A stretch of 64,000 bases of DNA from Actinomycetes bacterium. Lineage in GTDB: Bacteria > Actinomycetota > JAICYB01. The stretch is from the NCBI GenBank assembly GCA_025934435.1, contig JAICYB010000001.1, positions 131,293 through 195,292 on the forward strand. The letters are read 5' to 3'. This document shows, piece after piece, positions 1-64,000 of the stretch (positions within the stretch are counted from its first letter, which is position 1; the number at the start of each line of letters is the position of its first letter). The notes below the pieces were generated by a model. It saw only the letters and a list, made by a program, of their open reading frames with translations, was not told where the DNA came from and searched no databases. The position numbers were made by a program, and so were the translations under genes.

Positions 1-1789
1 GGAACGACGACGGGTCGTAGGAGGATATCGGAACGACCGCGAGCTTCCGCGGCTCCCACCACAGGAACGCGTGCGGTTCATTCTCGACGGCGGATTGTCC
101 GCCGGCGATCACGTGCGTCGCGAGCTCGGCCGGATGCGCGGGATCGTGGACGTCGAACAGCGAAACCTTCGTCCCGAACCAGTGACCCTGCTCGTCGTGG
201 ACATGACCTTCCGCGTCCGCTACTTCGCCGACGCCGAGCAGCAGTCCGTCGCCGACGGGATGGAGGTACGCGGAGAACCCGGGGATCTTCAGCTCACCGA
301 CGACCTTCGGCGCGGCCGGCTTCGAGAGATCGACGACATAGAGCGGGTCGGTCTGACGGAACGTGACGACGTAACCGAGTGAACCGATGAAACGGACGCC
401 GCGGATCTGTTCGCCGGCGCCGAGGCCACCCACAGAACCGACGGGGACGAGAGCCTTGTCCTGTTGAGCGAAGTCGGTCACCGCGCTCGACGAGTTCTGC
501 GCGTACCCGTTCGACGTCGTTGCGACGCGCAGTACGCCCGAGTCCTCGGACATCGCGTACGAGCTCAGCAACGTTCCGTTCACGAGCCCGGACGCGAGGT
601 AGACCCCGCCGATAGAGAACTTGTGGATCTGGGTCTGTTCGGTGATCGGCGACGGAACGGTTGCCACCGGCGACGGCGCTTGCCACTTCTGCGCGGTGAC
701 GTAGATGTTTCGCGTCGAGGCGTACACCATCTCGCCGCCGCCGACGACCGTGGAGCCGTTCTTCGGCGTCGGGTTCGCGGGGTCGACGGACACGACGCTC
801 ACCGTCGAGAGCCCCGAGTACACCGGCGGCATGTACACCGAGCCGCAGGACGACACCACGCCGGACGAATCACCTTTCGACGTGTGAAGTGTGTAGCGCG
901 GGACCCACTTCGCGACGTCGGCCTTCGCGACGAGCGATCGGTTCGTGTCAAGGGCTTGCTGCGACGCGGCAGGTGAAGGATCTCGCGGTGTCACGAAGCC
1001 GATGCTCGGCGACGAGGTGCGGATCACGATGCGCGCAACGCCGTTCACCGCGCGAGCCGCGATGTACGAACCATCGAGGTGCAAGGTCGAGGTGACGCGC
1101 ATCGCGGAAGGAGTGGACACGTCGATGATCTGAACGAGTGTCTTCGGGTTGTACGGGTATGCCGGCATCATCACGCCGGGCCGCGCGACGCCTTCCATCG
1201 GCTCGACGCCTCCCGGCGGCGGCGCGCTTACGTTCTGGTCGCTTCCGATCGCCATCAGCTTGTCGCCTTCGAGGAGTAACTGCGCGTCGGAGCTGCCGAG
1301 CCGGAGCGATCCGACGAGATGCGGCGTGTCGCTTGAGATGACTGCGGAGTGCAGCGTCCCATTCGACACGGCGAAGATCGCACGGCCGTTCGACTGACTG
1401 AGATCGGGCTCGCCGACGCCCTGTTCCTGAAGGTTCGTCGTCGAGTAGTCGACCCCTGCTTGTGGAGTAGCCGCCGTCGGCGCGGCGGCCGACTTGTCTT
1501 CGGCGGCGCCGGCCGCGAGCGCGGCATAGGCCGGATAGCTCGTACCGGGGAGGCCGTCCGCGGTGACGTAGGGGAGGGCCTTCGCGCGGAGGGTTCTCGT
1601 CACGGCGCCGCAATCGGCGAAGCGGACGAGCGCGGCCGCGGCGACGATCCGCTTCATCGCCGCCGGGCTCGCCTTCGGAAGGCTGACCGCAACCGAGCCC
1701 GACCCGGTCGGTTCGGGCGCGCGGGTCTTCGCGGTTCCACAGGCGGCGAGCAGAGCGAACACGACGGCGACGGCGATCCGTGGTCTCAT
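1..1789 (-). CDS. Secreted beta-propeller domain lipoprotein (COG4880-like); partial, 3' end beyond window start
   Basis: Own minus-strand translation from ATG at 1789 gives MRPRIAVAVVFALLAACGTAK (lipobox) and runs to position 1 without a stop. Family-like motifs: YVVDLSKPAAPKVVGELKIPGFSAYLHPVGDG, VSLFDVHDPAHPAEL, HAFLWW. Not in the ORF track, apparently because there is no in-window stop. Confidence 0.6.
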   Translation of the reverse strand, partial: MRPRIAVAVVFALLAACGTAKTRAPEPTGSGSVAVSLPKASPAAMKRIVAAAALVRFADCGAVTRTLRAKALPYVTADGLPGTSYPAYAALAAGAAEDKSAAAPTAATPQAGVDYSTTNLQEQGVGEPDLSQSNGRAIFAVSNGTLHSAVISSDTPHLVGSLRLGSSDAQLLLEGDKLMAIGSDQNVSAPPPGGVEPMEGVARPGVMMPAYPYNPKTLVQIIDVSTPSAMRVTSTLHLDGSYIAARAVNGVARIVIRTSSPSIGFVTPRDPSPAASQQALDTNRSLVAKADVAKWVPRYTLHTSKGDSSGVVSSCGSVYMPPVYSGLSTVSVVSVDPANPTPKNGSTVVGGGEMVYASTRNIYVTAQKWQAPSPVATVPSPITEQTQIHKFSIGGVYLASGLVNGTLLSSYAMSEDSGVLRVATTSNGYAQNSSSAVTDFAQQDKALVPVGSVGGLGAGEQIRGVRFIGSLGYVVTFRQTDPLYVVDLSKPAAPKVVGELKIPGFSAYLHPVGDGLLLGVGEVADAEGHVHDEQGHWFGTKVSLFDVHDPAHPAELATHVIAGGQSAVENEPHAFLWWEPRKLAVVPISSYDPSSF

Positions 1790-1834
1790 GCCCTACTAAC
1801 CGCCGGACGCGAGTTCGGGTTGTGGTGACCTTCG

Positions 1835-1863
1835 TTGACGCCGATAAGTTAACGGCGTTAACC
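1835..1863 (+). promoter_or_regulatory. Putative promoter with palindromic operator (gTTAACGGCGTTAAc) for the mmpL-tetR-MFS operon
   Basis: TTGACG at 1835-1840; 15-bp near-perfect palindrome at 1848-1862 overlapping a -10-like TAACCT; GGAGG RBS 5 nt before the GTG start at 1891. The operon's own TetR is the likely binder (inference). Confidence 0.35.
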
Positions 1864-1890
1864 TATCCGCCTGAGGGATAGGAGGCTCGC

Positions 1891-4263
1891 GTGCTCGAAC
1901 GACTCGGTCATTTCGTCTACCGGCGCCGGCGGTTCGTCCTGCTCGGCTCACTCGTGTTCATCGTCATCGCCGGAGTCTTCGGCGGGGGTGTGTCGAGCCA
2001 CCTGAAGGCCGGCGGCTTCGACTCTCCGGACGTCGAGTCGCAGCGCGCGGCGAACGTCCTTGGCTCGACGTTCCATCAGTCGCCGCCGAACTTCCTCCTC
2101 CTCGTCGAATCCAAGCAGGGACGGATCGACTCGGGCCCGGCCGCACGCGCCGGCGTACAGATCACGCAGCAGCTCGCGACGGAGCGCGGCGTCGCGCAGG
2201 TGCTCGGCGCGTGGTCGCTCGGTTCGTCCTCACCGCTCTACAGCAAGGACCGCACGAAGGCGATCATCGTCGGCGAACTCACTGGCGGTGACGAGGTCGC
2301 GCAGAAGACGGCGAAGCGCCTCATGAAGACGTACACGACGTCGAACGACGTGATCCGCGTCCGTGTCGGCGGCTTCCAGCCCGTCTTCGCCGAAGTGAGC
2401 GACACGATCGAGCACGACCTATCGCGCGCGGAATCGCTCGCGATCCCGATCACGCTCATCTTGCTCATCATCGTGTTCGGAAGCGTCGTCGCGGCCTTCA
2501 TGCCGCTGTCCGTCGGGATCATCTCGATCATCGGCACGTTCTTCGTCCTCCGCGTGATCGCGGCGATGACCAACGTGTCCGTGTTCGCGCTCTCGATGGT
2601 GACGGCGATGGGCCTCGGTCTCGCGATCGACTATTCGTTGTTCATCGTTTCGCGTTTCCGCGAAGAACTTCGGAAGGGTGCGGACACCGAAGCCGCGATC
2701 GTCACGACGATGCGAACGGCGGGACGCACGATCATCTTCGGCGGCGTCACCGTCGCCGTCTCACTCGCGGCGCTGCTCGTCTTCCCGCTGTATTTCTTCA
2801 AGTCGTTCGGCTACGCGGGGATCGGCGTCGTTCTGACCGCGGTCGCCGGCGCGATCCTCTTCCTGCCGGCGGCGCTGGCGTGGCTCGGCCCCCGGGTCGA
2901 CACGTGGGCGATCTGGACGAGGCACCCGAAGGAAGTCGGCGAAGGTTTCTGGCATCGCATGGCGATGTTCGTCATGAAGCGCCCGATCCCGGTCGCCGTG
3001 TCGGTCGTCGTCGTCCTGCTCTTCCTCGGCGCCCCGTTCCTCCACGCGAACCTCGGCCTTCCGGACGACCGTGTCCTCCCGAAGGGCGCCGTCACGCGCG
3101 ACGTGCAGGATTCGATCCGCGCGAGCTTCTCTTCGGACGAAGCCGACTCGACCCGTGTCGTCGTCCCGAACCTGCCGAACGCGCTCTCGCAGAAGCCGGT
3201 GATCGCCGCGTTCGCGCGTGACGTCAGCAACCTTTCGGGCGTGACGCGTGTCGACTCGCTCGCGGGCACGTTCGCCGCCGGGCGGCTCGTGCACGCGCCG
3301 GATGCGCTGTCCGCGCGCTTCTTCGCACCGGACGCAACGTGGTTCCAGATCGTCCTGTCCGTCGACCCGCTCTCGAGCCGGGCCGAGCATCTCGTCGCGA
3401 CGATCCGCGACGCGAACAAGCCGTTCGCCGTCGAGGTCGGTGGTTCGTCCGCGCAGCTCGTCGACGCGAAGCACTCGCTCTTCTCGAAGCTGCCGCTGGC
3501 GATCGCGATCATCGCGCTCGCGACGCTCCTCTTGCTCTTCGCCGCGTTCGGGAGCGTGCTCGTTCCGATCAAGGCGCTGGTGCTGAACATCCTCAGTCTC
3601 ACGGCGACGTTCGGCGCGATGGTGTGGATCTTCCAGGAAGGGCATCTGTCGGGCGTCTTGCATTTCACGACGACGGGATATCTCGACATCTCTTCGCCGA
3701 TCCTGATGTTCTGCATCGCCTTCGGTCTCTCGATGGACTACGAGGTGTTCCTCCTGTCGCGCATCAAGGAGGAGTACGACCGCACGAACGACAACGAGCA
3801 CTCCGTCGCCATCGGGCTCGAGCGAACGGGACGGATCGTCACCGCGGCGGCCGTGTTGATCTCCGTGGTGTTCCTCGCGATGGGCTTGTCGAGCGTCCGG
3901 TTCATCAAGCTGTTCGGGATCGGCATGACGCTCGCCGTCCTCATGGATGCGTTCGTCATCCGCGGGACGCTCGTCCCGGCGTTCATGCGTCTCGCCGGCC
4001 GCGCCAACTGGTGGCTGCCGAAGTTCCTCGAGCCCTTGCACGCTCGCGTCGCGATCAAGGAAACGGAGGACGAATCGCTGCCGACGGTCATCGAACCCGT
4101 ACCCCTGAAGCGCAAGGCGCCGGCCCGCAAGCCGAAACCCGTCGCGAAGCGCAAACCGGCCAACGGTCGCGCGAAGACCACCACCGCGCGCAAGACGACG
4201 ACCGCACGGAAGAAGCCGGCCGCTCGGAAGAAGACCACGACGGCGCGTAAGCCGACTCGCTGA
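1891..4263 (+). CDS. MMPL family RND-type transporter with Lys/Thr/Ala-rich C-terminal tail
   Basis: 790 aa; N-terminal TM then large loops and 12-TM pattern typical of MmpL. Tail KRKAPARKPKPVAKRKPANGRAKTTTARKTTTARKKPAARKKTTTARKPTR. GTG start with GGAGG RBS. Confidence 0.85.
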   Translation: MLERLGHFVYRRRRFVLLGSLVFIVIAGVFGGGVSSHLKAGGFDSPDVESQRAANVLGSTFHQSPPNFLLLVESKQGRIDSGPAARAGVQITQQLATERGVAQVLGAWSLGSSSPLYSKDRTKAIIVGELTGGDEVAQKTAKRLMKTYTTSNDVIRVRVGGFQPVFAEVSDTIEHDLSRAESLAIPITLILLIIVFGSVVAAFMPLSVGIISIIGTFFVLRVIAAMTNVSVFALSMVTAMGLGLAIDYSLFIVSRFREELRKGADTEAAIVTTMRTAGRTIIFGGVTVAVSLAALLVFPLYFFKSFGYAGIGVVLTAVAGAILFLPAALAWLGPRVDTWAIWTRHPKEVGEGFWHRMAMFVMKRPIPVAVSVVVVLLFLGAPFLHANLGLPDDRVLPKGAVTRDVQDSIRASFSSDEADSTRVVVPNLPNALSQKPVIAAFARDVSNLSGVTRVDSLAGTFAAGRLVHAPDALSARFFAPDATWFQIVLSVDPLSSRAEHLVATIRDANKPFAVEVGGSSAQLVDAKHSLFSKLPLAIAIIALATLLLLFAAFGSVLVPIKALVLNILSLTATFGAMVWIFQEGHLSGVLHFTTTGYLDISSPILMFCIAFGLSMDYEVFLLSRIKEEYDRTNDNEHSVAIGLERTGRIVTAAAVLISVVFLAMGLSSVRFIKLFGIGMTLAVLMDAFVIRGTLVPAFMRLAGRANWWLPKFLEPLHARVAIKETEDESLPTVIEPVPLKRKAPARKPKPVAKRKPANGRAKTTTARKTTTARKKPAARKKTTTARKPTR

Positions 4264-4889
4264 TGGCGCACCGTCTTCGTCGCCACGCCGAACGACACCG
4301 AGCGCGTCGAGGTGACGGCAATCTCTTGCGCGAGGAGATCATGCGCGCGACGGAGAAGCTTCTCCTCAAGACGAACGATGCGGACGCGATCTCCATCCGC
4401 GCGATCGCGACGGCCGTTCGCGTCACGCCGCCGTCTATCTACATGCACTTCGAAAGCAAGGAACAGCTCATCCTCGCCGTGTGCGAGCGCGAGTTCGAAG
4501 TGTTCGGTGCGCTGCTCGCCGAGGCGAGCGAAGGGATCTCGGATCCGGTGGAAGCGGTCGCCGCGATGGGCCGTGCGTACGTGAAGTTCGGCCTCGAGCA
4601 TCCCGAGCAGTACCGGTTCCTGTTCATGTCGCCGAAACCGGAGTGGGCGGTTTCCGACCACCGGTCAAAAGACCTCTCGGGATTCGGACGACTCGTCGAG
4701 CTCGTCGAGCGCTGCATCGCGGTCGGCGCGTTCACCGCGGGAGACGCGTTCGCGATCGCCTGTGGACTCTGGACGGCCGTCCATGGGGTAACGTCCCTGC
4801 TGATAGCCAATCCGCATTTCCCCTGGCCGCCGATCGATGATCTTGTGGAGCAGGGCATAGACGTCCACTGCAGGGGGTTGAGGTCCTGA
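4263..4889 (+). CDS. TetR/AcrR family transcriptional regulator
   Basis: HTH ISIRAIATAVRVTPPSIYMHFESKEQL. ATG overlaps mmpL stop (TGATG); its own stop overlaps the MFS start (ATGA-like). Confidence 0.85.
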   Translation: MAHRLRRHAERHRARRGDGNLLREEIMRATEKLLLKTNDADAISIRAIATAVRVTPPSIYMHFESKEQLILAVCEREFEVFGALLAEASEGISDPVEAVAAMGRAYVKFGLEHPEQYRFLFMSPKPEWAVSDHRSKDLSGFGRLVELVERCIAVGAFTAGDAFAIACGLWTAVHGVTSLLIANPHFPWPPIDDLVEQGIDVHCRGLRS

Positions 4890-6511
4890 TGGCACCGATG
4901 TTCGCGGGCGACTCCCGGCGCAAGATCATCATCCTTCTCGCGATGTGCTTCGCCTTGTTCATGGCGATGCTCGACAACACCGTCGTGAATGTGGCGCTGC
5001 CGACGATGGCGAAGGATCTGCACGCCGGCGTATCTGGCCTGCAGTGGATCGTCGACGGCTACGTCCTCGCGTTCGCTTCGCTGCTCCTCACCGGCGGCAT
5101 CATCGGCGACCGCTACGGCCGCAAGCGGATGTTCCTCCTCGGTCTGTCGATCTTCACGCTTGCCTCGCTCGCATGTGGTTTGTCCGGGTCGACCGGGCAG
5201 CTCGTCTCGTTCCGTGCGCTGCAGGGCATCGGCGCCGCGCTGCTCATGCCGGGGACGCTCTCCATCCTCACCGTCACCTTCCCGCCGAGTGAGCGCGCGA
5301 AAGCCATCGGCATCTGGTCGGGCGTGTCGGGTCTCGCGCTCGCGTTCGGTCCGACGGCCGGCGGCTACCTGATCGAACACTCGGGCTGGCAGTCGATCTT
5401 CTTCCTCAACGTCCCGATCGGCATCCTCGCGTTCCTCGTCGCATGGCGTGTCGTCAAGGAGTCGGTCGCCGAGGAATCGCGTCACCTCGACCTCGTCGGT
5501 CTCGGCCTCGGGACCGCCGGATTCTTCTCGATCGTCTACGCGCTGATCGAGGCCAACCAACGCGGCTGGGGCGACGCGTTGATCGTCGGCATGCTCGCCC
5601 TCGGTGTGCTGTTCATGGCGGCGTTCATCTCGTGGGAGTACGTCACGCCGCGGGCGATGATGCCGCTGCAGTTCTTCAAGATCCCGGCGTTCTCCGCAGG
5701 GAACAGCGTCGCGTTCTCGATCTCGCTCGGGATGTTCGGGACGTTCTTCTTCTACAGCCTCTACATGCAGCTCGTCCGCGGATACTCGGCCCTCGGGACG
5801 GGCATCCGGATCCTGCCGATCACCGGGATGATCTTCTTCGTCGCGCCGCAAGCCGGACGATTCGCTCAGAAGTTCGGTTCGCGTTTGCCCATGACGTTCG
5901 GCCCGCTGCTCGCCGGGACGGGTCTCGTCCTGCTCAGCCGCGTCGGGATCGACACCTCATTCCCGAAGATGATCCCCGTCCTCATGATGATGGGCATCGG
6001 GATGGGCGCGACGATGGCGCCGATGACCGCGGCCGTCATGAATTCGGTCGGACCGCAGCGCGCCGGACTCGGTTCGGCTATGACGAACACGTCACGCGAG
6101 GTCGGCGGGACGTTCGGCATCGCGTTGCTCGGGACACTGCTCACGGTCGGTCTGCGCTCGACGCTGACGAACGGGCTCGCGTCGCTGCACCTCGATCTCG
6201 GACGTCAAGCCGCGATCCTCGGCGCCGCCGCGCACGGCACGCTCGACCCGAAGCTCCTGCAAGGGTTGAGTCCGCAGACGGCGTTCGCCGTCCAGCACGC
6301 CTTCGCCCTGTCGTTCATGCACGGCTTCCGGGTAGCCCTCGTCGTTGCGGCGGCTTTCGTCTATCTCGCCGGGATCGTGGCGTGGGTGTACATCCCGTCC
6401 GGTGCTCCGTCGGCCGACGGGGGAGTGCCCGCGCCGCGCGAGGTGGCCACCGCATCGACGAACGGCCACCGCCGGACGGCGGCCAAGCGGCCCGCTCCCG
6501 CGCGGACCTGA
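4889..6511 (+). CDS. MFS transporter, DHA2 (EmrB/QacA) drug:H+ antiporter family
   Basis: 540 aa, ~14 TM; motifs MLDNTVVNVALP and GGIIGDRYGRKRMFLLG. Confidence 0.85.
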   Translation: MAPMFAGDSRRKIIILLAMCFALFMAMLDNTVVNVALPTMAKDLHAGVSGLQWIVDGYVLAFASLLLTGGIIGDRYGRKRMFLLGLSIFTLASLACGLSGSTGQLVSFRALQGIGAALLMPGTLSILTVTFPPSERAKAIGIWSGVSGLALAFGPTAGGYLIEHSGWQSIFFLNVPIGILAFLVAWRVVKESVAEESRHLDLVGLGLGTAGFFSIVYALIEANQRGWGDALIVGMLALGVLFMAAFISWEYVTPRAMMPLQFFKIPAFSAGNSVAFSISLGMFGTFFFYSLYMQLVRGYSALGTGIRILPITGMIFFVAPQAGRFAQKFGSRLPMTFGPLLAGTGLVLLSRVGIDTSFPKMIPVLMMMGIGMGATMAPMTAAVMNSVGPQRAGLGSAMTNTSREVGGTFGIALLGTLLTVGLRSTLTNGLASLHLDLGRQAAILGAAAHGTLDPKLLQGLSPQTAFAVQHAFALSFMHGFRVALVVAAAFVYLAGIVAWVYIPSGAPSADGGVPAPREVATASTNGHRRTAAKRPAPART

Positions 6512-6574
6512 TTGCACGGAAGCGCCCTTCGCCACTAGCGTGGCGCGCGTCATCAGGCCGAGGAGGACACCACT

Positions 6575-7357
6575 TTGAGGAAGATCCTGTTCACGCTCGT
6601 CGCGCTGTCGCTCGTCGCCGCGGCGTGCAACAAGTCGACGACGGCATCGAACGTCAAGCTCACGCTCGGACACGTGCCGTCGACCCTGAAGGGGGACGTT
6701 CTCGCGATCCCCGTCACCGTGAAGGGGATCAAGATCATGGAGCCGAACGGTGATACGTCCGGCAAGACCGGACACTTCCACGTCTTCATCGACCATCCGG
6801 TTGCGGCGCTCGGGAAGACGATCCCGAAGGGCCCGCGCTACATCGTCCACTCCGCCGCGAACCCCATCATGATCTACGGCCTCACGCCGGGCTTGCATCG
6901 CTTCCATGTGGTGCTCGGCAACGGCGCGCACGTCCGTATCGCCGGCGGGGTGCGCGGCGACACGAAAGTCACCGTCGAAGGACCCGGCGTGCAGGGCACG
7001 GCGCCGGCGACGATCCCGCACGGCAGTCCGCTGGTCGTCAACCTCAAAGCCGAAGGCGTGAGGATCGTTTCTCCGGGCACGGAGACCGGAGCCGACGAAG
7101 GGCACTTCCACGTGCTCGTCGATCCGTCCACCGCGCCGATCGCCGGCGCGATGATGGCGGACTCGTCGATGGCGACCGCATCTCCGGCCGGATCGTCGAC
7201 GTCGATGCCGCAGAACGTGTACATGACGGGCGGAACCTCGCAGTCGATCAGCGGTCTCACGCCGGGGATGCACACGATCTGGGTCGTGCTCGCCGACAAG
7301 GATCACAAGGCCTGGAACCCGCCGGTGATGGACAAGATCACCGTTACCGTTACGTAA
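6575..7357 (+). CDS. Lipoprotein with two tandem ~115-aa domains carrying GHFHV(F/L)(I/V)D motifs (DUF4399-like?)
   Basis: Signal peptide plus lipobox LVAAAC. Internal duplication: GHFHVFIDHP...GLTPGLHRFHVVLGN and GHFHVLVDPS...GLTPGMHTIWVVLAD. TTG start after a GAGGAGG RBS. Confidence 0.6.
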   Translation: MRKILFTLVALSLVAAACNKSTTASNVKLTLGHVPSTLKGDVLAIPVTVKGIKIMEPNGDTSGKTGHFHVFIDHPVAALGKTIPKGPRYIVHSAANPIMIYGLTPGLHRFHVVLGNGAHVRIAGGVRGDTKVTVEGPGVQGTAPATIPHGSPLVVNLKAEGVRIVSPGTETGADEGHFHVLVDPSTAPIAGAMMADSSMATASPAGSSTSMPQNVYMTGGTSQSISGLTPGMHTIWVVLADKDHKAWNPPVMDKITVTVT

Positions 7358-7387
7358 GAAGGGCTTGCGTCCGCGCGACGCGCTCGC

Positions 7388-8107
7388 TCACGGACCGTAG
7401 ACGTTCAGCGCATCACCGAGGCCGGACGGAGCACTCGGCACGACCGTCAGTGCTCCCGAAGCGATCGCGTCGTCGAGCGTGGTGCGTCCGGTGCCTGCGA
7501 ATGCGAGCGCTTTCGCGTCTCCTTTGATCGTCACGGTGTCACCGTCGCCGATGTCGACCGATCCGCGCCAGCCGTCGACGGCGAAGTCGACCTTGCCGAC
7601 CGTCGGTGCGAGCCGCGCCGCACGTTCCGGCAGTTCGAAGGCGATGACGTCGAGCGTCGGGATGAGTCCCGCGCCGTCCGATTGCTCCTCGCCGAGGGCA
7701 ACCTTGATGTCCTGCGCGTGGATGTAGATGTCCTCGACGAGACGGCGGAGAGCGGTGCCGACGGTGCCGAAGGGAGCGTAGTCGGCGTTCCAGAACTCAT
7801 CGGTCTGAGCGAGGATGTTCGCTTCGAAGATCGGGCCTTGCTCCTCCCATTCGGTGAGGAGCTCGTCGATCGTCTTGTCCTTGCGTTCGTCGAGCTGGCG
7901 CTGGTTGTAGGCCTCGGTCCCCACGCCGTCGAGGTTGAGCGCGTTGACATCGGCGGCGTTCGCGACGAGGTGCGCCACGACGTCACGCACGGTCCAGCCC
8001 GGACAGAGCGACGGCTTTTCCCACGCCGCTTCCGGAAGCTCTCGGAGGTAGGACATCAACGCTTCGCGCTCGTGCTTCATCGCGTCAGAGGTCTCTTGTT
8101 GGTTCAT
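7388..8107 (-). CDS. Maleylpyruvate isomerase-family mycothiol-dependent enzyme / DinB-like (TIGR03083-type)
   Basis: N-terminus LRELPEAAWEKPSLCPGWTVRDVVAHLVANA is typical of the MDMPI_N/DinB_2 fold in Actinobacteria. Confidence 0.65.
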   Translation of the reverse strand: MNQQETSDAMKHEREALMSYLRELPEAAWEKPSLCPGWTVRDVVAHLVANAADVNALNLDGVGTEAYNQRQLDERKDKTIDELLTEWEEQGPIFEANILAQTDEFWNADYAPFGTVGTALRRLVEDIYIHAQDIKVALGEEQSDGAGLIPTLDVIAFELPERAARLAPTVGKVDFAVDGWRGSVDIGDGDTVTIKGDAKALAFAGTGRTTLDDAIASGALTVVPSAPSGLGDALNVYGP

Positions 8108-8116
8108 CTCGTCTCC

Positions 8117-8530
8117 TTATGCCGCTTGGTATTCGCGCAGCCGGTGTGCGACCGTTGCGAGGATGCTTCGTCCGACAGTGGGGCAGTGATCGAGGATCGA
8201 GGCGAACGCGATGGACGTCATCACGAATGCCCGGAGATCCGTCCGTGCCGTCACCGTCGCGACCCGCGGTTCGGCGTCGAGCACCGCCATCTCGCCGACG
8301 ACCTCGCCCGCTCCGAGCTTCGCCAAGCGATGCCCGTGCATCGCGACGACCGCTTCGCCGTCCGCGATCACGAACACCTCATGGCCGATGGAACCTTCTT
8401 CCATGAGGACGGACCCCCTCGGCACGGCGACGACGTCGACGAGGCGCGCGATCCGCGCGAGCTCGCCCCCGGAGCATTCGGCGAAGAGGGGCACCTCCGC
8501 GAGCTCCTGCAACCGTTCGTCCGGTTTCAC
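8117..8530 (-). CDS. Cyclic nucleotide-binding domain protein (stand-alone cNMP-binding)
   Basis: VPLFAECSGGELARIA...GEVVGEMAVLD...RVATVTA cNMP-binding signature. Start placed at GTG 5 nt after AAGGAGG rather than the upstream ATG of the track ORF. Confidence 0.7.
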   Translation of the reverse strand: MKPDERLQELAEVPLFAECSGGELARIARLVDVVAVPRGSVLMEEGSIGHEVFVIADGEAVVAMHGHRLAKLGAGEVVGEMAVLDAEPRVATVTARTDLRAFVMTSIAFASILDHCPTVGRSILATVAHRLREYQAA

Positions 8531-8592
8531 CGCTACCTCCTTGCTGTGGAGTAACATACCGGGAGAAGGTATCCTACATACCGACGGTACGT

Positions 8593-9186
8593 ATGTCAAT
8601 GCGCCGGCAGGCTGACCGATCCGAAGCGACGAAGTCCGAGCTTCTGCGCGTGGCGCGGGAGCTCTTCGGCGAGCACGGGTACGAGGGCGCGTCCATCGAG
8701 GACGTCGCCGACGCCGCCGGAGTCACGAAAGGCGCCGTCTACCACCATTTCGCGAGCAAGCGCGATCTGTTCCAGGCCGTGTTCGAGCACCTCGAGCAGG
8801 AGCTCTGCGACAGCGTGATCGCGGCGGCGGCGAATGGGGGAGCCGACATCCTCGAGGGCATGCGCCTCGGCGTACGGGCCTTCCTCGACTCCGCGGGCGA
8901 TCGGGCGTGCCGGCGGATCGTCCTCATCGACGGGCCTTCCGTGCTCGGATGGGAGACGTGGCGTGAGATCGACGAGCGCTACGGGTTCTCGATCGTCAAG
9001 GGCTCGCTCGAAGCCGCGATGGCCGCGGGCGTCTTGAAGCGCACACCCGTCGACCCCGTGGCGCATCTCTTCCTCGCCGCGCTGTCCGAGGCCGCGATCC
9101 AGATCGCCCGCGCCGAAGATCCGGATGCGGCGCGCGCCGAGATGAACGACGCTCTGTGGACGATGATCGAAAGCCTGAGGATCTGA
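8593..9186 (+). CDS. TetR family transcriptional regulator
   Basis: SELLRVARELFGEHGYEGASIEDVADAAGVTKGAVYHHFASKRDLF HTH. Divergent from the cNMP-binding gene. Confidence 0.85.
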   Translation: MSMRRQADRSEATKSELLRVARELFGEHGYEGASIEDVADAAGVTKGAVYHHFASKRDLFQAVFEHLEQELCDSVIAAAANGGADILEGMRLGVRAFLDSAGDRACRRIVLIDGPSVLGWETWREIDERYGFSIVKGSLEAAMAAGVLKRTPVDPVAHLFLAALSEAAIQIARAEDPDAARAEMNDALWTMIESLRI

Positions 9187-9199
9187 AAGGAGCTACGGA

Positions 9200-9412
9200 A
9201 TGGCGAAGGGCAACGTGTACCGCGTAACCGAAGTCGTCGGTACGTCGGACGAATCGATCCAGCAAGCGGTGCGTACGGCGATCACTCGCGCGAACGAGAC
9301 GCTACGCAATCTCGATTGGTTCGAGGTCTCCGAGATCCGCGGCACGATCAAGGACGGCGACGTCGAGGAGTTCCAGGCGACGGTGAAGATCGGCTTCCGT
9401 CTGGACGGCTAG
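9200..9412 (+). CDS. Dodecin (flavin-binding) family protein
   Basis: 70 aa; YRVTEVVGTSDESIQQAVRTAITRA...LDWFEVSEIRG...F.ATVKIGFRL matches the dodecin pattern. Confidence 0.8.
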   Translation: MAKGNVYRVTEVVGTSDESIQQAVRTAITRANETLRNLDWFEVSEIRGTIKDGDVEEFQATVKIGFRLDG

Positions 9413-9618
9413 GGGTTGCCTGTTCCCGTTCGTTGATCCAGCCCGTTCTGCTGCTGGTTGAGCTGGTTCACCATGTCCTGTGCGCGGCCCGCGGGAGCGA
9501 GCAGTCCCGATGACGGGTGAGGCGCGATCGTCTTCGTCGGCTGTGACGAGGACGAACCACCGCCGCCGCACGCCGCGCACGACAGGACGATCGCGACACC
9601 GACCAGCACGCGCTTCAT
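9409..9618 (-). CDS. Small lipoprotein, hypothetical
   Basis: MKRVLVGVAIVLSCAACGGGG signal/lipobox; 69 aa. Confidence 0.4.
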   Translation of the reverse strand: MKRVLVGVAIVLSCAACGGGGSSSSQPTKTIAPHPSSGLLAPAGRAQDMVNQLNQQQNGLDQRTGTGNP

Positions 9619-9648
9619 GCTGTACGTATCGGTTCGTCTGCTGCCGGT

Positions 9649-11151
9649 CTAAAGCCCGTACAGCGGACGGAGCTTGCCTTCGAGGTGGCGGAGCAAGGCA
9701 TCCGCCGAGAGCGGCTTTCCCGTCAGCCGCTCGCAGAGCTCGGACGGGATGTAGCGCCCGCCGTGGCGGTGCAGGTTCTCGTTCAGCCAGCCCTTGAGCG
9801 GCCCGAAGTCGCCCCGTTCGAACTGCGCGTCCACGTCGCCGATGTCCTCGCGGATCTTCTCGAAGATCTGGGCGGCGTAGATGTTGCCGAGCGTGTACGT
9901 CGGGAAGTAGCCGAACGACCCGCCGGACCAGTGGACGTCCTGCAGGCATCCGAGTGCATCGTCCGGCACGTCGACGCCGAGGTATTCCTTGTAGCGGCGG
10001 TTCCACTCATGCGGGACGTCCGCGGCACCGAGGTCGCCGTTCATCAACGCGCGCTCGAGCTCGAACCGCACCATGATGTGCAGGTTGTACGTCGCTTCGT
10101 CCGCTTCGACACGGATGAAGGACGGATCGACGAGGTTCATGCCGGCATAGATGTCGTCCGCGCTCGCGGTGATACCGAGATCGTTCGCGACGAGCGGCTG
10201 ACACCATGTCCAGAACGCACGCGAGCGTCCGACGAAGTTCTCCCACATCCGGCTCTGCGACTCGTGGATGCCGAGGGACACGGCGCGTCCGAGCGGCGTG
10301 CCGTTGTACGCCGGCAGGAGTCCTTGCTCGTAGATGCCGTGACCCGTTTCGTGCATCGTCGCGGCGAGCGAGTCGAAGAATTTGTTGTCCGAGAACCGCG
10401 TCGTGATGCGGACGTCACCGGGGTGAAACCCGGAGCAGAACGGATGGACGGTGGTGTCGATCCGTCCGCGCGAGAAGTCGAAGCCGATCGCTTCCGAGAT
10501 CTTCGTGACGAACGACATCTGCGCGTCGGTCGGGAGCGTGATGTCGTGGATCGACGTGCTCGGCTTGCGCGCCGAGCTGAGATCGGAGACGAGAGCTTGC
10601 AGGCGGTCGCGCAGCGGGACGAAAACCGAGTCGACCTGCCGCGCGCGCATGCCGCGTTCGTAGCCTTCGGCCAGCGCGTCCCACGGTTCTTCGTCGCTCT
10701 CCCAGCCGTAGAAGCCGGCGGTCGTACGCGCGAGGCCGATGTTCTTCTCGAGCCACGGTTCGAAGAGTGAGAAGTCCTTCTTCGCGCGAGCCTCTTCCCA
10801 GTGGTGCTCGGCGATCGCGTGCGTTCGCGCGTTCTCCTCGACGTGGTCGGACGGCAGTTTCGTCGCGCGGTCGTAGGCGCGTCGCAGCTCGCGGATGTTC
10901 GCGGCAGAGTCGGAGTGCGGATCGGCGGTCAGGTCCTTGTCGGCCTCGCACTGCGCGAGGAGCTCGCCGATGCGTGGGTCCGTCGCGCGTTCGTGCGTGA
11001 GTTTGGCGAGCAGGGCGAGCTGATTGCTCCGCTGTTCGACGCCGCCCGGCGGCATCTTCGTGCGCTGGTCCCATCCGAGCACGGACATGGCCGAGCGAAG
11101 GGTGGAGGTTTCTTTCGTCGTCGCGATGAGTTCTTCGTAGGCGCTTGTCAT
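9649..11151 (-). CDS. M32 family carboxypeptidase (carboxypeptidase Taq-like)
   Basis: 500 aa; HETGHGIYEQG zinc motif and HESQSRMWEN motif typical of M32. Confidence 0.85.
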   Translation of the reverse strand: MTSAYEELIATTKETSTLRSAMSVLGWDQRTKMPPGGVEQRSNQLALLAKLTHERATDPRIGELLAQCEADKDLTADPHSDSAANIRELRRAYDRATKLPSDHVEENARTHAIAEHHWEEARAKKDFSLFEPWLEKNIGLARTTAGFYGWESDEEPWDALAEGYERGMRARQVDSVFVPLRDRLQALVSDLSSARKPSTSIHDITLPTDAQMSFVTKISEAIGFDFSRGRIDTTVHPFCSGFHPGDVRITTRFSDNKFFDSLAATMHETGHGIYEQGLLPAYNGTPLGRAVSLGIHESQSRMWENFVGRSRAFWTWCQPLVANDLGITASADDIYAGMNLVDPSFIRVEADEATYNLHIMVRFELERALMNGDLGAADVPHEWNRRYKEYLGVDVPDDALGCLQDVHWSGGSFGYFPTYTLGNIYAAQIFEKIREDIGDVDAQFERGDFGPLKGWLNENLHRHGGRYIPSELCERLTGKPLSADALLRHLEGKLRPLYGL

Positions 11152-11624
11152 GGTTCGGTGATGCTACTTGCTTGTATCAGCCCCTCGGTGAGCCACCCGA
11201 GCCAGTGCAGCACGGTGAGCGCCTGCGCGTCGGGATCTCGCGGGCTCACGTGTTCTGCCATGCGTGTTTCGTCCACTTCGAGTCGTGTACCGATCACGAG
11301 ACGCATGTCGGTAACGCACTGGATCCACGCGTCGAAGTCATCGCCCGTGATCGTGACGGTTGTGCCGCGCTTGTTGAGCGCGTTGCGGAGCTTTTCGAGC
11401 GCTTCGAGCTTGTGTGTGGTGAGACTGTCTCCGATGAGGTCTTTGTACGCCGCCTCGTCCTTCTCGTCTCCGTACGCGGCGGGGTAGAGCCGGTCGTGGA
11501 CGGGACCCTCCTGTTCGCGCCGGAGGACGTCGGCGTACTCCTTCGTCAGTTGCAGGAGGAGGCGTGACTCTTGTGCGTCGAGTTCGAGTTCTACGCCGTG
11601 CTCGTGGCGTGCGAACTCAGGCAT
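11148..11624 (-). CDS. DUF2017 domain protein (ClpS-associated)
   Basis: 158 aa acidic protein immediately downstream of clpS with a 4/8-nt overlap, the conserved actinobacterial arrangement. Confidence 0.7.
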
Positions 11625-11919
11625 CTTTGGTCAGCGTCGCCCACAGCCCGTAGGAGTGGAGCGTGAAGCACTCGGCTTCCGATTTCTCCCGGGGGCCGGA
11701 CGACACGATCGCCTTGCCTTCGTTGTGCACCTGGAGCATGAGCTTGTGCGCTTTCTCGCGTGAGTAGTTGAAGACCTTCTGGAAGACGTAGGCGACGTAG
11801 CTCATGAGGTTGATCGGGTCGTTGTGGACGACGACCAGCCAGGGCCGGTCGCGTTCGAGCTGTTCGTCGCCGGTGGGGACGTCGATGCGTTCCGGGGCGA
11901 TGGTGGGGGACGTCACCAT
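11617..11919 (-). CDS. clpS: ATP-dependent Clp protease adaptor ClpS
   Basis: 100 aa; [22 protein letters not shown]...[17 protein letters not shown] ClpS core. Confidence 0.85.
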
Positions 11920-11964
11920 CCCAGCGTATGTCAGTCGTGCGAAGCGGTTCGGTGCCGACCGACG

Positions 11965-12007
11965 CTCACCCCGCGCGACCGGTCTTTCGCCGGTCGCGCG
12001 GGGTGAG
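11965..12007. terminator. Perfect 18-bp stem-loop (ctcaccccgcgcgaccgg-tctttcg-ccggtcgcgcggggtgag)
   Basis: Seen directly; lies between the small ORF 12013-12195 (-) and the clpS start. No U-tract, as is common in high-GC actinobacteria. Confidence 0.4.
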
Positions 12008-12012
12008 TCGGA

Positions 12013-12195
12013 CTATTCGCAGGCGTCGACCGGGATGGTGTTCGTGCCCGCGACGCCGTCGTTGATCAGGCCTCGTCCACACACCTCACCGGTGTGCCTA
12101 TTCACGATCTCGACGACACTTGCCGACGCTACGGACGCGACGCCGACGACACCGACCACCGAAACGATCAGAGCTGCGATCCACCGACGCACCAT
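12013..12195 (-). CDS. Small secreted peptide, hypothetical (signal peptide plus 33-aa mature part with 2 Cys)
   Basis: MVRRWIAALIVSVVGVVGVASVASA|SVVEIVNRHTGEVCGRGLINDGVAGTNTIPVDACE. Confidence 0.3.
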   Translation of the reverse strand: MVRRWIAALIVSVVGVVGVASVASASVVEIVNRHTGEVCGRGLINDGVAGTNTIPVDACE

Positions 12196-12314
12196 TGCTG
12201 CCTCCTTCCGTACTTCGCGGACTCACCAACAAGCAGCGGTACGTACGGGGACGCGCGGTGTTCCTTACATCTGCTCACTGATCGGCTGTCACTGGCTCCA
12301 GCTACCATACGAAC

Positions 12315-13310
12315 ATGTGTTCTGTTCTGTCTCGAGCCGACGAGGCCCACGCGAAGGAGTGCTCGGCCCACGGCGAAACGGTGAAGCTCGTTGCCGCGCT
12401 GTACTCCACCGACGAATGGAAGGGAAGCGGCGCGCGAGACTTCGCGTCGTTCATCTCCGCGCGTTGGCAGAAGTCTCGTCCGGAAGCGTCAGCCCTCGTG
12501 CGCGAAGCGCTGGCGCTGCAGGAGCGGCCCGACGTGCTCGATGCGCTTTGTTCGGGCGAGATCTCCATCGATCAAGGCAAGGCCCTCGCGCGCTTGAACA
12601 ACTCCGACGTGTGGCTCGAGAACTTGGCGCACGTGTCGATCACCGAACTCGAGCGGGAAGCGCGCAAGCAGGTGGCGCGTGAGCTCGAGCGACGCGACGA
12701 CGGCGTCTACCTGCGAACGTTCCACACCAAGGACGAGCGCTACCTGCGGGGCGAGTTCCAGCTGCATCCCGAGGAGGGCGCCGCCGTCATCGACGCTCTC
12801 GACGCGCTGGTGCCGAGCGGTGTGCGGCTCCGCGACTACGACCACGCCGCCGCGAAAGCACTGGTGGCCTTGGCTCGGGGCGAGCGGCCGCAGCCGCCGG
12901 TCGTGGTAGTCGGACTGGAAGACGACATCGCTAGCGTCAGTGGCGGCGGCTTCGTTTCCGTGCAGACCGCGGAGCGTCTCGCGTGTGACGCACGCATCCA
13001 GGTCGGCGAGCGCACGTCACGCACCATCCCGCCGAACCTCAGACGCGCCGTCGAGGTGCGTGATCACGCGAAGTGCGTGTTCCCCGGATGCGAGTCGAAC
13101 CGCTATCTCGAATGCCACCACGTCGTTCCCGTCGCCGAGAACGGACCGACGGTGCTGTCGAATCTCGTGACCCTCTGCTGGAACCACCACAACCTGGTGC
13201 ACGAGCACCACTGGTCGCTTCACGGTGAAGCGGGACCGAACATCACGTGGATCCGTCCGGACGGAACGATCTTCGAACCGCGCGTCAGGGTGACGCTCGA
13301 TACGTCCTAG
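12315..13310 (+). CDS. DUF222 / HNH endonuclease domain protein (REP13E12-like selfish element family)
   Basis: C-terminal HNH: CVFPGCESNRYLECHHVVPVAENGPTVLSNLVTLCWNHHNLVHE. Confidence 0.8.
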   Translation: MCSVLSRADEAHAKECSAHGETVKLVAALYSTDEWKGSGARDFASFISARWQKSRPEASALVREALALQERPDVLDALCSGEISIDQGKALARLNNSDVWLENLAHVSITELEREARKQVARELERRDDGVYLRTFHTKDERYLRGEFQLHPEEGAAVIDALDALVPSGVRLRDYDHAAAKALVALARGERPQPPVVVVGLEDDIASVSGGGFVSVQTAERLACDARIQVGERTSRTIPPNLRRAVEVRDHAKCVFPGCESNRYLECHHVVPVAENGPTVLSNLVTLCWNHHNLVHEHHWSLHGEAGPNITWIRPDGTIFEPRVRVTLDTS

Positions 13311-14173
13311 CTGAACTTCCGTTCCTCCCACCACGGGAAGAACTCGGGTAGGTCCTTCGGCACGGTCATCGGGTAGCGCGCGTCGCGCTTCTCGAGGAAG
13401 GACGTCACACCTTCGGCCGCGTCCGCGCTTTGTCCCATGAAGAAGATCGACTTGGAATCGACCTTGTGCGATTCCATCGGGTGGTCGTAGCCGAGGCCCT
13501 TCCACATGAGGTGACGCGACAGCGCGACCGAGACGGCGGACGTGTTGTCCGCGATCTCGCGTGCGATCGCGTTCGCTTTCGGGAGGAGTTCGTCCGGCTC
13601 GCAGATGTGCTGGATCAGCCCGTTGGCGTGAGCTTCCGTCGCGGGGAACACGCGCCCGGAGTACACCCACTCCGTCGCGCGGCCGATGCCGACGATGCGT
13701 GGCAGGAACCAGCTGGAGCAGGCTTCGGGGACGATGCCCCGCCGCGCGAAGACGAATCCGATCTTGGCATCCGGTACGGCAAGGCGGATGTCCATCGGGA
13801 GCGTCATCGTGATGCCGACGCCCACGGCGGGTCCGTTGATCGCCGCGATCACCGGCTTGCTCATGTCGTAGATGCGAAGCGTCACGACGCCGCCGCCGTC
13901 GCGGTGCGCTTCGATGTCCTGCGCGCCTCCGCGCACGCGATTGTCGAACGTGCCGGCCCCGCCGCCGAGGTCGGCTCCCGCGCAGAAGCCGCGTCCGGCC
14001 CCCGTGACAATGACGACGCGAACGTCGTCGTCGGCGTCCGCCTTCCCGAACGCGTCGATCAGCTCGCGCGCCATCTGCGTGGTAAACGCGTTCAGGCGGT
14101 CGGGACGATTCAGCGTGATCGTCGCGACCTTGTCCGAAACGTCGTAGATGATCTCTTCGTAGCTCATGTCCAC
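13307..14173 (-). CDS. Enoyl-CoA hydratase/isomerase (crotonase) family protein
   Basis: ITLNRPDRLNAF...VVIVTGAGRGFCAGADLGGG oxyanion-hole motifs. Confidence 0.85.
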   Translation of the reverse strand: MDMSYEEIIYDVSDKVATITLNRPDRLNAFTTQMARELIDAFGKADADDDVRVVIVTGAGRGFCAGADLGGGAGTFDNRVRGGAQDIEAHRDGGGVVTLRIYDMSKPVIAAINGPAVGVGITMTLPMDIRLAVPDAKIGFVFARRGIVPEACSSWFLPRIVGIGRATEWVYSGRVFPATEAHANGLIQHICEPDELLPKANAIAREIADNTSAVSVALSRHLMWKGLGYDHPMESHKVDSKSIFFMGQSADAAEGVTSFLEKRDARYPMTVPKDLPEFFPWWEERKFS

Positions 14174-14799
14174 TTACCTCCCCAGCCTTCGTCCGGTTGC
14201 TCCTGCGCGTACGGCCACGGTTCGCCGAAGCGTTCCAGGTACGTCACTTTCTTCACGGGCTTTCTCGCGAGCGGTCCCGGACGATCCACCGGGTAACCGA
14301 TCGGCACACACGCGTAGATCTCGTTCGACTCCGGGATCTCGAGCAGTTCGTAGACCTCGTTCCCGCCGACCAGAGGCAGATTGAAGATCGAACCGCCGAG
14401 GCCGAGAGCCCGCGCCGCGAGCAGCATGTTCTGGATCGCGGGGAAGTGGGAGCCACCCGGCGACGAATGCTTCCCGCGCAGACCGCACACGATCACGATC
14501 AGGGGCACCGAACCAAGCGAGAACGCGAGATCGCGCACACCGGCGATCGACAGGCGTTGCGTCCGCGGCAGCGCGTCGATCGAGCCGGCGTCCTGATACG
14601 CGGGGAACGCGAGGCGCCACGCGCGTTCCGACCACTCCTGCATCTTCTGCTTCGACGACGCATCGGTGACGACGACGAAGCGCCAATCCTGTGAGTTGTG
14701 CCCCGTCGGTGCGCGGATGCCGGCGTCGATCAGCTGGAAGATGACGTCTTCGGGGACGGGATCAGGCTTGAAACGGCGCAGTGCGCGTGAGGTGTACAT
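14164..14799 (-). CDS. Nitroreductase family protein
   Basis: Start moved to internal ATG (MYTSRALRRFKPDPVPEDVIFQLIDAGIRAPTGHNSQDWRFVVV); the upstream part of the track ORF is Arg-rich junk. Confidence 0.8.
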   Translation of the reverse strand: MYTSRALRRFKPDPVPEDVIFQLIDAGIRAPTGHNSQDWRFVVVTDASSKQKMQEWSERAWRLAFPAYQDAGSIDALPRTQRLSIAGVRDLAFSLGSVPLIVIVCGLRGKHSSPGGSHFPAIQNMLLAARALGLGGSIFNLPLVGGNEVYELLEIPESNEIYACVPIGYPVDRPGPLARKPVKKVTYLERFGEPWPYAQEQPDEGWGGKWT

Positions 14800-14828
14800 C
14801 GCTTCGAAGACGTCCACGGAGCCGGAGC

Positions 14829-15920
14829 CTAATTGGTCGTGATCGTCCCGTGCTTGACGACTTCGAACGCGCTCCCGGGGACGTTCTTCATCTGGTTCAG
14901 ATCGTTGTCGTCCCAGCCGGTGTCCGTTGCGCCGGAGATGTACCAACTCGAACCGTTGTCCGCGAGGATCATGCCGTACTTCTTCAGTGCGCGAAGGATG
15001 ATGAGCGACGCGCCGTGATACGGCGTCAGGTCGAACGATGCTTTCAAGCGCAACCGGAGCCCCATCGGCGGCAGGTTCGGATCGGTGGACGACGAGGCGA
15101 AGTGACGCGCCGGAGCGACGTAGCCGCGTTGCGTGCGGGGCGCCGTGAAGCGCAGTGCGTGGTTGATGACACCTTGCTGGATCTCGCTTCGTCGCACGAG
15201 GCCGGGGAGGATCGGGAGCCCGGCGGCGTCGGCCGACGTCCATCCCGCCGGACGAAGCGCATCCGAGTTCAGGTTGAACACGGCGCCGGCGTCCGCGTTC
15301 CAGTGACCCTGCTGCGGCGACGCGTTGTACATCTCGTACAGGTGACACGTCCCTTGTTGCACGGCCAGGACGTGGTGATCGCTTCCCGACTCGATCGGTG
15401 CGTTCAGCGGAACGGGGTACGGACCGGGATCGCTCTCGCTTCCGTAGGCCGTGAAGTTGACGGGCTCGCCGGGCTGCGACTGCGGGACGACGATGAACGG
15501 GATCCCGTACGTCGGATCGGAACCGAAGTCCGGATGGACGTTGCTCGAGCCGATGCTCGCGACGTAGTTCGCGGAGTTCGGGTCGACGGGGTCATGGGAG
15601 ACATCGCGGCGCCACGCGTTGTCCGCGGGGAAGAGCTGGCACCCGCCGACGGACGCGCCTACCGGAGGCGCAGACGTGGTCGGCGCGGCCGTTGAACGCC
15701 GCACCTGCGTCGACGTCGAAACCGAAGCTCCTCCGTGAGGCGTCGCGCGCGGTGTCGTCGTGACGCTCACGCTCGCATGCGACGGCGAAGCGGACGGCGT
15801 AGATGCCGCCGATGTGAACGGCGTGATCGGCGGTGCGGCGGTGACCTTCAGGTGCACCGTCGGATGCGAGCACGACGCGCCGACCACGAGAAGAAGGACG
15901 GCGAACGCGCGATGCCGCAT
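14829..15920 (-). CDS. Secreted lipoprotein, hypothetical (Ser/Thr/Pro-rich linker plus ~250-aa C-terminal domain)
   Basis: Start at MRHRAFAVLLLVVGASCS (ATG at 15920). Confidence 0.55.
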   Translation of the reverse strand: MRHRAFAVLLLVVGASCSHPTVHLKVTAAPPITPFTSAASTPSASPSHASVSVTTTPRATPHGGASVSTSTQVRRSTAAPTTSAPPVGASVGGCQLFPADNAWRRDVSHDPVDPNSANYVASIGSSNVHPDFGSDPTYGIPFIVVPQSQPGEPVNFTAYGSESDPGPYPVPLNAPIESGSDHHVLAVQQGTCHLYEMYNASPQQGHWNADAGAVFNLNSDALRPAGWTSADAAGLPILPGLVRRSEIQQGVINHALRFTAPRTQRGYVAPARHFASSSTDPNLPPMGLRLRLKASFDLTPYHGASLIILRALKKYGMILADNGSSWYISGATDTGWDDNDLNQMKNVPGSAFEVVKHGTITTN

Positions 15921-15952
15921 CAAGAGGAGCTTCGGCGGCTTCCGCCGCGACG

Positions 15953-16585
15953 TTACTTCTTCGCGGGCTGGAAGTACGGGTTCTGTCCCGACGCGTGATC
16001 GGTCGCGTCCGCGACGCGCTCGACTTCGGGCACCGCTTCTTTGAGCGTGACTTCGATCCCTTGCGTCAGCGTGACCGACGCCATGCCGCAACCCTGGCAT
16101 CCGCCCGAAAGCTGCACGAACGCCGTTCCGTCCTCGAAGCCGACGAAGTGCGCTCGGCCCCCGTGCGACGCGATGGCCGGATTGACGACAAATTCGAGCA
16201 CTTGGGCGATGCGCTCTTCGACCGTGCCTTCGAACGCCGACGGATCGATGTGCGACCCGACGGCCGGCGACGCGCTCGGACGGTTCGGGTTGTCGACGAC
16301 CCAGCCCGGGTTCAGAAGGTTCTTCGAGAGGTCGAGGGTCGCACCGCGGAGCTTGTCGACCGAGTCGGCCGGGATGACGATCCGGAGGCCGCCTTCGTCC
16401 TGGACGACATCGCCGTCGCGGATCGCGCCGTCGTCGTCGAAGTACAGGTCGTAGCCGTACTCGAACCCGTTGCCTTCGGTGACTTCGAGGAACAGAACGA
16501 GCTTCTCGCCGTCGGGTTCCTCGTCACGGACACCGATGGCCCGGTTCCGCGCGCGGTCGGTTACCTGGACGATCGTTTCGGCCAT
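15953..16585 (-). CDS. NfuA-like Fe-S cluster carrier (C-terminal NifU/Nfu domain)
   Basis: C-terminal FVQLSGGCQGCGMASVTLTQGIE CxxC Nfu motif. Confidence 0.75.
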   Translation of the reverse strand: MAETIVQVTDRARNRAIGVRDEEPDGEKLVLFLEVTEGNGFEYGYDLYFDDDGAIRDGDVVQDEGGLRIVIPADSVDKLRGATLDLSKNLLNPGWVVDNPNRPSASPAVGSHIDPSAFEGTVEERIAQVLEFVVNPAIASHGGRAHFVGFEDGTAFVQLSGGCQGCGMASVTLTQGIEVTLKEAVPEVERVADATDHASGQNPYFQPAKK

Positions 16586-16610
16586 GTCGGTTCCTCCACT
16601 ATATAGAGGT

Positions 16611-17813
16611 ATGCCTCGTCTGCTTCTGGTCCTACCCAGCTCGACCTATCGTGCCCCGGATTTCCTCGCCGCGGCGCGAGCGGTCGGCGCTGAGGTGGTC
16701 ATCGCCTCCGAAGAACAGCAGACGCTGCTGACGCCGGAGCGGTTCGTCCGCATCGATCTCTGCGATCCCCAAGCCTCGGCCGAGCAGATCGCGGAGAACG
16801 GGATCGACGTCGACGCCGTCATCGGGGTGGACGAGCAAGGCGTCCTCTTCGCCGCCCATCTCGCCGCGCTGCTCGACCTCCCGCACAACCCGCCGCGCGC
16901 GGTCGCGACGACACGCGACAAAGCGCTCACGCGGATCGTCCTCACCGACGCCGGGCTCGACCAGCCCGCGCACCGGCTCGTGCACGACGGCGAGGTGCGG
17001 CGCGCGGCATCGTCCGTCGGGTATCCGTGTGTCGTGAAGGCGGTCGATCTGGCCGCGAGTCGCGGTGTGATCCGCGCGAACGACCCGGCCGAGGTCGATG
17101 CGGCCGCCGAGCGCGTCCGGGCGATCGTCGGCGAGGACGCACCACTGCTCATCGAGAGCTACGTCCCCGGCGCGGAGGTCGCGGTCGAAGGACTCCTCAC
17201 GGAGGGCAAGCTCGAGATCCTCGCGATCTTCGACAAGCCCGATCCGCTCGAAGGGCCGTTCTTCGAAGAGACGATCTACGTCACACCGTCGCGTCTCGAG
17301 CCCAAGGTGCAGACACGGATCACCTCGGCCGTGGGACGGGCCTGTGACGTGATCGGCCTCCGCGAGGGGCCCGTCCACGCCGAAGCACGCATCACGGACG
17401 AGACCGTCGTCGTGCTCGAGGTCGCGGCTCGGTCGATCGGCGGGCTGTGCTCCCGGACGCTTCGCTTCGGCGCCGGCATCTCGCTCGAGGAGGTCATCAT
17501 CCGGCACGCGCTGCACATCGATCCCGGATCGCTCCGGCGCGAGGGTGGGGCGTCCGGCGTGATGATGATCCCGGTTCCGTCGACGGGAAGGCTCGAGGCC
17601 GTCGACGGGCTGGACGAAGCACGCAGCACGGACGGCGTGATGGGTGTCGAGATCACCGTCCCGATCGGCCGGCAGATCGCCGCGTGGCCTGAAGGTGACC
17701 GTTACCTCGGTTTCATCTTCGCCAAGGCGGACGATCCCGCACGCGCGGAAGCGATCTTGCGCGAAGCGGCCTCTCAGCTGCGGGTTCGCATCGAACCAGT
17801 CGCAGCGAACTAG
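16611..17813 (+). CDS. ATP-grasp domain enzyme, unknown substrate
   Basis: Start at MPRLLLVLPSS (16611). YPCVVKAVDLAASRGVIRAN...LLIESYVPGAEVAVEGLL ATP-grasp core. Confidence 0.7.
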   Translation: MPRLLLVLPSSTYRAPDFLAAARAVGAEVVIASEEQQTLLTPERFVRIDLCDPQASAEQIAENGIDVDAVIGVDEQGVLFAAHLAALLDLPHNPPRAVATTRDKALTRIVLTDAGLDQPAHRLVHDGEVRRAASSVGYPCVVKAVDLAASRGVIRANDPAEVDAAAERVRAIVGEDAPLLIESYVPGAEVAVEGLLTEGKLEILAIFDKPDPLEGPFFEETIYVTPSRLEPKVQTRITSAVGRACDVIGLREGPVHAEARITDETVVVLEVAARSIGGLCSRTLRFGAGISLEEVIIRHALHIDPGSLRREGGASGVMMIPVPSTGRLEAVDGLDEARSTDGVMGVEITVPIGRQIAAWPEGDRYLGFIFAKADDPARAEAILREAASQLRVRIEPVAAN

Positions 17814-17971
17814 TCACCGCGCAGCGGACTAGTCCGAAGTCTCGGCAGGACACACCCACCCGGATCGTCGTCAGGACGAACCGTATGCCCGATTCTCTCG
17901 TTGTCAGGTAGCGAGATCGGGAACTAGTCCCGACGAATTGGCCCCCCGGCCCGGGCCAAAGGGAGAAAGAG

Positions 17972-18709
17972 ATGAACACCACCCTTTGGTCAAGCACTGC
18001 CTCCAACTCGAAACCACTGCCCGCGCGACGTTCCACCGACGATCACGGCGCGAGGATCATCCGGATCCTCGTCGCCGCGATCGCCGCCATCCTGTGCATG
18101 GCGATCGCCCAGAGCGGGCACGCCGCGACGTCGCTCGAGTCGCAGTCGCTCGGCCTCGTGAATCAGGCCCGCGCGGCGAACGGACTTTCGGCGCTCCACA
18201 CGAACGCCGCGCTCGACCAGATCGCGACGCAGCACGCGGCCGAGATGGTCCAGCGCAACGAGATCTTCCACTACATGGACATCGGCAACCGCGCCGACGC
18301 CGCAGGCGTGCACTGGACGGACATCGGCGAGAACGTCGGCGTCGGACCGAGCGTGCAGGACGTCCAGAACGCGTTCATGCAGAGCCCGGGACACCGGCAG
18401 AACATCCTCTACGCGCCCTACAACCTGATCGGCGTCGGCGTCGCGGTCGCGAAGGACGGCAGCGTCTTCGTCGCCCACGAGTTCGCAACGGTTCCCGCGA
18501 CGTCCGCTCCGGCGCCCGCCGCCGAAAGCACGCCGGTCACCCAAAGCAACCCGGTCGTTCACCCGGCTTCCGCCCCGGTCACCGCTCCGGTCGTCGCTCC
18601 GAAGTCGGCCGCAACGACGGTCGTCCTCGCGAAGACGGCGACGCCCCCCGCGCTCAACAACACGACGTCGGTCGACCCGAACGCGCTCCTCGGCAACGTC
18701 GTCAACTAA
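17972..18709 (+). CDS. CAP/SCP/PR1-like domain secreted protein
   Basis: Signal peptide, then GLVNQARAANGLSALHTNAALDQIATQHAAEMVQRNEIFHYMD...GHRQNIL CAP-domain signature; Pro/Ala-rich tail. Confidence 0.75.
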   Translation: MNTTLWSSTASNSKPLPARRSTDDHGARIIRILVAAIAAILCMAIAQSGHAATSLESQSLGLVNQARAANGLSALHTNAALDQIATQHAAEMVQRNEIFHYMDIGNRADAAGVHWTDIGENVGVGPSVQDVQNAFMQSPGHRQNILYAPYNLIGVGVAVAKDGSVFVAHEFATVPATSAPAPAAESTPVTQSNPVVHPASAPVTAPVVAPKSAATTVVLAKTATPPALNNTTSVDPNALLGNVVN

Positions 18710-18733
18710 GACAACCTCCCCGCACACCCGCAC

Positions 18734-18765
18734 CGGAGCGGACCCCTTTGCTAGGGTCCGCTCCG
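18734..18765 (+). terminator. 12-bp stem-loop (cggagcggaccc-ctttgcta-gggtccgctccg) between the CAP gene and the hydrolase start
   Basis: Seen directly; ends immediately before ATG 18766. Confidence 0.35.
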
Positions 18766-19737
18766 ATGGCGTTCTCGCACCGGACGGTCAAGACCAACGG
18801 CATCGACATGCACGTCGCCGAGATCGGCGAAGGCAAGCCCGTTGTGTTCGTGCACGGGTTCCCGGAGCTCTGGCGGTCGTGGCACAACCAGATGCCCGCC
18901 GTCGCGGATGCGGGGTATCGCGCGGTCGCACCCGACATGCGCGGCTACGGACGAACCACCGCTCCCGCCGAGGTCGACGCGTACAGCGTCCAGAACCTGA
19001 CCGGCGATCTCTGCGGATTGCTCGACGATCTCGGCGTCGAGAAGGCGCTCTTCGTCGGACACGACTGGGGCGCGTGGGCGATGTGGTTCATGTGCCTGCT
19101 GCATCCGGATCGCGTCGAGGCGCTCTGCAACTTGAGCGTGGCGTACGCGCCGCGCTCGGCCGGACCCCCGATCCAGATGATGCGCCAGATCTTCGGCGAG
19201 AACTTCTTCTATCAGATCTATTTCCAAGAGGTCGGTCCCGCCGATGCGGAGCTCGGACGTGATCCGCGGAAGACCGTGCGCCGGTTCGCGTGGTCGGTGT
19301 CGGGTGAGGCGGCGGAGGGACGGGACGAGAACGCGCTCTTCCAGATGATGCCGGCGAAGGACACCGGCTTCCTTGATCAGATGGCCGATCCGCCGGCCGG
19401 GAAGATGGCGTGGTTCACGAAGGAGGACGAGGACTACTTCGTCGAAGAGTTCTCACGAACCGGCTACTTCGGCCCCCTGTCGTGGTACCGCAACATCGAC
19501 CGCAACTGGGAGACGACGCCGGAGCTCGCGGACGCGAAGGTCATGCAGCCGGTGCTGTTCATCGCGGGCGCAGGTGATCCGGTCATCCGAATGCTCGCGC
19601 CCGACGGGATGCGCGAGACGGTGCCGAACCTGAAGGGGATCGACATCGTGCCGGGGGCCGGTCACTGGATCCACATGGAGAAGCCGGACGAAGTGAACAC
19701 ACGGCTCCTGAAGTTCATCAGCGACGTCGGGTACTGA
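18766..19737 (+). CDS. Alpha/beta hydrolase, epoxide hydrolase-like
   Basis: Start at MAFSHRTVKTNGIDMHVAEIGEG; HGFPELWRSWHNQ and GHDWGA motifs. The N-terminal 276 aa of the track ORF are Arg-rich junk. Confidence 0.8.
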   Translation: MAFSHRTVKTNGIDMHVAEIGEGKPVVFVHGFPELWRSWHNQMPAVADAGYRAVAPDMRGYGRTTAPAEVDAYSVQNLTGDLCGLLDDLGVEKALFVGHDWGAWAMWFMCLLHPDRVEALCNLSVAYAPRSAGPPIQMMRQIFGENFFYQIYFQEVGPADAELGRDPRKTVRRFAWSVSGEAAEGRDENALFQMMPAKDTGFLDQMADPPAGKMAWFTKEDEDYFVEEFSRTGYFGPLSWYRNIDRNWETTPELADAKVMQPVLFIAGAGDPVIRMLAPDGMRETVPNLKGIDIVPGAGHWIHMEKPDEVNTRLLKFISDVGY

Positions 19738-20194
19738 CGGCCTCCACGAACCGCTGCGGTTCGTCCGGTGAGACGACGTAACGCTTCTTCCCGTACTCGA
19801 GCACTACCGCGCGTGCCGGGTCGGTGAAGAAACCGTGGTACGTCCCGACGCTAGAGCTCCGGAACCATCCGCTGAACGCGAACATGCCGCCGTTCCCGAA
19901 CAGCCGCCACTGCGGCCACCGCAGCGTTACCCGGCGCGCATCCGTCAGGCCGCTTCGAGGGAGGCGGGTCGTCCAGATGAGCCGTTTGATCACGACGGCT
20001 TCGTCCGTGATCTCGTAGCCGCGGACCGCACTCAGGGCCGCGCCGACGAGGACCGCGACCACCAGCGGCAAGACGTAGTCGACCACGGGCGCGTCCGGTA
20101 CGCGCGCCATGACGAAGATCGCGTAGCCGATCGCGATGACGGCTACGACCGTCGTGATCTTCAGATGGACCGACCACGGAGCCCGGAACGTCAC
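19718..20194 (-). CDS. Membrane protein with 2 TM and a bacterial PH (bPH_2/DUF304-like) domain
   Basis: GTG start overlapping the DUF169 stop (GTGA); two TM helices, then YEITDEAVVIKRLIWTTRLP... Confidence 0.5.
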   Translation of the reverse strand: MTFRAPWSVHLKITTVVAVIAIGYAIFVMARVPDAPVVDYVLPLVVAVLVGAALSAVRGYEITDEAVVIKRLIWTTRLPRSGLTDARRVTLRWPQWRLFGNGGMFAFSGWFRSSSVGTYHGFFTDPARAVVLEYGKKRYVVSPDEPQRFVEAVSTRRR

Positions 20195-20901
20195 GCGAAG
20201 CGGCGTTTGTCCTCGGCCGCGTACGTCGCGACGTGTGCATCGGCCGCGACGGTCGCCCGCAGACGCTCGACGACCTCTTCGAGACGCGGCGCGGGGATCG
20301 CGCAGCTCATCTCGTCCGGCTTCATCCCCGTGCGCACGCGCGAGAGTGCGCAACCCACGCTCGCGGCGACCTCGCCTTGTTCGGCCGCGATCGGGACGAT
20401 GTGGCATTGCGGTTTGCCTTCGATGCGAAGTCCGGGCATCGCGTCGGACAGCGTCATCAGCTGCTTGCCGTCGACGCGGATGAAGACGACGTCGGGGTCG
20501 ATGGGCGTGTCCGCGAGCGGGCCGTAGGTGATGAAGTTCGACTTCTTCGACATCGTCGGGATCTTCGGAAAAACGTCCGGCGTCACCCAGCCCGCTTCGA
20601 CGAGCGCTGCGACGTCGGCGCGCGTCGCGGCTTCGGCGAGCTCGATCAATCCGTGGGTCAGGCTCCCGACGCTGCAGTTGCCGTGATCTTCGGGAACCGT
20701 CGTGAACGTGCGCTCCGCGCCGCGCATCCAGAACACGCAGCCCGCGGGGACGCGGCCGGTGCGCCCGTCCGCCGTCGGATCGGGCGCGGCCGCGTCGAAG
20801 CGTTCGACGCCCGGATCCTCGTCCGAGAACGTGATGCCGATCGGGGGTGCATCGAGGCGGAGCAGCTTCGTCAGATCTTCAGACAGTTGTTGCCAGGTCA
20901 C
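20191..20901 (-). CDS. DUF169 family protein
   Basis: GTG start overlapping the rSAM stop (GTGA); conserved PIGITFSDE...GCVFW...HGNCSVG pattern. Confidence 0.55.
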   Translation of the reverse strand: MTWQQLSEDLTKLLRLDAPPIGITFSDEDPGVERFDAAAPDPTADGRTGRVPAGCVFWMRGAERTFTTVPEDHGNCSVGSLTHGLIELAEAATRADVAALVEAGWVTPDVFPKIPTMSKKSNFITYGPLADTPIDPDVVFIRVDGKQLMTLSDAMPGLRIEGKPQCHIVPIAAEQGEVAASVGCALSRVRTGMKPDEMSCAIPAPRLEEVVERLRATVAADAHVATYAAEDKRRFA

Positions 20902-22232
20902 GTTGCCTCCGATCGAGCGAAGTCGAACTGTCCCTTCGTCGGCTCCGCGCAACAGAACCACGGTTCCGTCAGCCGCGGCCGATCTGTAACGACGACCTCA
21001 CTCGTTGGAACGGGACGGCCCGCCGCTTCGTATACGACGCTTCGAATGTCGCAGAAGACCGCTGCCGCGGACAAACCGCGCTCGGTCCCGTCCTCGACGA
21101 TCGCGGAGATCTTTCGTTGCAGCGCGTCGGTCGGCGACGTCCACCTGTACGAAAGTGTCTCGGGATCGTACGGACCGGCGTCCATCACGCCGAGCATGAG
21201 TGAACCTTCCGGAACGAGGAGACGGATCGAATACTGCACCGGATCGACGTTGCCGACGAGATCGTGCCGGGCGACGAAGTCGAGGATGTCGGCGACGTCG
21301 TCTGCCGTCGTCCACGGCGTGAAGGGGAGCCACGACGGACGGGTCTCGATCCCGTGGGATCGCAATAGTGCGACCACACGTGCTTCGTCCGCGGCGGTGT
21401 GTCCTTTGTCGAGCTTCTCGAGGATGAACTCGTTCACCGATTCGAATGCGCTTACGACGAACAGGCAACCTTGCTCCGCGAGGAGGGGGACGAGGCTCTC
21501 GTAGCGCAGGAGGTGCGAGACCTTCGCCGTCACGTCGAAGGTTACGTTCGGGAACCGCTGGTGCAGCATCTCGACGATCTTCATCGAGTGCGCCCAGCGG
21601 TTGAGGAAGTCGGGATCGCCGAACGTGATGTGCTCGGCTCCCGCTTCGATCTGCTGCGCGATGTCGTCCATCACGACGTCGACGGGGACGCGCCGCGTAC
21701 GACCGTCGTACACGACCGGCACCGGGCAGTGGCGGCAGCGGTGGACGCACCCGTGCGACGCCTCGACATATCCGGCGAGCCTGCGGGACGCACCGATCTC
21801 GAGCTGCGCGTAGCGCTCGAGCGAAGGAAGCGACTCACGGACGGGGAGATGGAAACGCTGGCGCGCGGTGGAGATCCGTCCGGAGGGAGCGACCCCGGCG
21901 AGCCATGCGAGCAGGGCCGGCTCGTACTCGCCGGCGAAGGCTTCGTCGGCGGGGCCCTTGACCGTCGCGTAGAGGCCGTAGAAGGCGATCGGCAAGCCGG
22001 GATGGTGCGCCTTGATCTCCTCCGCGCCCTTGATCGCGAGGCGCATCGCCGTGTGCATCGGGACGGAGAACGCGACGGCGTCTGCGCTCTCGATGAGGGC
22101 GGGAGCCCAGTCCTCGACGGAGATGTCGAGCGTCGTGACCTGGTGGCCCGCGGCGCGCAGAGCCGCGGCCGGCGATGCGATGTGCAGCGGCTGGTGGCCG
22201 AGCTCGTAGGTGGAGACGAGGAGAACGCGCAT
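20898..22232 (-). CDS. B12-binding domain radical SAM protein
   Basis: Start at MRVLLVSTYELGH (ATG 22232). N-terminal Rossmann/B12-like domain, then the CVHRCRHCPV CxxxCxxC radical SAM motif. Confidence 0.8.
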   Translation of the reverse strand: MRVLLVSTYELGHQPLHIASPAAALRAAGHQVTTLDISVEDWAPALIESADAVAFSVPMHTAMRLAIKGAEEIKAHHPGLPIAFYGLYATVKGPADEAFAGEYEPALLAWLAGVAPSGRISTARQRFHLPVRESLPSLERYAQLEIGASRRLAGYVEASHGCVHRCRHCPVPVVYDGRTRRVPVDVVMDDIAQQIEAGAEHITFGDPDFLNRWAHSMKIVEMLHQRFPNVTFDVTAKVSHLLRYESLVPLLAEQGCLFVVSAFESVNEFILEKLDKGHTAADEARVVALLRSHGIETRPSWLPFTPWTTADDVADILDFVARHDLVGNVDPVQYSIRLLVPEGSLMLGVMDAGPYDPETLSYRWTSPTDALQRKISAIVEDGTERGLSAAAVFCDIRSVVYEAAGRPVPTSEVVVTDRPRLTEPWFCCAEPTKGQFDFARSEAT

Positions 22233-22265
22233 GAAACCTAACCCTAACCCCCGGTTACCCTGGCG

Positions 22266-22916
22266 TTGATGCGTGTGTTCTTGCTCGACGATCACGAGGT
22301 CGTCCGTCGCGGTCTGGCGGAGATCCTTCGTGATGAGGACGGATTCGACGTCGTCGGTGAAGCCGCCACGAGCAGCGGGGCGCTGAAGCAGATCGCCGAG
22401 GCGCAGCCGGACGTCGCCGTCCTCGACGTCCGGCTCCCCGATGGAGATGGCGTCGAAGTGTGCCGGGAGATCCGGTCCGCCGTCCCCGACTGCCGCTGCC
22501 TCATCCTCACGGCCTTCGCGGACGACACCGCGCTCTTCGCGGCGATCGTCGCGGGGGCGTCCGGGTTCCTGCTGAAGACGGCACCGGCCGACGAGATGAT
22601 CGATGCCATCCGGACCGTCGGTTCCGGCGGATCCCTCCTCGACCCGGCCGTCGTGGAGCGCGTGTTCGAGCGCGTCCGCGAGCGGACGGAGAAGAAGGAG
22701 GATCCGCTCGCCGGTCTCACGCCGCAGGAGCACCGGATCTTCGATCTCATCGCGGGCGGTCTGACCAACCGGGAGATCGCCGAGCAGATGTTCCTCGCCG
22801 AGAAGACGGTGAAGAATTACGTGTCGAACCTCCTCGCGAAGCTCGGGATGTCCCGGCGCGTTCAGGCCGCGCTTTTGGCCTACGAGCTCCGTGACCAGCG
22901 CGAAAAGCCTGACTAG
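22266..22916 (+). CDS. LuxR/NarL-family response regulator (REC plus HTH_LuxR), orphan
   Basis: RVFLLDDHEVVRRGL...DVAVLDVRLPDGDG receiver; C-terminal LTPQEHRIFDLIAGGLTNREIAEQMFLAEKTVKNY. Confidence 0.85.
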   Translation: MMRVFLLDDHEVVRRGLAEILRDEDGFDVVGEAATSSGALKQIAEAQPDVAVLDVRLPDGDGVEVCREIRSAVPDCRCLILTAFADDTALFAAIVAGASGFLLKTAPADEMIDAIRTVGSGGSLLDPAVVERVFERVRERTEKKEDPLAGLTPQEHRIFDLIAGGLTNREIAEQMFLAEKTVKNYVSNLLAKLGMSRRVQAALLAYELRDQREKPD

Positions 22917-23490
22917 TCCTTTCTGAGCGTTCCGCTCATGTGACCGGGTCCCTGGTCGGCGCGTGACCTTCGGCCCTACGGACCGACCCCTCTGTCGCCC
23001 GATGCTGCCTGTGGCCCGCACGTCGGGGCCAACGGTGTCAGCGGAAGGCCCAAGCGATGACCGGCCCGATCAACACAGAGCGAGCGTTCTGGGACCTCGC
23101 TTGGGCGATCGAACGAGTTGATGATTCGACGGGGAGCCGGACGGGAAGATCCAGCCGTCCCGCGCTGTCGAGCTGTGGATCGGATGCCCCTAGCACCCCA
23201 CGATCCACGCCACCGGAGGCGCCTGTGCTTCGCTTCGGCGGAGCGGAGGCAACCGCAGTGCGGGGCGACATCCCCCTCCGCACGGGTCCTCTCACGACGG
23301 CTCCCCGTCATCTCTACCTGATCAGCAACGTCTCCTCCGCAAGCGCCCGGACGAACCCACGGGAATCGTCGTGCGGGCCGGCAGTGACGGAGCCCTCGAG
23401 GCTCGTCGGGCGCTGCGGGGAGACCTCTCCCGTTCTCGAGATCAATCGCTTCCTCGGAGGGACGCGCACGACCGATGGAGGTGAACAGAA

Positions 23491-26400
23491 GTGAGAAGCC
23501 CGGCAGCAACGATGATGCGAAACAAAGCGGCGGCGATCCTTACTGCCGTTCTTCTTGTCCTTGGTGGGCTCGGCGGCGTAGCGATCGCCGTGACCGTAGG
23601 GGGCGGCACGCTCGGCAACTTCGAGAACGACGGCAACTTCGCCGTCGACCATGGTGGTCAGCTCGACTGGGCCAACGTGTCGTCCTCGAAGACCGTCGAC
23701 GACACAGCGGACAGCGGATTCACGCAAGGGTCGAAGGAACTCGACCCGAGCCAGTGGGTCTGCGGCACCGGCGGAGCGAACCCGGACAAGGGGAACATCC
23801 TCCGCGCCTACGTCGACGGGCGGATCAGCGCGAGCAGCGCGTTCATCGATCTTGCGTGGGTACGCCAGGGCGTGTCGGGAACCGGCGACGTCCACCTCAA
23901 CTTCGAGTTCAGCCAGAAGGGGACGGCACAGGACCCGGCGAGCTTCACGCCCGGCCCATGCGGGATCAGCCGGACCCAAGGCGACCTTCTGATCACCTAC
24001 GACTTCCCGGGCGGCAGCTCCGACCCGGACATCAAGGCGTTCAAGTGGGACGCGACCCCCGGCGGCGCCGACGAAGGCCAGTGGATCGACCAGAACTTGC
24101 CCGCGTCGGCCGCGAAGGCCGCCGTGAACCAGGTGACCGTCCACGACACCATCCAGAACGTCGACGTCGACCCCGGTCGCTTCGGCGAGGCGACGATCGA
24201 TCTGCTCGCCGCCATCCCGCCGGACGCGAACGGTCACTGCACGACGTTCGGCTACCTGAACGTTCGCTCGCGGTCGTCCGGTGAGTCGATCACCTCGGCA
24301 CTCCAGGACAAGCTTCCGACGACGGCGATCGATCTCTCCACCTGCGGCAAGATCGTCGTCCACAAGACGGACGACCATGTTCCGTCGCAACCGCTCGCCG
24401 GGGCCGTCTTCGGTCTCTTCAAGAACTCTCCGAACGGCGCGCCGATCGCGCAGGCGACGAGCCAGGCCGATGGTTCGGCCACGTTCGACACGGTCGACCC
24501 GGGCACGTACTACGTGAAGGAGCTCAGCGCTCCGTCCACCGACTACACGCTCGACTCGACGGTCGTCGGGCCGTTGACCCTGAACTTCCGCCAGACGCTC
24601 GACGTCACATCTCACGTCTTCGTCAACCCGCGCAAGGTCGGGTCGCTGCACATCATCAAGCTCGTCAACGACGGCAACGGCAACCCGATCACCCCGCTGA
24701 ACCTCGCGGGTCTCGACGGGACCTCCTTCGTGGTCTTCAAGGACGCGAACAACAACGGCACGTTCGACGCCGGTGAAGACGCGAAACTCTGGCCGGCACA
24801 GACGACGGACGCCACGTGCACCATCAGTGGCGGTCTCGGCTACTGCAACGTCGGCCCGCTGCCGACCGGCACGTACGGCGTGCACGAGATCACGGCGCCC
24901 GCGGGCACGCAGATGGGCCCGGACATCTTCCCGGTCGCGATCCTCGCCGCCGGTGCGACGGTCGATGTGCCGTTCACGAACACCGTTCGTGTCAACGCGC
25001 GTCTGTCGCTGACACCGAACAAGGCGGCCAACCAGGTCGGCAACAAGCACACCTTCACCGCGCACCTCGAGCTCGACCACGGCGACGGACACGGATTCGT
25101 GAACGCGCCGGCCGGCGAGACGATCAACGTCACCAAGGTTTCCGGTCCGGGAGCGCTCTCGGCTTCGAGCTGCGCGACCGACGCGAGCGGACAGTGCACG
25201 GTCGACCTCAACTCCTCGGTCACGGGTCTTACGACCGTTCGCGCGAGCTGGAACGGCCTCGTTTCGACGAATGTCGGCCCCGCGCCGGCGTCGACGACTT
25301 CGAACGATGCGGTGAAGCGGTGGACGGACGCGAAGCTCGTTCTGACGCCGCCGTCCGCAGCGAACCAGGTCGGGAACACGCACACGTTCTTCGGCGCGCT
25401 CTCCTTCGACTACGGCGACGGGCACGGGTTCGTCGCGGCGCCGGCCGGCGAAACGATCGGTTTCGTGAAGTCGTCCGGTCCCGGGACGCTTTCTTCGAGC
25501 GGCTGCTCGACGAATGCGACGGGCATGTGCTCCGTCAACCTCGACTCGTCCGTGACGGGTCTCACGACGGTGCACGCGAGTTGGAACGGGCACATCGCGA
25601 CCGCCGAAGGTGATGCGTCCGCATCGACGACGTCGAACGACGCCGTCAAGCGCTGGACGAACGCGCACCTCACGCTGTCGCCGAACGGCGCGGCGAACCA
25701 GATCAACAACAAGCACACCTTCACGACGCACCTGACCTTTGACTACGGCGACGGGAACGGTTTCGTCGACGCGCCGGCGGGTCAGACGATCAACGTCTCG
25801 AAGGTCTCAGGTCCGGGCGCGCTCTCGGCATCGAGTTGCACGACGGATGCCGGCGGACAGTGCACCGTCGATCTGACCTCATCGACGACGGGACTGACGG
25901 ACGTCAAGGCGACCTGGAGCGGCTCCATCGCGACCGCCGAAGGCAACGCGGCGGGGTCGACGAGCTCCAACGACGCGCTGAAGCGCTGGGTCGACGCGCA
26001 CCTCGCGCTGACTCCGCCGACGGCCGTGAACCGCATCGGTGACGTCCACACGTTCACCGCGACACTGACCTTCGACTACGGCGACGGGCAAGGTTTCGTC
26101 GCGGCACCGGCCGGCGAGACGATCGATATCTCGAAGACGTCCGGGCCGGGAGCGCTGTCGGCTCCGAGCTGCACGACGAACGCGAGCGGACAGTGCACGG
26201 TCGACCTCAACTCGTCCGTGACGGGAACGACCGATGTCCAGGCGAACTGGGCGGGCGACATCGCAACCGCGCAGGGCAACGCTGTGGCGACGGCGCAGGG
26301 ATCGGCCGAGAAGATCTGGGTCGACGCGCTGATCCAGATCTCACCGCCGCAAGCGGCGGACCAGGTTGGTGACAACCACGTGCTGACGATCGACGTCAGC

Positions 26401-29061
26401 GCGGTGACCGGCGGCGTCGCGTCGCCGGTGTCGGGCATCGATGTGCACGCGGCGATCACGAATGGTCCCGGTGGGTTCGTCGGTCCGGATGACTGCACGA
26501 CGAACGCGTCCGGCGAGTGCACGGTGACGATCAAGTCGACGACGACGGGCATCACGACGGTGCAGGCGTCGGCGGACGTGAACGTGAACGGCAAGATCGT
26601 TCACCTCGTCACCGACGGCCAGGGCAGCGACCCGGCCCCCGCGCAGAAGGTGTGGGTCAACGCGCACCTCACCCTCGATCCGCCTGCGGCCGCGAACCAG
26701 GTCGGAGTCACACACACATTCACCGCCCACCTGACGTACGACTACGGCGACGGTAAGGGCTTCGTCGACGCGCCGTCGGGCGAGACGATCGACCTCACGA
26801 AGGTCTCGGGTCCGGGCGCGCTCGCCGCGCCGAGTTGCACCACGAACTCGAACGGCGAATGCACCGTCGACCTGACGTCGGCTACGACGGGACTGACGAC
26901 GGTCGACGCGAGCTGGAACGGCCACATCGCGACGGCGTCGGGTTCCGCGAGCGCGAACGCGTCCTCGAACGACGCGCTCAAGCGCTGGACGGACGCGCAC
27001 CTGACGCTTTCACCGCCTGCGGCGGCGAACCAGGTAGGCAACAAGCACACGTTCACGGCTCACCTGACCTTCGACTACGGCGACGGGAAGAACTTCGTCG
27101 ACGCGCCGTCCGGTGAGACGGTTGATCTGACGAAGGCTTCCGGGCCGGGAACGCTCTCCGCGTCGAGCTGCACCACGAACTCGAGCGGCGAGTGCACGGT
27201 CGATCTGAACTCGGGCGTCACGGGTCTTGCGACCGTGGACGCGAGCTGGAACGGACAGATCGCGACGGCGCAGGGCGCGGCGAGCGCATCGGTGTCGTCG
27301 AACGACGCCGTGAAGCGCTGGATCGACGTCAAGCTCGACCTCACACCGCCGAGTGCGGTCAACCGGATCGGTGACGTCCACGTCTTCACCGCGCACCTGA
27401 GCTTCGACAGGGGTGACGCGAACGGGTTCGTGGACGCGCCGGCGGGCGAGACGGTCGACTTCTCGAAGCTCTCCGGACCGGGAACGCTCTCGGCACCGAG
27501 CTGCACCACGAACGCGAGCGGCGAGTGCACGGTCAACCTCAACTCGACGCAGACCGGTACGACGGATGTGGAAGCGTCCTGGGGCGGGCACGTGACGACG
27601 GCGCAGGGCGACGCGGTTGCGAGCACGCACGCCGACGCGGAGAAGATCTGGGTCGACGCGCTGATGATCATCAATCCGCCGCAGGCGGAAAACGAGGTCG
27701 GACACAACCACGTCTTCACGATCAACGTGAACCAGGTCGTGAACGGCGTGACGTCGGCCGCCGGCAACGTGGACGTCACAGCGTCCATCGTGAGCGGACC
27801 GGGTTCCTTCGTCGGGCCGAACACGTGCACGACGAACCCGGCCGGTGAGTGCACCGTCACGATCGTGTCGAACGACACGGGTGTCACGACGGTCGAGGCT
27901 GCGGCGACGGTGTCGGTCAACGGCAAGGCGATCAACCTGATCACGGACGGACAGGGCACGAACGCTCCGGCGGCAGTGAAGCGCTGGGTCAACGCGCGCC
28001 TCGGCGTGACGCCGCCCGACGCTACGAACATCGTGGGCCACGTCCACGTGTTCACCGCGCACCTCGAGCTCGACTTCGGCGACGGCAAGGGCTTCGTCAA
28101 CGCCCCCGCCGGCGAGACGATCTCGTGGGCCAAGACGTCGGGCGTCGGCGCGCTCTCGTCGAGCACGTGCACGACGGACGCCAACGGCACCTGCACGGAC
28201 GACCTGAACTCGACGGTCTCCGGTCAGACCGAAGTCGCCGCGACGTGGAACGGCACGATGGCGACGGCGCAGGGTTCGGCGTCGCTCGCACGGGCGGCCG
28301 AAGCACACAAGAACTGGGTCGCACACCCCGCGATCAACATCGTGAAGGGTGGCGCGGTGCTCGCGCACGAAGGCGACATCGTGACCTACTCCTTCAAGGT
28401 GACGAACACGGGCGACGTTCCGCTGGTGAACGTGGCCGTCACAGACGACATCATGGGTTCGATCGGAACCATCGGTAACCTCGCCGTCGGTCAGAGCAAG
28501 ACCGTGACGAAGGACTTCACGGTGCCGGCGAACTCGACGACGATCACGAACATCGGCAAGGCCTGCGGTGTCGACTCCGACAGCACGCAGGTGTGCGACA
28601 CGGACAACCACACCCTGTTCGTGATCCACCCGACGATCCAGATCGTGAAGACGGCGAATCCGACGACGGCGGACCCGGGTCAGACGGTGACCTACACCTA
28701 CGTCGTGACGAACCTCGGCGACACGACCCTGAACAACGTGGTCGTGACCGACGACATCATCGGGAACGTCGGCACGATCGCATCGCTCAAGCCGAACGAG
28801 TCTCAGACGCTGAAGAAGACGTTCACGGTCGCGGCGAACTCACCGCGGACGAACATCGGAAAGGCGTGCGGGACGGACGTCCTGAGCAAGACGGTCTGCG
28901 ACACGGACCCGGCGACGATCAGCATCGTCCTGCCGATCCCGCCGCAGCACCGGCTCCCGAAGACGGGACTCGAGCTCCTGCTCTGGACAGCGTTCGGCAT
29001 GGTTCTGACGGCAGCAGGTCTGGCGATGATGAAGACGCGCCGCTACTTCCTTCCCGAATAG
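23491..29061 (+). CDS. Giant LPXTG-anchored surface protein: signal peptide, unknown N-domain, 2 Cna-B/SpaA-like domains, 10 Ig-like tandem repeats, 2 DUF11 domains, LPKTG sorting signal
   Basis: 1856 aa. C-terminal LPKTG plus hydrophobic stretch plus KTRRYF. DUF11: IQIVKTANPTTADPGQTVTYTYVVTNLGDTTLNNVVVTDD. Cna-B-like: GAVFGLFKNSPNGAP...GSATFDTVDPGTYYVKE. Confidence 0.85.
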   Translation: MRSPAATMMRNKAAAILTAVLLVLGGLGGVAIAVTVGGGTLGNFENDGNFAVDHGGQLDWANVSSSKTVDDTADSGFTQGSKELDPSQWVCGTGGANPDKGNILRAYVDGRISASSAFIDLAWVRQGVSGTGDVHLNFEFSQKGTAQDPASFTPGPCGISRTQGDLLITYDFPGGSSDPDIKAFKWDATPGGADEGQWIDQNLPASAAKAAVNQVTVHDTIQNVDVDPGRFGEATIDLLAAIPPDANGHCTTFGYLNVRSRSSGESITSALQDKLPTTAIDLSTCGKIVVHKTDDHVPSQPLAGAVFGLFKNSPNGAPIAQATSQADGSATFDTVDPGTYYVKELSAPSTDYTLDSTVVGPLTLNFRQTLDVTSHVFVNPRKVGSLHIIKLVNDGNGNPITPLNLAGLDGTSFVVFKDANNNGTFDAGEDAKLWPAQTTDATCTISGGLGYCNVGPLPTGTYGVHEITAPAGTQMGPDIFPVAILAAGATVDVPFTNTVRVNARLSLTPNKAANQVGNKHTFTAHLELDHGDGHGFVNAPAGETINVTKVSGPGALSASSCATDASGQCTVDLNSSVTGLTTVRASWNGLVSTNVGPAPASTTSNDAVKRWTDAKLVLTPPSAANQVGNTHTFFGALSFDYGDGHGFVAAPAGETIGFVKSSGPGTLSSSGCSTNATGMCSVNLDSSVTGLTTVHASWNGHIATAEGDASASTTSNDAVKRWTNAHLTLSPNGAANQINNKHTFTTHLTFDYGDGNGFVDAPAGQTINVSKVSGPGALSASSCTTDAGGQCTVDLTSSTTGLTDVKATWSGSIATAEGNAAGSTSSNDALKRWVDAHLALTPPTAVNRIGDVHTFTATLTFDYGDGQGFVAAPAGETIDISKTSGPGALSAPSCTTNASGQCTVDLNSSVTGTTDVQANWAGDIATAQGNAVATAQGSAEKIWVDALIQISPPQAADQVGDNHVLTIDVSAVTGGVASPVSGIDVHAAITNGPGGFVGPDDCTTNASGECTVTIKSTTTGITTVQASADVNVNGKIVHLVTDGQGSDPAPAQKVWVNAHLTLDPPAAANQVGVTHTFTAHLTYDYGDGKGFVDAPSGETIDLTKVSGPGALAAPSCTTNSNGECTVDLTSATTGLTTVDASWNGHIATASGSASANASSNDALKRWTDAHLTLSPPAAANQVGNKHTFTAHLTFDYGDGKNFVDAPSGETVDLTKASGPGTLSASSCTTNSSGECTVDLNSGVTGLATVDASWNGQIATAQGAASASVSSNDAVKRWIDVKLDLTPPSAVNRIGDVHVFTAHLSFDRGDANGFVDAPAGETVDFSKLSGPGTLSAPSCTTNASGECTVNLNSTQTGTTDVEASWGGHVTTAQGDAVASTHADAEKIWVDALMIINPPQAENEVGHNHVFTINVNQVVNGVTSAAGNVDVTASIVSGPGSFVGPNTCTTNPAGECTVTIVSNDTGVTTVEAAATVSVNGKAINLITDGQGTNAPAAVKRWVNARLGVTPPDATNIVGHVHVFTAHLELDFGDGKGFVNAPAGETISWAKTSGVGALSSSTCTTDANGTCTDDLNSTVSGQTEVAATWNGTMATAQGSASLARAAEAHKNWVAHPAINIVKGGAVLAHEGDIVTYSFKVTNTGDVPLVNVAVTDDIMGSIGTIGNLAVGQSKTVTKDFTVPANSTTITNIGKACGVDSDSTQVCDTDNHTLFVIHPTIQIVKTANPTTADPGQTVTYTYVVTNLGDTTLNNVVVTDDIIGNVGTIASLKPNESQTLKKTFTVAANSPRTNIGKACGTDVLSKTVCDTDPATISIVLPIPPQHRLPKTGLELLLWTAFGMVLTAAGLAMMKTRRYFLPE
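24987..28320 (+). repeat. Ten diverged in-frame tandem coding repeats (~345 bp / ~115 aa) inside the giant surface-protein gene
   Basis: Unit consensus W.DA.L.L.PP.AANQVGN.HTFTAHL.FDYGDG.GFVDAP.GETI...K.SGPG.LSA.SCTT.A.G.CTVDL.S..TGLT.V.ASWNG.IATA.G; variant units at repeats 5 and 9. About 80% nt identity between units. Confidence 0.7.
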
Positions 29062-29082
29062 CGCGCGTCGAAGGACGACTAC

Positions 29083-29110
29083 GGGCCCGCCGGCTTAGGC
29101 CGGCGGGCCC
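29083..29110. terminator. Bidirectional terminator hairpin (gggcccgccgg-cttagg-ccggcgggccc) between convergent genes
   Basis: 11-bp perfect stem; the right arm overlaps the last SURF1 codons. Confidence 0.5.
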
Positions 29111-29817
29111 TTCCTCTTGGACTCGCGTCGGATGAACGCCGCGTAGCCGACCGCGCCGACGAGCATGAACAGGAACCACTGCACGGCGTAAGCACGATGC
29201 GGTCCTTCCGTGAGTTCCGGCGGCGCTTCGTAGAGCGGCAGCTTGTTCGCCGGACGCTGCTGTCGTAGCAACACGTACGCGTCGCTCATCGAGAGCGCGT
29301 ACGGAAGCTGCTTGCCGATGCGCCTCACCCCGACGTAGTTGACCGCATCGACCTTGCCGGTCGGAGGGATGTCCGGACTGAAGATGCGTTTGCGCTCCGC
29401 CGGAAGGACGAGACCGGTGATCCTCACCGTGCCGCTCGGCGGCGCGGTCTTCGTCTCGCGCGGTCTCGTCACATCGAGGGGCACCCAGCCCCGGTCGACG
29501 AGGATCGCTCGTCCGTCGGTCAGCACGAGCGGAGTCACGAGATCGTTCCCTGAGTCCTCCTCGTTCCGCACCTGTGACCGCAGCAGCACCTCGTTCGAAA
29601 CGTCGAAGCGGCCGGTGGCGACGACGCGGCGGTAGGGCTCGCCGACGACGCCGCGGTCGAGGTTCACCGGAGACATCGCTTCGGCGGTTCGGACCTGACG
29701 GTTGTGTGCCTGGCGTTCGCGCAAGCGGTGGATCTGCCAGAAGCCGGCGAGACAGAACAACGCCAGGATGACGACCACGATCAGATGCCGGACGATCCAC
29801 CTCGGCGTGAAGAACAC
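29095..29817 (-). CDS. SURF1 family protein (cytochrome oxidase assembly)
   Basis: N- and C-terminal TM helices flanking a periplasmic domain; LVTPLVLTDGRAILVDRGWVP motif. Confidence 0.7.
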   Translation of the reverse strand: MFFTPRWIVRHLIVVVILALFCLAGFWQIHRLRERQAHNRQVRTAEAMSPVNLDRGVVGEPYRRVVATGRFDVSNEVLLRSQVRNEEDSGNDLVTPLVLTDGRAILVDRGWVPLDVTRPRETKTAPPSGTVRITGLVLPAERKRIFSPDIPPTGKVDAVNYVGVRRIGKQLPYALSMSDAYVLLRQQRPANKLPLYEAPPELTEGPHRAYAVQWFLFMLVGAVGYAAFIRRESKRKGPPA

Positions 29818-29819
29818 GG

Positions 29820-30947
29820 TCAGCGAGCGATGCGAACGACGTCGACCGGTTCGTCGAAGCCTTTCAGGATCTCGGGGCCGCAGTCGTCGACGTCCACACC
29901 GGCGATCTTCGGGCCGATCTCAGCCGGCGCCAGCACGCCGCCCGGCGGTGCGAGCTTCACGAGTCGAGCGGCAAGGTTCACGACCGGTCCGAAGTAGTCG
30001 CCTTCCCGTGTGACGACCTTGCCGTCGGCGATGCCGATGCGTACCGGTGGTACGTCCTTCCTGTTGCGGAAGGTCTCGGCGAGCGAGAGCGCGATCTCGA
30101 CGCCGCCGGCGGCATCGGTGGCGACGAACATCACTTCGTCCCCGATCAGCTTCACGACGTGACCACCCTTCTCCGTGATGAGATCCGACGCGTCGGTTTC
30201 AAACGTCCGGAGGACGGCCGCCAGTTCCTCGGTCGAGAGTTGCTGCGAGAGCGCGGTGTAGCCGACGAGATCACAGAAGCCGATCGCCCGGTCGATGGTG
30301 TCGACACCGCCCCAGTCCTGTCCGAGGAGGAGCGCGTCCGTCCGCGTGCGTTGCTCGATGTTGCGGCGCAGGAGGACGTCCATCGTCTGGACGGCTGCGG
30401 GGAGCAGGTCCATCGCCGTCTCGTTCGCCGCAACGATGTCGTCGTCCGTGAAGCCCTCGTGTTTGCTCTGCTCGCCGATCGCGTAGACGAACGCGGAGAT
30501 GAAAGCGTCCGCGCAGCGGGCCATCGAGTTGCCGATGACCCGCACGACCTGCAGGGCGTCGTCCTCGCCGAAGAAGTCGCTCGCCGCTTGGAAGAGCCGG
30601 AGTGCTTGGATGTCGTCGTCCGTGAAGACGGGTTCGTCCGGCGCGGGGTTCGCGAAGCCGCACGCGAGGTTGAGGCGTCCGAACCTTTCGAAGGAGAGGC
30701 CGGCGCGCTCGGCCGCTTCGGCGAGGGTGTAGCGATGCGCTTCGCGCTTGGCGCTTTCCCGCATCGCTTCCAGCACGCCCTGTGTCGTCCCGAGGAGCCC
30801 GGCGATGGTGTCGAGGTCGAGCGCCGCGGCGAGGTTGCGGGCGCGCTCGACGCGCGTGGATGACGGCTGCGAGAGCCCTTCGATGATCTTCGCGAGCTTC
30901 TTCGCTCGCTTCGGGGGTTCGTCGGTCACTTCCATATCATCCTTCAC
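29820..30947 (-). CDS. Class III adenylate/guanylate cyclase with N-terminal HTH-containing regulatory domain
   Basis: IGFCDLVGYTALS...KLIGDEVMFV...GPVVNLAARL cyclase catalytic motifs. Confidence 0.8.
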   Translation of the reverse strand: MKDDMEVTDEPPKRAKKLAKIIEGLSQPSSTRVERARNLAAALDLDTIAGLLGTTQGVLEAMRESAKREAHRYTLAEAAERAGLSFERFGRLNLACGFANPAPDEPVFTDDDIQALRLFQAASDFFGEDDALQVVRVIGNSMARCADAFISAFVYAIGEQSKHEGFTDDDIVAANETAMDLLPAAVQTMDVLLRRNIEQRTRTDALLLGQDWGGVDTIDRAIGFCDLVGYTALSQQLSTEELAAVLRTFETDASDLITEKGGHVVKLIGDEVMFVATDAAGGVEIALSLAETFRNRKDVPPVRIGIADGKVVTREGDYFGPVVNLAARLVKLAPPGGVLAPAEIGPKIAGVDVDDCGPEILKGFDEPVDVVRIAR

Positions 30948-30948
30948 G

Positions 30949-31737
30949 ATGCCGGACCCGCTCGACTCGGCCCTCGACCGCCTCTACGGCGTGCCGCTCG
31001 ATGAGTTCACCGCGACGCGGAACACGCTCGCGAAGGAACTCACGGGCGACGACGCACGGCAGGTGAAAGCACTGAAGAAGCCGAACATCGCGGCGTGGGC
31101 CCTGAACCAGCTCGCGCGCCGCGATGACCTCTCCGTGCTCTTCGACGCCACGGACAAGCTCCGTCGCGCGCAGCGCCGGGTGCTTTCCGGCGGGAAGGCG
31201 AGCGAGCTCCGCGCCGCGACGGACGAGCGCAATCGCGTCGTCTCCGGGCTCACGAAGCGCGCCGCGGACGTGCTCGAGGAGGCGGGCCATGCGGCGGCGG
31301 CGTCGACCCTCTCGGCGATCAGCGACACGTTCGTCGCCGTCGCATCCGACGACGTGGGGGCCGAGCTCCTCCGGAAGGGTCGCCTGACCCGCGAGCTCCA
31401 TCCGCAGTCCGTCGTCGACGTCGGAGGCTTGACGCTCGTCGAATCACCCGACGAGGACGAAGCCCTCCCCGATCTCGGCGCCCTCGAGGCCGCCCGCGCC
31501 GCCGTGGACGAGGCGCGCGCGAGAGTGAAGGACGCGCAGGCCGCCGTCAGCGAGGCGAACCGCGAGGCCGAGCACCTGTCGCACGAAGCCGACCGAGCCG
31601 AGCGAGCCGCGACGGCCGCACGGGAGTCGGCCGAGTTCGCGCGGCGCGCGGCGGACGCGCGGAAGGGCGAGCTCGATGACGCGGAGCGATCGCTCGCGGA
31701 AGCGCGCGAGGCGCTACGGGACGCTCAGCGTTCGTAG
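30949..31737 (+). CDS. Hypothetical protein with Ala/Arg/Glu-rich C-terminal coiled coil
   Basis: Start at MPDPLDSALDRLYGVPLDEF, divergent from the cyclase. Confidence 0.5.
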   Translation: MPDPLDSALDRLYGVPLDEFTATRNTLAKELTGDDARQVKALKKPNIAAWALNQLARRDDLSVLFDATDKLRRAQRRVLSGGKASELRAATDERNRVVSGLTKRAADVLEEAGHAAAASTLSAISDTFVAVASDDVGAELLRKGRLTRELHPQSVVDVGGLTLVESPDEDEALPDLGALEAARAAVDEARARVKDAQAAVSEANREAEHLSHEADRAERAATAARESAEFARRAADARKGELDDAERSLAEAREALRDAQRS

Positions 31738-32988
31738 ATCGGCGGCGCTTCGTCCCGCCGTCCATCCGATGATGCGGATGGCGGCGTTCGAAACCGGTTC
31801 GAGACTTGCGACGTGGATCTTGTCGACGGTGTCCTGCGAATCGAAGAGATACATCGGTGCGGCGAGGAAGTTCACGAGCGGGACGCCGGCTGTGTGATAG
31901 AAACCGCCGTCCGTCGTCGGCCACTCGCCGAAGGCGTCCGGCGGCAGGATGAACGAGCGTCTCACACCTTCGGTCCGCAGCGCGTGCTCGACGGCGTCGA
32001 TCAACTCGTCGTTGCGACTGACGAACCACCAGGCCGTCTCCGGCGCGTCCTTCGTGCGGAGCTCGCCGTTTTCACCGTAGGACTCTTTCGCGGTGTGCTC
32101 GAGATGTACTTCCAGCACGACGTGGTCCATCAGTTCGCGGTGCGCGTCGATGAACGCGCGGCAACCCACACCGTGCACCATGTGTCCCGCTTGCACGACG
32201 AAGATCATGTTGTGCGGACGGTGTGTTTGTGACGCCCAGTACTTCGCCTGCGCGAGGACGAGCGCTATCCCGGACGCGTCCTCGACGGCGGAGACCCACG
32301 GACCGTCGTGATGCGATCCGACGATGACGAACTCGTCCGAATCGCCGGGCAGCGTCCCGACGACGTTGTGACATGTGACGTCCTCGCGCGTTGACTTCAC
32401 GCTCAGGGTTGCCCGTTGTCCTTCGTGCAGTTTCGCACCCGTCGACTTCGACACCCAGACGCCGGGGATCGGACGCAGCTCTCCGTCGTACGGCACGTAG
32501 TAGTCGCAGGAGTCCCACGGTGCGTCGAAGATGCCGACGAACGCCTTCTTGCCGGCCTCGATGGACGGTTCCATGACGGCTTGGAGCCGGCGTCCGAACG
32601 GAAGCGTCTGATGGAGCGTGTCGAAGTCGCCGTCGGGATCGATCGTGCGGAGTGCGATCCGTTCCCGGACGAAGCTCTGCGGCCACGAGTTGAGCGTCAC
32701 GGTTTCGAGCGCGATCTCCTCGCCGAGCACACCCTCGACCGTGCCGGCTTGCGTATGGGGGAGCGGGAAGCAGTCGTGCGTCGTCCCGTCGACGGTCAGC
32801 GACCACTCCGTCGGCTCCCACCGCGGCAACGCAACGGGCTCGAGGTGTACCTCTTCGAGACCGAACTCGGTGAACCGCTCCGCGATGAAGCTCTCGCTGA
32901 AACGGTCTGCGTCGTAGCCCGGACGGCGGACACCCTGCGCGCAGATCGTTTCGATCCACGCCGTCATCTCCGCCGCCGACGGCCTCAC
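31714..32988 (-). CDS. M28 family zinc peptidase-like protein
   Basis: CHNVVGTLPGDSDEFVIVGSHHDGPW metal-binding region; start overlaps the glyA stop by 4 nt. Confidence 0.6.
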   Translation of the reverse strand: MRPSAAEMTAWIETICAQGVRRPGYDADRFSESFIAERFTEFGLEEVHLEPVALPRWEPTEWSLTVDGTTHDCFPLPHTQAGTVEGVLGEEIALETVTLNSWPQSFVRERIALRTIDPDGDFDTLHQTLPFGRRLQAVMEPSIEAGKKAFVGIFDAPWDSCDYYVPYDGELRPIPGVWVSKSTGAKLHEGQRATLSVKSTREDVTCHNVVGTLPGDSDEFVIVGSHHDGPWVSAVEDASGIALVLAQAKYWASQTHRPHNMIFVVQAGHMVHGVGCRAFIDAHRELMDHVVLEVHLEHTAKESYGENGELRTKDAPETAWWFVSRNDELIDAVEHALRTEGVRRSFILPPDAFGEWPTTDGGFYHTAGVPLVNFLAAPMYLFDSQDTVDKIHVASLEPVSNAAIRIIGWTAGRSAADLRTLSVP

Positions 32989-34250
32989 GACAGACCGGGG
33001 GCCTGGAAGGCCGAGGTCAGCTCCTTCACCTCACCGAAGATCGCGTCGATGGCGTCGTCGTCCTTGCGCTTCGCGGCCTCGACGGCTTCGTCCATGAAGC
33101 GCGCGATGTGCGACATCTCCGTCTCCTTCATCCCGCGTGAGGTGATCGCCGGCGTGCCGAGGCGGATGCCGGACGGCGAGAACGGTTTGCGCGGATCGAA
33201 CGGCACTGTGTTGTAGTTCAGCTCGATGCCGGCACGGTCGAGCGCCTTCGCCGCTTTCTTTCCGGTGATCTCTTTGTTGGTGAGATCGATCAGGATCAGG
33301 TGGTTGTCCGTTCCGCCGCTCACGAGGTCGAAGCCGCGCGCGAGCAACCCTTCCGCGAGCGCTTTCGCGTTCGCGACGATCTGGCGCGCGTACGTCTTGA
33401 AGTCTTCGGTCGCCGCTTCCTTCAGCGCCACGGCGATCGCCGCCGTCGTGTGATCGTGCGGACCACCCTGCAGACCGGGGAAGACGGCTTTGTCGAGCGG
33501 TTCGCTGTGTGCTTCGTCCGACATCAGCATCGCGCCGCGCGGACCGCGTAGCGACTTGTGCGTTGTGGTCGAGATGACGGGCGCGTAACCGACGGGGGAC
33601 GGGTGCGCACCGCCCGCGATGAGTCCGGCGATGTGCGCGATGTCGGCGACGAGAAGCGCGTCGACCTCTTTCGCGATCTCGGCGAAGGCCGGGAAGTCGA
33701 TCGTGCGCGGGATGGCCGTGCCCCCACAGAAGATGATCTTCGGACGATTCTGTTTGGCGATGTCGCGAACTTCGTCGAAGTCGATGCGTCCCGTATCACG
33801 GCGAACCCCGTACTGCACGGCGTTCATCCAACGACCGGAAAGCGTCGGTGCGGCGCCGTGGGTGAGGTGGCCGCCCATCGGGAGCGCCATGCCCATCACG
33901 GTGTCGCCGGGCTGCGCGAACGCGAAGTACACGGCGAGGTTCGCGGGGGAACCGGAGTACGGCTGCACGTTCGCGTGATCCACGCCGAACAGTGCCTTCG
34001 CGCGTTCCACGGCGAGCGTCTCGACCTCGTCGATCAGCTGGTTGCCTTCGTAGTAGCGCTTGCCGGCGTAACCCTCGGAGTACTTGTTCGTGAGGACGGA
34101 TCCCGTCGCCTCGAGCACCGCTTTGGAGACGTAGTTCTCGGACGGGATCAGCCGGATCTTGTCGCGCTGCCGGTCCTCCTCGGCACCGATGAGACGCGCG
34201 ATCTCGGGATCGGTGCTCGCAAGCACGGTGTCACGCTCGGTGAGCGTCAT
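32985..34250 (-). CDS. glyA: Serine hydroxymethyltransferase
   Basis: IRLIPSENYVSKAVLEATGSVLTNKYSEGYAGKRYY...HLTHG GlyA signature. Confidence 0.9.
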   Translation of the reverse strand: MTLTERDTVLASTDPEIARLIGAEEDRQRDKIRLIPSENYVSKAVLEATGSVLTNKYSEGYAGKRYYEGNQLIDEVETLAVERAKALFGVDHANVQPYSGSPANLAVYFAFAQPGDTVMGMALPMGGHLTHGAAPTLSGRWMNAVQYGVRRDTGRIDFDEVRDIAKQNRPKIIFCGGTAIPRTIDFPAFAEIAKEVDALLVADIAHIAGLIAGGAHPSPVGYAPVISTTTHKSLRGPRGAMLMSDEAHSEPLDKAVFPGLQGGPHDHTTAAIAVALKEAATEDFKTYARQIVANAKALAEGLLARGFDLVSGGTDNHLILIDLTNKEITGKKAAKALDRAGIELNYNTVPFDPRKPFSPSGIRLGTPAITSRGMKETEMSHIARFMDEAVEAAKRKDDDAIDAIFGEVKELTSAFQAPGLS

Positions 34251-34277
34251 ATGGGCCTCCTATATTCCGTTGCGACC

Positions 34278-34370
34278 GCCGAGGCCCAGGCGTAACGGCA
34301 AGCGGTCTATGCGTCGCTCCCCGCCGGTCGGTTCCGGCTGAGACGCCTACGCCAGTCGCGACGCGCGGCC
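34278..34370 (-). ncRNA. ZTP (pfl-motif) riboswitch in the glyA 5' leader
   Basis: Minus-strand RNA CGCGACUGGCGUAGG...GCCGGAACCGACCGGCGGGGAGCG...linker...ACGCCUGGGCC contains the GACUGGCG, CCGG..GGAGCG and CGCCUGGGC hallmarks. glyA is a classic ZTP-regulated gene. Confidence 0.55.
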
Positions 34371-34407
34371 AGCGTATGCGCCGCCCCCGACGCCGTCAAC
34401 GGGCCTG

Positions 34408-36789
34408 CTATCCCGTGCAGACCCCGAAGCACCCACGCGGGCGCGAACCGATCGTGAACCGCCGTCTCGCGGCCGTCGGATCGACGTTGCCGGAAGCGTC
34501 CTTCGCCTTGACGCGGAAGAGGTGGCTTCCGGGTCGCAGGTGCCGGTACGTCTTCGGGCTCGCGCACGGCCGGAACCGGTGGCGGTCGAGACTGCAGAGG
34601 AACGTCGCGTTCGGCGTCGACGAGCGGAACCAGAAGCGCGCGGTGTGCCCTCTGATCGACATGTGCCGTATCGCGGTGTTCGGCGCTCCGCCGGCCGCGG
34701 ACGTGATCTTCGTGACGAAGCCGTCGAAGCTGCCACCGGGGCTCGTCTGGAACGCGCCCGCGGTGACCGGGAAGTCGATCGAGTTCGTCCGACCGGTCAC
34801 GAACGTCCCGCCGGCATCATCGACCGCGAGCCCGAAGCCCTGTTCGAAGCCGGGCCCGCCGAGGTAGGTCGAAGAGTCGAGCGAGTCTCCGCCGACGGAC
34901 AGCGTCGTGACGAAGGCGTCGACCGTTCCGCCGTACGTCGGCTGCACCGCGCCCGGAGTCACCGGGAAGTCGGCGGAGTCCGTCTCTCCTGTGACGGATG
35001 CCGATCCGGCGGCGTCGACGGCGATCGCCTGTCCGTTCTCGGTATTGGCTCCGCCGAGATACGTCGAATAATCAAGCGACATCCCGTTGTCGGAAAGCTT
35101 CGTCACGAAGGCGTCGTTGATCCCGTGGATCGACGTTGCGAACGCGCCCGGCGTCACCGGGAAGTCTGAAGACTCGGATGTGCCCGCCACGTAGGCGTGA
35201 CCGGTGCTGTCGACCGCGACCGCGAAGGCCGTGTCGTAGGAGGATCCACCGAGGTAGGTGGAGTAGTCGAAAGATGTCCCGGACGGCGAGACCTTGGTCG
35301 CGAAGGCATCCACGAACCCACCGAACGCCGGCTGGAACGCGTTCGTCACCGGGAAGTCCGTGGACTGGGTCCGGCCCGATACATAGGCCGAGCCCGTCGC
35401 GTCGACGGCCACCCCGCCGACCTCCTCGATGTCCGATCCCCCGAGGTACGTCGAGTACACAAGTGATGTGCCGTCCGTGGAGATCTTCGACACGAACGCA
35501 TCGCTCGAGCCACCGACCGTCGTCTGCGCCGAGCCTGCGGTCACCGGGAGATTCGCGGAGTCGGTGAGACCGGCGACGTAGGCGCTTCCTGCCTGATCGA
35601 CGGCGATCCCAGCGCCTGAGTCACCTCCCGACCCTCCGAGGTACGTCGAGTAGAGCAGCGATGTTCCGTCCGCCGAGAGCTTGGTGACGAAGGCATCGTC
35701 GAAGCCGCCCAAGCTTCCGCTGAAAGCTCCGAGCGTCACCGGGAAATCGGTCGAGGACGTGTCACCGGTGATGTAAGCCGACCCGTTTCCGTCGACGGCG
35801 ATGCCCGTCCCTTGATCGCTATCCGACCCGCCGATGTACGTGGAGTACACGAGCGATGTTCCGTCCGGCGAGAGTTTCGTCACGTAGGCATCCGGGGAGA
35901 CGGCAAGCGTTGTTTGGAAGGCGCCCGGCGTCACCGGGAAATCGGCGGAGTCGGTCGATCCGGTGACGTAAGCGGACCCGCTGCTGTCGACGGCGATCGC
36001 CGAACCTTGATCGACGTCCGCCCCGCCGAGATATGTCGAGTAGTCCATCACTTGGGGGTCGATCACGAGTTGCTTCGAGGAGTCGTGGCGGCCGGCACGG
36101 AAGGAGAACCTCGAGCCGTGGAGCCGGATCGACGCCGGGACGTTCTTCCGCTTCCGATCGACGACTTGATAGGCGTGGGGCGACGTATGCGTCAAAGTTC
36201 CGGCAGGGGTTGCGATCTGCAGCCCACCGCGACGCAGTGCGAGGGACGTTGCACCGACGACGTCGAACGCCGCGTTCAGGGCGGCGTGCGGAGCGGCCAC
36301 GACGTCGTATTCGAGCGCGCCGCTTCGTCCCTCGTAGAACACGACGTCGACACCGGGCCAGAGGTCGTGGTAACGAACGCGCGAGAAGCCGCGTACGCCG
36401 CGCACCCACTTCGACGTGTCGCGTCCGGAGATGTAGTTCGACGTACCGGACTGTTGGCCGCTTCCGGTGATGAGGGGCGTGCGGTTCGCGCCGACGGGAC
36501 GCAAGCGGACGACCGCGGCTCGCTTCGCGTGGTTGCCGGTCAGGGACAGAACTATCTCGGTGGGTGTGAAGAAGATCGTCGCACCGGGTTCACGCGCGAG
36601 GTAACGCACGTGCGCGTCCGACTGTCCGCGATTCTCTTCGAAACGGAGGGGGAGGTGCGTCGTGGGCTTCGATGCGGGTCGCGCGACCTTCGGTGTAGCT
36701 CCCACGCTCGGCGGGACGAGGCACGCGGCCAGCGACAAGATGACGACGATCGCGCACAGATACGGCGCGCGGAAGAACAGCTTTCGCAT
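34408..36789 (-). CDS. Secreted SBBP (beta-propeller) repeat protein
   Basis: Start MRKLFFRAPYLCAIVVILSLAAC (ATG 36789). About 10 repeats of YSTYLGG...G.AVD..G.AYV.G.T.S.DFPVT.GAF. Confidence 0.75.
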   Translation of the reverse strand: MRKLFFRAPYLCAIVVILSLAACLVPPSVGATPKVARPASKPTTHLPLRFEENRGQSDAHVRYLAREPGATIFFTPTEIVLSLTGNHAKRAAVVRLRPVGANRTPLITGSGQQSGTSNYISGRDTSKWVRGVRGFSRVRYHDLWPGVDVVFYEGRSGALEYDVVAAPHAALNAAFDVVGATSLALRRGGLQIATPAGTLTHTSPHAYQVVDRKRKNVPASIRLHGSRFSFRAGRHDSSKQLVIDPQVMDYSTYLGGADVDQGSAIAVDSSGSAYVTGSTDSADFPVTPGAFQTTLAVSPDAYVTKLSPDGTSLVYSTYIGGSDSDQGTGIAVDGNGSAYITGDTSSTDFPVTLGAFSGSLGGFDDAFVTKLSADGTSLLYSTYLGGSGGDSGAGIAVDQAGSAYVAGLTDSANLPVTAGSAQTTVGGSSDAFVSKISTDGTSLVYSTYLGGSDIEEVGGVAVDATGSAYVSGRTQSTDFPVTNAFQPAFGGFVDAFATKVSPSGTSFDYSTYLGGSSYDTAFAVAVDSTGHAYVAGTSESSDFPVTPGAFATSIHGINDAFVTKLSDNGMSLDYSTYLGGANTENGQAIAVDAAGSASVTGETDSADFPVTPGAVQPTYGGTVDAFVTTLSVGGDSLDSSTYLGGPGFEQGFGLAVDDAGGTFVTGRTNSIDFPVTAGAFQTSPGGSFDGFVTKITSAAGGAPNTAIRHMSIRGHTARFWFRSSTPNATFLCSLDRHRFRPCASPKTYRHLRPGSHLFRVKAKDASGNVDPTAARRRFTIGSRPRGCFGVCTG

Positions 36790-36884
36790 CGCAAGATCCC
36801 CCATCCATCTCGGCGCGGTTTCACCACGGTCACGCTGCCGCGGAAAACGGTACAACAGAACCGCGCCGGCGTCATGGGTCGGAT

Positions 36885-36895
36885 GCGATATATCG
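36885..36895. promoter_or_regulatory. Perfect palindrome GCGATATATCG (third copy of the motif found upstream of the DUF4097-PadR operon)
   Basis: Seen directly, in the divergent region between the SBBP gene and the small gene at 36939. Confidence 0.3.
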
Positions 36896-36938
36896 GCCGG
36901 TGAAGTAGTTGCGGGCGTTTTGGGGCATCCTCGTTCCG

Positions 36939-37252
36939 TGGCCGAGATCCCGAAGACGCCCGTCGGACGCCATCTGGGCTGGGTGCTCGATGTGCTGCGA
37001 AGTGCTCCGTCCGCCGAAGAAGTGGGCAAGCACTTCTCGCGGACGCTCCTTTCGCAAACGCCCCCGGAAACGCTGGTGCAGATCTTGGAGCTGCGCGCGG
37101 GCGAGCTGCGGGGGTTCGTCCTCGGCCGATTCGAGCACGAAGCGCAGCGAGAGCTGATCGCCATCCTCGAGCGTCCGGACGGATCGGCCTACCGGTTGCA
37201 CGTGGGCGTCGACGATCAGCGGATCACGCAGTTCTCGCTGACGCCCGTGTAG
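36939..37252 (+). CDS. Hypothetical small protein
   Basis: GTG start assumed: VAEIPKTPVGRHLGWVLDVLRS...ILERPDGSAYRLHVGVDDQRITQFSLTPV. Start uncertain. Confidence 0.3.
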
Positions 37253-37273
37253 GTCCCTGATAGCGTTTCGGCG

Positions 37274-38425
37274 ATGCGGGGACAGGACTTGCGTCGTCAC
37301 GCCGCCGACGCGCGGATCCAGCTCACGGCGATCGGGCTCGTCATCGTTCTGACCTTCTTCGCCGTGGCCTTCCGTGGCGGCCCGAAGCCGATCGCGGTCG
37401 GCAAGATCGACAGCACGCCGTCGCCGACCGTCGTGCCGATCGTGCCGGAAGGCCGTCCGGTCCCGCCGGCCTTGAACCCGAACCCCCTGCTCGGCGCGAG
37501 CGGCTCGGGTCCCGGCGGAGCGCTCGCGTTCCGCGGGGCGGTGAACGTGCCGAAGGATCTGCAGTTCTTCCTCGTGGTCGGAAGCGACGCGCGTCCCGGT
37601 GAGGCCTACGACCACACGCGGGGTGATTCGTTACACATCGTCGCGATCGATCCGCGCATCCGGAAAGGGACGGTGCTCGGCATCCCGCGCGACAGCTACG
37701 TCCCCATCCCGGGACACGGCACGCAGAAGATCAATTCGGCGCTGGCGTACGGCGGCCCGCGATTGCTCGCGCAGACGATCCACAACCTGACGGGCTTCCC
37801 GATCTCGTATTACGCGGTGACGGGGTTCGACGGATTCGTGAAGATCACGAACGCCCTCGGCGGCGCCGACATCTACGTGCCGTACGACATGGACGATCGC
37901 GCGTACTCCGGCGCCGACTTCAAGAAGGGCTGGCACCACATGGACGGCAACCAGGTGCTTGCATTCAGCCGCGATCGTCACAGCCTTGCCAATGGAGACT
38001 TCGGCCGCTCGTTCAACCAGGGGAGCGTGATCCTCGACGCACTGACGAAACTGCGTGCGCAGACTTCGGACGAGAGCGGCATCCGCAAGTGGTTGCATAT
38101 TTTGTTCGCGTATGCGCGTCTCGATCTGAACTTCGAAGACGCCGTTCGTCTCGGCATCTTCGCCCGGCAGCTCGCTCCCGCCAACCTCATCAACGTCGTG
38201 ACGCCGGGTACATCTCGCAACGTCGGCGGACAGAGCGTCGTCGTGCTCGGCGACGACGCGTACCGGTTGTTCCGCGACATCGGCGCCGACGCGCTCGCCG
38301 ACGGCAAGGAGCACCGCGAAGCGCCGCCGCCGACGCCCAAGCCCGCCGCTCCGACGCCGACGCCCCGGCCGACACCGCCGGCGATCCTCCCGTCGCCGAC
38401 GCCGCACGGCATCCTTCCTCTCTAG
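37274..38425 (+). CDS. LCP (LytR-CpsA-Psr) family cell-envelope phosphotransferase
   Basis: N-terminal TM; FFLVVGSDARPGE...DSLHIVAID...GIPRDSYVPIPGHGTQKINSA LCP core; Pro-rich tail. Confidence 0.8.
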   Translation: MRGQDLRRHAADARIQLTAIGLVIVLTFFAVAFRGGPKPIAVGKIDSTPSPTVVPIVPEGRPVPPALNPNPLLGASGSGPGGALAFRGAVNVPKDLQFFLVVGSDARPGEAYDHTRGDSLHIVAIDPRIRKGTVLGIPRDSYVPIPGHGTQKINSALAYGGPRLLAQTIHNLTGFPISYYAVTGFDGFVKITNALGGADIYVPYDMDDRAYSGADFKKGWHHMDGNQVLAFSRDRHSLANGDFGRSFNQGSVILDALTKLRAQTSDESGIRKWLHILFAYARLDLNFEDAVRLGIFARQLAPANLINVVTPGTSRNVGGQSVVVLGDDAYRLFRDIGADALADGKEHREAPPPTPKPAAPTPTPRPTPPAILPSPTPHGILPL

Positions 38426-38434
38426 AGTCGAGGC

Positions 38435-39934
38435 GTGTCCACCGACGTGGGTCTCCTTCGCGCCGACGCCGTCATCGTCGGCGGCGGTCTGGCCGGGCTC
38501 TGGGCTGCGCTGCATCTGCCCGCGGAATGGGAGGTCATCGTCGTCGACAAGGGGCGCGGTCCCGATCACGGTTCGTCGCCGTGGGCGCAGGGCGGCATGG
38601 CCGTCGCAGCCGGTCCGGACGATTCACCTTCTCTCCACGCCGCCGACACCTTCCGCGCCGGAGCGGATACGTGCCACGAAGATGCCGTCCAAGCGCTGGT
38701 GGACGAAGCACGCGAAGCGCTCGACGAGCTCGTGTTGCTCGGCTGCGCGTTCGACCGCGCCGACGACGGGTCGTTCGATCTGAACCGCGAAGGCGGGCAG
38801 TCGGTCGCGCGGTCCGTCCACGCCGCGGACGCGACCGGACGGGAGATCATGCGGGTCGTCGTCGCCGAAGCGCGGAAGCGCGCGCAACGGATCGTCGGGA
38901 GCGCTTCCCGGATCCTTCTCGACGACGGACGATGCGCGGGCGTGCGCGTCTCGACCGACCACGGCGAGGTCGACGTCCTCGGACGATCGACCCTCCTCGC
39001 CGTCGGCGGATGCGGTGCGCTCTACGAACAGACGACGAACCCGGAGACCGCGACCGGAGACGGCATCGCCCTTGCCTACGACGCGGGCGCCGACGTCGCC
39101 GACTGCGAATTCGTGCAGTTCCACCCCACGGCGCTCGGCGCGGGCGGCACGAGACGGGTCCTGCTCACCGAAGCGCTCCGCGGTGACGGAGCGATCGTTG
39201 TCGACGCGTCCGGTAAACGCTTCCTTCTCGACGTGCATCCCGACGGCGAGCTCGCGCCGCGAGACGTCGTCGCTCGCGCGATCGCCGAAGCCGGCGAAGC
39301 GTTCCTCGACGCGCGCCCGATCGGCGCGGCGCAGCTTCGCACGCGGTTCCCGAACGTGACGAAGGCCGCCGCGGACGCGGGCTTCGACCTCACGGCGAGC
39401 CCCGTCCCCATCGCACCGGCGGCGCATTACTTCCTCGGCGGCGTCGCCACCGACATCTGGGGACGCACGACGATCCCCGGTCTGTTCGCGGCGGGGGAGT
39501 GCGCAGCGACCGGTGTCCACGGCGCGAACCGCATGGCGGGTAACTCGCTCACCGAAGCCGTCGTCTTCGGACGCCGCGCCGCCATGACCATGACCGATGA
39601 AGCCGAGCCGACCGGGGTCCCCGTGGTCGAAGACGACAGCGAGCCCGCCGTGCGTGCGATCGGCGCCGACGACTGGGCGAAGGTCCGGCACGCGATGTCG
39701 TCGGGTGCCGGACTCATCCGGACGAAGCACTCGCTCGAGCAGGCGCTCCGAGCTTTGGCCGGCGTGAGTGGTTCGTCCTCCGTGAAAGCGGCGGCGACGG
39801 CCGGAGCGTTGATCTGCCGCTCGGCCCTCGAGCGGATCGAGAGCCGAGGCGTCCATTTCCGGTCCGACCATCCGGACCGCCAGCGCGGATGGGATGGGCG
39901 CCACGTTACGCTCGGCGAAAAGGAGAATCGATGA
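38435..39934 (+). CDS. nadB: L-aspartate oxidase
   Basis: DAVIVGGGLAGLWAAL FAD fold; RSVHAADATGREI; PAAHYFLGGV active-site region. Confidence 0.7.
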   Translation: MSTDVGLLRADAVIVGGGLAGLWAALHLPAEWEVIVVDKGRGPDHGSSPWAQGGMAVAAGPDDSPSLHAADTFRAGADTCHEDAVQALVDEAREALDELVLLGCAFDRADDGSFDLNREGGQSVARSVHAADATGREIMRVVVAEARKRAQRIVGSASRILLDDGRCAGVRVSTDHGEVDVLGRSTLLAVGGCGALYEQTTNPETATGDGIALAYDAGADVADCEFVQFHPTALGAGGTRRVLLTEALRGDGAIVVDASGKRFLLDVHPDGELAPRDVVARAIAEAGEAFLDARPIGAAQLRTRFPNVTKAAADAGFDLTASPVPIAPAAHYFLGGVATDIWGRTTIPGLFAAGECAATGVHGANRMAGNSLTEAVVFGRRAAMTMTDEAEPTGVPVVEDDSEPAVRAIGADDWAKVRHAMSSGAGLIRTKHSLEQALRALAGVSGSSSVKAAATAGALICRSALERIESRGVHFRSDHPDRQRGWDGRHVTLGEKENR

Positions 39935-41727
39935 GCGATCTGCCGCGCTGGGATATGACGCCGGTGTTCCCGTCATTCGAGTCGGAGGCATTCGAGGACT
40001 CGTACGGGTGGCTGCTCACGCGCATCGCAGATCTGAAGGAGACGTTCGAGAAGCGCGGCATCCGCAAGCTCGAGGACGGAACGGTCGACGACGAGCTCGT
40101 CTACGCCTTCGAAGATGTCGTCGAGCGGTTCAACGACATCTACGAGCTCGCGGGCAAGATACGCGCGTACATCCACGCGTTCGTCACGACCAACGCCAAG
40201 GACGACGACGCTCAGGGACGCAGCTCGAAGTTCGAGATCGAAACGATCGACGTCGGCAAGCTGGAGACGCGTTTCGTCGCGTGGATCGGTTCCCTCGACG
40301 TCGAAACGCTCATCGAGAAGTCCGCCGTCGCCGCCGACCACGAATTCTTCGTCCGGCGCTGTGCCGCGTTCGCGGAGCGTCAGCTGACCGAAGCGGAAGA
40401 AGATCTGATCTCGAGCCTCGGGCCGGCGGGCATCAATGCGTGGGCGAAGCTGCACGGCAATGTCTCGTCGCGGGTGATGGTCGACGTCGGCAAGCCGGAC
40501 GGATCCACGCAGCGTCTCCCGATCGCCGCTATCCCGGGCCTCCTGGAGGATCCGGACGAGGCCGTTCGCTCCGCGGCATTCCATGCGTCCATCGAAGCCT
40601 GGCCGACCGTCGAGGTGCCGCTCGGTGCTGCGCTCAATTCGATCAAGGGCTGGCAGAACGAGATCGGCGACCGCCGGGGATGGCCGGACTCGATCGAGCC
40701 GTCCCTTTGGAACAACAACGTCGACCGCGCGACGCTCGAAGCGATGCAGCAAGCGTGCATCGAATCGTTCCCCGACTTCGCGCGGTACATGAACGCGAAA
40801 GCGAAGCTCATCGGCAAGGACCGGCTCGCGTGGTGGGACCTGTCCGCCCCGATCGGCGAGACCGGTCGCTCCTGGAACTGGGACGAAACCGCGTCATTCA
40901 TCGTCGAGCAGTTCGGTACGTACTCGGACCGACTCGCGAACCTGGCGTCTCGCGCGTTCCTCGAATGCTGGATCGATGCCGAGCCGCGCGAGGGCAAGCG
41001 GCCGGGCGGGTTCTGCATGCGCGTGCAGCACGACGAGTCGCGCATCTTCGTGAACTTCACGAATACGTTCCAAGCCGTCACAACCGTGGCGCACGAGCTC
41101 GGCCACGCGTTCCACAACCTGAACCTCGCGAACAGGACGCCGCTCCAGCGCCGTACGCCCATGGCGCTCGCCGAGACCGCGTCCACCTTCTGCGAAACGA
41201 TCGTCGGCGGCGCATTGCTGTCGAACGCGTCGGCCGAAGAGAAGCCGTCGCTCCTGAACGGCGATCTCATCCGGGACATGTTGATCGTCGTCTCGATCCA
41301 CAGCCGGTTCCTCTTCGAGAAAGCCGTCTACGAAGGGCGGCGCAAGCGCGAGCTTTCGCCGGCCGAGCTGTGCAAGACGATGGCGGACGCCCAGCTGGAG
41401 GTCTTCGGCGACGCGATCGACCCGAACGGTCTGCATCCGTACATGTGGTGCGTCAGCCCGCACTATTACGGGTCGCAGTACTACAACTGGCCGTACACCT
41501 TCGGGCTGCTGTTCGGGCTCGGTCTGTACAAGCGCTTCGAGGCCGACCCGGACGGCTTCCGCTCCGGATACGACGAGCTGCTGTCGTCCACGGGCACGGC
41601 CGACGCGGCGACGCTCTGCGCGCGCTTCGACATCGACGTGCGCAGTGTGGACTTCTGGCGATCGAGTCTGGACGTCTGCCGTTCACGCATCGACGAATTC
41701 GTCGGGCTTGCTTCGGTGCCCGTTTAG
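39931..41727 (+). CDS. M3 family oligoendopeptidase (PepF-like)
   Basis: Start MSDLPRWDM after AAAAGGAGA RBS; ATG overlaps nadB stop (ATGA); HELGHAFHNL zinc motif. Confidence 0.8.
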   Translation: MSDLPRWDMTPVFPSFESEAFEDSYGWLLTRIADLKETFEKRGIRKLEDGTVDDELVYAFEDVVERFNDIYELAGKIRAYIHAFVTTNAKDDDAQGRSSKFEIETIDVGKLETRFVAWIGSLDVETLIEKSAVAADHEFFVRRCAAFAERQLTEAEEDLISSLGPAGINAWAKLHGNVSSRVMVDVGKPDGSTQRLPIAAIPGLLEDPDEAVRSAAFHASIEAWPTVEVPLGAALNSIKGWQNEIGDRRGWPDSIEPSLWNNNVDRATLEAMQQACIESFPDFARYMNAKAKLIGKDRLAWWDLSAPIGETGRSWNWDETASFIVEQFGTYSDRLANLASRAFLECWIDAEPREGKRPGGFCMRVQHDESRIFVNFTNTFQAVTTVAHELGHAFHNLNLANRTPLQRRTPMALAETASTFCETIVGGALLSNASAEEKPSLLNGDLIRDMLIVVSIHSRFLFEKAVYEGRRKRELSPAELCKTMADAQLEVFGDAIDPNGLHPYMWCVSPHYYGSQYYNWPYTFGLLFGLGLYKRFEADPDGFRSGYDELLSSTGTADAATLCARFDIDVRSVDFWRSSLDVCRSRIDEFVGLASVPV

Positions 41728-42554
41728 ATCCTGGCGCGCACGAACTCGCCGATCTTCGCGACGGCTTCGTCCGACTCCGGCATATAGCCGGCGAAGATGT
41801 GCCAGACGTGGAACATGTCCGGCACGATCTCGATCGTGACGTCGACGCCGGCGTCCTTCGCGCGTTCCGCCACGTGCACGGCGTCATCGCGAAGCATCTC
41901 GTCGGACGCGGCATGGACGAGCAGCGGCGGGAACCCGCTGAGGTCGCCGTAGACCGGTGATGCGAGCGGCGAGCGAGGATCGGCGCCCCCGAGATACCAG
42001 TCGGCTGATTCCTTCAAGCGCGCTGCGTTCAACATCGCGTCCGCCGTCGGTGGGTGTTCCGTCGAGAGGTCCGTCCACGGCGAGATGAGGACGGCGCACG
42101 CCGGCAGTGGGATGCGCTCTTCGCGCAGTTGCAGCATCAGCGCGAGTGCGAGCCCGCCGCCGGCCGAGTCTCCGGCGACGGCGATGTGTTCGGCGGCGTT
42201 GCGTTCGAGCAGCCACCGGTACGCGGCGACGGCATCGTCGACCGCGGCGGGACACGGATGCTCCGGCGCGAGCCGGTACTCGATCGCGAGCACTCGCGCG
42301 TGAGCTTCGCGCGAGATCGCCGCCGTGAGACGGCGGTGCGTCCGCGGGGACGAGTGCACGTACGCGCCGCCGTGCAGATACAACACGGCGCGGTCGCGCG
42401 ACGCGTTCGGCGCTTCGACCCATTCCGCGGGAACGCCGCCCGCTTGCGCCGCGGTGAACGTGACGTCGTCGGGCGGCGGCATGAGACCCGATGCTGCTTC
42501 GGAGTTCGCTCGACGTTGCTCGAGGGTGGACTCCTGGTTGTTCCGTTCGCGCAT
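41724..42554 (-). CDS. Alpha/beta hydrolase fold-3 esterase/lipase (HSL family)
   Basis: VLYLHGGAY oxyanion motif, GDSAGGGLA nucleophile elbow. Start set at MRERNNQ (ATG 42554). Confidence 0.75.
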   Translation of the reverse strand: MRERNNQESTLEQRRANSEAASGLMPPPDDVTFTAAQAGGVPAEWVEAPNASRDRAVLYLHGGAYVHSSPRTHRRLTAAISREAHARVLAIEYRLAPEHPCPAAVDDAVAAYRWLLERNAAEHIAVAGDSAGGGLALALMLQLREERIPLPACAVLISPWTDLSTEHPPTADAMLNAARLKESADWYLGGADPRSPLASPVYGDLSGFPPLLVHAASDEMLRDDAVHVAERAKDAGVDVTIEIVPDMFHVWHIFAGYMPESDEAVAKIGEFVRARI

Positions 42555-42592
42555 CGCTTTCGCGATGAACTGGAACGCGTCGCTCGGCACGC

Positions 42593-43000
42593 TTACAAGT
42601 ACAGCAATTCCGAGTCGCCTTCGTCGTCGGCGACGACGCGCGAGCAGGTGGGGCAGTACCAGCGCGCTTCCATCGGTGTGCCGCAGTCGCCGTGGCGAAC
42701 CGGCTCGCCGCCCGCTGAGCGCGCGCCCCAGTCCGCGAGCAGGCGGAGCGCGCCGGCGAGCTCGCGCCCGGAGGCGGTGAGCTCGTAGCTGAACCGGACG
42801 GGACGCTGCGAATACGGACGCGCGAGGACGATGCCCTCCGCCTCGAGCCGCTTCAGCCGCGAGGACAGGATGTTCGGCGCGATGCCCTCGACCGTCTCCG
42901 ACAGGTCGTTGAACCGCCGGGGCCCGCCGAGCAAGGCGTCGACGATCAGGAGCATCCACCGGTCGCCGACGCGCTCGAGGGTCGCCGAGAGCGGATCCAT
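42593..43000 (-). CDS. HxlR-family winged-helix regulator with C-terminal Cys-rich (zinc-ribbon-like) extension
   Basis: WMLLIVDALLGGPRRFNDLSETVEGIAPNILSSRLKRLEAEGIV; tail HGDCGTPMEARWYCPTC. Confidence 0.75.
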   Translation of the reverse strand: MDPLSATLERVGDRWMLLIVDALLGGPRRFNDLSETVEGIAPNILSSRLKRLEAEGIVLARPYSQRPVRFSYELTASGRELAGALRLLADWGARSAGGEPVRHGDCGTPMEARWYCPTCSRVVADDEGDSELLYL

Positions 43001-43065
43001 GGTCTTGACCTCCGGAATATCCAGTAGTAACTTGCAAGTTACAAGTTACCAGCGTAGGAGACGAT

Positions 43066-43941
43066 ATGACAACGATCTCGGATGTTCAGGAAGCGGTCTC
43101 GCAGGTCGCGGGCTCGGTGGGCCGGCAGGTGGTCGGGATCAGCGGGAGGCGATCTGCCGGTTCCGGCGTGGTCATCGCGAAGGGCCGCGTCCTGACGAAC
43201 GCCCACAACCTGTCCGGTGAGGAGGTCACCGTGACCTTCCCCGACGGGCGCACGGCCGTCGCGAAGCCGCTCGGTGTCGACACCGACGGCGACGTCGCCG
43301 TCCTCGAGGTCGACACCAACGGTGCGCCGGCGATCGACTGGGGTAAGGATGCCCCCTCGGTCGGCGCACCGGTCTTCGCGCTCGCGAACCCCGGCGGGCG
43401 CGGCCTCCGCGTCACCTTCGGCCTCGTCTCGGGGACCGAGCGGACCTTCCGCGGCCCCCGCGGACGCAAGATCGGCGAATCGATCGAACACACGGCGCCG
43501 CTGCTTCCCGGTTCGTCCGGGGGGCCGATCGTCGACGAGTCCGGGCGTCTGCTCGGCATCAACACGCACCGCCTCGGCGAAGGGTTCTACCTCGCGATCC
43601 CCGCGGACGAAGCCCTGAAGCAGCGCATCGACACCCTCGCGCGCGGCGAATCGCCGAAGCAGGTTCGGCTCGGCATCGCGATCCTTCCGCCGCACATCGC
43701 GAAGCGCCTTCGCCGGTCGGTCGGTCTGCCCGAAGCGGAGGGCGTGCTCGTCCGCGGCGTGGAGGACGATTCACCGGGCGCGCGCGCGGGTCTTGTCCAA
43801 GGAGATCTCATCACCGCCGTCGGCGGCCAAGCGATCGGCGGCGTCGACGATCTCATGAGCGCATTGCAATCGGCGTCCGGCGACATCGAACTGAAGATCC
43901 TGCGCGGTACGGAAGAACGAACCGTGAAAGTGAGTTTCTGA
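43066..43941 (+). CDS. HtrA/DegP-like trypsin-fold serine protease with PDZ domain (no signal peptide)
   Basis: GSGVVIAKGRVLTNAHNL (His), DVAVLEV (Asp), GSSGGPIV (Ser); C-terminal PDZ. Confidence 0.8.
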   Translation: MTTISDVQEAVSQVAGSVGRQVVGISGRRSAGSGVVIAKGRVLTNAHNLSGEEVTVTFPDGRTAVAKPLGVDTDGDVAVLEVDTNGAPAIDWGKDAPSVGAPVFALANPGGRGLRVTFGLVSGTERTFRGPRGRKIGESIEHTAPLLPGSSGGPIVDESGRLLGINTHRLGEGFYLAIPADEALKQRIDTLARGESPKQVRLGIAILPPHIAKRLRRSVGLPEAEGVLVRGVEDDSPGARAGLVQGDLITAVGGQAIGGVDDLMSALQSASGDIELKILRGTEERTVKVSF

Positions 43942-44069
43942 CGACATCGGCGGTGGAAGACGTCGCGGACCTCGAGCGTCTCATGACGGGCGACATCAGC
44001 CGCACGCTCCCGATGACGGTGCTGCGCGAGCAGGGCCCGGTCGGCCTCGACATCGCCCGGCGGGAGCTC

Positions 44070-44112
44070 GAACGCGATATATCTTGACCCGACCGATGAA
44101 CGCGATATATCG
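44070..44112 (+). promoter_or_regulatory. Two direct copies of GAACGCGATATATC(G) (palindromic core GATATATC) bracketing a TTGACC -35; putative PadR operator/promoter
   Basis: Copies at 44070-44083 and 44098-44112. TTGACC at 44084-44089 with a TATATC -10-like element about 16 nt downstream; gene ATG at 44143. Confidence 0.4.
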
Positions 44113-44142
44113 TGAGTGCGAACTCACGAAGGGGGTCGCGTC

Positions 44143-44949
44143 ATGGATCGGTGGGTCGTAGCAGATGACTTCTCGCAGGATCTCTCCGACGTCTCGAGCG
44201 TGACGGTTCGCGTCGTCGCCGGCGACGTCACGGTGACTGCGGGCGCGAAGTCGAGCGTGGAGGTTCGCCGGCTGTCCGGCACAGATGTGCACGTCGAGTA
44301 CCGCGACGGATCGCTCCTCGTCGCGCAGCCCGATCCGGACACGGCTCCGATCGAGCGCTTCATCAAGATGTTCACGGAAGGCTCGCGACACCGCTGCAGT
44401 GTTGCCGTGACGGCAGCGCCCGGCGCGAAGATCTCGATCACGACCGTCTCCGCGGAAGTCGTCGTTTCGGGCTTCGACGGCGGCACGAACGTGAAGACCG
44501 TTTCCGGCGAAGTGACGCTGTCGCGTCTCGGGAAAGATCTCGACGTGAAGACGGTGTCCGGCGAGATCCAAGCGAAGGACGTCGCCGGCGGGCTCAAGCT
44601 GAAGACGGTTTCCGGCGACATCGCGATCGTCGACGGCAACTGCCGCTGGGTGGATGCGAAAGCCGTCTCCGGCGACGTGCTCCTCGATCTCGATCTGGAT
44701 CCGTCCGGCACCTACGACGTGTCGACGGTTTCCGGCGCCGTCGCCGTGCGAACGACCGCGGAGCCGAATCTGGCGATCGATGCATCGTCCGTTTCCGGAC
44801 GCCTCACTTCCGATTTCGGTATCGCGTGGAACGAGAAGCCGGGCCGGAAGCACCTGTCCGAGACGATCGGTTCCGGCGGCGCGCGTCTGTGGGTGAAGAC
44901 GGTGTCCGGCGATCTTCGCGTACTGCGAGGGAGACAGGCCGTAGCGTGA
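44143..44949 (+). CDS. DUF4097 family beta-strand repeat protein (putative adhesin-like)
   Basis: Repeated VKTVSGEV/VKTVSGDI strands. RBS GAAGGGGG. Stop overlaps the PadR GTG start (GTGA). Confidence 0.7.
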   Translation: MDRWVVADDFSQDLSDVSSVTVRVVAGDVTVTAGAKSSVEVRRLSGTDVHVEYRDGSLLVAQPDPDTAPIERFIKMFTEGSRHRCSVAVTAAPGAKISITTVSAEVVVSGFDGGTNVKTVSGEVTLSRLGKDLDVKTVSGEIQAKDVAGGLKLKTVSGDIAIVDGNCRWVDAKAVSGDVLLDLDLDPSGTYDVSTVSGAVAVRTTAEPNLAIDASSVSGRLTSDFGIAWNEKPGRKHLSETIGSGGARLWVKTVSGDLRVLRGRQAVA

Positions 44950-45671
44950 GCAAGCTGTTCGGTCACGGTGACCTTCGCCTGTGGCTGCTGAAGCTCATCG
45001 ACGAGCGTCCGCGGCACGGATACGACATCATCGCCGGTCTCGAGGAGCAGTTCCTCGGGTTCTACACCCCCTCGCCGGGAACGGTGTACCCGCGTCTCGC
45101 CGCGCTCGAGTCCGAAGGATTGATCGAACAGGTCGAGGCGGCCGCCACGGCGGAGCACGGCGGGGGCGCGGAGGGACGAAAGGTCTACCGGCTCACCGAC
45201 AAAGGACGCGCCGAACTCGATGCGCGAAGTCAGGAGCTCAAGGAGCTCAAGGAGCGGCTGACCCGTTCGGCGCGCGAGATCGCGCGTGACATCCGCGACG
45301 AAGTGAAGTCCGCCGTGCGCGATCTGCGGACGGAAGTGAAACGCGCCGCGGTCGAAGTGCGTCGTGACGAACGGCGTGCCGGACGCGTGACACGCGAGAC
45401 CGCGCATGAAGCGGCACGAGCGGGACGCGACGCCGCACGAGCCGGACGAGACGCCGCGCGCGCTGCGCGTGACGTCGCGAAAGGTGCGTCCGGCGAGATC
45501 AAGACGATGTGGCGCTCGCTGCATGCCGATCTCGACGGCTTCGTGTCGGATGTCGTTTCGGCCGCCCGCCGTCACGATCTCGATCGTGAGCGGCTCGCCG
45601 ACCTTCGGACGGCTCTCCGCGAAGCGCGCGCCGCGATCCTCGAAGCACTCGAGTCGGATCGGCGCGACTAG
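44946..45671 (+). CDS. PadR family transcriptional regulator with long Arg/Ala/Glu-rich C-terminal helical extension
   Basis: LRLWLLKLIDERPRHGYDIIAGLEEQFLGFYTPSPGTVYPRLAALESEGLIE...KVYRLTDKGRAEL PadR wHTH. Confidence 0.75.
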   Translation: MSKLFGHGDLRLWLLKLIDERPRHGYDIIAGLEEQFLGFYTPSPGTVYPRLAALESEGLIEQVEAAATAEHGGGAEGRKVYRLTDKGRAELDARSQELKELKERLTRSAREIARDIRDEVKSAVRDLRTEVKRAAVEVRRDERRAGRVTRETAHEAARAGRDAARAGRDAARAARDVAKGASGEIKTMWRSLHADLDGFVSDVVSAARRHDLDRERLADLRTALREARAAILEALESDRRD

Positions 45672-46471
45672 GACGAAGGTCTCGGCACGGTCACCTTCCG
45701 GTTCAGGTCGGTGATGCGTGCTTCGAAGTGCAGCGTGATCCCCGAGAGCGCTTTCAGCTTCTGCGTGAGCTGAGCGTTCTGGCTCGCGAACGTCACGTCG
45801 ATCGCGAGACGCCGCATGATCTTGTCCTTGCGGCCGGACCAGACGCCGAGCGTCGCGGTCTTCACCGACCGACGGACGCGCTCGCGCTCGGCGGCGGAGA
45901 GCTGCGTCACTCCGCTCGCCGCCGTGACGCCGAAATCGTTCGCGATGGACACAAGTCCGTTCAGAACGGCGCCTACGTCGAGCTTCGCGCTCACCTTGTC
46001 GGTATCGACCGTCCCGACAAGCCCGCCGGGACCGACGCTCGGCGTTCCGGAGATCCAGCTGCCGACGTCGATGCGTTCGAGCGGGGACGTACCGCCGGAC
46101 GTGCCGCCGAGTCCGGTGAGGCTGTCGAGCTGCGACGGCGGGACGGGAACGATCCTCTTGCCTTGTTCGATGAAGGCGTTCGTCCCCGTGGACAGGATGT
46201 GCGTCGTATCGCTCTTGTTGCGATCGAACCGCTTCACGTTCACGTCGAGCACGGGAAGCGTCCCAGGTGAATCGAACGAGAACGTACCGTCCACACCGAA
46301 GCCCGCCGGCTGCTCGCCGGCTGCGGCCGTCTGCATAACCACGTGCAGGGATCCCGACCGGATCTTGCCGAGGTTCCCGGCGACGTCGTGGAGCTCGCTC
46401 GCCGCGTTGTGCGTCGACGGCGTTGCGCACGCGAAACACGCGATCAGGATCAGTGGGACGAGTCGCTTCAT
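45668..46471 (-). CDS. Lipoprotein, hypothetical (last gene of the RRE-M50 operon)
   Basis: MKRLVPLILIACFAC lipobox; 4-nt overlap with the upstream gene. Confidence 0.5.
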   Translation of the reverse strand: MKRLVPLILIACFACATPSTHNAASELHDVAGNLGKIRSGSLHVVMQTAAAGEQPAGFGVDGTFSFDSPGTLPVLDVNVKRFDRNKSDTTHILSTGTNAFIEQGKRIVPVPPSQLDSLTGLGGTSGGTSPLERIDVGSWISGTPSVGPGGLVGTVDTDKVSAKLDVGAVLNGLVSIANDFGVTAASGVTQLSAAERERVRRSVKTATLGVWSGRKDKIMRRLAIDVTFASQNAQLTQKLKALSGITLHFEARITDLNRKVTVPRPSS

Positions 46472-47160
46472 GGGGTACCGGTCGGCGTGGCGAGAGGTGA
46501 AGCGCTCGGCGTCGAGGTATCGACGGGGCTCGACGTTGGTTCCGGCGAAGTGCTCGTCGTCGCCGGCGTTGCCGATGCAGTCGCGGACGGCGTCGCCGTC
46601 GCTTCGTTCTGGTTCTCGCCCTGACCGATCGGGACGATATCGTTCGCGATGACGTTCGCGAGTTGGCTGACGAGCGCGTCTGTCTGCGAGCGGAGTTCGT
46701 CCGGCGTGAGGTTCTGGTTCTGAAGCGCCGCGATCTGATCGAGGATGGCCATGATCTGTTTACGGCCGTCCGGCGTGAGTTGCACCTTGCTGTTCACGTC
46801 GAAGAGCAACTGATACGCCAGCGCGATCGTCGTGCAGGCGTCGCAGTTCTGGTTCTCCGCGATGGCGACGTTCGTCGGCGACGAAACGGGAGCCATCACC
46901 AAGACGATCTGGATCGCGATGGCTGTGGTCGAGCAGTCCGTGCAGGACGAAACGGCAGCGGCGCCGTTACCCGGCTGCGGCTGGTTCGCGTTGACGAATC
47001 GGTACAGCGAGAACGCGAGCTTGAAGATGTCGGTCCCGTCCTTCGTGTTGACGGCCACAGCCGCGTTGTCGGGCTGCGAGCCGGCGCTCTGCGCACGCGC
47101 GGGAGCGGCGGTGACGAGCGCTGTCAGCGCGATCAGCACCGAGACGAACGCGCGCCTCAT
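46468..47160 (-). CDS. Secreted protein with two CxxC-containing internal repeats and Thr/Pro/Ser-rich tail
   Basis: Signal peptide ...AAPARA|QS. Repeats SSCTDCSTTAIAIQIVLV and NQNCDACTTIALAYQLLF. Asn-rich motifs FVNANQ, TNVAIAENQN, LANVIANDIVPIG. Confidence 0.5.
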   Translation of the reverse strand: MRRAFVSVLIALTALVTAAPARAQSAGSQPDNAAVAVNTKDGTDIFKLAFSLYRFVNANQPQPGNGAAAVSSCTDCSTTAIAIQIVLVMAPVSSPTNVAIAENQNCDACTTIALAYQLLFDVNSKVQLTPDGRKQIMAILDQIAALQNQNLTPDELRSQTDALVSQLANVIANDIVPIGQGENQNEATATPSATASATPATTSTSPEPTSSPVDTSTPSASPLATPTGTP

Positions 47161-48833
47161 GGCGTCGCCACCGGAGTCGCGGCGACCGTCGCCGCGGGTG
47201 TCGCGGTCGGGACCGCTGTGGGTGCGTTCGTGGGCATCGGTGTGGTGTTACCCGTCGGGAACGGAGTTATGCCGGGCGTCGAGAACGGCGAGAACGTCGA
47301 CGAAGGCGATCCGGTGGTCGACGGCACGGGCGCCGGCCCCGCGCCGAAGGGGTCCGTTCGCGCCTTCGGGTCGGCGGGAACGAGGCCCGGTTTCCCGCTC
47401 GTGGCGCTCCGGAACGATGCGACGCCCGTCTGGAACGTCCACCGTTCGTTCGAACGTATCGGACGGTAGTCACCGTTCGGCCACCAGATGAAGGCGACGA
47501 AGCCCATCAGTGCGACGACACCGGCGCCGTATACGGCGCGGAGGAAGGGACGGCCCTGCGAGCCGGTCCATCCCTTCTTCACGGCGGCCTTCGACAGGCG
47601 CGCAAGCATGTACGCGATCCCGAGCAGCGGTATGACGAGGGCGAAGATCTGGAAGCCGTCGGCAACGGCGCTCATGTAGTGCGCGTGCGTCCACGCGTGG
47701 CCGGTTGCGTGGATGTGCTTGCCGAGCGAATCCCACGCCGTCCCGTAGATGCGCGGTGCGTTCATCACGATGAGCCCGAGGTTGAACGCGAGGATCGGGA
47801 GCACGATGAAGACCCATGCGGTGACGGCGAACCGGACGCGCGGTTTCAGTTCCTTCACGCGGGGATCGTCGTGGTGCCCGGGAAGCAGGCTCTTCAAGAT
47901 CGCTCCGATGCGCCCGAACAGATCGGGGACACCGACGATGTCGCTCACCATGTAGTAGCCGTCGAGACGGACGAACGGCAGGAACTGCTCGAACATCTCG
48001 AAGTGCTGGATCACGATCGCGATGAGGAACGCCTCGAAGCCGGTGACCTTGTACAGGACCGCTTCGAACAAGATGAAGATCGCGTTGAAATACACGCCGC
48101 CGAGATCGGTCCGCAGCTTGCCGCCCCGTCCGAGGCGGTAGGAGTCGGTGACGTCGGTGTAGAACGCGGGCCAGACGAGATAGAGCCCGACCCCGATCGT
48201 TCCCGGGTTCGCCCCGCCGTAGCGGCACGCCGTCGCGTGGCCGATCTCGTGGTATGCCGTCGCTGCGACGAGCATCCCGAACAGGAAGAGGAAGAGGGCC
48301 GGGTTGTAGAGCACTTCGTGCAGCCCGCGTCCGATGCCGTGCACCGCAAAGAGCCAGTAATCGAAGGCACCGAACGCCGCGAGGACGGCGATCAGGACGG
48401 GCGGCCAGTACAGCGGACGGAACAACGTTGTGAGCACGCGCACGAAACGGTCGGGCACGACCCCGGTGCGGAATTTCAGCGCGAGCAGTGGATTCGCTTT
48501 CTCCGCGGCCGGGGCGGATCCGTCCGCGGTCGCTACGAGGCCGAGCGGTCGGAGCTTCTCGTCGACCAGGTACTGGGCTCCCTCGGCGTCGAGCCCGCGA
48601 CCGAAGGCTTTGGAGACCTCTTCGCCGATCTGCTCGTAGCTGTGTTGACCGTCCATCCGTTCGGCGACGAGGTAGAGGATGCGCGACAGTTGGATGACCT
48701 GTCCGTCCGCGCGCCGCGCGATGAGCGGTGGTTCCTTGAAGCCCGAGTCGGGATACTCGCCGAGCAGTTCGACGCCGTCGGCGAGCTTCGGTGCGCCGGC
48801 CGGTGATGCCGGGCGTTCGATGGTTTCGGTCAT
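47157..48833 (-). CDS. S2P/M50-like intramembrane zinc metalloprotease with N-terminal PqqD-like RRE (RiPP recognition element) domain
   Basis: HEIGH in a predicted TM and LPFVRLDG in a later TM (S2P hallmarks); about 8 TM. N-terminal ...PLIARRADGQVIQLSRILYLVAERMDGQHSYEQIGEEVSKAFGRGLDAEGAQYLVDEKLRPLGLV follows the PqqD/RRE hydrophobic pattern. Pro/Thr-rich C-terminal tail. Confidence 0.65.
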   Translation of the reverse strand: MTETIERPASPAGAPKLADGVELLGEYPDSGFKEPPLIARRADGQVIQLSRILYLVAERMDGQHSYEQIGEEVSKAFGRGLDAEGAQYLVDEKLRPLGLVATADGSAPAAEKANPLLALKFRTGVVPDRFVRVLTTLFRPLYWPPVLIAVLAAFGAFDYWLFAVHGIGRGLHEVLYNPALFLFLFGMLVAATAYHEIGHATACRYGGANPGTIGVGLYLVWPAFYTDVTDSYRLGRGGKLRTDLGGVYFNAIFILFEAVLYKVTGFEAFLIAIVIQHFEMFEQFLPFVRLDGYYMVSDIVGVPDLFGRIGAILKSLLPGHHDDPRVKELKPRVRFAVTAWVFIVLPILAFNLGLIVMNAPRIYGTAWDSLGKHIHATGHAWTHAHYMSAVADGFQIFALVIPLLGIAYMLARLSKAAVKKGWTGSQGRPFLRAVYGAGVVALMGFVAFIWWPNGDYRPIRSNERWTFQTGVASFRSATSGKPGLVPADPKARTDPFGAGPAPVPSTTGSPSSTFSPFSTPGITPFPTGNTTPMPTNAPTAVPTATPAATVAATPVATP

Positions 48834-49007
48834 CGTTCTTGAACCTGAAGAGCCGGAGTCATGGCGACCCCGGCTCTTGTGCGGTCATTCCTAGTTCTCA
48901 CAGGAAGGTTGTTTGCTTGCGCGGTGGATTACCCAGTTCGAAGGCGTCGTGAAACTTGTTTGATTTCGTGTCGCGTGAGGTACGACCGAAGTAAGGAGGT
49001 GACGCAC

Positions 49008-49214
49008 GTGGCTGATGAAGGTTTCAGGACGCTGACACGTGAGGAACTCGAAGCAGTTGCAGGTGAAGGCCTGCCCGAGCGCGCGCTCATGTCGCTCGTC
49101 AACGCGAATGTTGCGATCCCGATCAACATCGCGGCGGCGCTGAACGTGCTGTCGGACAACGCGACGGCGGTTGCCGGCGCGGCGCAGTCCGGTGACATCT
49201 CGCAGCTGAGCTAG
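49008..49214 (+). CDS. Small acidic peptide, paralog 1 of 3 (candidate precursor/substrate peptide)
   Basis: VADEGFRTLTREELEAVAGEGLPERALMSLVNANVAIPINIAAALNVLSDNATAVAGAAQSGDISQLS. GTG start 7 nt after AAGGAGGT. Confidence 0.6.
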   Translation: MADEGFRTLTREELEAVAGEGLPERALMSLVNANVAIPINIAAALNVLSDNATAVAGAAQSGDISQLS

Positions 49215-49228
49215 GCAAGGAGGAAACC

Positions 49229-49444
49229 GTGGCTGACCAAGAGAAGCTCGAATACAAGGCGCTCTCGAAGGAAGAGCTCGAGGCGCTGGCCGGTGAAGAG
49301 CTACCGGAGCGCGCGGTGATGTCGCTCATCAATGCGAACATCGCGGCACCGATCAACGCGGCGCTTGCGCTGAACGTGCTGTCGGACAACTCGACGGCGA
49401 TCGCTCAGGCTACGCAGGTCGCCCCGATCACCCAGACCAACTAA
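49229..49444 (+). CDS. Small acidic peptide, paralog 2 of 3
   Basis: MADQEKLEYKALSKEELEALAGEELPERAVMSLINANIAAPINAALALNVLSDNSTAIAQATQVAPITQTN. AAGGAGG RBS. Confidence 0.6.
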   Translation: MADQEKLEYKALSKEELEALAGEELPERAVMSLINANIAAPINAALALNVLSDNSTAIAQATQVAPITQTN

Positions 49445-49451
49445 GGAGGTC

Positions 49452-49658
49452 GTGATGGCCGACGACTTCCGGAAGCTCACGAAGGAAGACCTGGATCAGA
49501 TCTCGGGCGAACCGCTTCCCGAGCGGGCCGTCATGTCCCTGCTCAACGCGAACGTCGCGATCCCAGTCAATGCGGCGCTTGCGCTGAACCTGGCGTCAGA
49601 CGGTTCGGTCGCCGGGGCGATCGCCTCGCAGACCGGCCAGATCACGCAGACGACCTGA
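49452..49658 (+). CDS. Small acidic peptide, paralog 3 of 3
   Basis: MMADDFRKLTKEDLDQISGEPLPERAVMSLLNANVAIPVNAALALNLASDGSVAGAIASQTGQITQTT. AAGGAGG RBS. Confidence 0.6.
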   Translation: MMADDFRKLTKEDLDQISGEPLPERAVMSLLNANVAIPVNAALALNLASDGSVAGAIASQTGQITQTT

Positions 49659-49719
49659 TCGGTCGAACGATTCGGAGCAGCCAACGGGCGTGCTGTACAG
49701 CCCGTTGGCTGTTTCTTTT

Positions 49720-52700
49720 CTAGGCCCCCGCTGCCGCGATGTCCTCGGCTTCGTCCTCGCGGCCGAGACCGTCCTTGCGGGCTTCGATCTTCGCGACGTC
49801 GGTCTTCGGGACGACGGCGAAGAAGTGCTCGGACTCGCGCACCCAATCGTTGAGGATCTCTCGTGCCTTCTTGCTCGCCGTGTAGTGCTCGTGGTTCTCG
49901 ACGAACTCGCGCACGATCTCGAGTTGATCGGGGTTCGCCGCCGCGACCGCGACGAGTTCCGTGTTGACCTTCCGCGGCAGCGTCTTCGTCGGGTCGTACA
50001 CGAAGGCTTGGCCTCCGGACATACCCGCGCCGAAGTTGTTGCCGACGGGGCCGAGGATCACGACCCAGCCACCGGTCATGTACTCGCACGCATGCTGTCC
50101 GGTTCCTTCGACGACCGCGAGCGCACCGGCGTTCCGCACCGCGAAGCGCGCACCCGCCGAGCCCGCGCAGTAGAGCTCGCCGCCGGTCGCACCGTAGAGC
50201 ACCGTGTTCCCGATGAGGACGGGATCTCCGGCGTCATCGGCGGGCGGGCGCACGATGATCCGTCCGCCGTTCATCGACTTGCCGACGTAGTCGTTCGCTT
50301 CGCCGATCAGCGTGAACTCGACGCCGGATGCGAGGAATGCGCCGAAGCTCTGTCCCGCCTGGCCGGTGAACGTGATCTGCGCTTCACCCGGAGGTGCTTC
50401 TTCGCCGAAGTGATACGCGATCTCGCCGCCGATCTCCGCGCCGATGGAACGGTCCGCGTTCGTGATGTCGTAGGACAGCTCGACGTTCTCGCCGACACGC
50501 ACGGCGAAGACGGCGTCCTCCTTGACTCGGCGGCCGAGCTCGGAACGGGCGCGCTGGAGGTCGATGTGGCGGACGAATCGCGTGGGCGCGTCCGGCGTGG
50601 GACGAGCATCGCGCAGCAACCATTCGAGATCGACGGCGTCGGCGCGAGCGTCACCGGTGGATCTGCGGCGAAGAAGATCGATCCGTCCGATCGCTTCGTC
50701 GAGGGAACGGAGCCCGAGCGACGCGAGCGTCCGCCGCACCTCCTCGGCGACGAAGTACAGGTACGCGGCGACCATCTCCGGCGTGCCCTGGAACTTCGCG
50801 CGGAGCTCCGGCTTCTGCGTCGCGATGCCGACGGGACACGTGTCGCGGTGGCAGGTGCGCACCATGATGCAGCCCTCGGCGAGCAACGGCGCGGTGCCGA
50901 ACGAATACTGATCGGCCCCGAGGAGCGCCGCGATCATCACGTCGCGTCCCGTGCGGAAACCGCCGTCGACACGCACCTTGACGCGGGAGCGGAGACCTTC
51001 CGCGACGAGCGTCTGCTGTGTCTCGGCGAGACCGAGCTCCCACGGGAGGCCGGCGTTCTTGATGGACGAAAGCGGCGATGCTCCGGTGCCGCCGTCGGCG
51101 CCGGACAGCATGACGACCTCGGCGAGACCCTTCGCGACCCCGGCGGCGATCGTGCCGACGCCCGTCGTCGCGACGAGCTTCACGGACACGTCCGCACGCG
51201 GGTTCACCTGTTTCAGGTCGTAGATGAGCTGCGCGAGATCTTCGATCGAGTAGATGTCGTGGTGCGGCGGGGGAGAGATGAGCGACACGCCCGGCTGCGT
51301 ATGACGCAGTCGCGCGATCTCGGACGAGACCTTGTGTCCCGGGAGCTGTCCGCCCTCGCCGGGCTTCGATCCCTGCGCCATCTTGATCTGCAGCTCGTCC
51401 GCCCACGACGCGTACTCCGGCGTGACGCCGAAACGGCCGGACGCAACCTGTTTGATCTTGCAGTTCCGGTCGCGCTTCGAACCCTTCGTGCGGAACCGGT
51501 ACGGATCTTCGCCGCCCTCTCCGGTGTTGCCGCGTCCGCCGATCATGTTGAACGCCATCGCGAGCGTTTCGTGCGCTTCGCGTGAGATCGAACCGTGTGA
51601 GATCGCGCCGGACGAGAAGCGCTTGCAGATCTCGCTCGCCGGCTCGACTTCGTCGACGGGGATCGCCTCGTCTGCGCCGACGATCTCGAGCAGGTCGCGC
51701 GGGGTCGACGGAGGACGGTCGTTCACCGTCGCCGCGAACTTGTCGTACATCTCGTCGCCGCCGCCCGAAACCGCCGTCCGGAGCGCATGCGCCGCGCGTT
51801 CCAGATCGGCTTGACGGTGGTTCGTCCCGGAGCCGACGGCTTCGTGCATGGCGTCGACGACCTCGGGGTTCGCCGCGTGATATTCGCCGCCGTGCTTGTA
51901 CTTGATGAATCCTGTCGAGATGTGGCGCGCGCGCGATTTGGCGTACGCGTCGGCGTGCCAGCGCAAGACGTTCTCCGCGATCTGTTCGAACGAGAGACCC
52001 CACACTGTCGAGAAGGTTCCTTCGAAGCAGAGACCGATCACGTCGGGGCCGAGTCCGTACGCTTCGAAGATCTGTGCGCCGCGATACGAGTCGACGGTCG
52101 AGATCCCCATCTTCGACATGATCTTGAGGACGCCGTCTTCGATCGCGTACCGGTAGTTCTCGAGGGCTTCGTCCGGCGGGAAGCCCTCGATCATCCCCTT
52201 CGACGCGCGTTCCGCGAGATACGCGAAGGTCAGGTAGGGACAGATGAGATCGGCGCCGTATCCGACGAGCGTCGCGAAGTGATGCGTCTCGCGCGGCTCA
52301 CCCGAGTCGCACACGATGGACGCCTGCGTGCGTAGTCCGGCGCGCACGAGCCGATGGTGGACGGCCCCCGTCGCCGCGAGCGACGGGATCGGCGCCCGCT
52401 CGCGGGTGACGCCTCGGTCGGACACGACGAGGATCGCCGCGCCGCTCCGTACGGCCGCTTCGGCTTCCTCTCCGATCCGCCGCAATGCTCTCTCGAGTCC
52501 GGACGGACCGTCGGACGCGGGGAAGGTTGCGTCGATGAGAGCCACGTCCCACGGTGCGTCGACGAACAGGTCGTCCACGGCTTCGGGATAGACGACGAAC
52601 GACTCGTACTCGAGGAGGTCGGCCGCTTCGGGCACCTCCGACAGGAGCGGGACGCGCGGACCGACGAGCGTCCGTTTCGACATGACGAGTCGTTCGCGGA

Positions 52701-54192
52701 GATGGTCGATCGGCGGGTTCGTGACCTGGGCGAAGCGCTGCTTGAAGAAGTTGAAGAGCGGACGCGCGAACGTCGTGAGATACGGCGCTTGCGTGTCGTC
52801 GCCCATCGACGACGTCGGTTCCTTCCGGTACTTCGCCATCGGTTCGACGATGACGGTGATCTCTTCCTTCGTGACGCCGAAGGCCGTCTGCCGCGCGATC
52901 AGCTCGTCCGGGATGTCGATGCGCGGGAGCCCGGGGGAGCGCTTGATCAAGCGCTCCGTCCATTCTTCGTACGGCATGCCGGCGGCGATGAATGCTTTCA
53001 CCGTCGCGTTCTGCTGCACCGGCTCGTCGAGGGTGGGATCGACGCAGATCATCTGACCCTCGGCGAGCTTGCCGCGCTTCACGGTCCCGTGTCCGGAAAG
53101 ATCGACCGTGCCGACTTCGGACGAGACGACGACGAGGCCGTCCTCGCAGATCTGGTAGCGCAGCGGACGGAGACCGTTGCGGTCGAGCGTCGCACCGACG
53201 CGGATGCCGTCGGTGAACACGAGCCCGGCCGGACCATCCCACGGCTCGATGAGGCACGAGTGGTAGCGATAGAACGCGCGTAGGTCGGGCGCCATGTCGT
53301 CGCGTGTCTCCCACGAGTCCGGAACGAGCATGTGCAAGGAGTGACGGACGTCCCGTCCCCCGCGCACGAGCAACTCGAGGGCGTTGTCGAGGATCGCGGA
53401 GTCGGAACCGCTCACGTCGATGACCGGCTTGAGCAGGTCGGCCGGTGCGAGGTCGTCCGCGCCGAGGCGGTCTTGCCGGGCGCGCATCCAATTGATGTTT
53501 CCCTGGATCGCGTTGATCTCGCCGTTGTGACAGAGGAACCGGAACGGTTGCGCGCGTTCCCACGTCGGTGTGGTGTTCGTCGCGTAACGCTGGTGGAAGA
53601 TCGCGAAGTGGGCTTCGTAGTCGTCGCGCGCGAGATCGAGGTAGAAGTTCGCGAGTTGCGGCGCGGCGACGAGGGCCTTGTACGTGATCGTTCGGAACGA
53701 CCACGACAGGAAGTAGATCTTCTCGCCGGCGTTGATCGCCGCATGCTCGGCGCGACGACGAGCGCGGAAGCAGCGCTTTTCGAGCTCGTCCGGATCGGTG
53801 ATCGTCGCGGCGTGTGTCAGCTGGACGATGCGCGGCATCGATCCTTGCGCCTGCACGCCGAGCGCACCCGTGTCGACGGGTACGTCCCGCCACTCGAGCG
53901 CCGTGAACCCTTCGGCGCGCGCCGCCTCCTCGACGATCTTGGCGAACCCTTCGGTGCGCGCGAAGATCATCGCGACGGCTCGGGGACCGAAGACCTTCTC
54001 CGGGATCGGCGTGAGGATGCCGGCGCCGTCGCCGGTCAGTGCGTCCGCGGCGACGGCACCACGGTGCTCGACGCGGCAGAGTGCGTTGATGGCGGCTTCG
54101 ACGATGTCGCGGCGAACGGCGCCGCCGGCGTCGGCCACGAAGCCGATGCCGCAGGCGTCACGCTCGCGTGTGTAGTCGTAGGTGTAATCCAT
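49720..54192 (-). CDS. gltB: Glutamate synthase large subunit
   Basis: Start chosen at MDYTYDYTRERDACGIGFV (propeptide plus Cys nucleophile), not the upstream TTG of the track. About 1490 aa with amidotransferase, FMN and GXGXG domains. Confidence 0.9.
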   Translation of the reverse strand: MDYTYDYTRERDACGIGFVADAGGAVRRDIVEAAINALCRVEHRGAVAADALTGDGAGILTPIPEKVFGPRAVAMIFARTEGFAKIVEEAARAEGFTALEWRDVPVDTGALGVQAQGSMPRIVQLTHAATITDPDELEKRCFRARRRAEHAAINAGEKIYFLSWSFRTITYKALVAAPQLANFYLDLARDDYEAHFAIFHQRYATNTTPTWERAQPFRFLCHNGEINAIQGNINWMRARQDRLGADDLAPADLLKPVIDVSGSDSAILDNALELLVRGGRDVRHSLHMLVPDSWETRDDMAPDLRAFYRYHSCLIEPWDGPAGLVFTDGIRVGATLDRNGLRPLRYQICEDGLVVVSSEVGTVDLSGHGTVKRGKLAEGQMICVDPTLDEPVQQNATVKAFIAAGMPYEEWTERLIKRSPGLPRIDIPDELIARQTAFGVTKEEITVIVEPMAKYRKEPTSSMGDDTQAPYLTTFARPLFNFFKQRFAQVTNPPIDHLRERLVMSKRTLVGPRVPLLSEVPEAADLLEYESFVVYPEAVDDLFVDAPWDVALIDATFPASDGPSGLERALRRIGEEAEAAVRSGAAILVVSDRGVTRERAPIPSLAATGAVHHRLVRAGLRTQASIVCDSGEPRETHHFATLVGYGADLICPYLTFAYLAERASKGMIEGFPPDEALENYRYAIEDGVLKIMSKMGISTVDSYRGAQIFEAYGLGPDVIGLCFEGTFSTVWGLSFEQIAENVLRWHADAYAKSRARHISTGFIKYKHGGEYHAANPEVVDAMHEAVGSGTNHRQADLERAAHALRTAVSGGGDEMYDKFAATVNDRPPSTPRDLLEIVGADEAIPVDEVEPASEICKRFSSGAISHGSISREAHETLAMAFNMIGGRGNTGEGGEDPYRFRTKGSKRDRNCKIKQVASGRFGVTPEYASWADELQIKMAQGSKPGEGGQLPGHKVSSEIARLRHTQPGVSLISPPPHHDIYSIEDLAQLIYDLKQVNPRADVSVKLVATTGVGTIAAGVAKGLAEVVMLSGADGGTGASPLSSIKNAGLPWELGLAETQQTLVAEGLRSRVKVRVDGGFRTGRDVMIAALLGADQYSFGTAPLLAEGCIMVRTCHRDTCPVGIATQKPELRAKFQGTPEMVAAYLYFVAEEVRRTLASLGLRSLDEAIGRIDLLRRRSTGDARADAVDLEWLLRDARPTPDAPTRFVRHIDLQRARSELGRRVKEDAVFAVRVGENVELSYDITNADRSIGAEIGGEIAYHFGEEAPPGEAQITFTGQAGQSFGAFLASGVEFTLIGEANDYVGKSMNGGRIIVRPPADDAGDPVLIGNTVLYGATGGELYCAGSAGARFAVRNAGALAVVEGTGQHACEYMTGGWVVILGPVGNNFGAGMSGGQAFVYDPTKTLPRKVNTELVAVAAANPDQLEIVREFVENHEHYTASKKAREILNDWVRESEHFFAVVPKTDVAKIEARKDGLGREDEAEDIAAAGA

Positions 54193-54215
54193 CAGGGTTC
54201 CCGGGTCCTGCAAAC

Positions 54216-54262
54216 AAAAAAAACGACGCCCGCGCAGAGTGCGCGGAGCGCCGTTGCTCCGC
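54216..54262 (-). terminator. Intrinsic terminator-like hairpin (CCGCGCA-CUC-UGCGCGG) followed by U8 on the minus strand
   Basis: Seen directly: revcomp of 54211-54270 gives ...GCGCUCCGCGCACUCUGCGCGGGCGUCGUUUUUUUUG. Lies after the membrane-protein gene and about 25 nt before the gltB ATG. Confidence 0.45.
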
Positions 54263-54304
54263 CAGCAGGATACAGCCAGAAACCGACCTAGGTAAGAGGC
54301 CGCG

Positions 54305-55048
54305 TCAGGCGCAGTGGACCTGGAATTGCTTGCGGGCCGTCCGGCCCGACCGGTCCTGGACCGACACTTCCATGGCGTGATCGCCGTGGGTGGCCGGCTT
54401 CGAGAAGCTCGACGAGTAGCTCATCCCGGAGATCGGGCCGCCCTTGGCGACCGATCCGTCCACGTAGAGGGCGATCCACGACAGTGGCGAACCACCGGCC
54501 GTCGCCGTGTAGCTGATGGCGAGCGTGCCGGTGCAGGACGGCGACGCCGAGATCGAGGGCCCCGTCCCGGTCGTGGAGTTCACGGGCGAGGTCGTCTTCT
54601 CGGCCACGAGCGGGGCCTTCGTCGCCGCCGGGACCGGCGCCTCGGTCGGGGCGATCGTCGGGACGGGGGTCGGGGGCGGCGTGGGGGCGTCCGTCACCGT
54701 GACCTGCACGATGTCCGGCTGCGTCGTGACCTGCGAGATCGGTCCGAGGCCGGTCTTCGGCGCCGCGGACGTGGCCCATATCGTCTGGCGGGCCCCGGCG
54801 AGGCCCGCGCCGAGCAGAACGATCCCGGTCAGGGCTCCGAGCAGCGGCCACAGGCGGGGGCGGGGCTTGTCGAGATCGTCGAAGGAGGAGCGTGGCTGCC
54901 ACGCCGCCCAGGGGTCGGCCGGATCGACGACAGGGGCGAATTCGACCGAATCCGTCGTTCTCGGATCGGTCTTCTTCGTCAGTTTGGCCGCGAACACCGT
55001 CATCGAGACAACGGCGACGCCGCCGGCCACCAATAGCGCCCAGACCAT
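54305..55048 (-). CDS. Membrane-anchored protein with Pro/Thr-rich linker and C-terminal ~100-aa Cys-pair domain, hypothetical
   Basis: Start uncertain: ATG at 55048 (MVWALLVAGGVAVV TM), or the GTG at 55120 that adds a CCNCK N-terminus. Confidence 0.5.
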   Translation of the reverse strand: MVWALLVAGGVAVVSMTVFAAKLTKKTDPRTTDSVEFAPVVDPADPWAAWQPRSSFDDLDKPRPRLWPLLGALTGIVLLGAGLAGARQTIWATSAAPKTGLGPISQVTTQPDIVQVTVTDAPTPPPTPVPTIAPTEAPVPAATKAPLVAEKTTSPVNSTTGTGPSISASPSCTGTLAISYTATAGGSPLSWIALYVDGSVAKGGPISGMSYSSSFSKPATHGDHAMEVSVQDRSGRTARKQFQVHCA

Positions 55049-55146
55049 AGCCGACGCAACCTTACCATCAGACGGCTCGATATTGAACGGAACTTTACAG
55101 TTGCAACAGCGCGGTCTCACGGCCCGTCGGTCCCGGGCGTTGGAAT

Positions 55147-55611
55147 GTGGACGTGATCCCGCCCTTCCAGCGGTTCATGGACGACAACCGGACGGCCGTC
55201 TGGCGGCTGCTCCACGTCCTTTGCCTCCCCGACGACGTCGAGGACTGTTTCCAGGAGACGTTCCTTTCGGCGCTCCGGGCCTACCCGAAGCTCACCGACG
55301 CGCGGAACCTCCGCGGCTGGGTGCTGACGATCGCCGAGCGGAAGGCGATGGACTCCCACCGGTCGCGGAAGCGGAGGCCGCGGCCCGTCGAGTCGGCTCC
55401 GGACCGTGCGGCGCGGAGCCCTGACGGTTCCGACCCCGAGCTGTGGGAAGCGGTCCGCGCGCTTCCGCCGAAGCAGCGCACCGCCGTGACGCATCGTTTC
55501 GTCGCCGACCTCACGTACCGGGACATCTCGCGCGTTATGGGAACGACGGAAGAAGCGGCGCGGCAGAACGTCCGGGAGGGACTACGAAAGCTCCGGGAGG
55601 TGCTGCGATGA
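55147..55611 (+). CDS. ECF-type RNA polymerase sigma-70 factor
   Basis: Region 2 DVEDCFQETFLSALRAYPKL...RGWVLTIAERKAMD; region 4 LPPKQRTAVTHRFVADLTYRDISRVMGTTEEAARQNVREGLRKLRE. Confidence 0.8.
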   Translation: MDVIPPFQRFMDDNRTAVWRLLHVLCLPDDVEDCFQETFLSALRAYPKLTDARNLRGWVLTIAERKAMDSHRSRKRRPRPVESAPDRAARSPDGSDPELWEAVRALPPKQRTAVTHRFVADLTYRDISRVMGTTEEAARQNVREGLRKLREVLR

Positions 55612-56204
55612 GCATGGAGGAGAGATTGCGGAACGCGGCGGCAGCACTCGAAGAAGCACCGGAACTCGATCTGACGGACCGTGCGGCCGATGAGGGTCTC
55701 GTCGACGTCGCGTTCGCGACCGTCGATTCACCGTTCGGAACACTTGTCGCGGCGATGACGAACAAGGGACTCGTCCGTCTCGCCCTCGCGCCGGTCCGTG
55801 TCGACGACGTCGTCGCGGATCTCTCGCGACGTTTGTCGCCGCGGATCTTCGAGATGCCGAGTCGTGTCGATCCCGTGCGACGCGAGCTCGATGAATACTT
55901 CGCCGGGAAGCGTTGGGCCTTCGATGTCAGCGTCGACTGGACGCTCTCGTCTGGATTCAACAGCCGTGTGTTGCACGCGACGGCGCGCATCCAGTACGGC
56001 GAGGTGTCGAGCTACGGGAAGGTCGCGGCGAAGGCAGGAAGCCCGCGAGCGGCGCGCGCGGCGGGGAATGCCTTGCACACAAATCCGATCGCGATCGTCG
56101 TGCCGTGCCACCGCGTCGTCGGGTCGAACGGGAGCCTCACGGGATACGGCGGCGGACTTCCCATGAAGGAAGCGTTGCTTCGGTTGGAGGGCGCGATCGG
56201 CTAG
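55608..56204 (+). CDS. ogt: Methylated-DNA-protein-cysteine methyltransferase
   Basis: PCHRVV active-site motif; ATG overlaps the sigma stop (ATGA); ~35-aa N-terminal extension before the MGMT N-domain. Confidence 0.8.
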   Translation: MSMEERLRNAAAALEEAPELDLTDRAADEGLVDVAFATVDSPFGTLVAAMTNKGLVRLALAPVRVDDVVADLSRRLSPRIFEMPSRVDPVRRELDEYFAGKRWAFDVSVDWTLSSGFNSRVLHATARIQYGEVSSYGKVAAKAGSPRAARAAGNALHTNPIAIVVPCHRVVGSNGSLTGYGGGLPMKEALLRLEGAIG

Positions 56205-57910
56205 ATCGACGCCGGCCCGGGCGAGCCGGCGCTGCCGGACAGCGCGCGGCCGGCAGTGCCGACCGCTTCGGTGACGAACTGTCCTGCTTCGTAGAGCTTG
56301 CGCGTCAGGCGCCGCTGCAGCTTGCCGGACGGCGTCTTCGGCAAGGTGCCCGGCACGAGCAACACGACGTGGTCGGCGGCGACACGCAACACCTTGCGCA
56401 CCTCACTCGAGATCTGCTTCGCGAGCTTCGCGGCTTCTTCGCCGACGAGGCGTGTCTCCGCGATCACGACGAGTCCTTCCTTTGCTTTGCGGACGATGCC
56501 GAAGGCGACCGCGTTGCCTTTGCGTACGCCGGGCACGCTCGCCGCCGCGCGTTCCGCGTCCTCGGGATACAGGTTGCGCCCGCCGACGATGATCATGTCC
56601 TTGATGCGTCCGGTGATGTAGAGACCGTCGGGACCGAACACGCCGAGGTCTCCGGTGCGGATCCAACCGTCGACGATCGTGTACGACGTTTCCTCCGGAT
56701 CGTCCCAGTAGCCGAGCATCGCGTGTTCCGTCTTGATGCAGATCTCACCGACGGTGCCGTCGGGTATCCGCTCGCCCGACGGCGTGAGGATCGCCGCTTC
56801 GACGCCGGGGATGGTTCGTCCGACGGAGATGAGTGCGCGCGCGTCGTCGCTCGTGGCCTCAACGGATTCCGCGATCCCGTCGTCGGCGAGCTTGTGTCCG
56901 TCGACCCACCACGGCGGCGGCGGGTCGAGCAGCGGCGGGGACGAAACACCGAGCGTCGCCTCGGCGAGGCCGTACACACCGAGGAGCGCGCCGCGCCGCA
57001 AGCCGACGGGTTCGGCGGCGTCCGCGAACGCTTCCATCGTTTCGCGGTCGAGCGGCTCCGCGCCATTGGCTGCGACCCGTAGCGACGACAGATCGAGTGG
57101 TTCGTCCTTCAGTTGCTTGACGGCCCGCGCGGCGAGGCCATACGCGAAGTTCGGCGCGGCCGTGATGGTCGCGCGGTACTTCGACATCGCCTGCACCCAT
57201 CGCTTCGGAGATCCGATGAAGACTTCCGGCGGGATGAGGTACGCGGTCATGTCGATGACGACCGGCCAGAGCGTCAGGCCGATCAGGCCGAAGTCGTGGT
57301 ACAGCGGCAGCCAGCTGACGGTGACGTCGTCCGGCGTGAAGCCGAGATGGTCGCGCGCGGCGATGCCGTTGCTGATGAGCGTGCGGTGCGAGAGGACGAC
57401 GCCCTTCGGACGCGCCGTCGATCCCGAGGTGAATTGGATGAGCGCGGGTGCGTCCGGATCGCTGTCGACGAACGGTGCGTGGCGGCCGCCCCGACGCAGC
57501 TCGTCGAATCCGACGACCCGCGGCGCGAGTCCGTCGAGCGGGACGATCTGCGCAACGGACGGGTCCGTCGCGAGCAACGCGATCTTCGCCTTGTCGGCGC
57601 GCGAGGAGATCTCATCGACGAGTGCGTCAACCGACGTGATCCGGAGCGGAACGGCGAGCGGCACGGCGATCGCACCGGACGCCCAGCACCCGAAGATCGT
57701 CGCGACGAGTTCGGGTGTCGTCGAGCCCAGGATGCCGACGCGGTCGCCGGGCTCGACCCCGAGATCGGCCAAGGCGCCACACGCGTCGTGCGCGACGTCC
57801 GCGAGGTCGCCGTAGGTCCAGCGTTCGAGCTCGCCTTCGCCGTCGAGGAACGTGATCCCCCGTGGGCTGGCCTTGCGCTCTTCGAGCGCCTGCGCGATGT
57901 TCCTCACGGG
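56201..57910 (-). CDS. Fatty-acyl-AMP ligase / AMP-dependent synthetase (FadD/FAAL-like)
   Basis: ITFLDGEGELERWTYGDL N-terminus, FTSGSTARPKGV AMP motif, PKTPSGKLQRR C-terminus. GTG start assumed; the upstream 87 aa of the track ORF are Arg-rich. Confidence 0.7.
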   Translation of the reverse strand, partial: PVRNIAQALEERKASPRGITFLDGEGELERWTYGDLADVAHDACGALADLGVEPGDRVGILGSTTPELVATIFGCWASGAIAVPLAVPLRITSVDALVDEISSRADKAKIALLATDPSVAQIVPLDGLAPRVVGFDELRRGGRHAPFVDSDPDAPALIQFTSGSTARPKGVVLSHRTLISNGIAARDHLGFTPDDVTVSWLPLYHDFGLIGLTLWPVVIDMTAYLIPPEVFIGSPKRWVQAMSKYRATITAAPNFAYGLAARAVKQLKDEPLDLSSLRVAANGAEPLDRETMEAFADAAEPVGLRRGALLGVYGLAEATLGVSSPPLLDPPPPWWVDGHKLADDGIAESVEATSDDARALISVGRTIPGVEAAILTPSGERIPDGTVGEICIKTEHAMLGYWDDPEETSYTIVDGWIRTGDLGVFGPDGLYITGRIKDMIIVGGRNLYPEDAERAAASVPGVRKGNAVAFGIVRKAKEGLVVIAETRLVGEEAAKLAKQISSEVRKVLRVAADHVVLLVPGTLPKTPSGKLQRRLTRKLYEAGQFVTEAVGTAGRALSGSAGSPGPASI

Positions 57911-58536
57911 ATCACGCGCGCGAGACGCGCTTCCTGTCTCCGCGCGAAGGCAGCGACGCCGACGTCTTGCGCGACGACGAAGCTCATAACATTGCCGATG
58001 CGGTAGGCCACGTACTCGACTGTACGCTTCGTGGTCTGGGTCGAGTTGCCCGGCTTGATCGTCACCGTGACGTGGGCGCTGTAACTGTCGTCGCCGAGCT
58101 GCTCCAGACCGGTGACCGGGCCCGCGTTCTTCGCGTCCAGGTAGCCGCCGTCGGTGCGCGCCTGTCGCCACGTCGTCGGCTGTCCGCTGTGGGCGCTCAT
58201 CACGGCCTGGGCGTTCTCAACGCTCGGGAGCACGAAAACGGTGTTCGTGACGAAGCCCGAGGCGCCGTCCTGCGTGAACGAAACGGTCTTCGTCGCGCCG
58301 GCGTCGTGGATGTACGTCGAGGTCCCGACCTTGCCGCCGATCTGGAACGTGTCGGGCTGCGGGTCCTTCACGGCGGTCCACCCGGCGCCCATATCCGCCG
58401 CGGTGAGAACGCCGTTCGTCAGATCTTGCGCGGTCAGAGCGACGGTCGGCGACGGCGTCGGTGCCGGCGGCGCGGCCTTGCCGCACGACGAGAGGACGAA
58501 GCTCGCAACAACGGAGAGGAACAACGCACGCCGCAT
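57904..58536 (-). CDS. Lipoprotein, hypothetical
   Basis: MRRALFLSVVASFVLSSCG lipobox. Confidence 0.5.
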   Translation of the reverse strand: MRRALFLSVVASFVLSSCGKAAPPAPTPSPTVALTAQDLTNGVLTAADMGAGWTAVKDPQPDTFQIGGKVGTSTYIHDAGATKTVSFTQDGASGFVTNTVFVLPSVENAQAVMSAHSGQPTTWRQARTDGGYLDAKNAGPVTGLEQLGDDSYSAHVTVTIKPGNSTQTTKRTVEYVAYRIGNVMSFVVAQDVGVAAFARRQEARLARVIP

Positions 58537-58562
58537 GAAACCGCAGGCTACCCCAGGCGGAG

Positions 58563-60434
58563 CTAGGTCGAGTAGTACAGATCGACGGCCGCGCCCTTGC
58601 GGACGTTCGTTCCCGCGGGCGGGTTCTGTCCCTGGACCTGACCGTGCGGCTTGCCCGATCCGGGAACCGCGTACGTGTTGCGTACGACGAGGCCGGCATC
58701 CGCGGCTTTCGCTTTCGCGGCCGCAAGACCCAGGCCGACCAGGTTCGGCATCGGGAACGCGCGCGGACCCTTCGACACCGTCGCGGTGACCGTGGAACCC
58801 TTCGGAGCGGACGAACCACCAGCCGGATCGGACGAGATCACCGTTCCCGCGCCGACGGTGTCCGAGAAGACGTCGTTCTCGGCGAAGACCAGCCCGGCGT
58901 CGTCGATCGCCGTCTTCGCCTTGTCCGCTGCCATGCCGTCGATGCTCGGGACGGTGACGGGCGGGGGTCCTTTACTGACGTCGGCGGCGAAGGCGGTCCC
59001 GCGCTTCGCGTGCGTCTCGTCCGGCGTGATGCCGATGACCGCGTCCTTCGGGACGGAGTCGTTGTAGTCCGAGTTGGCGATCTGGACGCTGAAGCCCGCG
59101 GCGGACATCAACGCGCGGGCGTCGTCGATCGACTTACCCACGACGTCGGGGACGTCGAAGAGCTGCGGCCCCTTCGACACGGCGAGATCGACGATCGATC
59201 CCTTATTCACGCTCGTGCCGATGTTGGGGTCCGTCGCCGCGATGGTTCCTTCGGGAACCGTGTCGCTGTACACGTTGGAGATCGTTCCCGGACGAAGCCC
59301 CTCGCGCGTCAGCGCATGCTGCGCGTCGGCGAGCGTCTGGTTGCGAAGATCGGGGACCGTCATGGGTTTCGGGATCACCGCGTACGCCGCGATGCCGGCG
59401 ATCGCGAGGAGCAACGCAACGACCGCCCCGATGCGGAAGCGCCGCCGCGCACGCCGGAAGAGACGCGTTTGCAACGGGAGAACGTCGGTGACGGGAGCAG
59501 GTGTGTAGTGCACCGGTTCGTGTGTCTGTGTCTGCGTGAAGGTGGCGGTCGTCTCGGCCTCCGGAACGTCGGGGAGGCGGTCGGTGTCCATCAGGAAGCT
59601 CGGCGTCCCGCCGTCACCCAGAGCGCGCGCGAAGTCGCCGGCCGTCGAGAAGCGATCTTCCGGACGAGCCGCCGTCGCGCGCATAACCGCGCCGTCGATA
59701 GCGGGTGCGATGCCGGGCGTGAGGACCGGCGCGTGCACGCGGGACGCGGCGACCGCTTGCGGTGTGTCGCCACGGAACGGTGGGCGTCCCGTGAGCATCT
59801 CGTAGCTGAGCGCACCGAGTGCGTAGATGTCCGCGCGGCCGTCGACGCTCGATCCGGCGATCTGCTCCGGCGCGACGTAGGCGACCGTTCCGATCGGACG
59901 ATCCGTCGTCAGTTGCGCCGCCTGGGGGCCGAGCGCCTTCGCGATACCGAAGTCGACGACCTTCACCTGACCGTCCGGTGTGAGGATCACGTTCTCCGGT
60001 TTCACGTCGCGATGGACGATGCCGCTGCGATGCGCGTGATCGAGTGCGGATCCGATGCCGCGCGCGACGTGACGCACGGTCGGCGGATCGAGATGCCCGA
60101 AGCGGTCGAGGAGCGCGCGGAGGGTGATCCCTTCGCAGAGCTCCATGACGATGAACAGGGTTCCGTCCGCTTCGACGGCGTCGTAGACCGTGACGATGTT
60201 CGGATGCGACAGCCGCGCGGCGTTCGTCGCCTCGGCGCGGAAGCGCTCCACGAAGGAGCGGTCGGCCGCGAGGGCCGGGTGCATCACCTTGATCGCGACG
60301 TCACGGCCGAGCGAGGTGTCGCGGGCACGGTAGACGGTGGCCATCCCGCCGGCCGCGATGCGGTCGTCGAGCCGGTACCGCCCGGCCAGCGTGGTGCCGA
60401 CCCGCCAGTCGGCTTTGGTGTCGAGATCGCCCAC
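58563..60434 (-). CDS. Ser/Thr protein kinase with TM and C-terminal PASTA repeats (PknB-like)
   Basis: Kinase motifs VAIKVM, HRDVKPENV, DFGIA, APE; TM AVVALLLAIAGIAAY; then 3-4 PASTA-like units. Confidence 0.85.
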   Translation of the reverse strand: MGDLDTKADWRVGTTLAGRYRLDDRIAAGGMATVYRARDTSLGRDVAIKVMHPALAADRSFVERFRAEATNAARLSHPNIVTVYDAVEADGTLFIVMELCEGITLRALLDRFGHLDPPTVRHVARGIGSALDHAHRSGIVHRDVKPENVILTPDGQVKVVDFGIAKALGPQAAQLTTDRPIGTVAYVAPEQIAGSSVDGRADIYALGALSYEMLTGRPPFRGDTPQAVAASRVHAPVLTPGIAPAIDGAVMRATAARPEDRFSTAGDFARALGDGGTPSFLMDTDRLPDVPEAETTATFTQTQTHEPVHYTPAPVTDVLPLQTRLFRRARRRFRIGAVVALLLAIAGIAAYAVIPKPMTVPDLRNQTLADAQHALTREGLRPGTISNVYSDTVPEGTIAATDPNIGTSVNKGSIVDLAVSKGPQLFDVPDVVGKSIDDARALMSAAGFSVQIANSDYNDSVPKDAVIGITPDETHAKRGTAFAADVSKGPPPVTVPSIDGMAADKAKTAIDDAGLVFAENDVFSDTVGAGTVISSDPAGGSSAPKGSTVTATVSKGPRAFPMPNLVGLGLAAAKAKAADAGLVVRNTYAVPGSGKPHGQVQGQNPPAGTNVRKGAAVDLYYST

Positions 60435-60521
60435 AGCCCGTTCATCCTAGCGTCCGATGTGAGGATTGTTAACTGTTGAGGGCAGTGAGATGACGAGCGG
60501 CGGTGCTAAGGTTCCGTTCGT

Positions 60522-62381
60522 ATGTCCGTTCAGCCCTTCGGATCGTGGCGATCGCCCATCTCGGCCGCGTCCATCGCCGAGGGCGGGGTGAACCTCGCCG
60601 GCGTGGCCGTCGACGGCGGTTCGGTGTACTGGGCGGAGGGTCGTCCGGCCGAAGGGGGCCGCACCGTCGTCGTGAAGGACGGGGTCGACGTGACGCCCGC
60701 GGGCTTCAACGTCCGCACCCAGGTGCACGAGTACGGCGGCGGAGCGTGGTGGGTGCACGAGGGCGCGGTGTACTTCGCGAACTGGGACGACCAGCGTCTC
60801 TACAAGCAGGTGCCGGGCGAAACCCCGGTCGCGATCACGCCCGCTCCTGAGATCCCGCGCGGCATGCGTTACGCAGACGGCATCGTCAGGCCGGACGGAT
60901 CGATCATCTGCGTCCGCGAACGCCACGTCGAAGGACGCGAAGCATTCAACGAGATCGTCCGCATCTCGGGTAGCGAGGTCGAGGTGGTTGCGTCCGGCAA
61001 CGACTTCTACGCGTTCCCCCGTGCCTTTGGCGAGCACTTGGCGTGGACGGAGTGGACGCATCCGAACCTTCCCTGGGACGGCACCTTCCTGCATCTCGAC
61101 GGTGAGCGCATCGCCGGCGCGATGGACGAGTCGATCTTCCAGCCGGAGTGGAGTCCCGACGGTGTGCTCCACTTCGTCTCCGATCGGAGCGGTTGGTGGA
61201 ACATCTATCGCTACGTCGATGGTCGCATCGAGCCGGTGCTCGAGATGGATGCCGACTTCGGTGTTCCGCAGTGGGTGTTCGGGCAGTCGACGTACGCGTT
61301 CCTTCCCGGCGGCGACCTCGTGTGCGTCTACACGCGCAACGCCACGGACTCGATCGGCTTGATACGCGACGGTGCCTTGCAGCCGATCGAACAGCCGTAC
61401 ACGTCGGTGACATCGCTCATCACCTCCGGCAATCATGCGTACTTCGTCGGTGCATCGCCGACGGAGCATCAGAAAGTCGTCCGGCTCGATCCGGCGACGG
61501 GCGCGGTCGACGTGATCGCGAGGGCGCGGGACGACGCCGTCGACGAAGGGTACGTCTCGCGCGCACAACCGATCTCCTTCCCGAGTGAAGGACGAACCGC
61601 TCACGCGTTTTTCTATCCACCGCGGAACAAAGATTTCGATGGCCCCGGCGACGAAAGGCCGCCGCTGATCGTCTTCTCGCACGGCGGACCGACCGGAAGC
61701 GTCGGGCCGGAGCTCAATCTCCGCATCCAGTACTGGACCTCACGCGGTTTCGCCGTCGTCGACGTGAACTACGGCGGTTCGACCGGATACGGACGCGACT
61801 ACCGGCGGCTGCTGAATGGGAACTGGGGCATCGTCGACGTCGAGGACTGCACGAATGCCGCGCTCTTCCTCGCCGGACGCGGGGAAGTCGATCCCGAGCG
61901 GCTCGCGATCCGCGGCGGAAGCGCCGGGGGATTCACGACGCTCGCGTGTCTCGTCTTCCGTGACGCGTTCAAGGCCGGCGCAAACTACTTCGGCGTCGCG
62001 GATTTCGAGACCTTCGTCGGCGACACCCACAAGTTCGAATCGCGCTATCTCGATTCGCTCGTCGGCCCGTATCCGGAGCGGAAGGATCTCTACCGCGACC
62101 GTTCACCGGCGAACTTCGTCGATCGCGTCGAGGTGCCGGTGATCACGTTCCAGGGACTCGAGGACGCCATCGTTCCGCCGTCGCAGTCGGAGCAGATCGT
62201 GAACGCGCTTCGTGCGAAGAAGATCCCGTGCGCCTACGTCACCTACGAGGGCGAGCAGCACGGCTTCCGTCAGGCCAAGAACATCATCCACTCGCTCGAG
62301 ACGGAGCTGTACTTCTACGGTCGCGTCTTCGGTTTCGAGCCCGCGGACGACATCGCCGGCGTCGAGATCGAGAACCTCTAA
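60522..62381 (+). CDS. S9 family peptidase (prolyl oligopeptidase/acylaminoacyl peptidase-like) with N-terminal beta-propeller
   Basis: GGSAGGFTTLACL nucleophile elbow; C-terminal GEQHGF. Confidence 0.8.
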   Translation: MSVQPFGSWRSPISAASIAEGGVNLAGVAVDGGSVYWAEGRPAEGGRTVVVKDGVDVTPAGFNVRTQVHEYGGGAWWVHEGAVYFANWDDQRLYKQVPGETPVAITPAPEIPRGMRYADGIVRPDGSIICVRERHVEGREAFNEIVRISGSEVEVVASGNDFYAFPRAFGEHLAWTEWTHPNLPWDGTFLHLDGERIAGAMDESIFQPEWSPDGVLHFVSDRSGWWNIYRYVDGRIEPVLEMDADFGVPQWVFGQSTYAFLPGGDLVCVYTRNATDSIGLIRDGALQPIEQPYTSVTSLITSGNHAYFVGASPTEHQKVVRLDPATGAVDVIARARDDAVDEGYVSRAQPISFPSEGRTAHAFFYPPRNKDFDGPGDERPPLIVFSHGGPTGSVGPELNLRIQYWTSRGFAVVDVNYGGSTGYGRDYRRLLNGNWGIVDVEDCTNAALFLAGRGEVDPERLAIRGGSAGGFTTLACLVFRDAFKAGANYFGVADFETFVGDTHKFESRYLDSLVGPYPERKDLYRDRSPANFVDRVEVPVITFQGLEDAIVPPSQSEQIVNALRAKKIPCAYVTYEGEQHGFRQAKNIIHSLETELYFYGRVFGFEPADDIAGVEIENL

Positions 62382-63931
62382 CCCTTCGCGCGGTCCTGGG
62401 CCTTGAGCTCTCGGCGCAGGATCTTGCCGCTCGCGGTCTTCGGGATCTTCTCGACGAATTCGACCTCGCGCACCTTCTTATAGGGCGCGACCTTGCCGGC
62501 GACGTGTTCTTGGATCTGCTCGATCGTGAGGTTCGTGCCTTCGCGAAGCACGACGAACGCCTTCGGGATCTCGCCATCGGCCGTGCCCGAGTCCTTCGGG
62601 ATGACGGCGGCGTCCGATACGTCGGGGTGTTCCATGATCAGCGCTTCGAGCTCGGCCGGCGCGATCTGGTAGCCCTTGTACTTGATCATCTCTTTCGCCC
62701 GGTCGTGCACCGTGACGTATCCCTCGTCGTCCACGCTGCAGATGTCGCCCGTGCGAAGCCACCGGCCCGTTTCGTCCTCGACGATCGTCTCGGCAGTGGA
62801 GTCCGCTTTCTCGAAGTAGCCCTGCATGACCTGCGGGCCGGCGACGAGGAGCTCACCGATCTCGCCGATCGGCAGTTCTTCGCCGCCGTCGATCGCGACG
62901 ACCTTCTGTCGCGTGTCCGCGACGGGCGGTCCGACCGTGCCGGGTTTGTCGCGTCCGATCGGAGTGATGTGCGTGACGGGGCTCGCCTCCGTCATGCCGT
63001 AGCCCTGCATCACGTAGACGTCGTAGGTCTCAGCGACGCGGCGCGCGACATCGAGCGGAAGCGGTGCCGCGCCGGACATGATGAAGCGCACGCTCGACAG
63101 ATCGGCGGACGCACCGCTGTTCGCGAGCAGCAGCATCGCCGGCGGGACCATGAAGAGATTCGTCGCGTTGTATTCAACGATCACTTCGAGGAACCGCTTC
63201 GGATCGAATCCCGGCAGGACGACCTGAGTCGCTCCCACCGCAAGCGCCGGGATCATCAGTACCGCCATCCCGTAGATATGGAAGAAGGGGAGGAAGTTGA
63301 TGAGTGTCGAGAATCCGTCGATGAGGCCCATCGAGAGCGTCTGACGGATGTTCGACGTCAGGTTGTAGTGAGTGAGCATCACGCCCTTCGGGACACCCGT
63401 CGTCCCCGACGAGTACGGCAGGACCGCGAGGTGCGTGAGTGGATCGAACGAAACTTCTTTCGGTGCGCCGTCGTGCTTGTCGGCGAGCGACCAAACGTCG
63501 CCGAGGAGGTGGAAGCCGTTCTTGTCTCCCCACACTTCTTTCGCGGCATCGGCCGTCGCGTCCGCGGCGAAGCACGCTTTCGGACGGGAGTCCTCGAACT
63601 GCGTACCGATCTCGCGCGCGGTGTACAGCGGGTTCAGTGTCGTCACCGTGCCGCCGGCGAAGAGCGTTCCCCAGAAGGCGATGACCCATTCCGGCGAGTT
63701 CGGCGCGACGAGACCGACGCGATCGCCGGGCTCGACCCCTTGCTCCTGCAGCATGCGCCCGATAGAAAGCGAAGCACGCAGCACTTCGTTGAACGTGTAC
63801 GACCGTTCACTCACCCCGTCGATCAAGGCGATCTTGTCCGGCCACTTGACCGTCGTGGCGATGAGATCGTCCGTCAGTGGATGGACGGGGTAGGGCTCGA
63901 GGGACATGTGCGGTGAATATTGGATCGGCAT
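62378..63931 (-). CDS. AMP-binding acyl-CoA synthetase/ligase
   Basis: LPYSSGTTGVPKGVMLTH AMP motif, GYGMTE, PKTASGKILRR. Confidence 0.85.
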   Translation of the reverse strand: MPIQYSPHMSLEPYPVHPLTDDLIATTVKWPDKIALIDGVSERSYTFNEVLRASLSIGRMLQEQGVEPGDRVGLVAPNSPEWVIAFWGTLFAGGTVTTLNPLYTAREIGTQFEDSRPKACFAADATADAAKEVWGDKNGFHLLGDVWSLADKHDGAPKEVSFDPLTHLAVLPYSSGTTGVPKGVMLTHYNLTSNIRQTLSMGLIDGFSTLINFLPFFHIYGMAVLMIPALAVGATQVVLPGFDPKRFLEVIVEYNATNLFMVPPAMLLLANSGASADLSSVRFIMSGAAPLPLDVARRVAETYDVYVMQGYGMTEASPVTHITPIGRDKPGTVGPPVADTRQKVVAIDGGEELPIGEIGELLVAGPQVMQGYFEKADSTAETIVEDETGRWLRTGDICSVDDEGYVTVHDRAKEMIKYKGYQIAPAELEALIMEHPDVSDAAVIPKDSGTADGEIPKAFVVLREGTNLTIEQIQEHVAGKVAPYKKVREVEFVEKIPKTASGKILRRELKAQDRAKG

Positions 63932-64000
63932 GTCCCGAGATTAATGAGCGTGCGTCACGTCGGCCATTCGTCTTTGAGCAGTCCGAAGATCAGCTCGTCG

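Follow-up and report, generated by a model that had tools for sequence, protein, structure and literature searches.

A Cys-form CCAEP-tail radical SAM protein and its conserved gene partners in an Actinomycetes bacterium, with a possible ArsL-like chemistry

Gene organization of the locus

The locus lies in a 64,000-nucleotide stretch of DNA from an Actinomycetes bacterium, which was analysed as a whole and is referred to here as the window. It contains three reverse-strand genes encoding a radical SAM (rSAM) protein, a DUF169 protein, and a bPH_5 membrane protein, with the gene of a response regulator diverging from the first of them (Table 1).

Table 1. Features of the locus and the evidence for each of them
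Feature	Position	Strand	Evidence
NfuA-like Fe-S carrier of 210 aa, with a degenerate A-type domain and a NifU domain with GGCQGCG	15953..16585	-	PF01106, 75.7 bits
L-amino-acid-ligase (LAL)-type ATP-grasp protein, 400 aa	16611..17813	+	ATP-grasp_4, 102 bits; LAL_C2, 70 bits; ATPgrasp_N, 30.5 bits
CAP/YkwD-family protein, passenger gene	17972-18709	+	Pfam CAP, 60 bits
Alpha/beta hydrolase, passenger gene	18766-19737	+	Abhydrolase_1, 99.7 bits
bPH_5 membrane protein of 158 aa with two hydrophobic helices at its N-terminus; GTG start	19718..20194	-	PF10882, 58.8 bits
DUF169 protein, 236 aa; GTG start	20191..20901	-	DUF169, 78 bits across the whole profile; GTGA 20898-20901 shared with rSAM stop
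CCAEP-tail radical SAM protein, 444 aa	20898..22232	-	NF040546, Pfam, recorded product, AF2 model, fold match
Inverted repeat TAACC-GGG-GGTTA, candidate regulator operator	22245..22257		Read from sequence, within the 33-36 bp divergent gap
NarL/LuxR-type response regulator; 215 aa if started at ATG 22269 (TTG 22266 possible)	22269..22916	+	Response_reg, 91.7 bits; GerE, 63.3 bits

The three reverse-strand genes are chained by two GTGA overlaps, which were read directly from the sequence. In the first, the TGA stop codon of the rSAM gene (20900-20898) overlaps the GTG start codon of the DUF169 gene (20901-20899), which has GGAGG 4 nt on its 5' side, and in the second, at 20191-20194, the DUF169 stop codon (TGA, 20193-20191) overlaps the GTG start codon of the bPH gene (20194-20192). 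Products identical in sequence to the rSAM and DUF169 proteins had already been recorded (P0001 and P0121), and the rSAM/DUF169 junction in relatives is either ATGA (L088, L089, and L090) or GTGA (L091), with a GGAG-type Shine-Dalgarno sequence upstream in each. The bPH start (V-T-x-x-F-K-A-P-W), directly 3' of the DUF169 stop, is conserved in L092 and L093. All three start codons are thus supported by the recorded products and the junctions of the relatives, and the chain of three translationally coupled genes stands as described in the initial annotation. Overlaps of 4 nt are common among co-directional genes, and the weight of the overlap is in its conservation in relatives, not in its mere presence.

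When the regulator is started at ATG 22269, its length matches that of the regulators in L090 and L091. The gap to the rSAM gene, first given as 34 bp, is 36 bp from this ATG and 33 bp from the alternative TTG. The inverted repeat in the gap is partly conserved in L090 and L091, and no sigma-70 consensus promoter was found in this intergenic region. As stated before, no histidine kinase was found in the window, either by a motif scan or when another 20 large ORFs were searched with Pfam.

Family and fold of the radical SAM protein

The rSAM protein comprises an N-terminal Rossmann-like ("B12-binding"-type) domain, a core with the cluster motif C162-x3-C166-x2-C169, present as CVHRCRHC as noted originally, and a C-terminal tail PRLTEPWFCCAEPTKGQ. 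It had been described as a B12 radical SAM protein of unknown function, but HMM classification showed that it is not an anonymous member of that group. It matches the curated model NF040546, "CUAEP/CCAEP-tail radical SAM (seleno)protein", from end to end with 526.9 bits (curated cut-off, 500 bits), while the second-best model is that of ArsL with 250 bits, below the ArsL cut-off of 450, and all other rSAM models gave 42 bits or less. Its tail, ...PWFCCAEPT, carries the CCAEP motif and agrees with the family consensus ...PRLTEPWFC[C/U]AEPTxxQ. The profile match and the tail identify the protein as a Cys-form member of the CUAEP/CCAEP-tail family, not a Sec form. Of the three proteins said to be of unknown function, this one therefore belongs to a named family, although Haft and Gwadz termed the family uncharacterised; no later paper on it was found.

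The AF2 model of the rSAM protein (pLDDT 88) has AprD4 (PDB 6FD2), a radical SAM 1,2-diol dehydratase, as its top PDB fold match across both domains (Foldseek E 1e-16, TM 0.69), and AprD4 is also its top PDB sequence match with only 17% identity. AprD4 has a Rossmann-like N-terminal domain without cobalamin, like ArsL homologues, while it differs from the window rSAM in its canonical 5'-deoxyadenosyl (5'-dA) radical chemistry on an aminoglycoside, its lack of a Cys-Cys tail, and its other partners.

In Pfam, the protein scores 52 bits for Radical_SAM and 37.4 bits for B12-binding, which is above the cut-off of 32.1, and TsrM, OxsB, MgmA, TokK, and CysS, all cobalamin enzymes, are among its fold matches. 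These matches are consistent with a cobalamin-dependent class-B enzyme that methylates or rearranges a small molecule or lipid, with the DUF169 and bPH proteins as dedicated partners. However, we consider such an enzyme improbable. The top fold match is AprD4 and the top sequence relative is ArsL, and a 2026 review describes AprD4 and ArsL homologues as not binding cobalamin and their domain as only remotely Rossmann-like. ArsL works in vitro without cobalamin, and class-B equivalog models reach at most 42 bits against cut-offs of 251-650. The B12 profile claim therefore holds in the literal sense, whereas cobalamin use is not supported, and the "B12" label is nominal because ArsL homologues do not bind cobalamin.

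A conserved module split by a lineage-specific inversion

The gene neighbourhoods showed that the rSAM, DUF169, and bPH genes are not the conserved unit; the conserved partners are instead the ATP-grasp and NfuA-like genes, which lie beyond the region considered initially. Both an ATP-grasp and a NifU gene stand beside the rSAM gene in 50 of 62 well-flanked loci from species other than that of the window, these loci being mostly MAGs and phylogenetically not independent. The ATP-grasp gene is mostly immediately upstream of the rSAM gene, and one protein, P0353, is a natural ATP-grasp-rSAM fusion with an adjoining divergent NifU gene. In the window, the NfuA-like gene diverges from the ATP-grasp gene with a gap of 25 bp, and this divergent pair is kept in Actinomycetota and Chloroflexota. 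Based on these comparisons, the conserved module consists of a divergent NfuA-like carrier, a LAL-type ATP-grasp protein, the rSAM protein, and often DUF169. A lineage-specific inversion of the regulator-rSAM-DUF169-hydrolase block split this module, which explains why the ATP-grasp gene, directly upstream as the family norm, is here convergent with the rSAM gene, and why it and the NfuA-like gene are 3-6 kb away. The CAP/YkwD and hydrolase genes, which are passengers between the ATP-grasp gene and the inverted block, occur in the closest clade only; the 3' ends of the hydrolase and bPH genes overlap by 20 bp.

Among solved structures, the L-amino-acid ligase BL00235 (3VOT; E 9e-38) is closest to the ATP-grasp protein, which matches it over nearly its full length and shares the ATPgrasp_N, ATP-grasp_4, and LAL_C2 architecture with BL00235 and BacD. 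Since the likeness to BL00235 is at the family level only (134 bits), its substrate specificity is not transferable to the window protein. Unlike the window ATP-grasp, the characterised L-amino acid ligases have neither an rSAM nor an NfuA protein as a partner, while three Bacillota clusters with an ArsL-family rSAM also hold LAL-type ATP-grasp genes. The carrier has the two-domain layout with CxxC of NfuA, whose clients are LipA or MiaB, and it is paired with an rSAM gene, but it scores 96 bits against the NfuA model TIGR03341, below the cut-off of 269. It may just be the general Fe-S carrier of the organism.

The DUF169 assignment was upheld by its full-length profile match. Between roughly a quarter and a third of loci have a DUF169 gene in the cluster, where three different arrangements were seen, and DUF169 and rSAM genes occur together in 24 of 80 rSAM-centred and 41 of 80 DUF169-centred loci. 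The protein is rich in Cys and His; residues C55, H73, C76, H83, C166-H167, and C184 are invariant and C200 is nearly so. DUF169 is more conserved than the rSAM protein, with 87% vs 80% in L090 and 81% vs 66% in L089. A fold search with DUF169 gave no likeness to MerB or any solved structure.

Both the bPH protein and the response regulator were added recently and in this clade only. The membrane-anchored bPH protein, whose GTGA coupling would favour a cobalamin enzyme with dedicated partners, is restricted to the window, L090, L092, and L093 and is missing from all 80 species-level GTDB loci, so that of the proposed three-gene association the rSAM and DUF169 pair recurs more widely but bPH is confined to the closest clade. 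Lipid-metabolism genes were not conserved with the rSAM family either. The divergent regulator, likewise present here as claimed, is kept solely in the closest clade (L089, L090, and L091), and none stands beside the rSAM gene in the 80 GTDB loci.

ATP-grasp ligases and rSAM enzymes are common RiPP tailoring enzymes, and the conserved C-terminal tail resembles a recognition or carrier peptide. A pathway in which the two enzymes modify a short precursor, or the tail itself as a scaffold, is nevertheless highly improbable, in agreement with the initial annotation. Profile search found neither RRE/PqqD nor SPASM domains, and the ATP-grasp is of the LAL type (LAL_C2, nearest BL00235), not of the microviridin type. 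A precursor gene would not fit into the conserved core, where about 20-50 bp separate the NifU and ATP-grasp genes and the ATP-grasp and rSAM genes overlap or are fused, and clustering of ORFs of at least 90 aa gave no conserved small ORF.

Possible chemistry of the tail-bearing enzyme

In 28 of 80 relatives, an in-frame TGA replaces the second tail Cys, while the downstream frame and the AEPT motif are kept. This Sec/Cys exchange marks the second tail residue as reactive rather than structural. Mobile C-terminal CC/CU arms, such as the CC tail of MerA and the GCUG of thioredoxin reductase, bind Hg(II) or shuttle electrons. According to Haft and Gwadz, CU motifs are otherwise found in Hg- and organometal-related selenoproteins. 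One family member, P0266 (623 bits on NF040546), is fused to a domain like the organomercurial lyase MerB with the catalytic Cys/Asp motifs retained, a fusion with this single representative; its contig also holds a second MerB gene, whereas the window has none.

[quoted passage not shown] The window rSAM is collinear with ArsL over its whole length and shares the Rossmann-like N-terminus, the CxxxCxxC core, the post-core helices, and the C-terminal vicinal Cys-Cys. An RCCLKC-tail protein of B. cereus matches residues 1-367 with 32% identity (E 2e-68), the HMM-level relation between the two families is reciprocal, and both are accompanied by a LAL-type ATP-grasp gene. However, the CCAEP/CUAEP tail has two reactive residues and follows an inserted stretch of about 45 residues, while the RCCLKC tail has three. 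The setting is chromosomal and housekeeping-like with NfuA and DUF169 as partners, in contrast to the plasmid arsenic island of ArsL, and no ArsM, ArsN, ArsR, or Acr3 is nearby.

Based on this likeness, we tentatively favour a reaction like that of ArsL, in which a carbon–heteroatom bond is formed on an atom bound to the Cys-Cys tail and the amino-acid product is then ligated. The window rSAM would work like ArsL, its sole close characterised relative, and attach the ACP group to X, a soft atom for which S, Se, As, Sb, and Hg are candidates, bound to the vicinal Cys-Cys pair of the flexible tail; this pair is Cys-Sec in about one third of relatives. The product, a 2-amino-4-X-butanoate, would be a methionine- or arsinothricin-like amino acid, and the ATP-grasp protein would couple it to a second amino acid. 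BL00235 accepts methionine, itself a 2-amino-4-X-butanoate, as the N-terminal substrate and forms Met-Gly and Met-Met. NfuA would repair or supply the rSAM cluster, and DUF169, or the fused MerB-like domain in one relative, may bring X or remove the thiol-bound product from the tail. The ACP-type cleavage is proposed from the likeness to ArsL, which cleaves Cγ-S rather than C5'-S. The two tail Cys against three in ArsL, the lack of ars genes, the housekeeping-like flanks, and the single MerB fusion are points against this proposal.

The association with NfuA and the family-invariant C256, which is Val in the ArsL family, fit sulfur insertion with an auxiliary cluster equally well. A canonical 5'-deoxyadenosyl-radical enzyme could insert sulfur or selenium like LipA, BioB, or MiaB, with the CC/CU tail, perhaps together with C256, carrying a persulfide or perselenide or ligating a sacrificial auxiliary Fe-S cluster, the NfuA-like protein rebuilding that cluster, and the ATP-grasp protein activating or ligating a carboxylate substrate. 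In LipA and MiaB, sacrificial clusters are restored by NfuA-type carriers, and a NifU gene is paired divergently with the ATP-grasp/rSAM unit as described above. In Chloroflexota loci the rSAM gene is directly followed by LipB, LipA, and PDH E1/E2/E3 genes, and in Acidimicrobiia loci it is flanked by PDH E1, but only a minority of about 15 of 80 loci have lipoate or PDH neighbours of this kind. The fold matches include MiaB and lipoyl synthase, whereas MiaB, RimO, and LipA-type models score at most 18 bits or are absent, compared with 250 bits for ArsL. DUF169 loci without the rSAM gene adjoin ATP-sulfurylase and homoserine O-succinyltransferase genes. Truncation of the ArsL tail left the Fe/S content unchanged, indicating that the homologous tail there holds no cluster; a pair of adjacent Cys is also ill suited to ligate a single cubane, and Sec would be an unusual cluster ligand. 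We therefore regard sulfur or selenium insertion as possible but rather doubtful.

With regard to the substrate, which had been predicted to be a small molecule or a lipid, an amino-acid-type small molecule fits better, and the lipid found no support. No ars genes were found in the window or near any of about 170 loci, and without such an arsenic-resistance context a dedicated arsenic pathway is less likely. The flanks are housekeeping-like and include PDH E1, LipB/LipA, and SHMT, with which a core function fits better than a metalloid natural product.

Family membership of the radical SAM protein

The radical SAM (rSAM) protein matched NF040546, the model of the CUAEP/CCAEP-tail rSAM family, with 526.9 bits against a cut-off of 500, and its residues 3-437 aligned to profile positions 1-467 of 468. 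The second-best model was NF040542 (ArsL, RCCLKC-tail family; 250.2 bits, cut-off 450), and every other rSAM family model in NCBIfam, all cobalamin-dependent ones included, gave ≤42 bits, against cut-offs of 251-650 for the class-B equivalog families. The C[C/U]AEP motif is present at residues 419-435 (...PRLTEPWFCCAEPTKGQ), and the protein ends in ...PRLTEPWFCCAEPTKGQFDFARSEAT. The CVHRCRHC cluster motif reported in the initial annotation was recovered as C162, C166 and C169 of CxxxCxxC, which are invariant in our alignment A1. By profile score and tail motif, we classify the window rSAM as a Cys-form member of the CUAEP/CCAEP-tail radical SAM (seleno)proteins. It had been described as one of three proteins of unknown function; it is a catalogued NF040546 member and a sister of ArsL.

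Among 80 species-level relatives, 51 carry a CC tail as in the window and 28 a CU tail. In these 28, an in-frame TGA stands in place of the second tail Cys, and since the frame and the AEPT motif continue beyond it, we read them as Cys-Sec forms. The family is large, with 7,998 proteins at E ≤ 1e-10 among 8,000 candidates scored, 380 representatives of 50%-identity clusters at E ≤ 1e-30, and at least 578 confirmed relatives among GTDB species representatives. Among the matches listed, most belong to Thermoleophilia, Acidimicrobiia, other Actinomycetota and Chloroflexota. Cultured Thermomicrobium roseum has one member, on megaplasmid NC_011961.1 (locus L083, 8935-10386), beside a divergent PLP aminotransferase gene and an MFS transporter gene and without an ATP-grasp gene. 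Its annotation ends in ...PRLTESWFC and the tblastn match extends beyond the annotated stop; RefSeq has probably truncated a Cys-Sec selenoprotein here. On one MAG contig (L014, 3656-5050 and 9633-11027), two rSAM copies with identical tblastn scores lie in opposite orientation; the arrangement reflects an inverted duplication or, alternatively, an assembly palindrome. The only literature we found on CUAEP/CCAEP proteins is one sentence by Haft and Gwadz, who list the family as uncharacterised and regard CU motifs as otherwise typical of selenoproteins related to Hg or organometals.

The N-terminal B12-binding-type domain was supported by Pfam (PF02310, 37.4 bits against a cut-off of 32.1, residues 4-90) and by Rossmann-like strands in the AlphaFold (AF2) model (pLDDT 88), whose best structural match was AprD4 (TM 0.69), with TsrM, OxsB and MgmA behind. 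A review from 2026 on B12-rSAM enzymes describes the domain of AprD4 and of ArsL homologues as only remotely Rossmann-like and says that these proteins "do not bind cobalamin". The B12-binding-like call is thus correct as a statement on fold, but by analogy with these homologues cobalamin use by the window rSAM is unlikely and the "B12" label nominal. A true cobalamin enzyme, for which the fold would speak, appears very improbable, since the AprD4/ArsL homologues do not bind the cofactor and ArsL is active without it.

Both GTGA stop/start overlaps of the proposed operon were found when the minus strand was read directly (...GGAGGCAAC-GTGA-CCTGG at rSAM/DUF169 and ...CGCTTCGC-GTGA-CGTTCC at DUF169/bPH), and they are therefore real. 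The rSAM, DUF169, ATP-grasp and NifU products are on record with identical sequences, all from one 222-kb NCBI contig. The rSAM/DUF169 junction is ATGA in three relatives (L088, L089, L090) and GTGA in L091, each with a GGAG-type Shine-Dalgarno within the rSAM 3' end, and in L092 and L093 bPH begins with the same GTG-ACC (V-T-x-x-F-K-A-P-W) right after the DUF169 stop. We consider that the chosen starts of rSAM, DUF169, bPH, ATP-grasp and NifU are not arbitrary. Four-base overlaps are frequent between co-directional genes, and the weight of the rSAM/DUF169 overlap lies in the conservation of its junction. Pfam confirmed every domain call, and the support for DUF169 covers its full length (see the table). 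At their 3' ends, the bPH gene and the convergent alpha/beta-hydrolase gene overlap tail to tail (7 bp in L090), leaving no space for an intrinsic terminator.

Features of the window discussed in the text
Feature	Position	Strand	Details
HNH-motif ORF	12315-13310	+	C-terminal motif CHHVVPVAENGPT...CWNHHNLVH
Enoyl-CoA hydratase	13307-14173		
Nitroreductase	14164-14811		
363-aa protein	14829-15920	-	N-terminal hydrophobic segment; Ser/Thr/Ala/Pro-rich linker; no Pfam match
NfuA-like (NifU) protein	15953-16585	-	210 aa; PF01106 75.7 bits, above cut-off
ATP-grasp protein	16611-17813	+	400 aa; ATP-grasp_4 102.4, LAL_C2 70.1, ATPgrasp_N 30.5 bits, all above cut-offs
bPH/hydrolase 3' overlap	19718-19737		20 bp
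bPH protein	19718-20194	-	bPH_5 PF10882 58.8 bits (gathering 22.5), residues 59-156
DUF169/bPH overlap	20194-20191	-	GTGA
DUF169 protein	20191-20901	-	236 aa; PF02596 78 bits (gathering 27), profile positions 2-208 of 209
rSAM/DUF169 overlap	20901-20898	-	GTGA
rSAM protein	20898-22232	-	444 aa; Radical_SAM PF04055 52 bits
Regulator/rSAM gap	22233-22268		
TANNNT-like hexamer	22241-22246	-	TAGGGT
Inverted repeat	22245-22257		TAACC-GGG-GGTTA
Response regulator	22269-22916	+	Response_reg + GerE
Surface protein	23491-29061	+	1,856 aa

Conserved gene context and natural fusions

In order to define the conserved partners of the rSAM, 80 loci around its relatives from GTDB species representatives were searched with the window proteins. 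An ATP-grasp gene and a NifU-domain gene lie beside the rSAM gene in 50 of the 62 loci with enough flanking DNA (81%), mostly with the ATP-grasp gene immediately upstream on the same strand, in some loci overlapping the rSAM gene by one base, and the NifU gene divergent from it. Gene calls with Pfam labels place this NifU(-)/ATP-grasp(+)/rSAM(+) triad in Chloroflexota and several actinobacterial lineages. The rSAM/DUF169/bPH trio therefore did not hold as the conserved unit; bPH occurs in 0 of the 80 loci, and the informative partners are NifU and ATP-grasp, whose window genes lie 3-6 kb away from the rSAM gene, outside the reported operon. That operon does exist and has more to offer than three anonymous genes in a row, but its framing has to be corrected. 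The window NifU protein aligned over the full length of TIGR03341 with 96.4 bits against a cut-off of 269, and we assign it as NfuA-like rather than as an NfuA equivalog. By its architecture the ATP-grasp protein is classed as L-amino-acid-ligase (LAL)-type; its closest solved structure is the L-amino-acid ligase BL00235 (E 9e-38), which forms Met-Gly and Met-Met.

A fusion search of 1.84 billion cluster representatives gave two informative architectures. In P0353 (850 aa, GCA_004366215.1), an LAL-type ATP-grasp is fused in frame to a CCAAP-tail rSAM, and the gene adjoins a divergent NifU gene. In P0266 (695 aa; 623 bits on NF040546), a MerB-like domain (PF03243, 54.7 bits) follows the CCAEP tail and keeps the CWCAWD and SCFC motifs, matching the catalytic Cys/Asp residues of MerB. 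The 8.3-kb contig of P0266 (JGI 3300047160) also carries a second, standalone MerB gene and genes for a sulfotransferase, an FGGY kinase and a carbamoyltransferase.

DUF169 lies within 8 kb of the rSAM gene in 24 of the 80 loci, in three arrangements: directly downstream and coupled (window clade, L001-L003), directly downstream and convergent (L049, L054, L067, L075), or upstream and convergent with NifU. When the loci were centred on DUF169, NifU, ATP-grasp or rSAM adjoined it in 41 of 80 metagenome loci, although most contigs are short, and in 9 of the 14 with ≥6 kb upstream and ≥3 kb downstream. The co-occurrence of rSAM and DUF169 in relatives was thus borne out, and DUF169 is a genuine, if not universal, partner. 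It is more conserved than the rSAM (87% vs 80% identity to the window in L090, 81% vs 66% in L089), with invariant C55, H73, C76, H83, C166-H167 and C184 and nearly invariant C200. In the loci sampled, close copies were much commoner beside CC forms (16 of 43) than beside CU forms (1 of 19), counts that are phylogenetically non-independent. The confident DUF169 model (pLDDT 89) had no structural relative among solved structures. Away from the rSAM, neighbours of the close subfamily include ATP-sulfurylase and homoserine O-succinyltransferase, genes of sulfur and methionine metabolism (L104 6788-8050 and L143 7657-8760; two anecdotes). To our knowledge, this old family has no known function. 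In the literature we found only passing mentions, namely co-occurrence with selenium in Slackia, a position beside HgcAB and MerR in Nitrospina, and one beside SepRS in archaea.

Comparison within the closest clade (L089-L091) revealed a rearrangement. The order in L089 (rSAM 66% identical) is NifU(-), ATP-grasp(+), CAP(+), regulator(-), rSAM(+), DUF169(+), hydrolase(-), Big_1 surface protein(+), while that in the window is NifU(-), ATP-grasp(+), CAP(+), hydrolase(+), bPH(-), DUF169(-), rSAM(-), regulator(+), surface protein(+); the layout of the window recurs, on the opposite strand, in L090 (80%) and L091 (76%). The regulator-rSAM-DUF169-hydrolase block was therefore inverted in the window lineage. 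The divergent regulator/rSAM pair was kept through the inversion and is specific to this clade (seen in 0 of 80 GTDB loci). A bPH gene occurs only in the window, L090, L092 and L093 and is absent from L087, L088, L089, L091 and all 80 GTDB loci. Both were rejected as conserved partners, and from this distribution we regard them as local add-ons. The enoyl-CoA hydratase, nitroreductase, 363-aa hypothetical, CAP and hydrolase genes were likewise rejected, showing local synteny only. The 363-aa gene lies directly downstream of NifU and is conserved in L087-L091; it likely forms an operon with the nitroreductase, enoyl-CoA hydratase and NifU genes in this clade only. A ThiF-rhodanese neighbour suggested by ORF clustering was an artefact of alternative PDH E1 frames and is real in one locus only. 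The HNH-motif ORF, which adjoins the enoyl-CoA hydratase gene, may be what is left of a mobile element; we assign it to the DUF222/13E12-repeat kind, which is frequent in Actinobacteria.

The regulator had been described as lacking a cognate histidine kinase, and indeed none was detected, either in a motif scan or among 20 additional large window ORFs. Its gene is separated from the rSAM gene by 33-36 bp, and this gap contains the inverted repeat and the TANNNT-like hexamer, 8 nt ahead of the rSAM ATG. The short gap and the position of the hexamer suggest that the divergent transcripts are leaderless or near-leaderless. A scan for promoter and terminator consensus sequences gave nothing above chance and no consensus promoter in the gap. 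On its other side the regulator is flanked by the surface protein gene, which follows just downstream on the same strand in the window, L090 and L091; the regulator may therefore control the surface protein rather than the rSAM. The surface protein contains many near-identical modules of ~100 aa and ends in a hydrophobic segment after '...HRLPKTGLE', resembling a sortase LPxTG-type signal; its relatives have SpaA, Big_1 and CLIPPER_2 domains.

Relation to ArsL and the arsenic context

[quoted passage not shown] In vitro, it forms hydroxy-arsinothricin from SAM, As(III) and reductant without cobalamin, and the product remains protein-bound until oxidised or methylated. Over its residues 1-367, the window rSAM is 32% identical to a protein of the ArsL family with an RCCLKC tail (E 2e-68), and since this alignment begins at residue 1, the window rSAM has its N-terminal domain in common with ArsL. 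With its sub-cut-off NF040542 score, the window rSAM is an ArsL homologue, not an ArsL-family member. The ArsL tail is RCCLKC, with three Cys that bind As(III), whereas the window tail is CCAEP with two, and ArsL has ArsM, ArsN1, ArsR and Acr3 in its context, whereas the window rSAM does not. When nine ars-island proteins of Bacillota (ArsM, ArsN1, ArsR, ArsC, ArsD, Acr3, MIP, CobW-like and CMD proteins) were used as tblastn queries against the window and ~170 loci, none was found in the window or beside any CCAEP rSAM, and an arsenic pathway at the window locus was rejected.

Three Bacillota clusters with an ArsL-family rSAM (Bacillus cereus pAH820_272, Alicyclobacillus pAACI01 and Priestia p9) hold an LAL-type ATP-grasp gene, and we conclude that an ArsL-like rSAM and an amino-acid ligase occur together in each of the two sister families. 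The B. cereus and window ATP-grasps match each other at E 7e-19 and have identical top NCBIfam matches. All three clusters carry ArsN1 or a GNAT N-acetyltransferase; Alicyclobacillus has ArsM and an MFS transporter, and Acr3 is found in B. cereus and Priestia. In such Bacillota clusters, a carboxymuconolactone-decarboxylase-family gene followed by the ATP-grasp gene is a conserved pair (L084 1444-2667, L085 3436-4668, L086 3659-4882), which in L085 adjoins an MFS gene, ArsM and the rSAM. This gene content hints that a dipeptide form of arsinothricin or of its precursor may be produced as well; the ArsL papers that we consulted make no mention of it.

Candidate chemistry of the module

From the observed NF040546 membership, ArsL homology, Sec/Cys-variable tail, conserved module and fusions, we put forward an ArsL-like reading of the window rSAM tentatively, at somewhat below even chances. 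The rSAM would cleave SAM in the ArsL manner and join the ACP group to a soft atom on its C-terminal CC or CU arm, and the ligase would then link this methionine-like amino acid product to a second residue. NfuA would serve the rSAM cluster, and DUF169, or the MerB domain in P0266, would bring the atom or take off the thiol-bound product; since the ArsL product stays protein-bound, such a delivery or release helper is plausible. Four points count against this reading. First, arsenic context is absent everywhere searched. Second, the tail has only two Cys. Third, the rSAM flanks resemble housekeeping genes, among them, in some lineages, LipB, LipA and PDH. Fourth, the extra invariant C256 and NfuA would suit just as well an enzyme that inserts sulfur or selenium and has a sacrificial cluster. 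This sulfur- or selenium-insertion alternative is rather unlikely. A RiPP pathway seems most improbable, given that the rSAM has no RRE or SPASM domain and that the conserved core is too tight for a precursor gene; the earlier statement that no precursor peptide is nearby agrees with this, ORF clustering having covered ORFs of 90 aa and longer.

Returning to the ArsL-like reading, its widest form is doubtful. The NfuA/ligase/CCAEP-rSAM/DUF169 module would be a widespread second case of ArsL-type non-canonical chemistry, in which X, first bound to the Cys-Cys or Cys-Sec arm, would yield a 2-amino-4-X-butanoate and then a dipeptide. The product would be a previously unknown organo-chalcogen or organo-metalloid amino acid, and DUF169 a new soft-atom chaperone or product-release factor. 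The module occurs in Actinomycetota and Chloroflexota of soil, and the GTDB species representatives include at least 578 confirmed relatives. In sequence catalogues the window rSAM is one more NF040546 member; compared with systems already understood, it represents a new variation on the ArsL-type chemistry that we infer here.

These results correct a routine mis-annotation, in which genes of the CUAEP/CCAEP family are called "B12-binding radical SAM / YgiQ", and they give DUF169 its first consistent gene context, the NfuA/ATP-grasp/rSAM module. The family gains concrete, testable partners, namely an amino-acid ligase that also occurs fused, an NfuA-like Fe-S carrier, DUF169 and one MerB fusion, as well as a named cultured host, T. 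roseum. Should the function prove to be sulfur or selenium insertion with repair by NfuA, the module would nonetheless give little-studied soil phyla a new system for forming a cofactor or metabolite. A much larger sister family of ArsL with selenocysteine variants would show whether ArsL-type chemistry is general and which atoms besides arsenic it reaches.

Follow-up and report, generated by a model that had tools for sequence, protein, structure and literature searches.

The gene at 23491-29061 of the window (the whole 64-kb stretch of DNA analysed here) probably encodes a monomeric, sortase-anchored fibrillar adhesin; sequence and models suggest a stalk stabilised by disulfide and isopeptide bonds and a probable glycan-binding head. 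By its sequence features the protein belongs to the known fibrillar-adhesin kind; its head family, and a folding core conserved in the gap upstream of the gene, are without prior annotation. Taken by itself the gene is one more fibrillar adhesin, and its chief value is a corrected annotation. The head represents a large family that has a confident fold model but no Pfam or NCBIfam model; it could be set up as a new domain family, and its cultivable hosts would lend themselves to tests of glycan binding. The core, well delimited and strand-specific, is a candidate RNA regulator of surface proteins from a little-studied lineage of actinobacteria. An earlier description made from the DNA letters (the sequence-only reading) had taken the product for an LPXTG surface protein whose stalk consists of Ig-like repeats and whose N-terminal domain could not be assigned, and Pfam, NCBIfam and the sorting signal uphold that outline.

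Domains of the surface protein

The reading frame is unbroken across 5.6 kb, and its GC3 of 0.89 is in line with that of the other real genes of the window. Its GTG start is supported by a conserved GGAGG and by the ATG that the ortholog at metagenome locus L006 has at the same aligned position; the ORF is real and the protein as robust as had been claimed. The features of the gene are:

23477..23481, + strand: Shine-Dalgarno GGAGG, 9 nt 5′ of the GTG, conserved in L006
23491..29061, + strand: surface-protein gene of probable fibrillar-adhesin type, 1856-aa ORF with GTG start, from translation
23491..23592, + strand: putative signal peptide with basic N-terminal region, hydrophobic core AAAILTAVLLVLGGLGGVAIA and probable A-x-A cleavage site, read by eye from the translation
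23596..24339, + strand: head domain, aa 36-283, of a family without annotation, modelled as an all-beta sandwich
24346..24981, + strand: two SpaA (CnaB-type, prealbumin-like) domains, aa 286-381 and 384-497, two stretches of Pfam SpaA
24982..28344, + strand: stalk of ten Big_1 Ig-like units, 111 aa each, in the order A A A A' B A A A' B A''
26347..26679, + strand: B-type unit 5, lacking the D-Y-G-D-G loop and with a 4-residue insertion, DVNV
27676..28011, + strand: B-type unit 9, from identity matrix and unit alignment
28324..28926, + strand: two DUF7507/CLIPPER_2 (CnaA-like) wall-adjacent domains, two stretches of Pfam DUF7507
28954..29058, + strand: cell-wall sorting signal, with LPKTG at aa 1822-1826, a 22-residue hydrophobic stretch and the tail KTRRYFLPE

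The N-terminal domain is indeed unassigned: aa ~36-283 matched nothing in Pfam, NCBIfam or the PDB sequences. Pfam gave no hit at E ≤ 0.1 for the window protein or at E ≤ 0.01 for ten relatives, no PDB sequence matched better than E = 0.23, and comparison with known adhesive-domain families also gave no match. The model of the head is a confident beta-sandwich that is remotely similar in structure to CBM9/DOMON domains. Foldseek, which had been suggested for this domain, returned CBM9/DOMON-like matches at TM scores of only 0.35-0.40, and the likeness does not extend to CBM9/DOMON sequence profiles. Identity to these domains (the CBM9 of T. maritima Xyn10A, 1i82; Sas6, 7uwu; DOMON/cytochrome domains) is 5-13%, and the head differs from them in its length of ~250 aa, its extra elements and its four Cys. 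As modelled, the head is a putative ligand-binding, probably glycan-binding, tip: it is a distinct domain at the end distal to the anchor, and its modelled fold resembles carbohydrate-binding modules. Its family comprises 1,789 cluster representatives in Actinomycetota, including cultured Agromyces and Gaiella. Among relatives the head is always N-terminal and always followed by stalk domains, and the closer ones end in LPxTG or LAxTG, a membrane helix and an Arg-rich tail. The database names of head-family proteins derive from their SpaA stalk domain only.

Two SpaA/CnaB-type domains at aa 286-497, detected with Pfam, had been overlooked in the sequence-only reading. SpaA (PF17802) scored 71 bits against a cut-off of 23.1, and the PDB sequence matches of the pair are Gram-positive adhesins and pilins (7k1u, RrgA 2ww8, BcpA 3kpt). 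The Lys of VVHK and the Glu of VKE align with those of RrgA 2ww8, the Asn (VFVNP, FTNT) were placed by eye, and the second domain bears a DANNNGTFDAGED loop. From these residues we infer that the Lys/Glu/Asn triads are positioned for intramolecular isopeptide bonds.

The C-terminal pair had been called DUF11. There are two domains and they do fall in the DUF11 superfamily, but the family name needs changing: DUF7507 (PF24346) scores better, at 69.6 bits against a cut-off of 27, and Pfam DUF11 (PF01345) reaches 23.6 bits, just under its cut-off of 24.6. NCBIfam TIGR01451 passes on the same pair (48.4 bits, cut-off 24). Lys (I.IVK), Asp (VTDD) and Asn (TNIGKA) residues and a pair of Cys occur in both domains. 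In a weak alignment with 9IFR, the crystal structure of CLIPPER, the Lys coincides with its isopeptide Lys and the Asp with its catalytic Asp. The LPKTG-TM-KTRRYF sorting signal was correctly recognized; it is a sortase-substrate motif and the sole sorting signal in the window.

No sortase was found within the 64-kb window, where no real frame has a TLxTC motif and a scan of ~50 ORFs gave no Sortase match. The absence had been pointed out before and stands, yet it is not remarkable, since housekeeping sortases are usually encoded away from their substrate genes. Among the long frames just one contains a TLxTC-like motif, TLVTC at 43055 on the minus strand; the motif lies ~10 residues into a frame that codes for an alpha/beta hydrolase, not a sortase. 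Gene contexts vary among the relatives; at locus L004 a PF04203 sortase is 1.7 kb from an LPRTG homolog.

The repeat stalk and its ortholog

Big_1 (PF02369) matched the stalk in nine stretches, with 150.9 bits against a cut-off of 34.9. The units start at aa 509, 620, 731, 842, 953, 1064, 1175, 1286, 1396 and 1508. Unit alignment confirms the order A4-B-A3-B-A of the sequence-only reading, with ten Ig-like units each holding a Cys pair; the motif is C-x7-C in 10/10 units, on neighbouring strands. Alignment and identity matrix also agree with its division into eight A units, with the loop (F/L)D.GD..(G/N)FV.AP.G(E/Q)T(I/V) (8/10 units), and two B units at positions 5 and 9. In the AF2 model of unit 6 (pLDDT 87) the two Cys are on strands 64-66 and 72-78, and among solved structures the model comes closest to intimin D00-D0 and D0-D1 (E about 1e-5). 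A homolog search with one repeat unit as query gave nothing usable.

The dimensions of the repeats required correction. In place of the ~115 aa or 345 bp given before, the period is 111 aa or 333 bp by identity matrix and TRF (repeat period 333), and nucleotide identity between units, put at ~80%, measures 55-78% overall (A-A 64-78%). At the amino acid level A units are 50-77% identical to each other and 33-43% identical to B units; unit 5 is 56% identical to unit 9, against 33-43% to the A units. The A' units 4 and 8, each of which precedes a B unit, are 71% identical, pointing to duplication of an A'-B pair as the origin of the A/B pattern.

The ortholog P0005 at L006 is 1851 aa long, 82% identical and fully syntenic, and its full-length alignment to the window protein, 1855 columns with 7 gaps, shows the same ten units in the same order. 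On this alignment the A/B pattern predates the split between the two genes. That the number and order of repeats reflect assembly error (collapse, expansion or chimera) is very improbable. Tandem 333-bp repeats classically trouble assemblers, and the array of the relative at L001 is broken by frameshifts; against this, the longest exact word common to two units is 34 nt, words of ≥20 nt are shared by only 7 pairs, and the frame here is intact. Retention of all ten units in an independent metagenome contig also argues against assembly collapse. On the grounds of the short shared words and this ortholog, the recombination and assembly risk that had been attached to the repeats is not borne out.

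Proposed function and comparison with known surface proteins

From its sequence, the protein would be exported by Sec through its putative N-terminal signal peptide. The helix and basic tail at the C-terminus would keep it in the membrane, and a sortase encoded elsewhere would cut LPKTG between T and G and link the protein to peptidoglycan. Fourteen beta-sandwich domains (2 SpaA/CnaB, 10 Big_1, 2 CLIPPER_2) would then hold the head ~50 nm from the wall, a length estimated from the ~4 nm usual for an Ig-like domain. The stalk would be hardened by a single disulfide between strands in every Big_1 unit and by isopeptide bonds within its CnaB/CnaA-type domains, four in number; the residues for these cross-links are present and correctly placed in sequence and model, and the bonds are predicted from them. 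The head (a 250-aa CBM9/DOMON-like beta-sandwich) would bind the target, and from the model a polysaccharide or other glycan, carried by a particle, a plant or a neighbouring cell, may tentatively be suggested as its ligand.

Two other functions were weighed. The head might serve no adhesive purpose and instead bind heme or another cofactor in the manner of DOMON domains, or capture nutrients, making the protein a wall-tethered redox or scavenging device; we regard this as unlikely. That the protein is instead a subunit of a pilus, assembled by a class C sortase of the pilus-specific kind, is scarcely credible. The SpaA/CnaB domains with their E-box-like YYVKELSAP, and a weak match to the SpaH/EbpB major-pilin model, would be in keeping with a pilin, but NF033902 gives 31.3 bits where its cut-off is 95, the YPK pilin motif is absent, the 64 kb holds no sortase or other pilin gene, and 1856 aa with a ten-unit stalk are the dimensions of a monomeric fibrillar adhesin.

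Gram-positive fibrillar adhesins include S. aureus Cna and SdrD and streptococcal adhesins with Rib, SHIRT or CnaB stalks. With LPXTG proteins of this class the present one shares a putative signal peptide, the N-terminal non-repeat head, the tandem beta-sandwich stalk, the isopeptide-type CnaB/CnaA domains, and the C-terminal LPXTG, helix and basic tail. An N-terminal adhesive domain, a repeat stalk and a C-terminal LPxTG characterize the class in Actinobacteria (PMC8286594), and of the predicted fibrillar adhesins whose stalk domains are known, >90% have no known adhesive domain (PMC9210967). A tandem stalk in the sense of Monzon et al. (2021) is present, as 10 Big_1 + 2 SpaA + 2 DUF7507. 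Unlike the described fibrillar adhesins, the protein has a head that belongs to no described adhesive-domain family and a disulfide-type Cys pair in each Big_1 unit. Its stalk is mainly Big_1, whereas the published survey had Big_1 with Intimin_C only in Proteobacteria (PMC8286594), and its host is an uncultured environmental actinobacterium rather than a host-associated Firmicute.

The Big_1 unit is shared with the intimin/invasin inverse autotransporters that are its source (23-25% identity to the solved matches intimin D00-D0 and D0-D1). In contrast to those proteins, this one has no beta-barrel, LysM or C-type lectin tip; Pfam IAT_beta gave no match in it, and with the NCBIfam models for intimin it reaches 31-33 bits, where the cut-offs are 1400-2050. 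Its polarity is opposite, the anchor being C-terminal and the head N-terminal, and the Cys pair and D-x-G-D-G loop are additions relative to intimin Big_1. DUF7507 is the CLIPPER_2 family of fibrillar-adhesin stalk domains (bioRxiv 10.1101/2025.04.25.650565). The two wall-proximal DUF7507 domains share with CLIPPER/CLIPPER_2 the 9IFR-type Lys/Asp positions and a Cys pair near the end, but there are just these two copies and they do not form the main stalk; in the close relatives P0006, P0009 and the L005 homolog the stalk is mostly CLIPPER/CLIPPER_2. Periscope proteins are length-variable surface rods with very high DNA identity between repeats and copy-number changes from strain to strain (PMC9704523). 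A tandem Ig-like rod between head and LPXTG anchor is common to both, but the 55-78% identity and 34-nt longest word found here are below the periscope range, and the repeat array of the only available ortholog consists of these ten units too.

The upstream gap and gene neighborhood

The following features flank the gene:

22269..22916, + strand: NarL/LuxR-type response regulator, the upstream neighbour (Pfam Response_reg 91.6 bits, GerE 63.2 bits)
23128..23309, + strand: conserved folding core of the 574-bp gap, 182 nt, candidate structured RNA
29083..29110, no strand assigned: perfect 12-bp GC hairpin GGGCCCGCCGGC-TTAG-GCCGGCGGGCCC, between the convergent adhesin and SURF1 genes

The sequence-only reading had set the untranslated region at 470 bp. 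A long gap is there, but it measures 574 bp (22917-23490): a minus-strand ORF reaching 23021 is a spurious extension over the real response-regulator gene on the + strand, which ends at 22916. The regulator has a receiver domain and a GerE helix-turn-helix and is 89% identical in amino acids to its syntenic L006 ortholog. No histidine kinase gene adjoins it. It may regulate the adhesin locus.

Within the gap, the core has a 12-bp closing stem (GACGGGGAGCCG/CGGCUCCCCGUC) around several helices. It is 97% conserved with L006, against 79% for the ortholog overall, with 5 substitutions in 152 aligned positions and a 30-nt indel that amounts to one whole extra hairpin; its exact runs of 44 and 50 nt are two of the three longest in 11.5 kb. 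The + strand folds at -106.8 kcal/mol with a z-score of -5.19 (0/200 shuffles), against -1.98 for the - strand, and the L006 core, of the same architecture, gives -4.87 (+) against -2.31 (-). This z-score ranks fifth among 200 local windows, unusual but not unique. No compensatory base changes were seen between the two sequences available. The covariance-model scan that had been proposed for the gap produced no Rfam match: a permissive search of 22800-23600 gave nothing better than E = 3.7, and no match at the gathering threshold occurred in the whole window; ARAGORN likewise gave nothing. A simple promoter scan of 22700-23700 found no sigma-70-like site. The core is not a dispersed repeat, because no second copy occurs in the window or in loci L001-L016. 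The earlier suggestion of regulatory RNA in the gap is plausible in view of the conserved, strand-specific folding core, but unproven.

The core is a candidate leader of the adhesin gene, or else a candidate 3′ end or terminator of the regulator transcript. We give somewhat less than an even chance to a + strand transcript of the core being a structured RNA with an effect on expression of the adhesin or the response regulator. Close to even is the chance that it acts as DNA (a promoter or operator of the regulator) or is the 3′ UTR or terminator of the regulator, and is not an adhesin leader RNA. The core lies 211 nt 3′ of the regulator stop on the same strand, and the L006 core ends in GACGGCUCCCCGUC followed by U7, which would equally fit a regulator terminator; the U run is absent in the window itself. 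Low folding z-scores upstream of other family members were considered as a common feature and set aside, the stable structures in the two cases examined being terminators of preceding genes, which along with the lack of covariation favours this second reading. Speaking for a structured RNA are the strand-specific fold, in which four or five pairs are G-U (z -5.2 against -2.0; in L006 -4.9 against -2.3), the size and form of a 182-nt multi-helix structure that is no simple hairpin, the sole indel being a complete hairpin, and the fit of 5/5 substitutions to the pairing.

Also rejected was a 145-codon ORF at 23057-23494 as a real gene coupled translationally to the adhesin, which we consider very unlikely. 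In both orthologs the frame stays open from a conserved ATG (for 145 and 133 codons), its TGA overlaps the adhesin GTG (GTGA; ATGA in the ortholog), and changes at the third position are mildly in excess over its first 23 codons (5/4/10). However, GC by codon position is flat at 0.62/0.66/0.72 (adhesin 0.58/0.53/0.89), the remainder has no third-position bias (1/3/3 and 21/18/13), the frame in which the conserved nucleotide block 23366-23425 is read differs between the two orthologs, Pfam gives no match, and at 66% G+C long open frames are common by chance.

Returning to the candidate structured RNA, a stronger proposal is improbable: that the core is a new cis-acting structured RNA (a riboswitch-like or protein-bound leader, or an attenuator) controlling the sortase-anchored adhesin and, separately, that the head founds an undescribed family of glycan-binding adhesive domains. 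If true, the new RNA may tie in with the orphan NarL-type regulator and the adenylate cyclase.

An adenylate cyclase gene also neighbours the adhesin locus. At the other end of the gene, the hairpin at 29083-29110 looks like a bidirectional terminator, and nowhere in the 20-30 kb scan are folding z-scores lower than in the windows around it. Look-ups by exact sequence retrieved no record for the adhesin or the regulator of the window. The nearest genome matches are Acidimicrobiaceae and MAGs named "uncultured Actinomycetes".

The adhesin gene and its stalk

The adhesin gene occupies 23491-29061 (plus strand) as an uninterrupted 1856-codon ORF that begins with GTG, and its third-position G+C (0.89) matches that of other real genes of the window. 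The start is sound, since the GGAGG 9 nt 5′ of the GTG is conserved in the closest ortholog, where ATG stands at the aligned start codon. Two features mark the end of the gene:

Adhesin C-terminus: sorting signal (LPKTG, a 22-residue hydrophobic stretch, KTRRYFLPE)
29083-29110: perfect 12-bp GC-rich hairpin that follows the adhesin stop codon and lies between the adhesin gene and SURF1, which converge

The cell-wall sorting signal is the sole one found by motif search of the window, and the hairpin is terminator-like in either direction. The gene is real and correctly delimited, and its predicted product is a sortase-anchored fibrillar adhesin, a well-known class (PMC8286594, PMC9210967). Identification as a Periscope-type variable protein, a pilin or an intimin was rejected. 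Overall interest is low to moderate; the modestly interesting leads are the head family, which is undescribed, and the fold conserved upstream of the gene.

The sequence-only reading had noted the lack of a sortase in the window, and we likewise found none among about 50 ORFs scanned, nor a TLxTC motif at a plausible position in the window. For a substrate of the housekeeping sortase, the lack of a sortase gene nearby is expected.

Motif searches and all-against-all comparison give ten tandem units, starting at aa 509, 620, 731, 842, 953, 1064, 1175, 1286, 1396 and 1508. The unit is Big_1 (Pfam 150.9 bits, cut-off 34.9). An AlphaFold model of unit 6, made with the ten units as alignment, is a beta-sandwich (pLDDT 87); among solved structures it best matches, at 23-25% identity, intimin D00-D0 and D0-D1. 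All ten units carry a C-x7-C pair; in the model the two Cys face each other on neighboring antiparallel strands (64-66 and 72-78), a placement that would fit the requirement for a cross-strand disulfide. The D-x-G-D-x-G-F-V-x-A-P loop is found in 8/10 units, its D-Y-G-D-G motif forming a hairpin loop between strands of the model. Unit alignment bears out the proposed order A4-B-A3-B-A: units 5 and 9 alone lack the loop; in them this region is 3 residues shorter, and 4 residues are inserted further on.

Other repeat figures needed revision. The period, put at about 115 aa (345 bp), measures 111 aa (333 bp), and in place of about 80% identity we find 55-78% nucleotide identity between units (64-78% among A units). 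The longest exact word that two units have in common measures 34 nt, and words of at least 20 nt are shared by just seven pairs. With so little exact repeat sequence, and an ortholog of the same architecture, the suspected assembly collapse or expansion is unlikely. That ortholog, the metagenome protein P0005 (1851 aa), is 82% identical to the adhesin (7 gaps over 1855 columns) and has the same Pfam pattern. Its gene is on a JGI contig of 20.5 kb whose gene order is that of the window: CAP, DUF169, radical SAM, response regulator, gap, adhesin, SURF1, adenylate cyclase, SHMT. This match and synteny make the ten-unit architecture older than the split of the two lineages, which are about 79% identical in DNA.

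Units 4 and 8 (A′) are 71% identical to one another and 57-63% to other A units, and share a PP.AVNRIGDVH start and an AEKIWVDAL linker. The B units directly following them are also alike (56% identity, compared with 33-43% to A units). These similarities point to duplication of an A′-B pair inside an older A array.

The domain make-up proposed earlier stood in part: it omitted two SpaA (CnaB-type) domains recognized by Pfam at aa 286-497, between head and array. These match CnaB domains of Gram-positive adhesins and pilins, with two residues of the isopeptide triad, Lys and Glu, in alignment. The second has a DANNNGTFDAGED loop at aa 418-430 (about 24742-24780), which resembles the Ca-binding loops of SdrD B repeats; the Pfam FG-GAP_3 match there is sub-threshold (E = 0.026). 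The two C-terminal domains called DUF11 pass TIGR01451 but fall just short for Pfam DUF11, while passing the DUF7507 (CLIPPER_2) threshold; in a weak alignment they have Lys and Asp at the isopeptide-Lys and catalytic-Asp positions of the CLIPPER crystal structure 9IFR.

The head domain and its relatives

The N-terminal domain (aa ~36-283), left unassigned by the sequence-only reading, indeed has no match in Pfam, NCBIfam or PDB sequences. Word-indexed search with it gave four relatives only; exhaustive profile search gave 1,789 cluster representatives, of which 1,058 have E≤1e-10. The domain is almost always N-terminal and followed by SpaA, SpaA_4, DUF11/DUF7507 or Big_1 domains. The C-terminus of closer relatives consists of LPxTG or LAxTG, a helix and an Arg-rich tail. 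Distant ones, with lengths of 420-560 aa and including proteins of Gaiella and of cultured Agromyces, bear only the database name 'prealbumin-like fold domain-containing protein', and end in ...TYTC.[IV].[IV]DP without LPXTG. Relatives of this size, P0187, P0225, P0085, P0100, P0128, P0140 and P0150, all have ...TYTC[TV][IV].[IV]DP at the extreme C-terminus as a conserved motif.

The head model, built from 94 sequences, is all-beta and confident (pLDDT 86, pTM 0.88), and Foldseek weakly recovers a CBM9/DOMON-like set; the head is therefore a remote CBM9/DOMON-like sandwich. Family-wide conservation covers two Trp and a number of acidic and basic residues but no Met or His, which would favor a sugar-type ligand over heme.

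The neighborhoods of the relatives are unrelated, with glycosyltransferases, a CsoR-type repressor and an HTTM protein among them. One MAG locus (L004) has a PF04203 sortase with a TLITC motif 1.7 kb upstream of an LPRTG homolog, which is adjoined by the sortase gene and a 437-aa Ice_binding-like protein (7342-9380). Upstream of two other relatives is a common pair of strong terminator-like hairpins (L003 5040-5330, L010 1700-1960). The hairpins come after a gene ending in a membrane helix and HR(A/S)KG tail, so that this gene may encode another anchored protein. An ENA metagenome relative (L001 4955-10121), directly 3′ of an HTTM/VKGC-lumenal-domain gene, is called as five genes, cut within the Big_1 array by frameshifts that are either assembly errors or marks of a pseudogene.

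The upstream gap and its conserved core

The 707-codon ORF at 20898-23021 (minus strand) was rejected as a single gene; it is an artefact or chimera, with a B12-binding/radical-SAM match at aa 267-582 only, and its upstream part overlies a genuine gene:

22269-22916, plus strand: orphan NarL/LuxR response regulator, upstream neighbor of the adhesin gene

The ortholog contig keeps radical SAM, DUF169 and the response regulator in synteny. Because the ORF end at 23021 is spurious and the real neighbor ends at 22916, the intergenic gap is 574 bp, not 470 bp.

The proposal that this gap could hold regulatory RNA finds no match in Rfam but gains a candidate. The gap as a whole is 73.5% conserved relative to the ortholog (flanking genes 78-84%), yet its core at 23128-23309 has just 5 substitutions in 152 aligned positions and contains exact runs of 44 and 50 nt, both among the three longest in 11.5 kb. 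By our estimate, 574 nt at 79% identity should contain about 0.02 runs of at least 44 nt. The plus strand of the core folds at -106.8 kcal/mol (z -5.19, 0/200 shuffles; minus strand z -1.98), and the ortholog core has the same architecture (z -4.87, minus strand -2.31). Three substitutions are unpaired and two retain pairing via G-U, while the single indel, of 30 nt, is one self-contained hairpin; no compensatory double changes were found between the two sequences. In a local scan the core ranked fifth of 200 segments by folding z-score. No second copy was found in the window or in loci L001-L016.

A 145-codon ORF across the gap, open in both orthologs, was rejected as coding because its codon-position G+C is flat, without third-position bias, and the two orthologs read a conserved block within it in different frames. 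The core is a reasonable candidate for a plus-strand structured RNA. On the two sequences compared, it could be a leader of the adhesin gene, a terminator of the regulator transcript, for which the U7 at the end of the core in the ortholog locus (L006) speaks, or a DNA-level control region.

Other genes of the window

Further genes and ORFs are:

29820-30947, minus strand: class III adenylate cyclase with Ad_Cy_reg domain, two genes downstream of the adhesin gene, synteny conserved
within 34408-38425, minus strand: 926-aa SBBP beta-propeller/DUF7948 protein
36605-37252, plus strand: small ORF_12_N-domain gene, between the SBBP protein and LCP genes
37253-38425, plus strand: LytR_cpsA_psr (LCP) cell-wall-ligase-family gene
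47157-48884, 45668-46759, 46468-47247 and 54305-55174 (minus strand) and 30748-31737 (plus strand): long ORFs
12282-13310, plus strand: DUF222/HNH endonuclease gene

The adenylate cyclase and the orphan regulator hint that the locus is under signalling control. The stretch from SBBP/DUF7948 to LCP (34408-38425) encodes more functions of the cell envelope, at a distance of 5-9 kb from the adhesin gene. The long ORFs have coding-like composition and no Pfam match. DUF222/HNH endonuclease genes are often tied to mobile DNA in actinobacteria.

Follow-up and report, generated by a model that had tools for sequence, protein, structure and literature searches.

Two palindromic sites in the promoter of a DUF4097-padR operon, located in a 64-kb window (the whole stretch of actinobacterial DNA analysed here), are probably operators at which the PadR-family protein encoded by the second gene would repress its own operon (sites A and B, Table 1). 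This assignment, to which we give a probability of about 0.8, is drawn from sequence comparisons. The motif would represent the autorepression operator of a YqjI-type PadR protein, and the operon a new example of a known regulator type; it is read in this way because a PadR gene is the sole feature common to all motif loci. An autoregulatory PadR operator had already been proposed in the initial annotation, and binding by the protein is now favoured by the promoter position of the sites, their presence in 20/20 other loci, symmetric changes in orthologs and the occurrence of the same core in Proteobacteria.

Table 1. Coordinates of the sites and genes discussed (window positions)
Feature	Position	Strand	Evidence or remark
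SBBP beta-propeller/DUF7948 gene, secreted product; candidate target of site 1	34408..36789	-	Pfam
Site 1, TGCGATATATCGGC	36884..36897	.	10-bp core perfect, outer positions degenerate
ORF_12_N stand-alone small gene, 104 aa; alternative target of site 1	36938..37252	+	PF18042, E 1.4e-13
LCP gene, after ORF_12_N	37274-38425		PF03816
HtrA/PDZ second-gene remnant, 44 codons	43953..44087	+	tblastn against intact HtrA2
Candidate operator site A, CGCGATATATCTTG	44073..44086	+	directly 5' of the -35 and overlapping it
Predicted -35 hexamer, TTGACC	44084..44089	+	consensus scan
Candidate operator site B, CGCGATATATCGTG	44101..44114	+	14-bp near-palindrome, predicted -10 inside
Predicted -10, TATCGT (TANNNT type)	44108..44113	+	consensus scan only; 18-nt spacer from TTGACC
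DUF4097/Toastrack gene, operon gene 1	44143..44949	+	Pfam PF13349, E 1.6e-20, 74 bits
PadR-family regulator gene, 241 aa	44946..45671	+	Pfam PF03551, E 2e-20

Occurrence of the motif in the window

With both strands scanned, GATATATC was found in the window only at 36887, 44076 and 44104. Shuffled sequences gave an expected count of 0.07, and three copies were reached in 0/100 shuffles, which bears out the earlier claim that the motif lies far above chance. The 8-mer had been described as consisting entirely of A and T, but this is true only of its central ATATAT. Similarly, the reported three occurrences hold for the 10-mer GCGATATATC, the form truly present three times, and not for the 11-mer GCGATATATCG, which is exact at 36885-36895 and 44102-44112, while 44074-44084 reads GCGATATATCT and differs in the final base. 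Of the start positions given previously, 36885 stands, and 44072 and 44101 are off by 1-2 nt. The 28-bp start-to-start distance between the operon copies was reproduced, as was their bracketing of TTGACC, the first T of which is the last base of the site A copy (GCGATATATCT). Both operon copies belong to an 18-nt direct repeat, GAACGCGATATATC[T/G]TGA, at 44070-44087 and 44098-44115. A REP-like or mobile-element repeat was ruled out, as there are only three copies and the flanks of site 1 are unlike those of the operon sites.

The DUF4097-padR operon and its promoter

The DUF4097 protein gives a weak LiaG-like NCBIfam match, under the cutoff, and by eye neither a signal peptide nor a transmembrane segment is obvious in it. 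The GTG start of padR overlaps the DUF4097 stop by 4 nt (GTGA), the pair is translationally coupled, and the adjacency of the two genes is kept in all relatives. The PF03551 match of PadR covers residues 14-92 (73 bits; cutoff, 27), its PDB matches are PadR-family chains (e.g. 6jyi and 5zhc), and the protein carries a helical C-terminal extension of ~140 aa. The operon is flanked upstream by the HtrA remnant, of which an intact HtrA2 counterpart was found by tblastn in L002-L004, L021-L023 and L028, and downstream by a convergent gene of unknown function. No HAAS partner (DUF1700, DUF1129 or DUF1048) was matched by Pfam at E<=0.01 in the PadR extension, the DUF4097 protein or the neighbouring genes; PspC and LiaF genes are absent from the operon, and no paralogs of PadR, DUF4097 or SBBP were found within the window. 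Rfam gave no match at the gathering threshold in 33000-46000, and a ZTP aptamer was recovered by relaxed Rfam search only.

The predicted -10 falls within site B, and the conservation of this site could partly stem from promoter function instead of repressor binding. The final codons of the HtrA2 remnant ORF and its stop, a TGA inside the -35 box, coincide with site A. The canonical PadR box, ATGT-N8(-10)-ACAT, was not found, there being no ATGT/ACAT pair in 44040-44145.

PadR, encoded 0.8 kb downstream, would bind sites A and B, with a dimer recognizing the 14-bp dyad CGCG-ATATAT-CG(C/T)G through its GC-rich arms, which flank an AT-rich core at a distance of ~10 bp from each other. With site B over the -10 and site A next to the -35, PadR on the DNA would keep RNA polymerase from the promoter, and the DUF4097(Toastrack)-padR operon would thus be repressed by its own product in a negative feedback loop. 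Some signal would then free PadR from the DNA. As PadR here lacks the Ni-binding His/Cys tail of E. coli YqjI, this signal probably works through the Toastrack partner, the conserved C-terminal extension or both.

Conservation among actinobacterial loci

The operon was compared across 21 actinobacterial DUF4097-PadR loci, i.e. the window and 20 others with readable upstream DNA. This comparison, suggested in the initial annotation as a check, favoured the operon sites: ACGCGATATATCGTGA is present at the equivalent promoter position in all 20 other loci, across which PadR identity is 50-87%. In the promoter alignment of the 21 loci, ACGCGATATATCGT is the sole block conserved to at least 90%, the promoters having otherwise diverged. 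Site B is found in 21/21 loci (16 of them with the identical sequence, five with 1-2 changes), and 14/21, the window counted, have at least two motif copies, most of them with site A in the same sequence and position; site A is missing in 7/21. TTGAC lies 11-13 nt 5' of site B in 19/21 loci, those that lack site A among them, and farther upstream in L008 (40 nt) and L029 (31 nt), while the spacing in L028 would require another -10 register. In ~337 kb of sequence from these genomes, the operon promoter is, apart from site 1, the sole place with the ATATAT-core motif.

The operator varies where the recognition region of the ortholog differs. The distant ortholog L033 has CGCGACATGTCGCG, a perfect palindrome in which both halves are altered, and another distant ortholog, L009, has CACGACATATCGCG twice as well as CGCGATATAACGTG. 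Replacement of P by A/T within SPSPG was rejected as the explanation of these variants, as L007 has PSAG and retains GATATATC. An Arg preceding 'PS' in L009 and L033 may be linked to them, although with n=2 it is a weak candidate.

Relation to E. coli YqjI/NfeR

Among proteobacterial homologs, five (from Sodalis, Acerihabitans, Aeromonas, Parvibaculaceae and Hyphomonadaceae) have [A/C]GATATATC[T/G] once or twice within ~100 bp 5' of the PadR gene, and these loci, fetched by genome scan, have no DUF4097. In the two alphaproteobacterial loci of 66% GC, 20 kb contain no GATATATC other than the promoter copy. The nfeR region of E. coli K-12 also carries [A/C]GATATATC[T/G] (L042 positions 2519 and 2749), and the nfeF promoter and the nfeR promoter each have a 20-nt repeat with AGATATATCT, the two copies lying 230 bp from each other. 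GATATATC is constant among the sites of E. coli, Sodalis and the Alphaproteobacteria, whose outer positions differ greatly.

Autorepression by YqjI, with footprints at both promoters, was reportedly described by Wang and colleagues in 2011 and 2014. Repression of nfeF by NfeR/YqjI has been established by experiment (PMC7981267). Over the wHTH (residues 7-105), the window PadR is 33% identical to E. coli NfeR (BLASTP, E 2e-16), and the two proteins have in common the FGHG(D/E)LRL lead-in before helix 1 and the YxPSPG..YP.L recognition region; a curated NCBIfam model for the YqjI/NfeR type does not exist. Thus, the window system shares with YqjI/NfeR, which is Ni-responsive and controls nfeF (yqjH) and itself, the wHTH motifs and two palindromes of identical GATATATC core in the promoter region of the regulator, the core being common to the window operator CGCGATATATCGCG and the E. 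coli operator AGATATATCT. The two systems differ in the outer operator arms (CGCG in the window, TTAG/TCAG in E. coli), in the distance between sites (28 bp against 230 bp), in the host, here an actinomycete, and in the partner gene, which is Toastrack/DUF4097 in the window and a divergent ferric(-chelate) reductase gene, nfeF/yqjH, in E. coli. In addition, the proteobacterial homologs carry His/Gly/Arg-rich tails of 40-60 residues, whereas the window PadR (MSKLFGHG) and all its actinobacterial orthologs begin M/V-S-K/R-L-F-G-H-G, with no His/Cys-rich N-terminal tail; unlike NfeR, the window protein has its long C-terminal extension instead. Full-text literature searches yielded irrelevant papers only for the motif strings, and no operator sequence for the binding sites of NfeR.

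Comparison with other PadR systems

PadR proteins are known to bind inverted repeats spaced by ~10 bp, with AT-rich DNA between them, that overlap their own -35/-10, and the canonical operators are ATGT-N8-ACAT (PadR/LmrR) and TACT-N11-12-AGTA (C. difficile cdPadR1) (PMC5050560). The window sites share with these the half-site distance, the AT-rich core, the arrangement of two sites over the -35/-10 of the own promoter and, as proposed here, a role in autoregulation, and are unlike them in having CGCGA/TCGCG half-sites and a compact dyad (14 bp).

In Listeria monocytogenes, the operon lmo0599-0601 encodes a PadR protein (LltR), DUF1700 and DUF4097, and LltR autorepression is experimental, the operon being up more than 100-fold in an lltR mutant (PMC6624303). 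The PadR gene shares an operon with DUF4097 in both systems, but the gene order is reversed in the window, where DUF4097 comes first, and the DUF1700/HAAS membrane protein is missing from it. The same source describes the Listeria DUF4097 protein as an exoprotein, unlike the window protein as judged by eye. For the Toastrack-PadR neighbourhood, Ravi et al. (2024; PMC11237479) propose the role of a signalling module in envelope stress. The window has in common with such HAAS-PadR-like wHTH/Toastrack systems the position of PadR next to Toastrack, while the HAAS domain (DUF1700/DUF1129) that defines them was not detected here by Pfam.

Alternative readings of the operon sites

The conserved sequence could be a promoter element alone, i.e. 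an unusual or extended -10 with an upstream element, and no repressor site. The predicted -10 within site B and the contact of site A with the -35 would suit this, and a -10 region should be conserved anyway. However, the same 14-16 nt are repeated 5' of the -35, where they have no -10 role, and this second copy is dispensable, as seen in the loci that lack site A. The element is also a dyad altered in both halves in L033, its core recurs at the promoters of homologous proteobacterial regulators in other spacing and context, and site 1 has no -35 partner. A mere promoter element is considered very improbable. Slightly less so, although still quite unlikely, is binding of the palindromes by a transcription factor other than the adjacent PadR; further regulators are indeed encoded in the window, but only a YqjI-type PadR is consistently found beside the motif in Actinomycetota, Alphaproteobacteria and Gammaproteobacteria, the five proteobacterial loci have no DUF4097, and the operator varies in orthologs with a different recognition region. 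PadR might also activate instead of repress from site A, whose centre, near -41 relative to the predicted start, would, going by the consensus scan, stand roughly at a class II activator position. Yet the universally conserved site is B, over the -10, one locus in three has no site A, and the characterised relatives NfeR and LltR are repressors, and activation is held to be as improbable as a promoter element alone.

Site 1 and the extent of the regulon

Site 1 falls in a 148-bp divergent intergenic region, 95 bp 5' of the SBBP ATG (minus strand) and 41 bp 5' of the ORF_12_N GTG. The initial annotation had assigned SBBP and the small gene to the same regulon, but conservation that could back this is absent, and the comparative check that favoured the operon sites went against site 1, which is not kept in relatives. 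The motif is found upstream of ORF_12_N in 0/6 distinct ortholog loci, and site 1 was accordingly rejected as a conserved operator of this gene, nine homologs of which (104-107 aa) were identified. The SBBP gene and the site-1 DNA form a lineage-specific insertion, SBBP being missing between glyA and ORF_12_N in L015, L020, L037 and L040. The closest SBBP homologs, at most 52% identical, are repeat-driven paralogs from many phyla; since SBBP is without a close ortholog, its hits are unusable for judging the conservation of site 1.

There are roughly even odds that site 1 arose by chance or has no function, and that the PadR regulon of this genome consists of its own operon only. Besides the ORF_12_N result, ~270 kb of related genomes hold no extra-operon ATATAT-core site, and a promoter scan of both strands around site 1 found no sigma-70-like promoter that it could overlap. 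Site 1 matches the operon sites at 3/6 outer palindrome positions. With an 18-nt matrix derived from the operon sites of the orthologs, it scores 10.8 bits; those sites themselves score 21-32 bits, while random positions in the window reach 11. On the other hand, given the operon sites, further exact copies of the 10-bp palindrome CGATATATCG are expected just 0.009-0.04 times per window, depending on the Markov order, and it is from this chance expectation (~0.01-0.04) that site 1 may be real. Its intergenic position also speaks against chance, as do the proteobacterial and E. coli sites, in which degenerate outer positions likewise surround a constant GATATATC, and the two flanking genes, both of which encode cell-envelope proteins and would fit a Toastrack-type system. 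Site 1 may thus be a genuine extra PadR site, more likely serving SBBP. If site 1 is functional, the PadR repressor of the operon would also control SBBP, the ORF_12_N-LCP unit or both.

The assignment of sites A and B leaves the current view of PadR regulation unchanged. It does tie the widespread, uncharacterised PadR-Toastrack pair of uncultured soil Actinomycetota to the sole characterised regulator of its type, E. coli YqjI/NfeR, provides a testable operator assignment for this pair and offers a putative repressor/operator pair ready for use in high-GC hosts. As the operator core is seemingly shared between phyla whose sensing parts differ, the system is a useful case for studying the exchange of signal input on a fixed DNA-binding module. 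A bolder reading, tentative and less likely to be right than wrong, is that the YqjI-type wHTH and GATATATC form such a module from Gammaproteobacteria to Actinomycetota. In this module, the proteobacterial His/Cys-rich tail, Ni-binding in E. coli YqjI, would have been swapped for a cytoplasmic Toastrack and C-terminal helical extension in soil Actinomycetota, and here the module would also have captured SBBP and possibly ORF_12_N-LCP. If true, a small envelope-related regulon would be observed in mid-expansion via site 1.

Occurrence of the palindromes and organization of the operon

The core GATATATC occurs at positions 36887, 44076 and 44104 of the window and nowhere else on either strand, against 0.07 copies expected; three copies were reached in none of 100 dinucleotide-preserving shuffles of the 64-kb window, whose G+C content is 63-70% along its whole length. 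The initial annotation's triple palindrome is therefore real; its positions were off by up to 2 nt, but the 28-bp spacing of the copies upstream of the DUF4097-PadR operon was correct. Two of the copies, at 36885 and 44102, match the 11-mer GCGATATATCG exactly, and the one at 44074 has a terminal T. The two operon copies (sites A and B) form an 18-nt direct repeat, GAACGCGATATATC[T/G]TGA.

A consensus scan found one promoter-like site, TTGACC and TATCGT with an 18-nt spacer, which places the last base of site A on the first base of the predicted -35 and the predicted -10 within site B. The DUF4097 ATG lies 40 bp 3' of site B and is preceded by a GGGGG Shine-Dalgarno sequence. The GTG start codon of the PadR gene shares GTGA with the DUF4097 stop, which suggests translational coupling of the two genes. 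The right half of site B is the starting point of an inverted repeat whose arms are 8 bp long (TCGTGAGT-GCGA-ACTCACGA); L015 and L023, the closest relatives, have kept it. Two other loci (L001 and L002) have different hairpins instead, with an anti-SD-like CCTTCT/CTCCTC paired with the ribosome-binding site.

Positions of genes, sites and other sequence features in the window
Feature	Position	Strand	Remark
glyA (SHMT)	32985-34250	-	
ZMP/ZTP (pfl) riboswitch aptamer	34277-34369	-	glyA leader
Lineage-specific insertion	~34387-36922		SBBP and 5' region
SBBP/DUF7948 beta-propeller gene	34408-36789	-	secreted; Pfam
10-bp inverted repeat	36811-36820 / 36859-36868		
Site 1	36884-36897		distant copy
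CAT[C/G]CT	36926-36931		
ORF_12_N gene	36938-37252		stand-alone; Pfam
LCP gene	37274-38425		Pfam
Syntenic block	38435-45671		
HtrA protease	43066-43941		Pfam
44-codon ORF	43953-44087		PDZ remnant
Site A	44073-44086	+	
Predicted -35 (TTGACC)	44084-44089		
Site B	44101-44114	+	
Predicted -10 (TATCGT)	44108-44113		
8-bp-arm inverted repeat	44110-44129		
DUF4097 'Toastrack' gene	44143-44949		Pfam
PadR gene	44946-45671		Pfam
PadR codon 41	45066-45068		

Conservation of the putative operator in Actinomycetota

Many homologs of the window PadR (50-87% identity) were found in soil Actinomycetota MAGs and metagenomes. The loci compared came from protein-based scans free of motif bias (8 genome and 16 metagenome loci), and one more was added from the ORF_12_N look-up. 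Conservation upstream of orthologous operons had been proposed initially as a check, and there ACGCGATATATCGTGA was kept ~30-60 bp 5' of the DUF4097 start in all 20 loci with readable DNA upstream of the gene (in L021 with a single core substitution). When 21 promoters, the window included, were aligned on site B, the columns at least 90% conserved were ACGCGATATATCGT only, the remainder having diverged. TTGAC lies 11-13 nt 5' of site B in 19 of them (exceptions L008 and L029). A second site is present in 14 of the 21, mostly as site A joined to the -35 (CGCGATATATCTTGAC), and L008 has three; site B stands alone in seven. Across ~337 kb of group sequence the ATATAT-core dyad is found outside this promoter only once, at site 1 of the window.

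Altered dyads stand at the same position in two distant DUF4097-PadR pairs, with PadR identities of 34-45%: CGCGACATGTCGCG, a perfect 14-bp palindrome with both halves altered, in L033, and CACGACATATCGCG twice plus CGCGATATAACGTG in L009. These variants point to a dyad with co-varying halves, of the general form CGCGAyATrTCGCG, in which an AT-rich core is flanked by GC-rich arms whose centres are 10 bp apart. PadR proteins are described as having recognition helices ~34 Å apart, half-sites ~10 bp apart with a required AT-rich spacer, and paired sites that overlap the -35/-10 of their own genes (PMC5050560). The window dyad resembles the operators described there in half-site distance, AT-rich core and the placement of two sites over -35/-10.

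PadR residue 41 precedes 'PS.G', the start of the recognition helix. The residue at this point is T, S, A or I at every locus with a GATATATC operator and Arg in L009 and L033, with operators GACATATC and GACATGTC; on these two data points, it may be a specificity determinant.

Gene order is shared with several relatives (L015, L002-L004 and L021-L023): FAD-oxidoreductase, M3 peptidase, (alpha/beta hydrolase, HtrA, HtrA2), DUF4097 and PadR. L015 has neither the hydrolase nor the two HtrA genes, and in L002-L004 an additional ~1.6 kb separates HtrA2 from the promoter. The 44-codon ORF is what remains of the C-terminal PDZ part of a second HtrA paralog. L002-L004, L021-L023 and L028 carry this paralog intact, so most of it has been lost from the window genome. 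The TGA stop of the intact HtrA2 falls within the -35 TTGAC in L021 and L023, and in L028 HtrA2 ends directly 5' of site A.

Relationship to YqjI/NfeR and proposed mechanism

Proteobacterial homologs with the RLFGHGDLRL motif were recovered by genome scan from Parvibaculaceae, Hyphomonadaceae, Acerihabitans, Sodalis and Aeromonas (L010-L014). Their His/Gly-rich N-terminal tails identify them as YqjI-like. Each has one or two copies of [A/C]GATATATC[T/G] no more than ~100 bp 5' of the regulator gene, and in the two alphaproteobacterial loci (L010 and L011, 66% GC) this promoter copy is the sole GATATATC in 20 kb. In Escherichia coli K-12, the nfeF(yqjH)-nfeR(yqjI) intergenic region holds a 20-nt repeat, AAT[C/T]AGATATATCTAA[A/T]TAA, once per promoter and 230 bp apart, the nfeR-proximal copy being a perfect 18-bp palindrome. 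Wang and colleagues, in J Bacteriol in 2011 and 2014, reportedly found that YqjI represses itself and footprints a single site close to each promoter, with REP elements in the almost 200 bp between the two. The overall layout of these sites fits that of the E. coli repeats. The window PadR is 33% identical to NfeR (E 2e-16), with the YTPSPG..YP.L recognition region aligned. NfeR is a repressor of nfeF, with repression relieved by nickel (PMC7981267).

The window PadR and E. coli NfeR share the recognition region and the GATATATC core in the regulator's own promoter. The metal-binding tail is missing from the actinobacterial PadRs, which have a conserved helical extension of ~140 aa in its place and an obligatory Toastrack (DUF4097) partner; a DUF4097 neighbour was found at none of the five proteobacterial loci.

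The best-supported reading is that the operon palindromes serve as operators for autorepression by the adjacent PadR, as initially proposed; conserved position, dyad co-variation and the promoters of NfeR-type homologs all argue for it. The putative operator can be assigned more precisely to the YqjI/NfeR type of PadR sites, whose GATATATC core is deeply conserved. Occupancy of site B by a PadR dimer would obstruct the -10, and a further dimer bound at site A, beside the -35, would strengthen this block. A pure promoter element without operator function is unlikely, because the same sequence is repeated 5' of the -35, the L033 dyad is altered in both halves, and the motif accompanies homologous regulators in other phyla. 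Since the PadR gene is the motif's only constant neighbour, binding by a different protein is improbable too, and activation through site A is hard to reconcile with site B, over the -10, being the universal site.

One proposal sees Toastrack-PadR neighbourhoods as modules for envelope-stress signalling (PMC11237479), and autorepression has been shown experimentally for the Listeria PadR-DUF1700-DUF4097 operon (PMC6624303). Unlike that operon, the window pair has no HAAS/DUF1700 partner detectable with Pfam, and thus at the Pfam level its membership in that signalling system is not apparent.

The distant site 1

The SBBP and ORF_12_N genes diverge from a 148-bp region that contains site 1 (TGCGATATATCGGC). 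The suggestion that both belong to the PadR regulon is unproven: ORF_12_N has nine homologs, and the motif is upstream of it at none of six distinct ortholog loci (62-75% identity). At four of these six, ORF_12_N is directly flanked by the divergent glyA and its leader. The window differs in that the SBBP gene and ~130 bp of 5' DNA with site 1 are inserted here, bounded by 'cagcgta' of the glyA promoter and by 'ggggcatcct' shortly before ORF_12_N. This ~2.5-kb insertion, from the glyA leader/promoter to ORF_12_N, is lineage-specific; a collection of 5.8 billion proteins held no close SBBP ortholog, the best match being 52% identical.

Also against a conserved role, site 1 matches at only three of six outer dyad positions and scores 10.8 bits, against 21-32 for the ortholog operon sites and up to 11 at random positions, with an 18-nt matrix from the ortholog operon sites that partly reflects promoter flanks, not operator bases. 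No sigma-70-like promoter overlapping it was found. In favour of a real site, the exact CGATATATCG is expected just 0.009-0.04 times per window, and the proteobacterial sites differ widely from one another at their outer positions. The chances that site 1 is functional are about even. If it is, SBBP would be a likelier original target than ORF_12_N, since the insertion that carries SBBP also brought in the site.

The stretch from site 1 to the SBBP start codon contains a perfect 10-bp GC-rich inverted repeat (CGGCGCGGTT / AACCGCGCCG, 38-nt loop), which might fold into a stem-loop within the SBBP leader. CAT[C/G]CT lies 6-12 nt 5' of the ORF_12_N start codon in the window and in L015, L018, L020, L037, L040 and L041, and no clear Shine-Dalgarno sequence was seen before ORF_12_N at these loci; the hexamer resembles the -10 of a transcript with no leader or a very short one. 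The ZMP/ZTP aptamer was recovered by relaxed search only (38.6 bits against the Rfam gathering score of 39, E 3e-5), and L015, L020, L037 and L040 have the same glyA leader.
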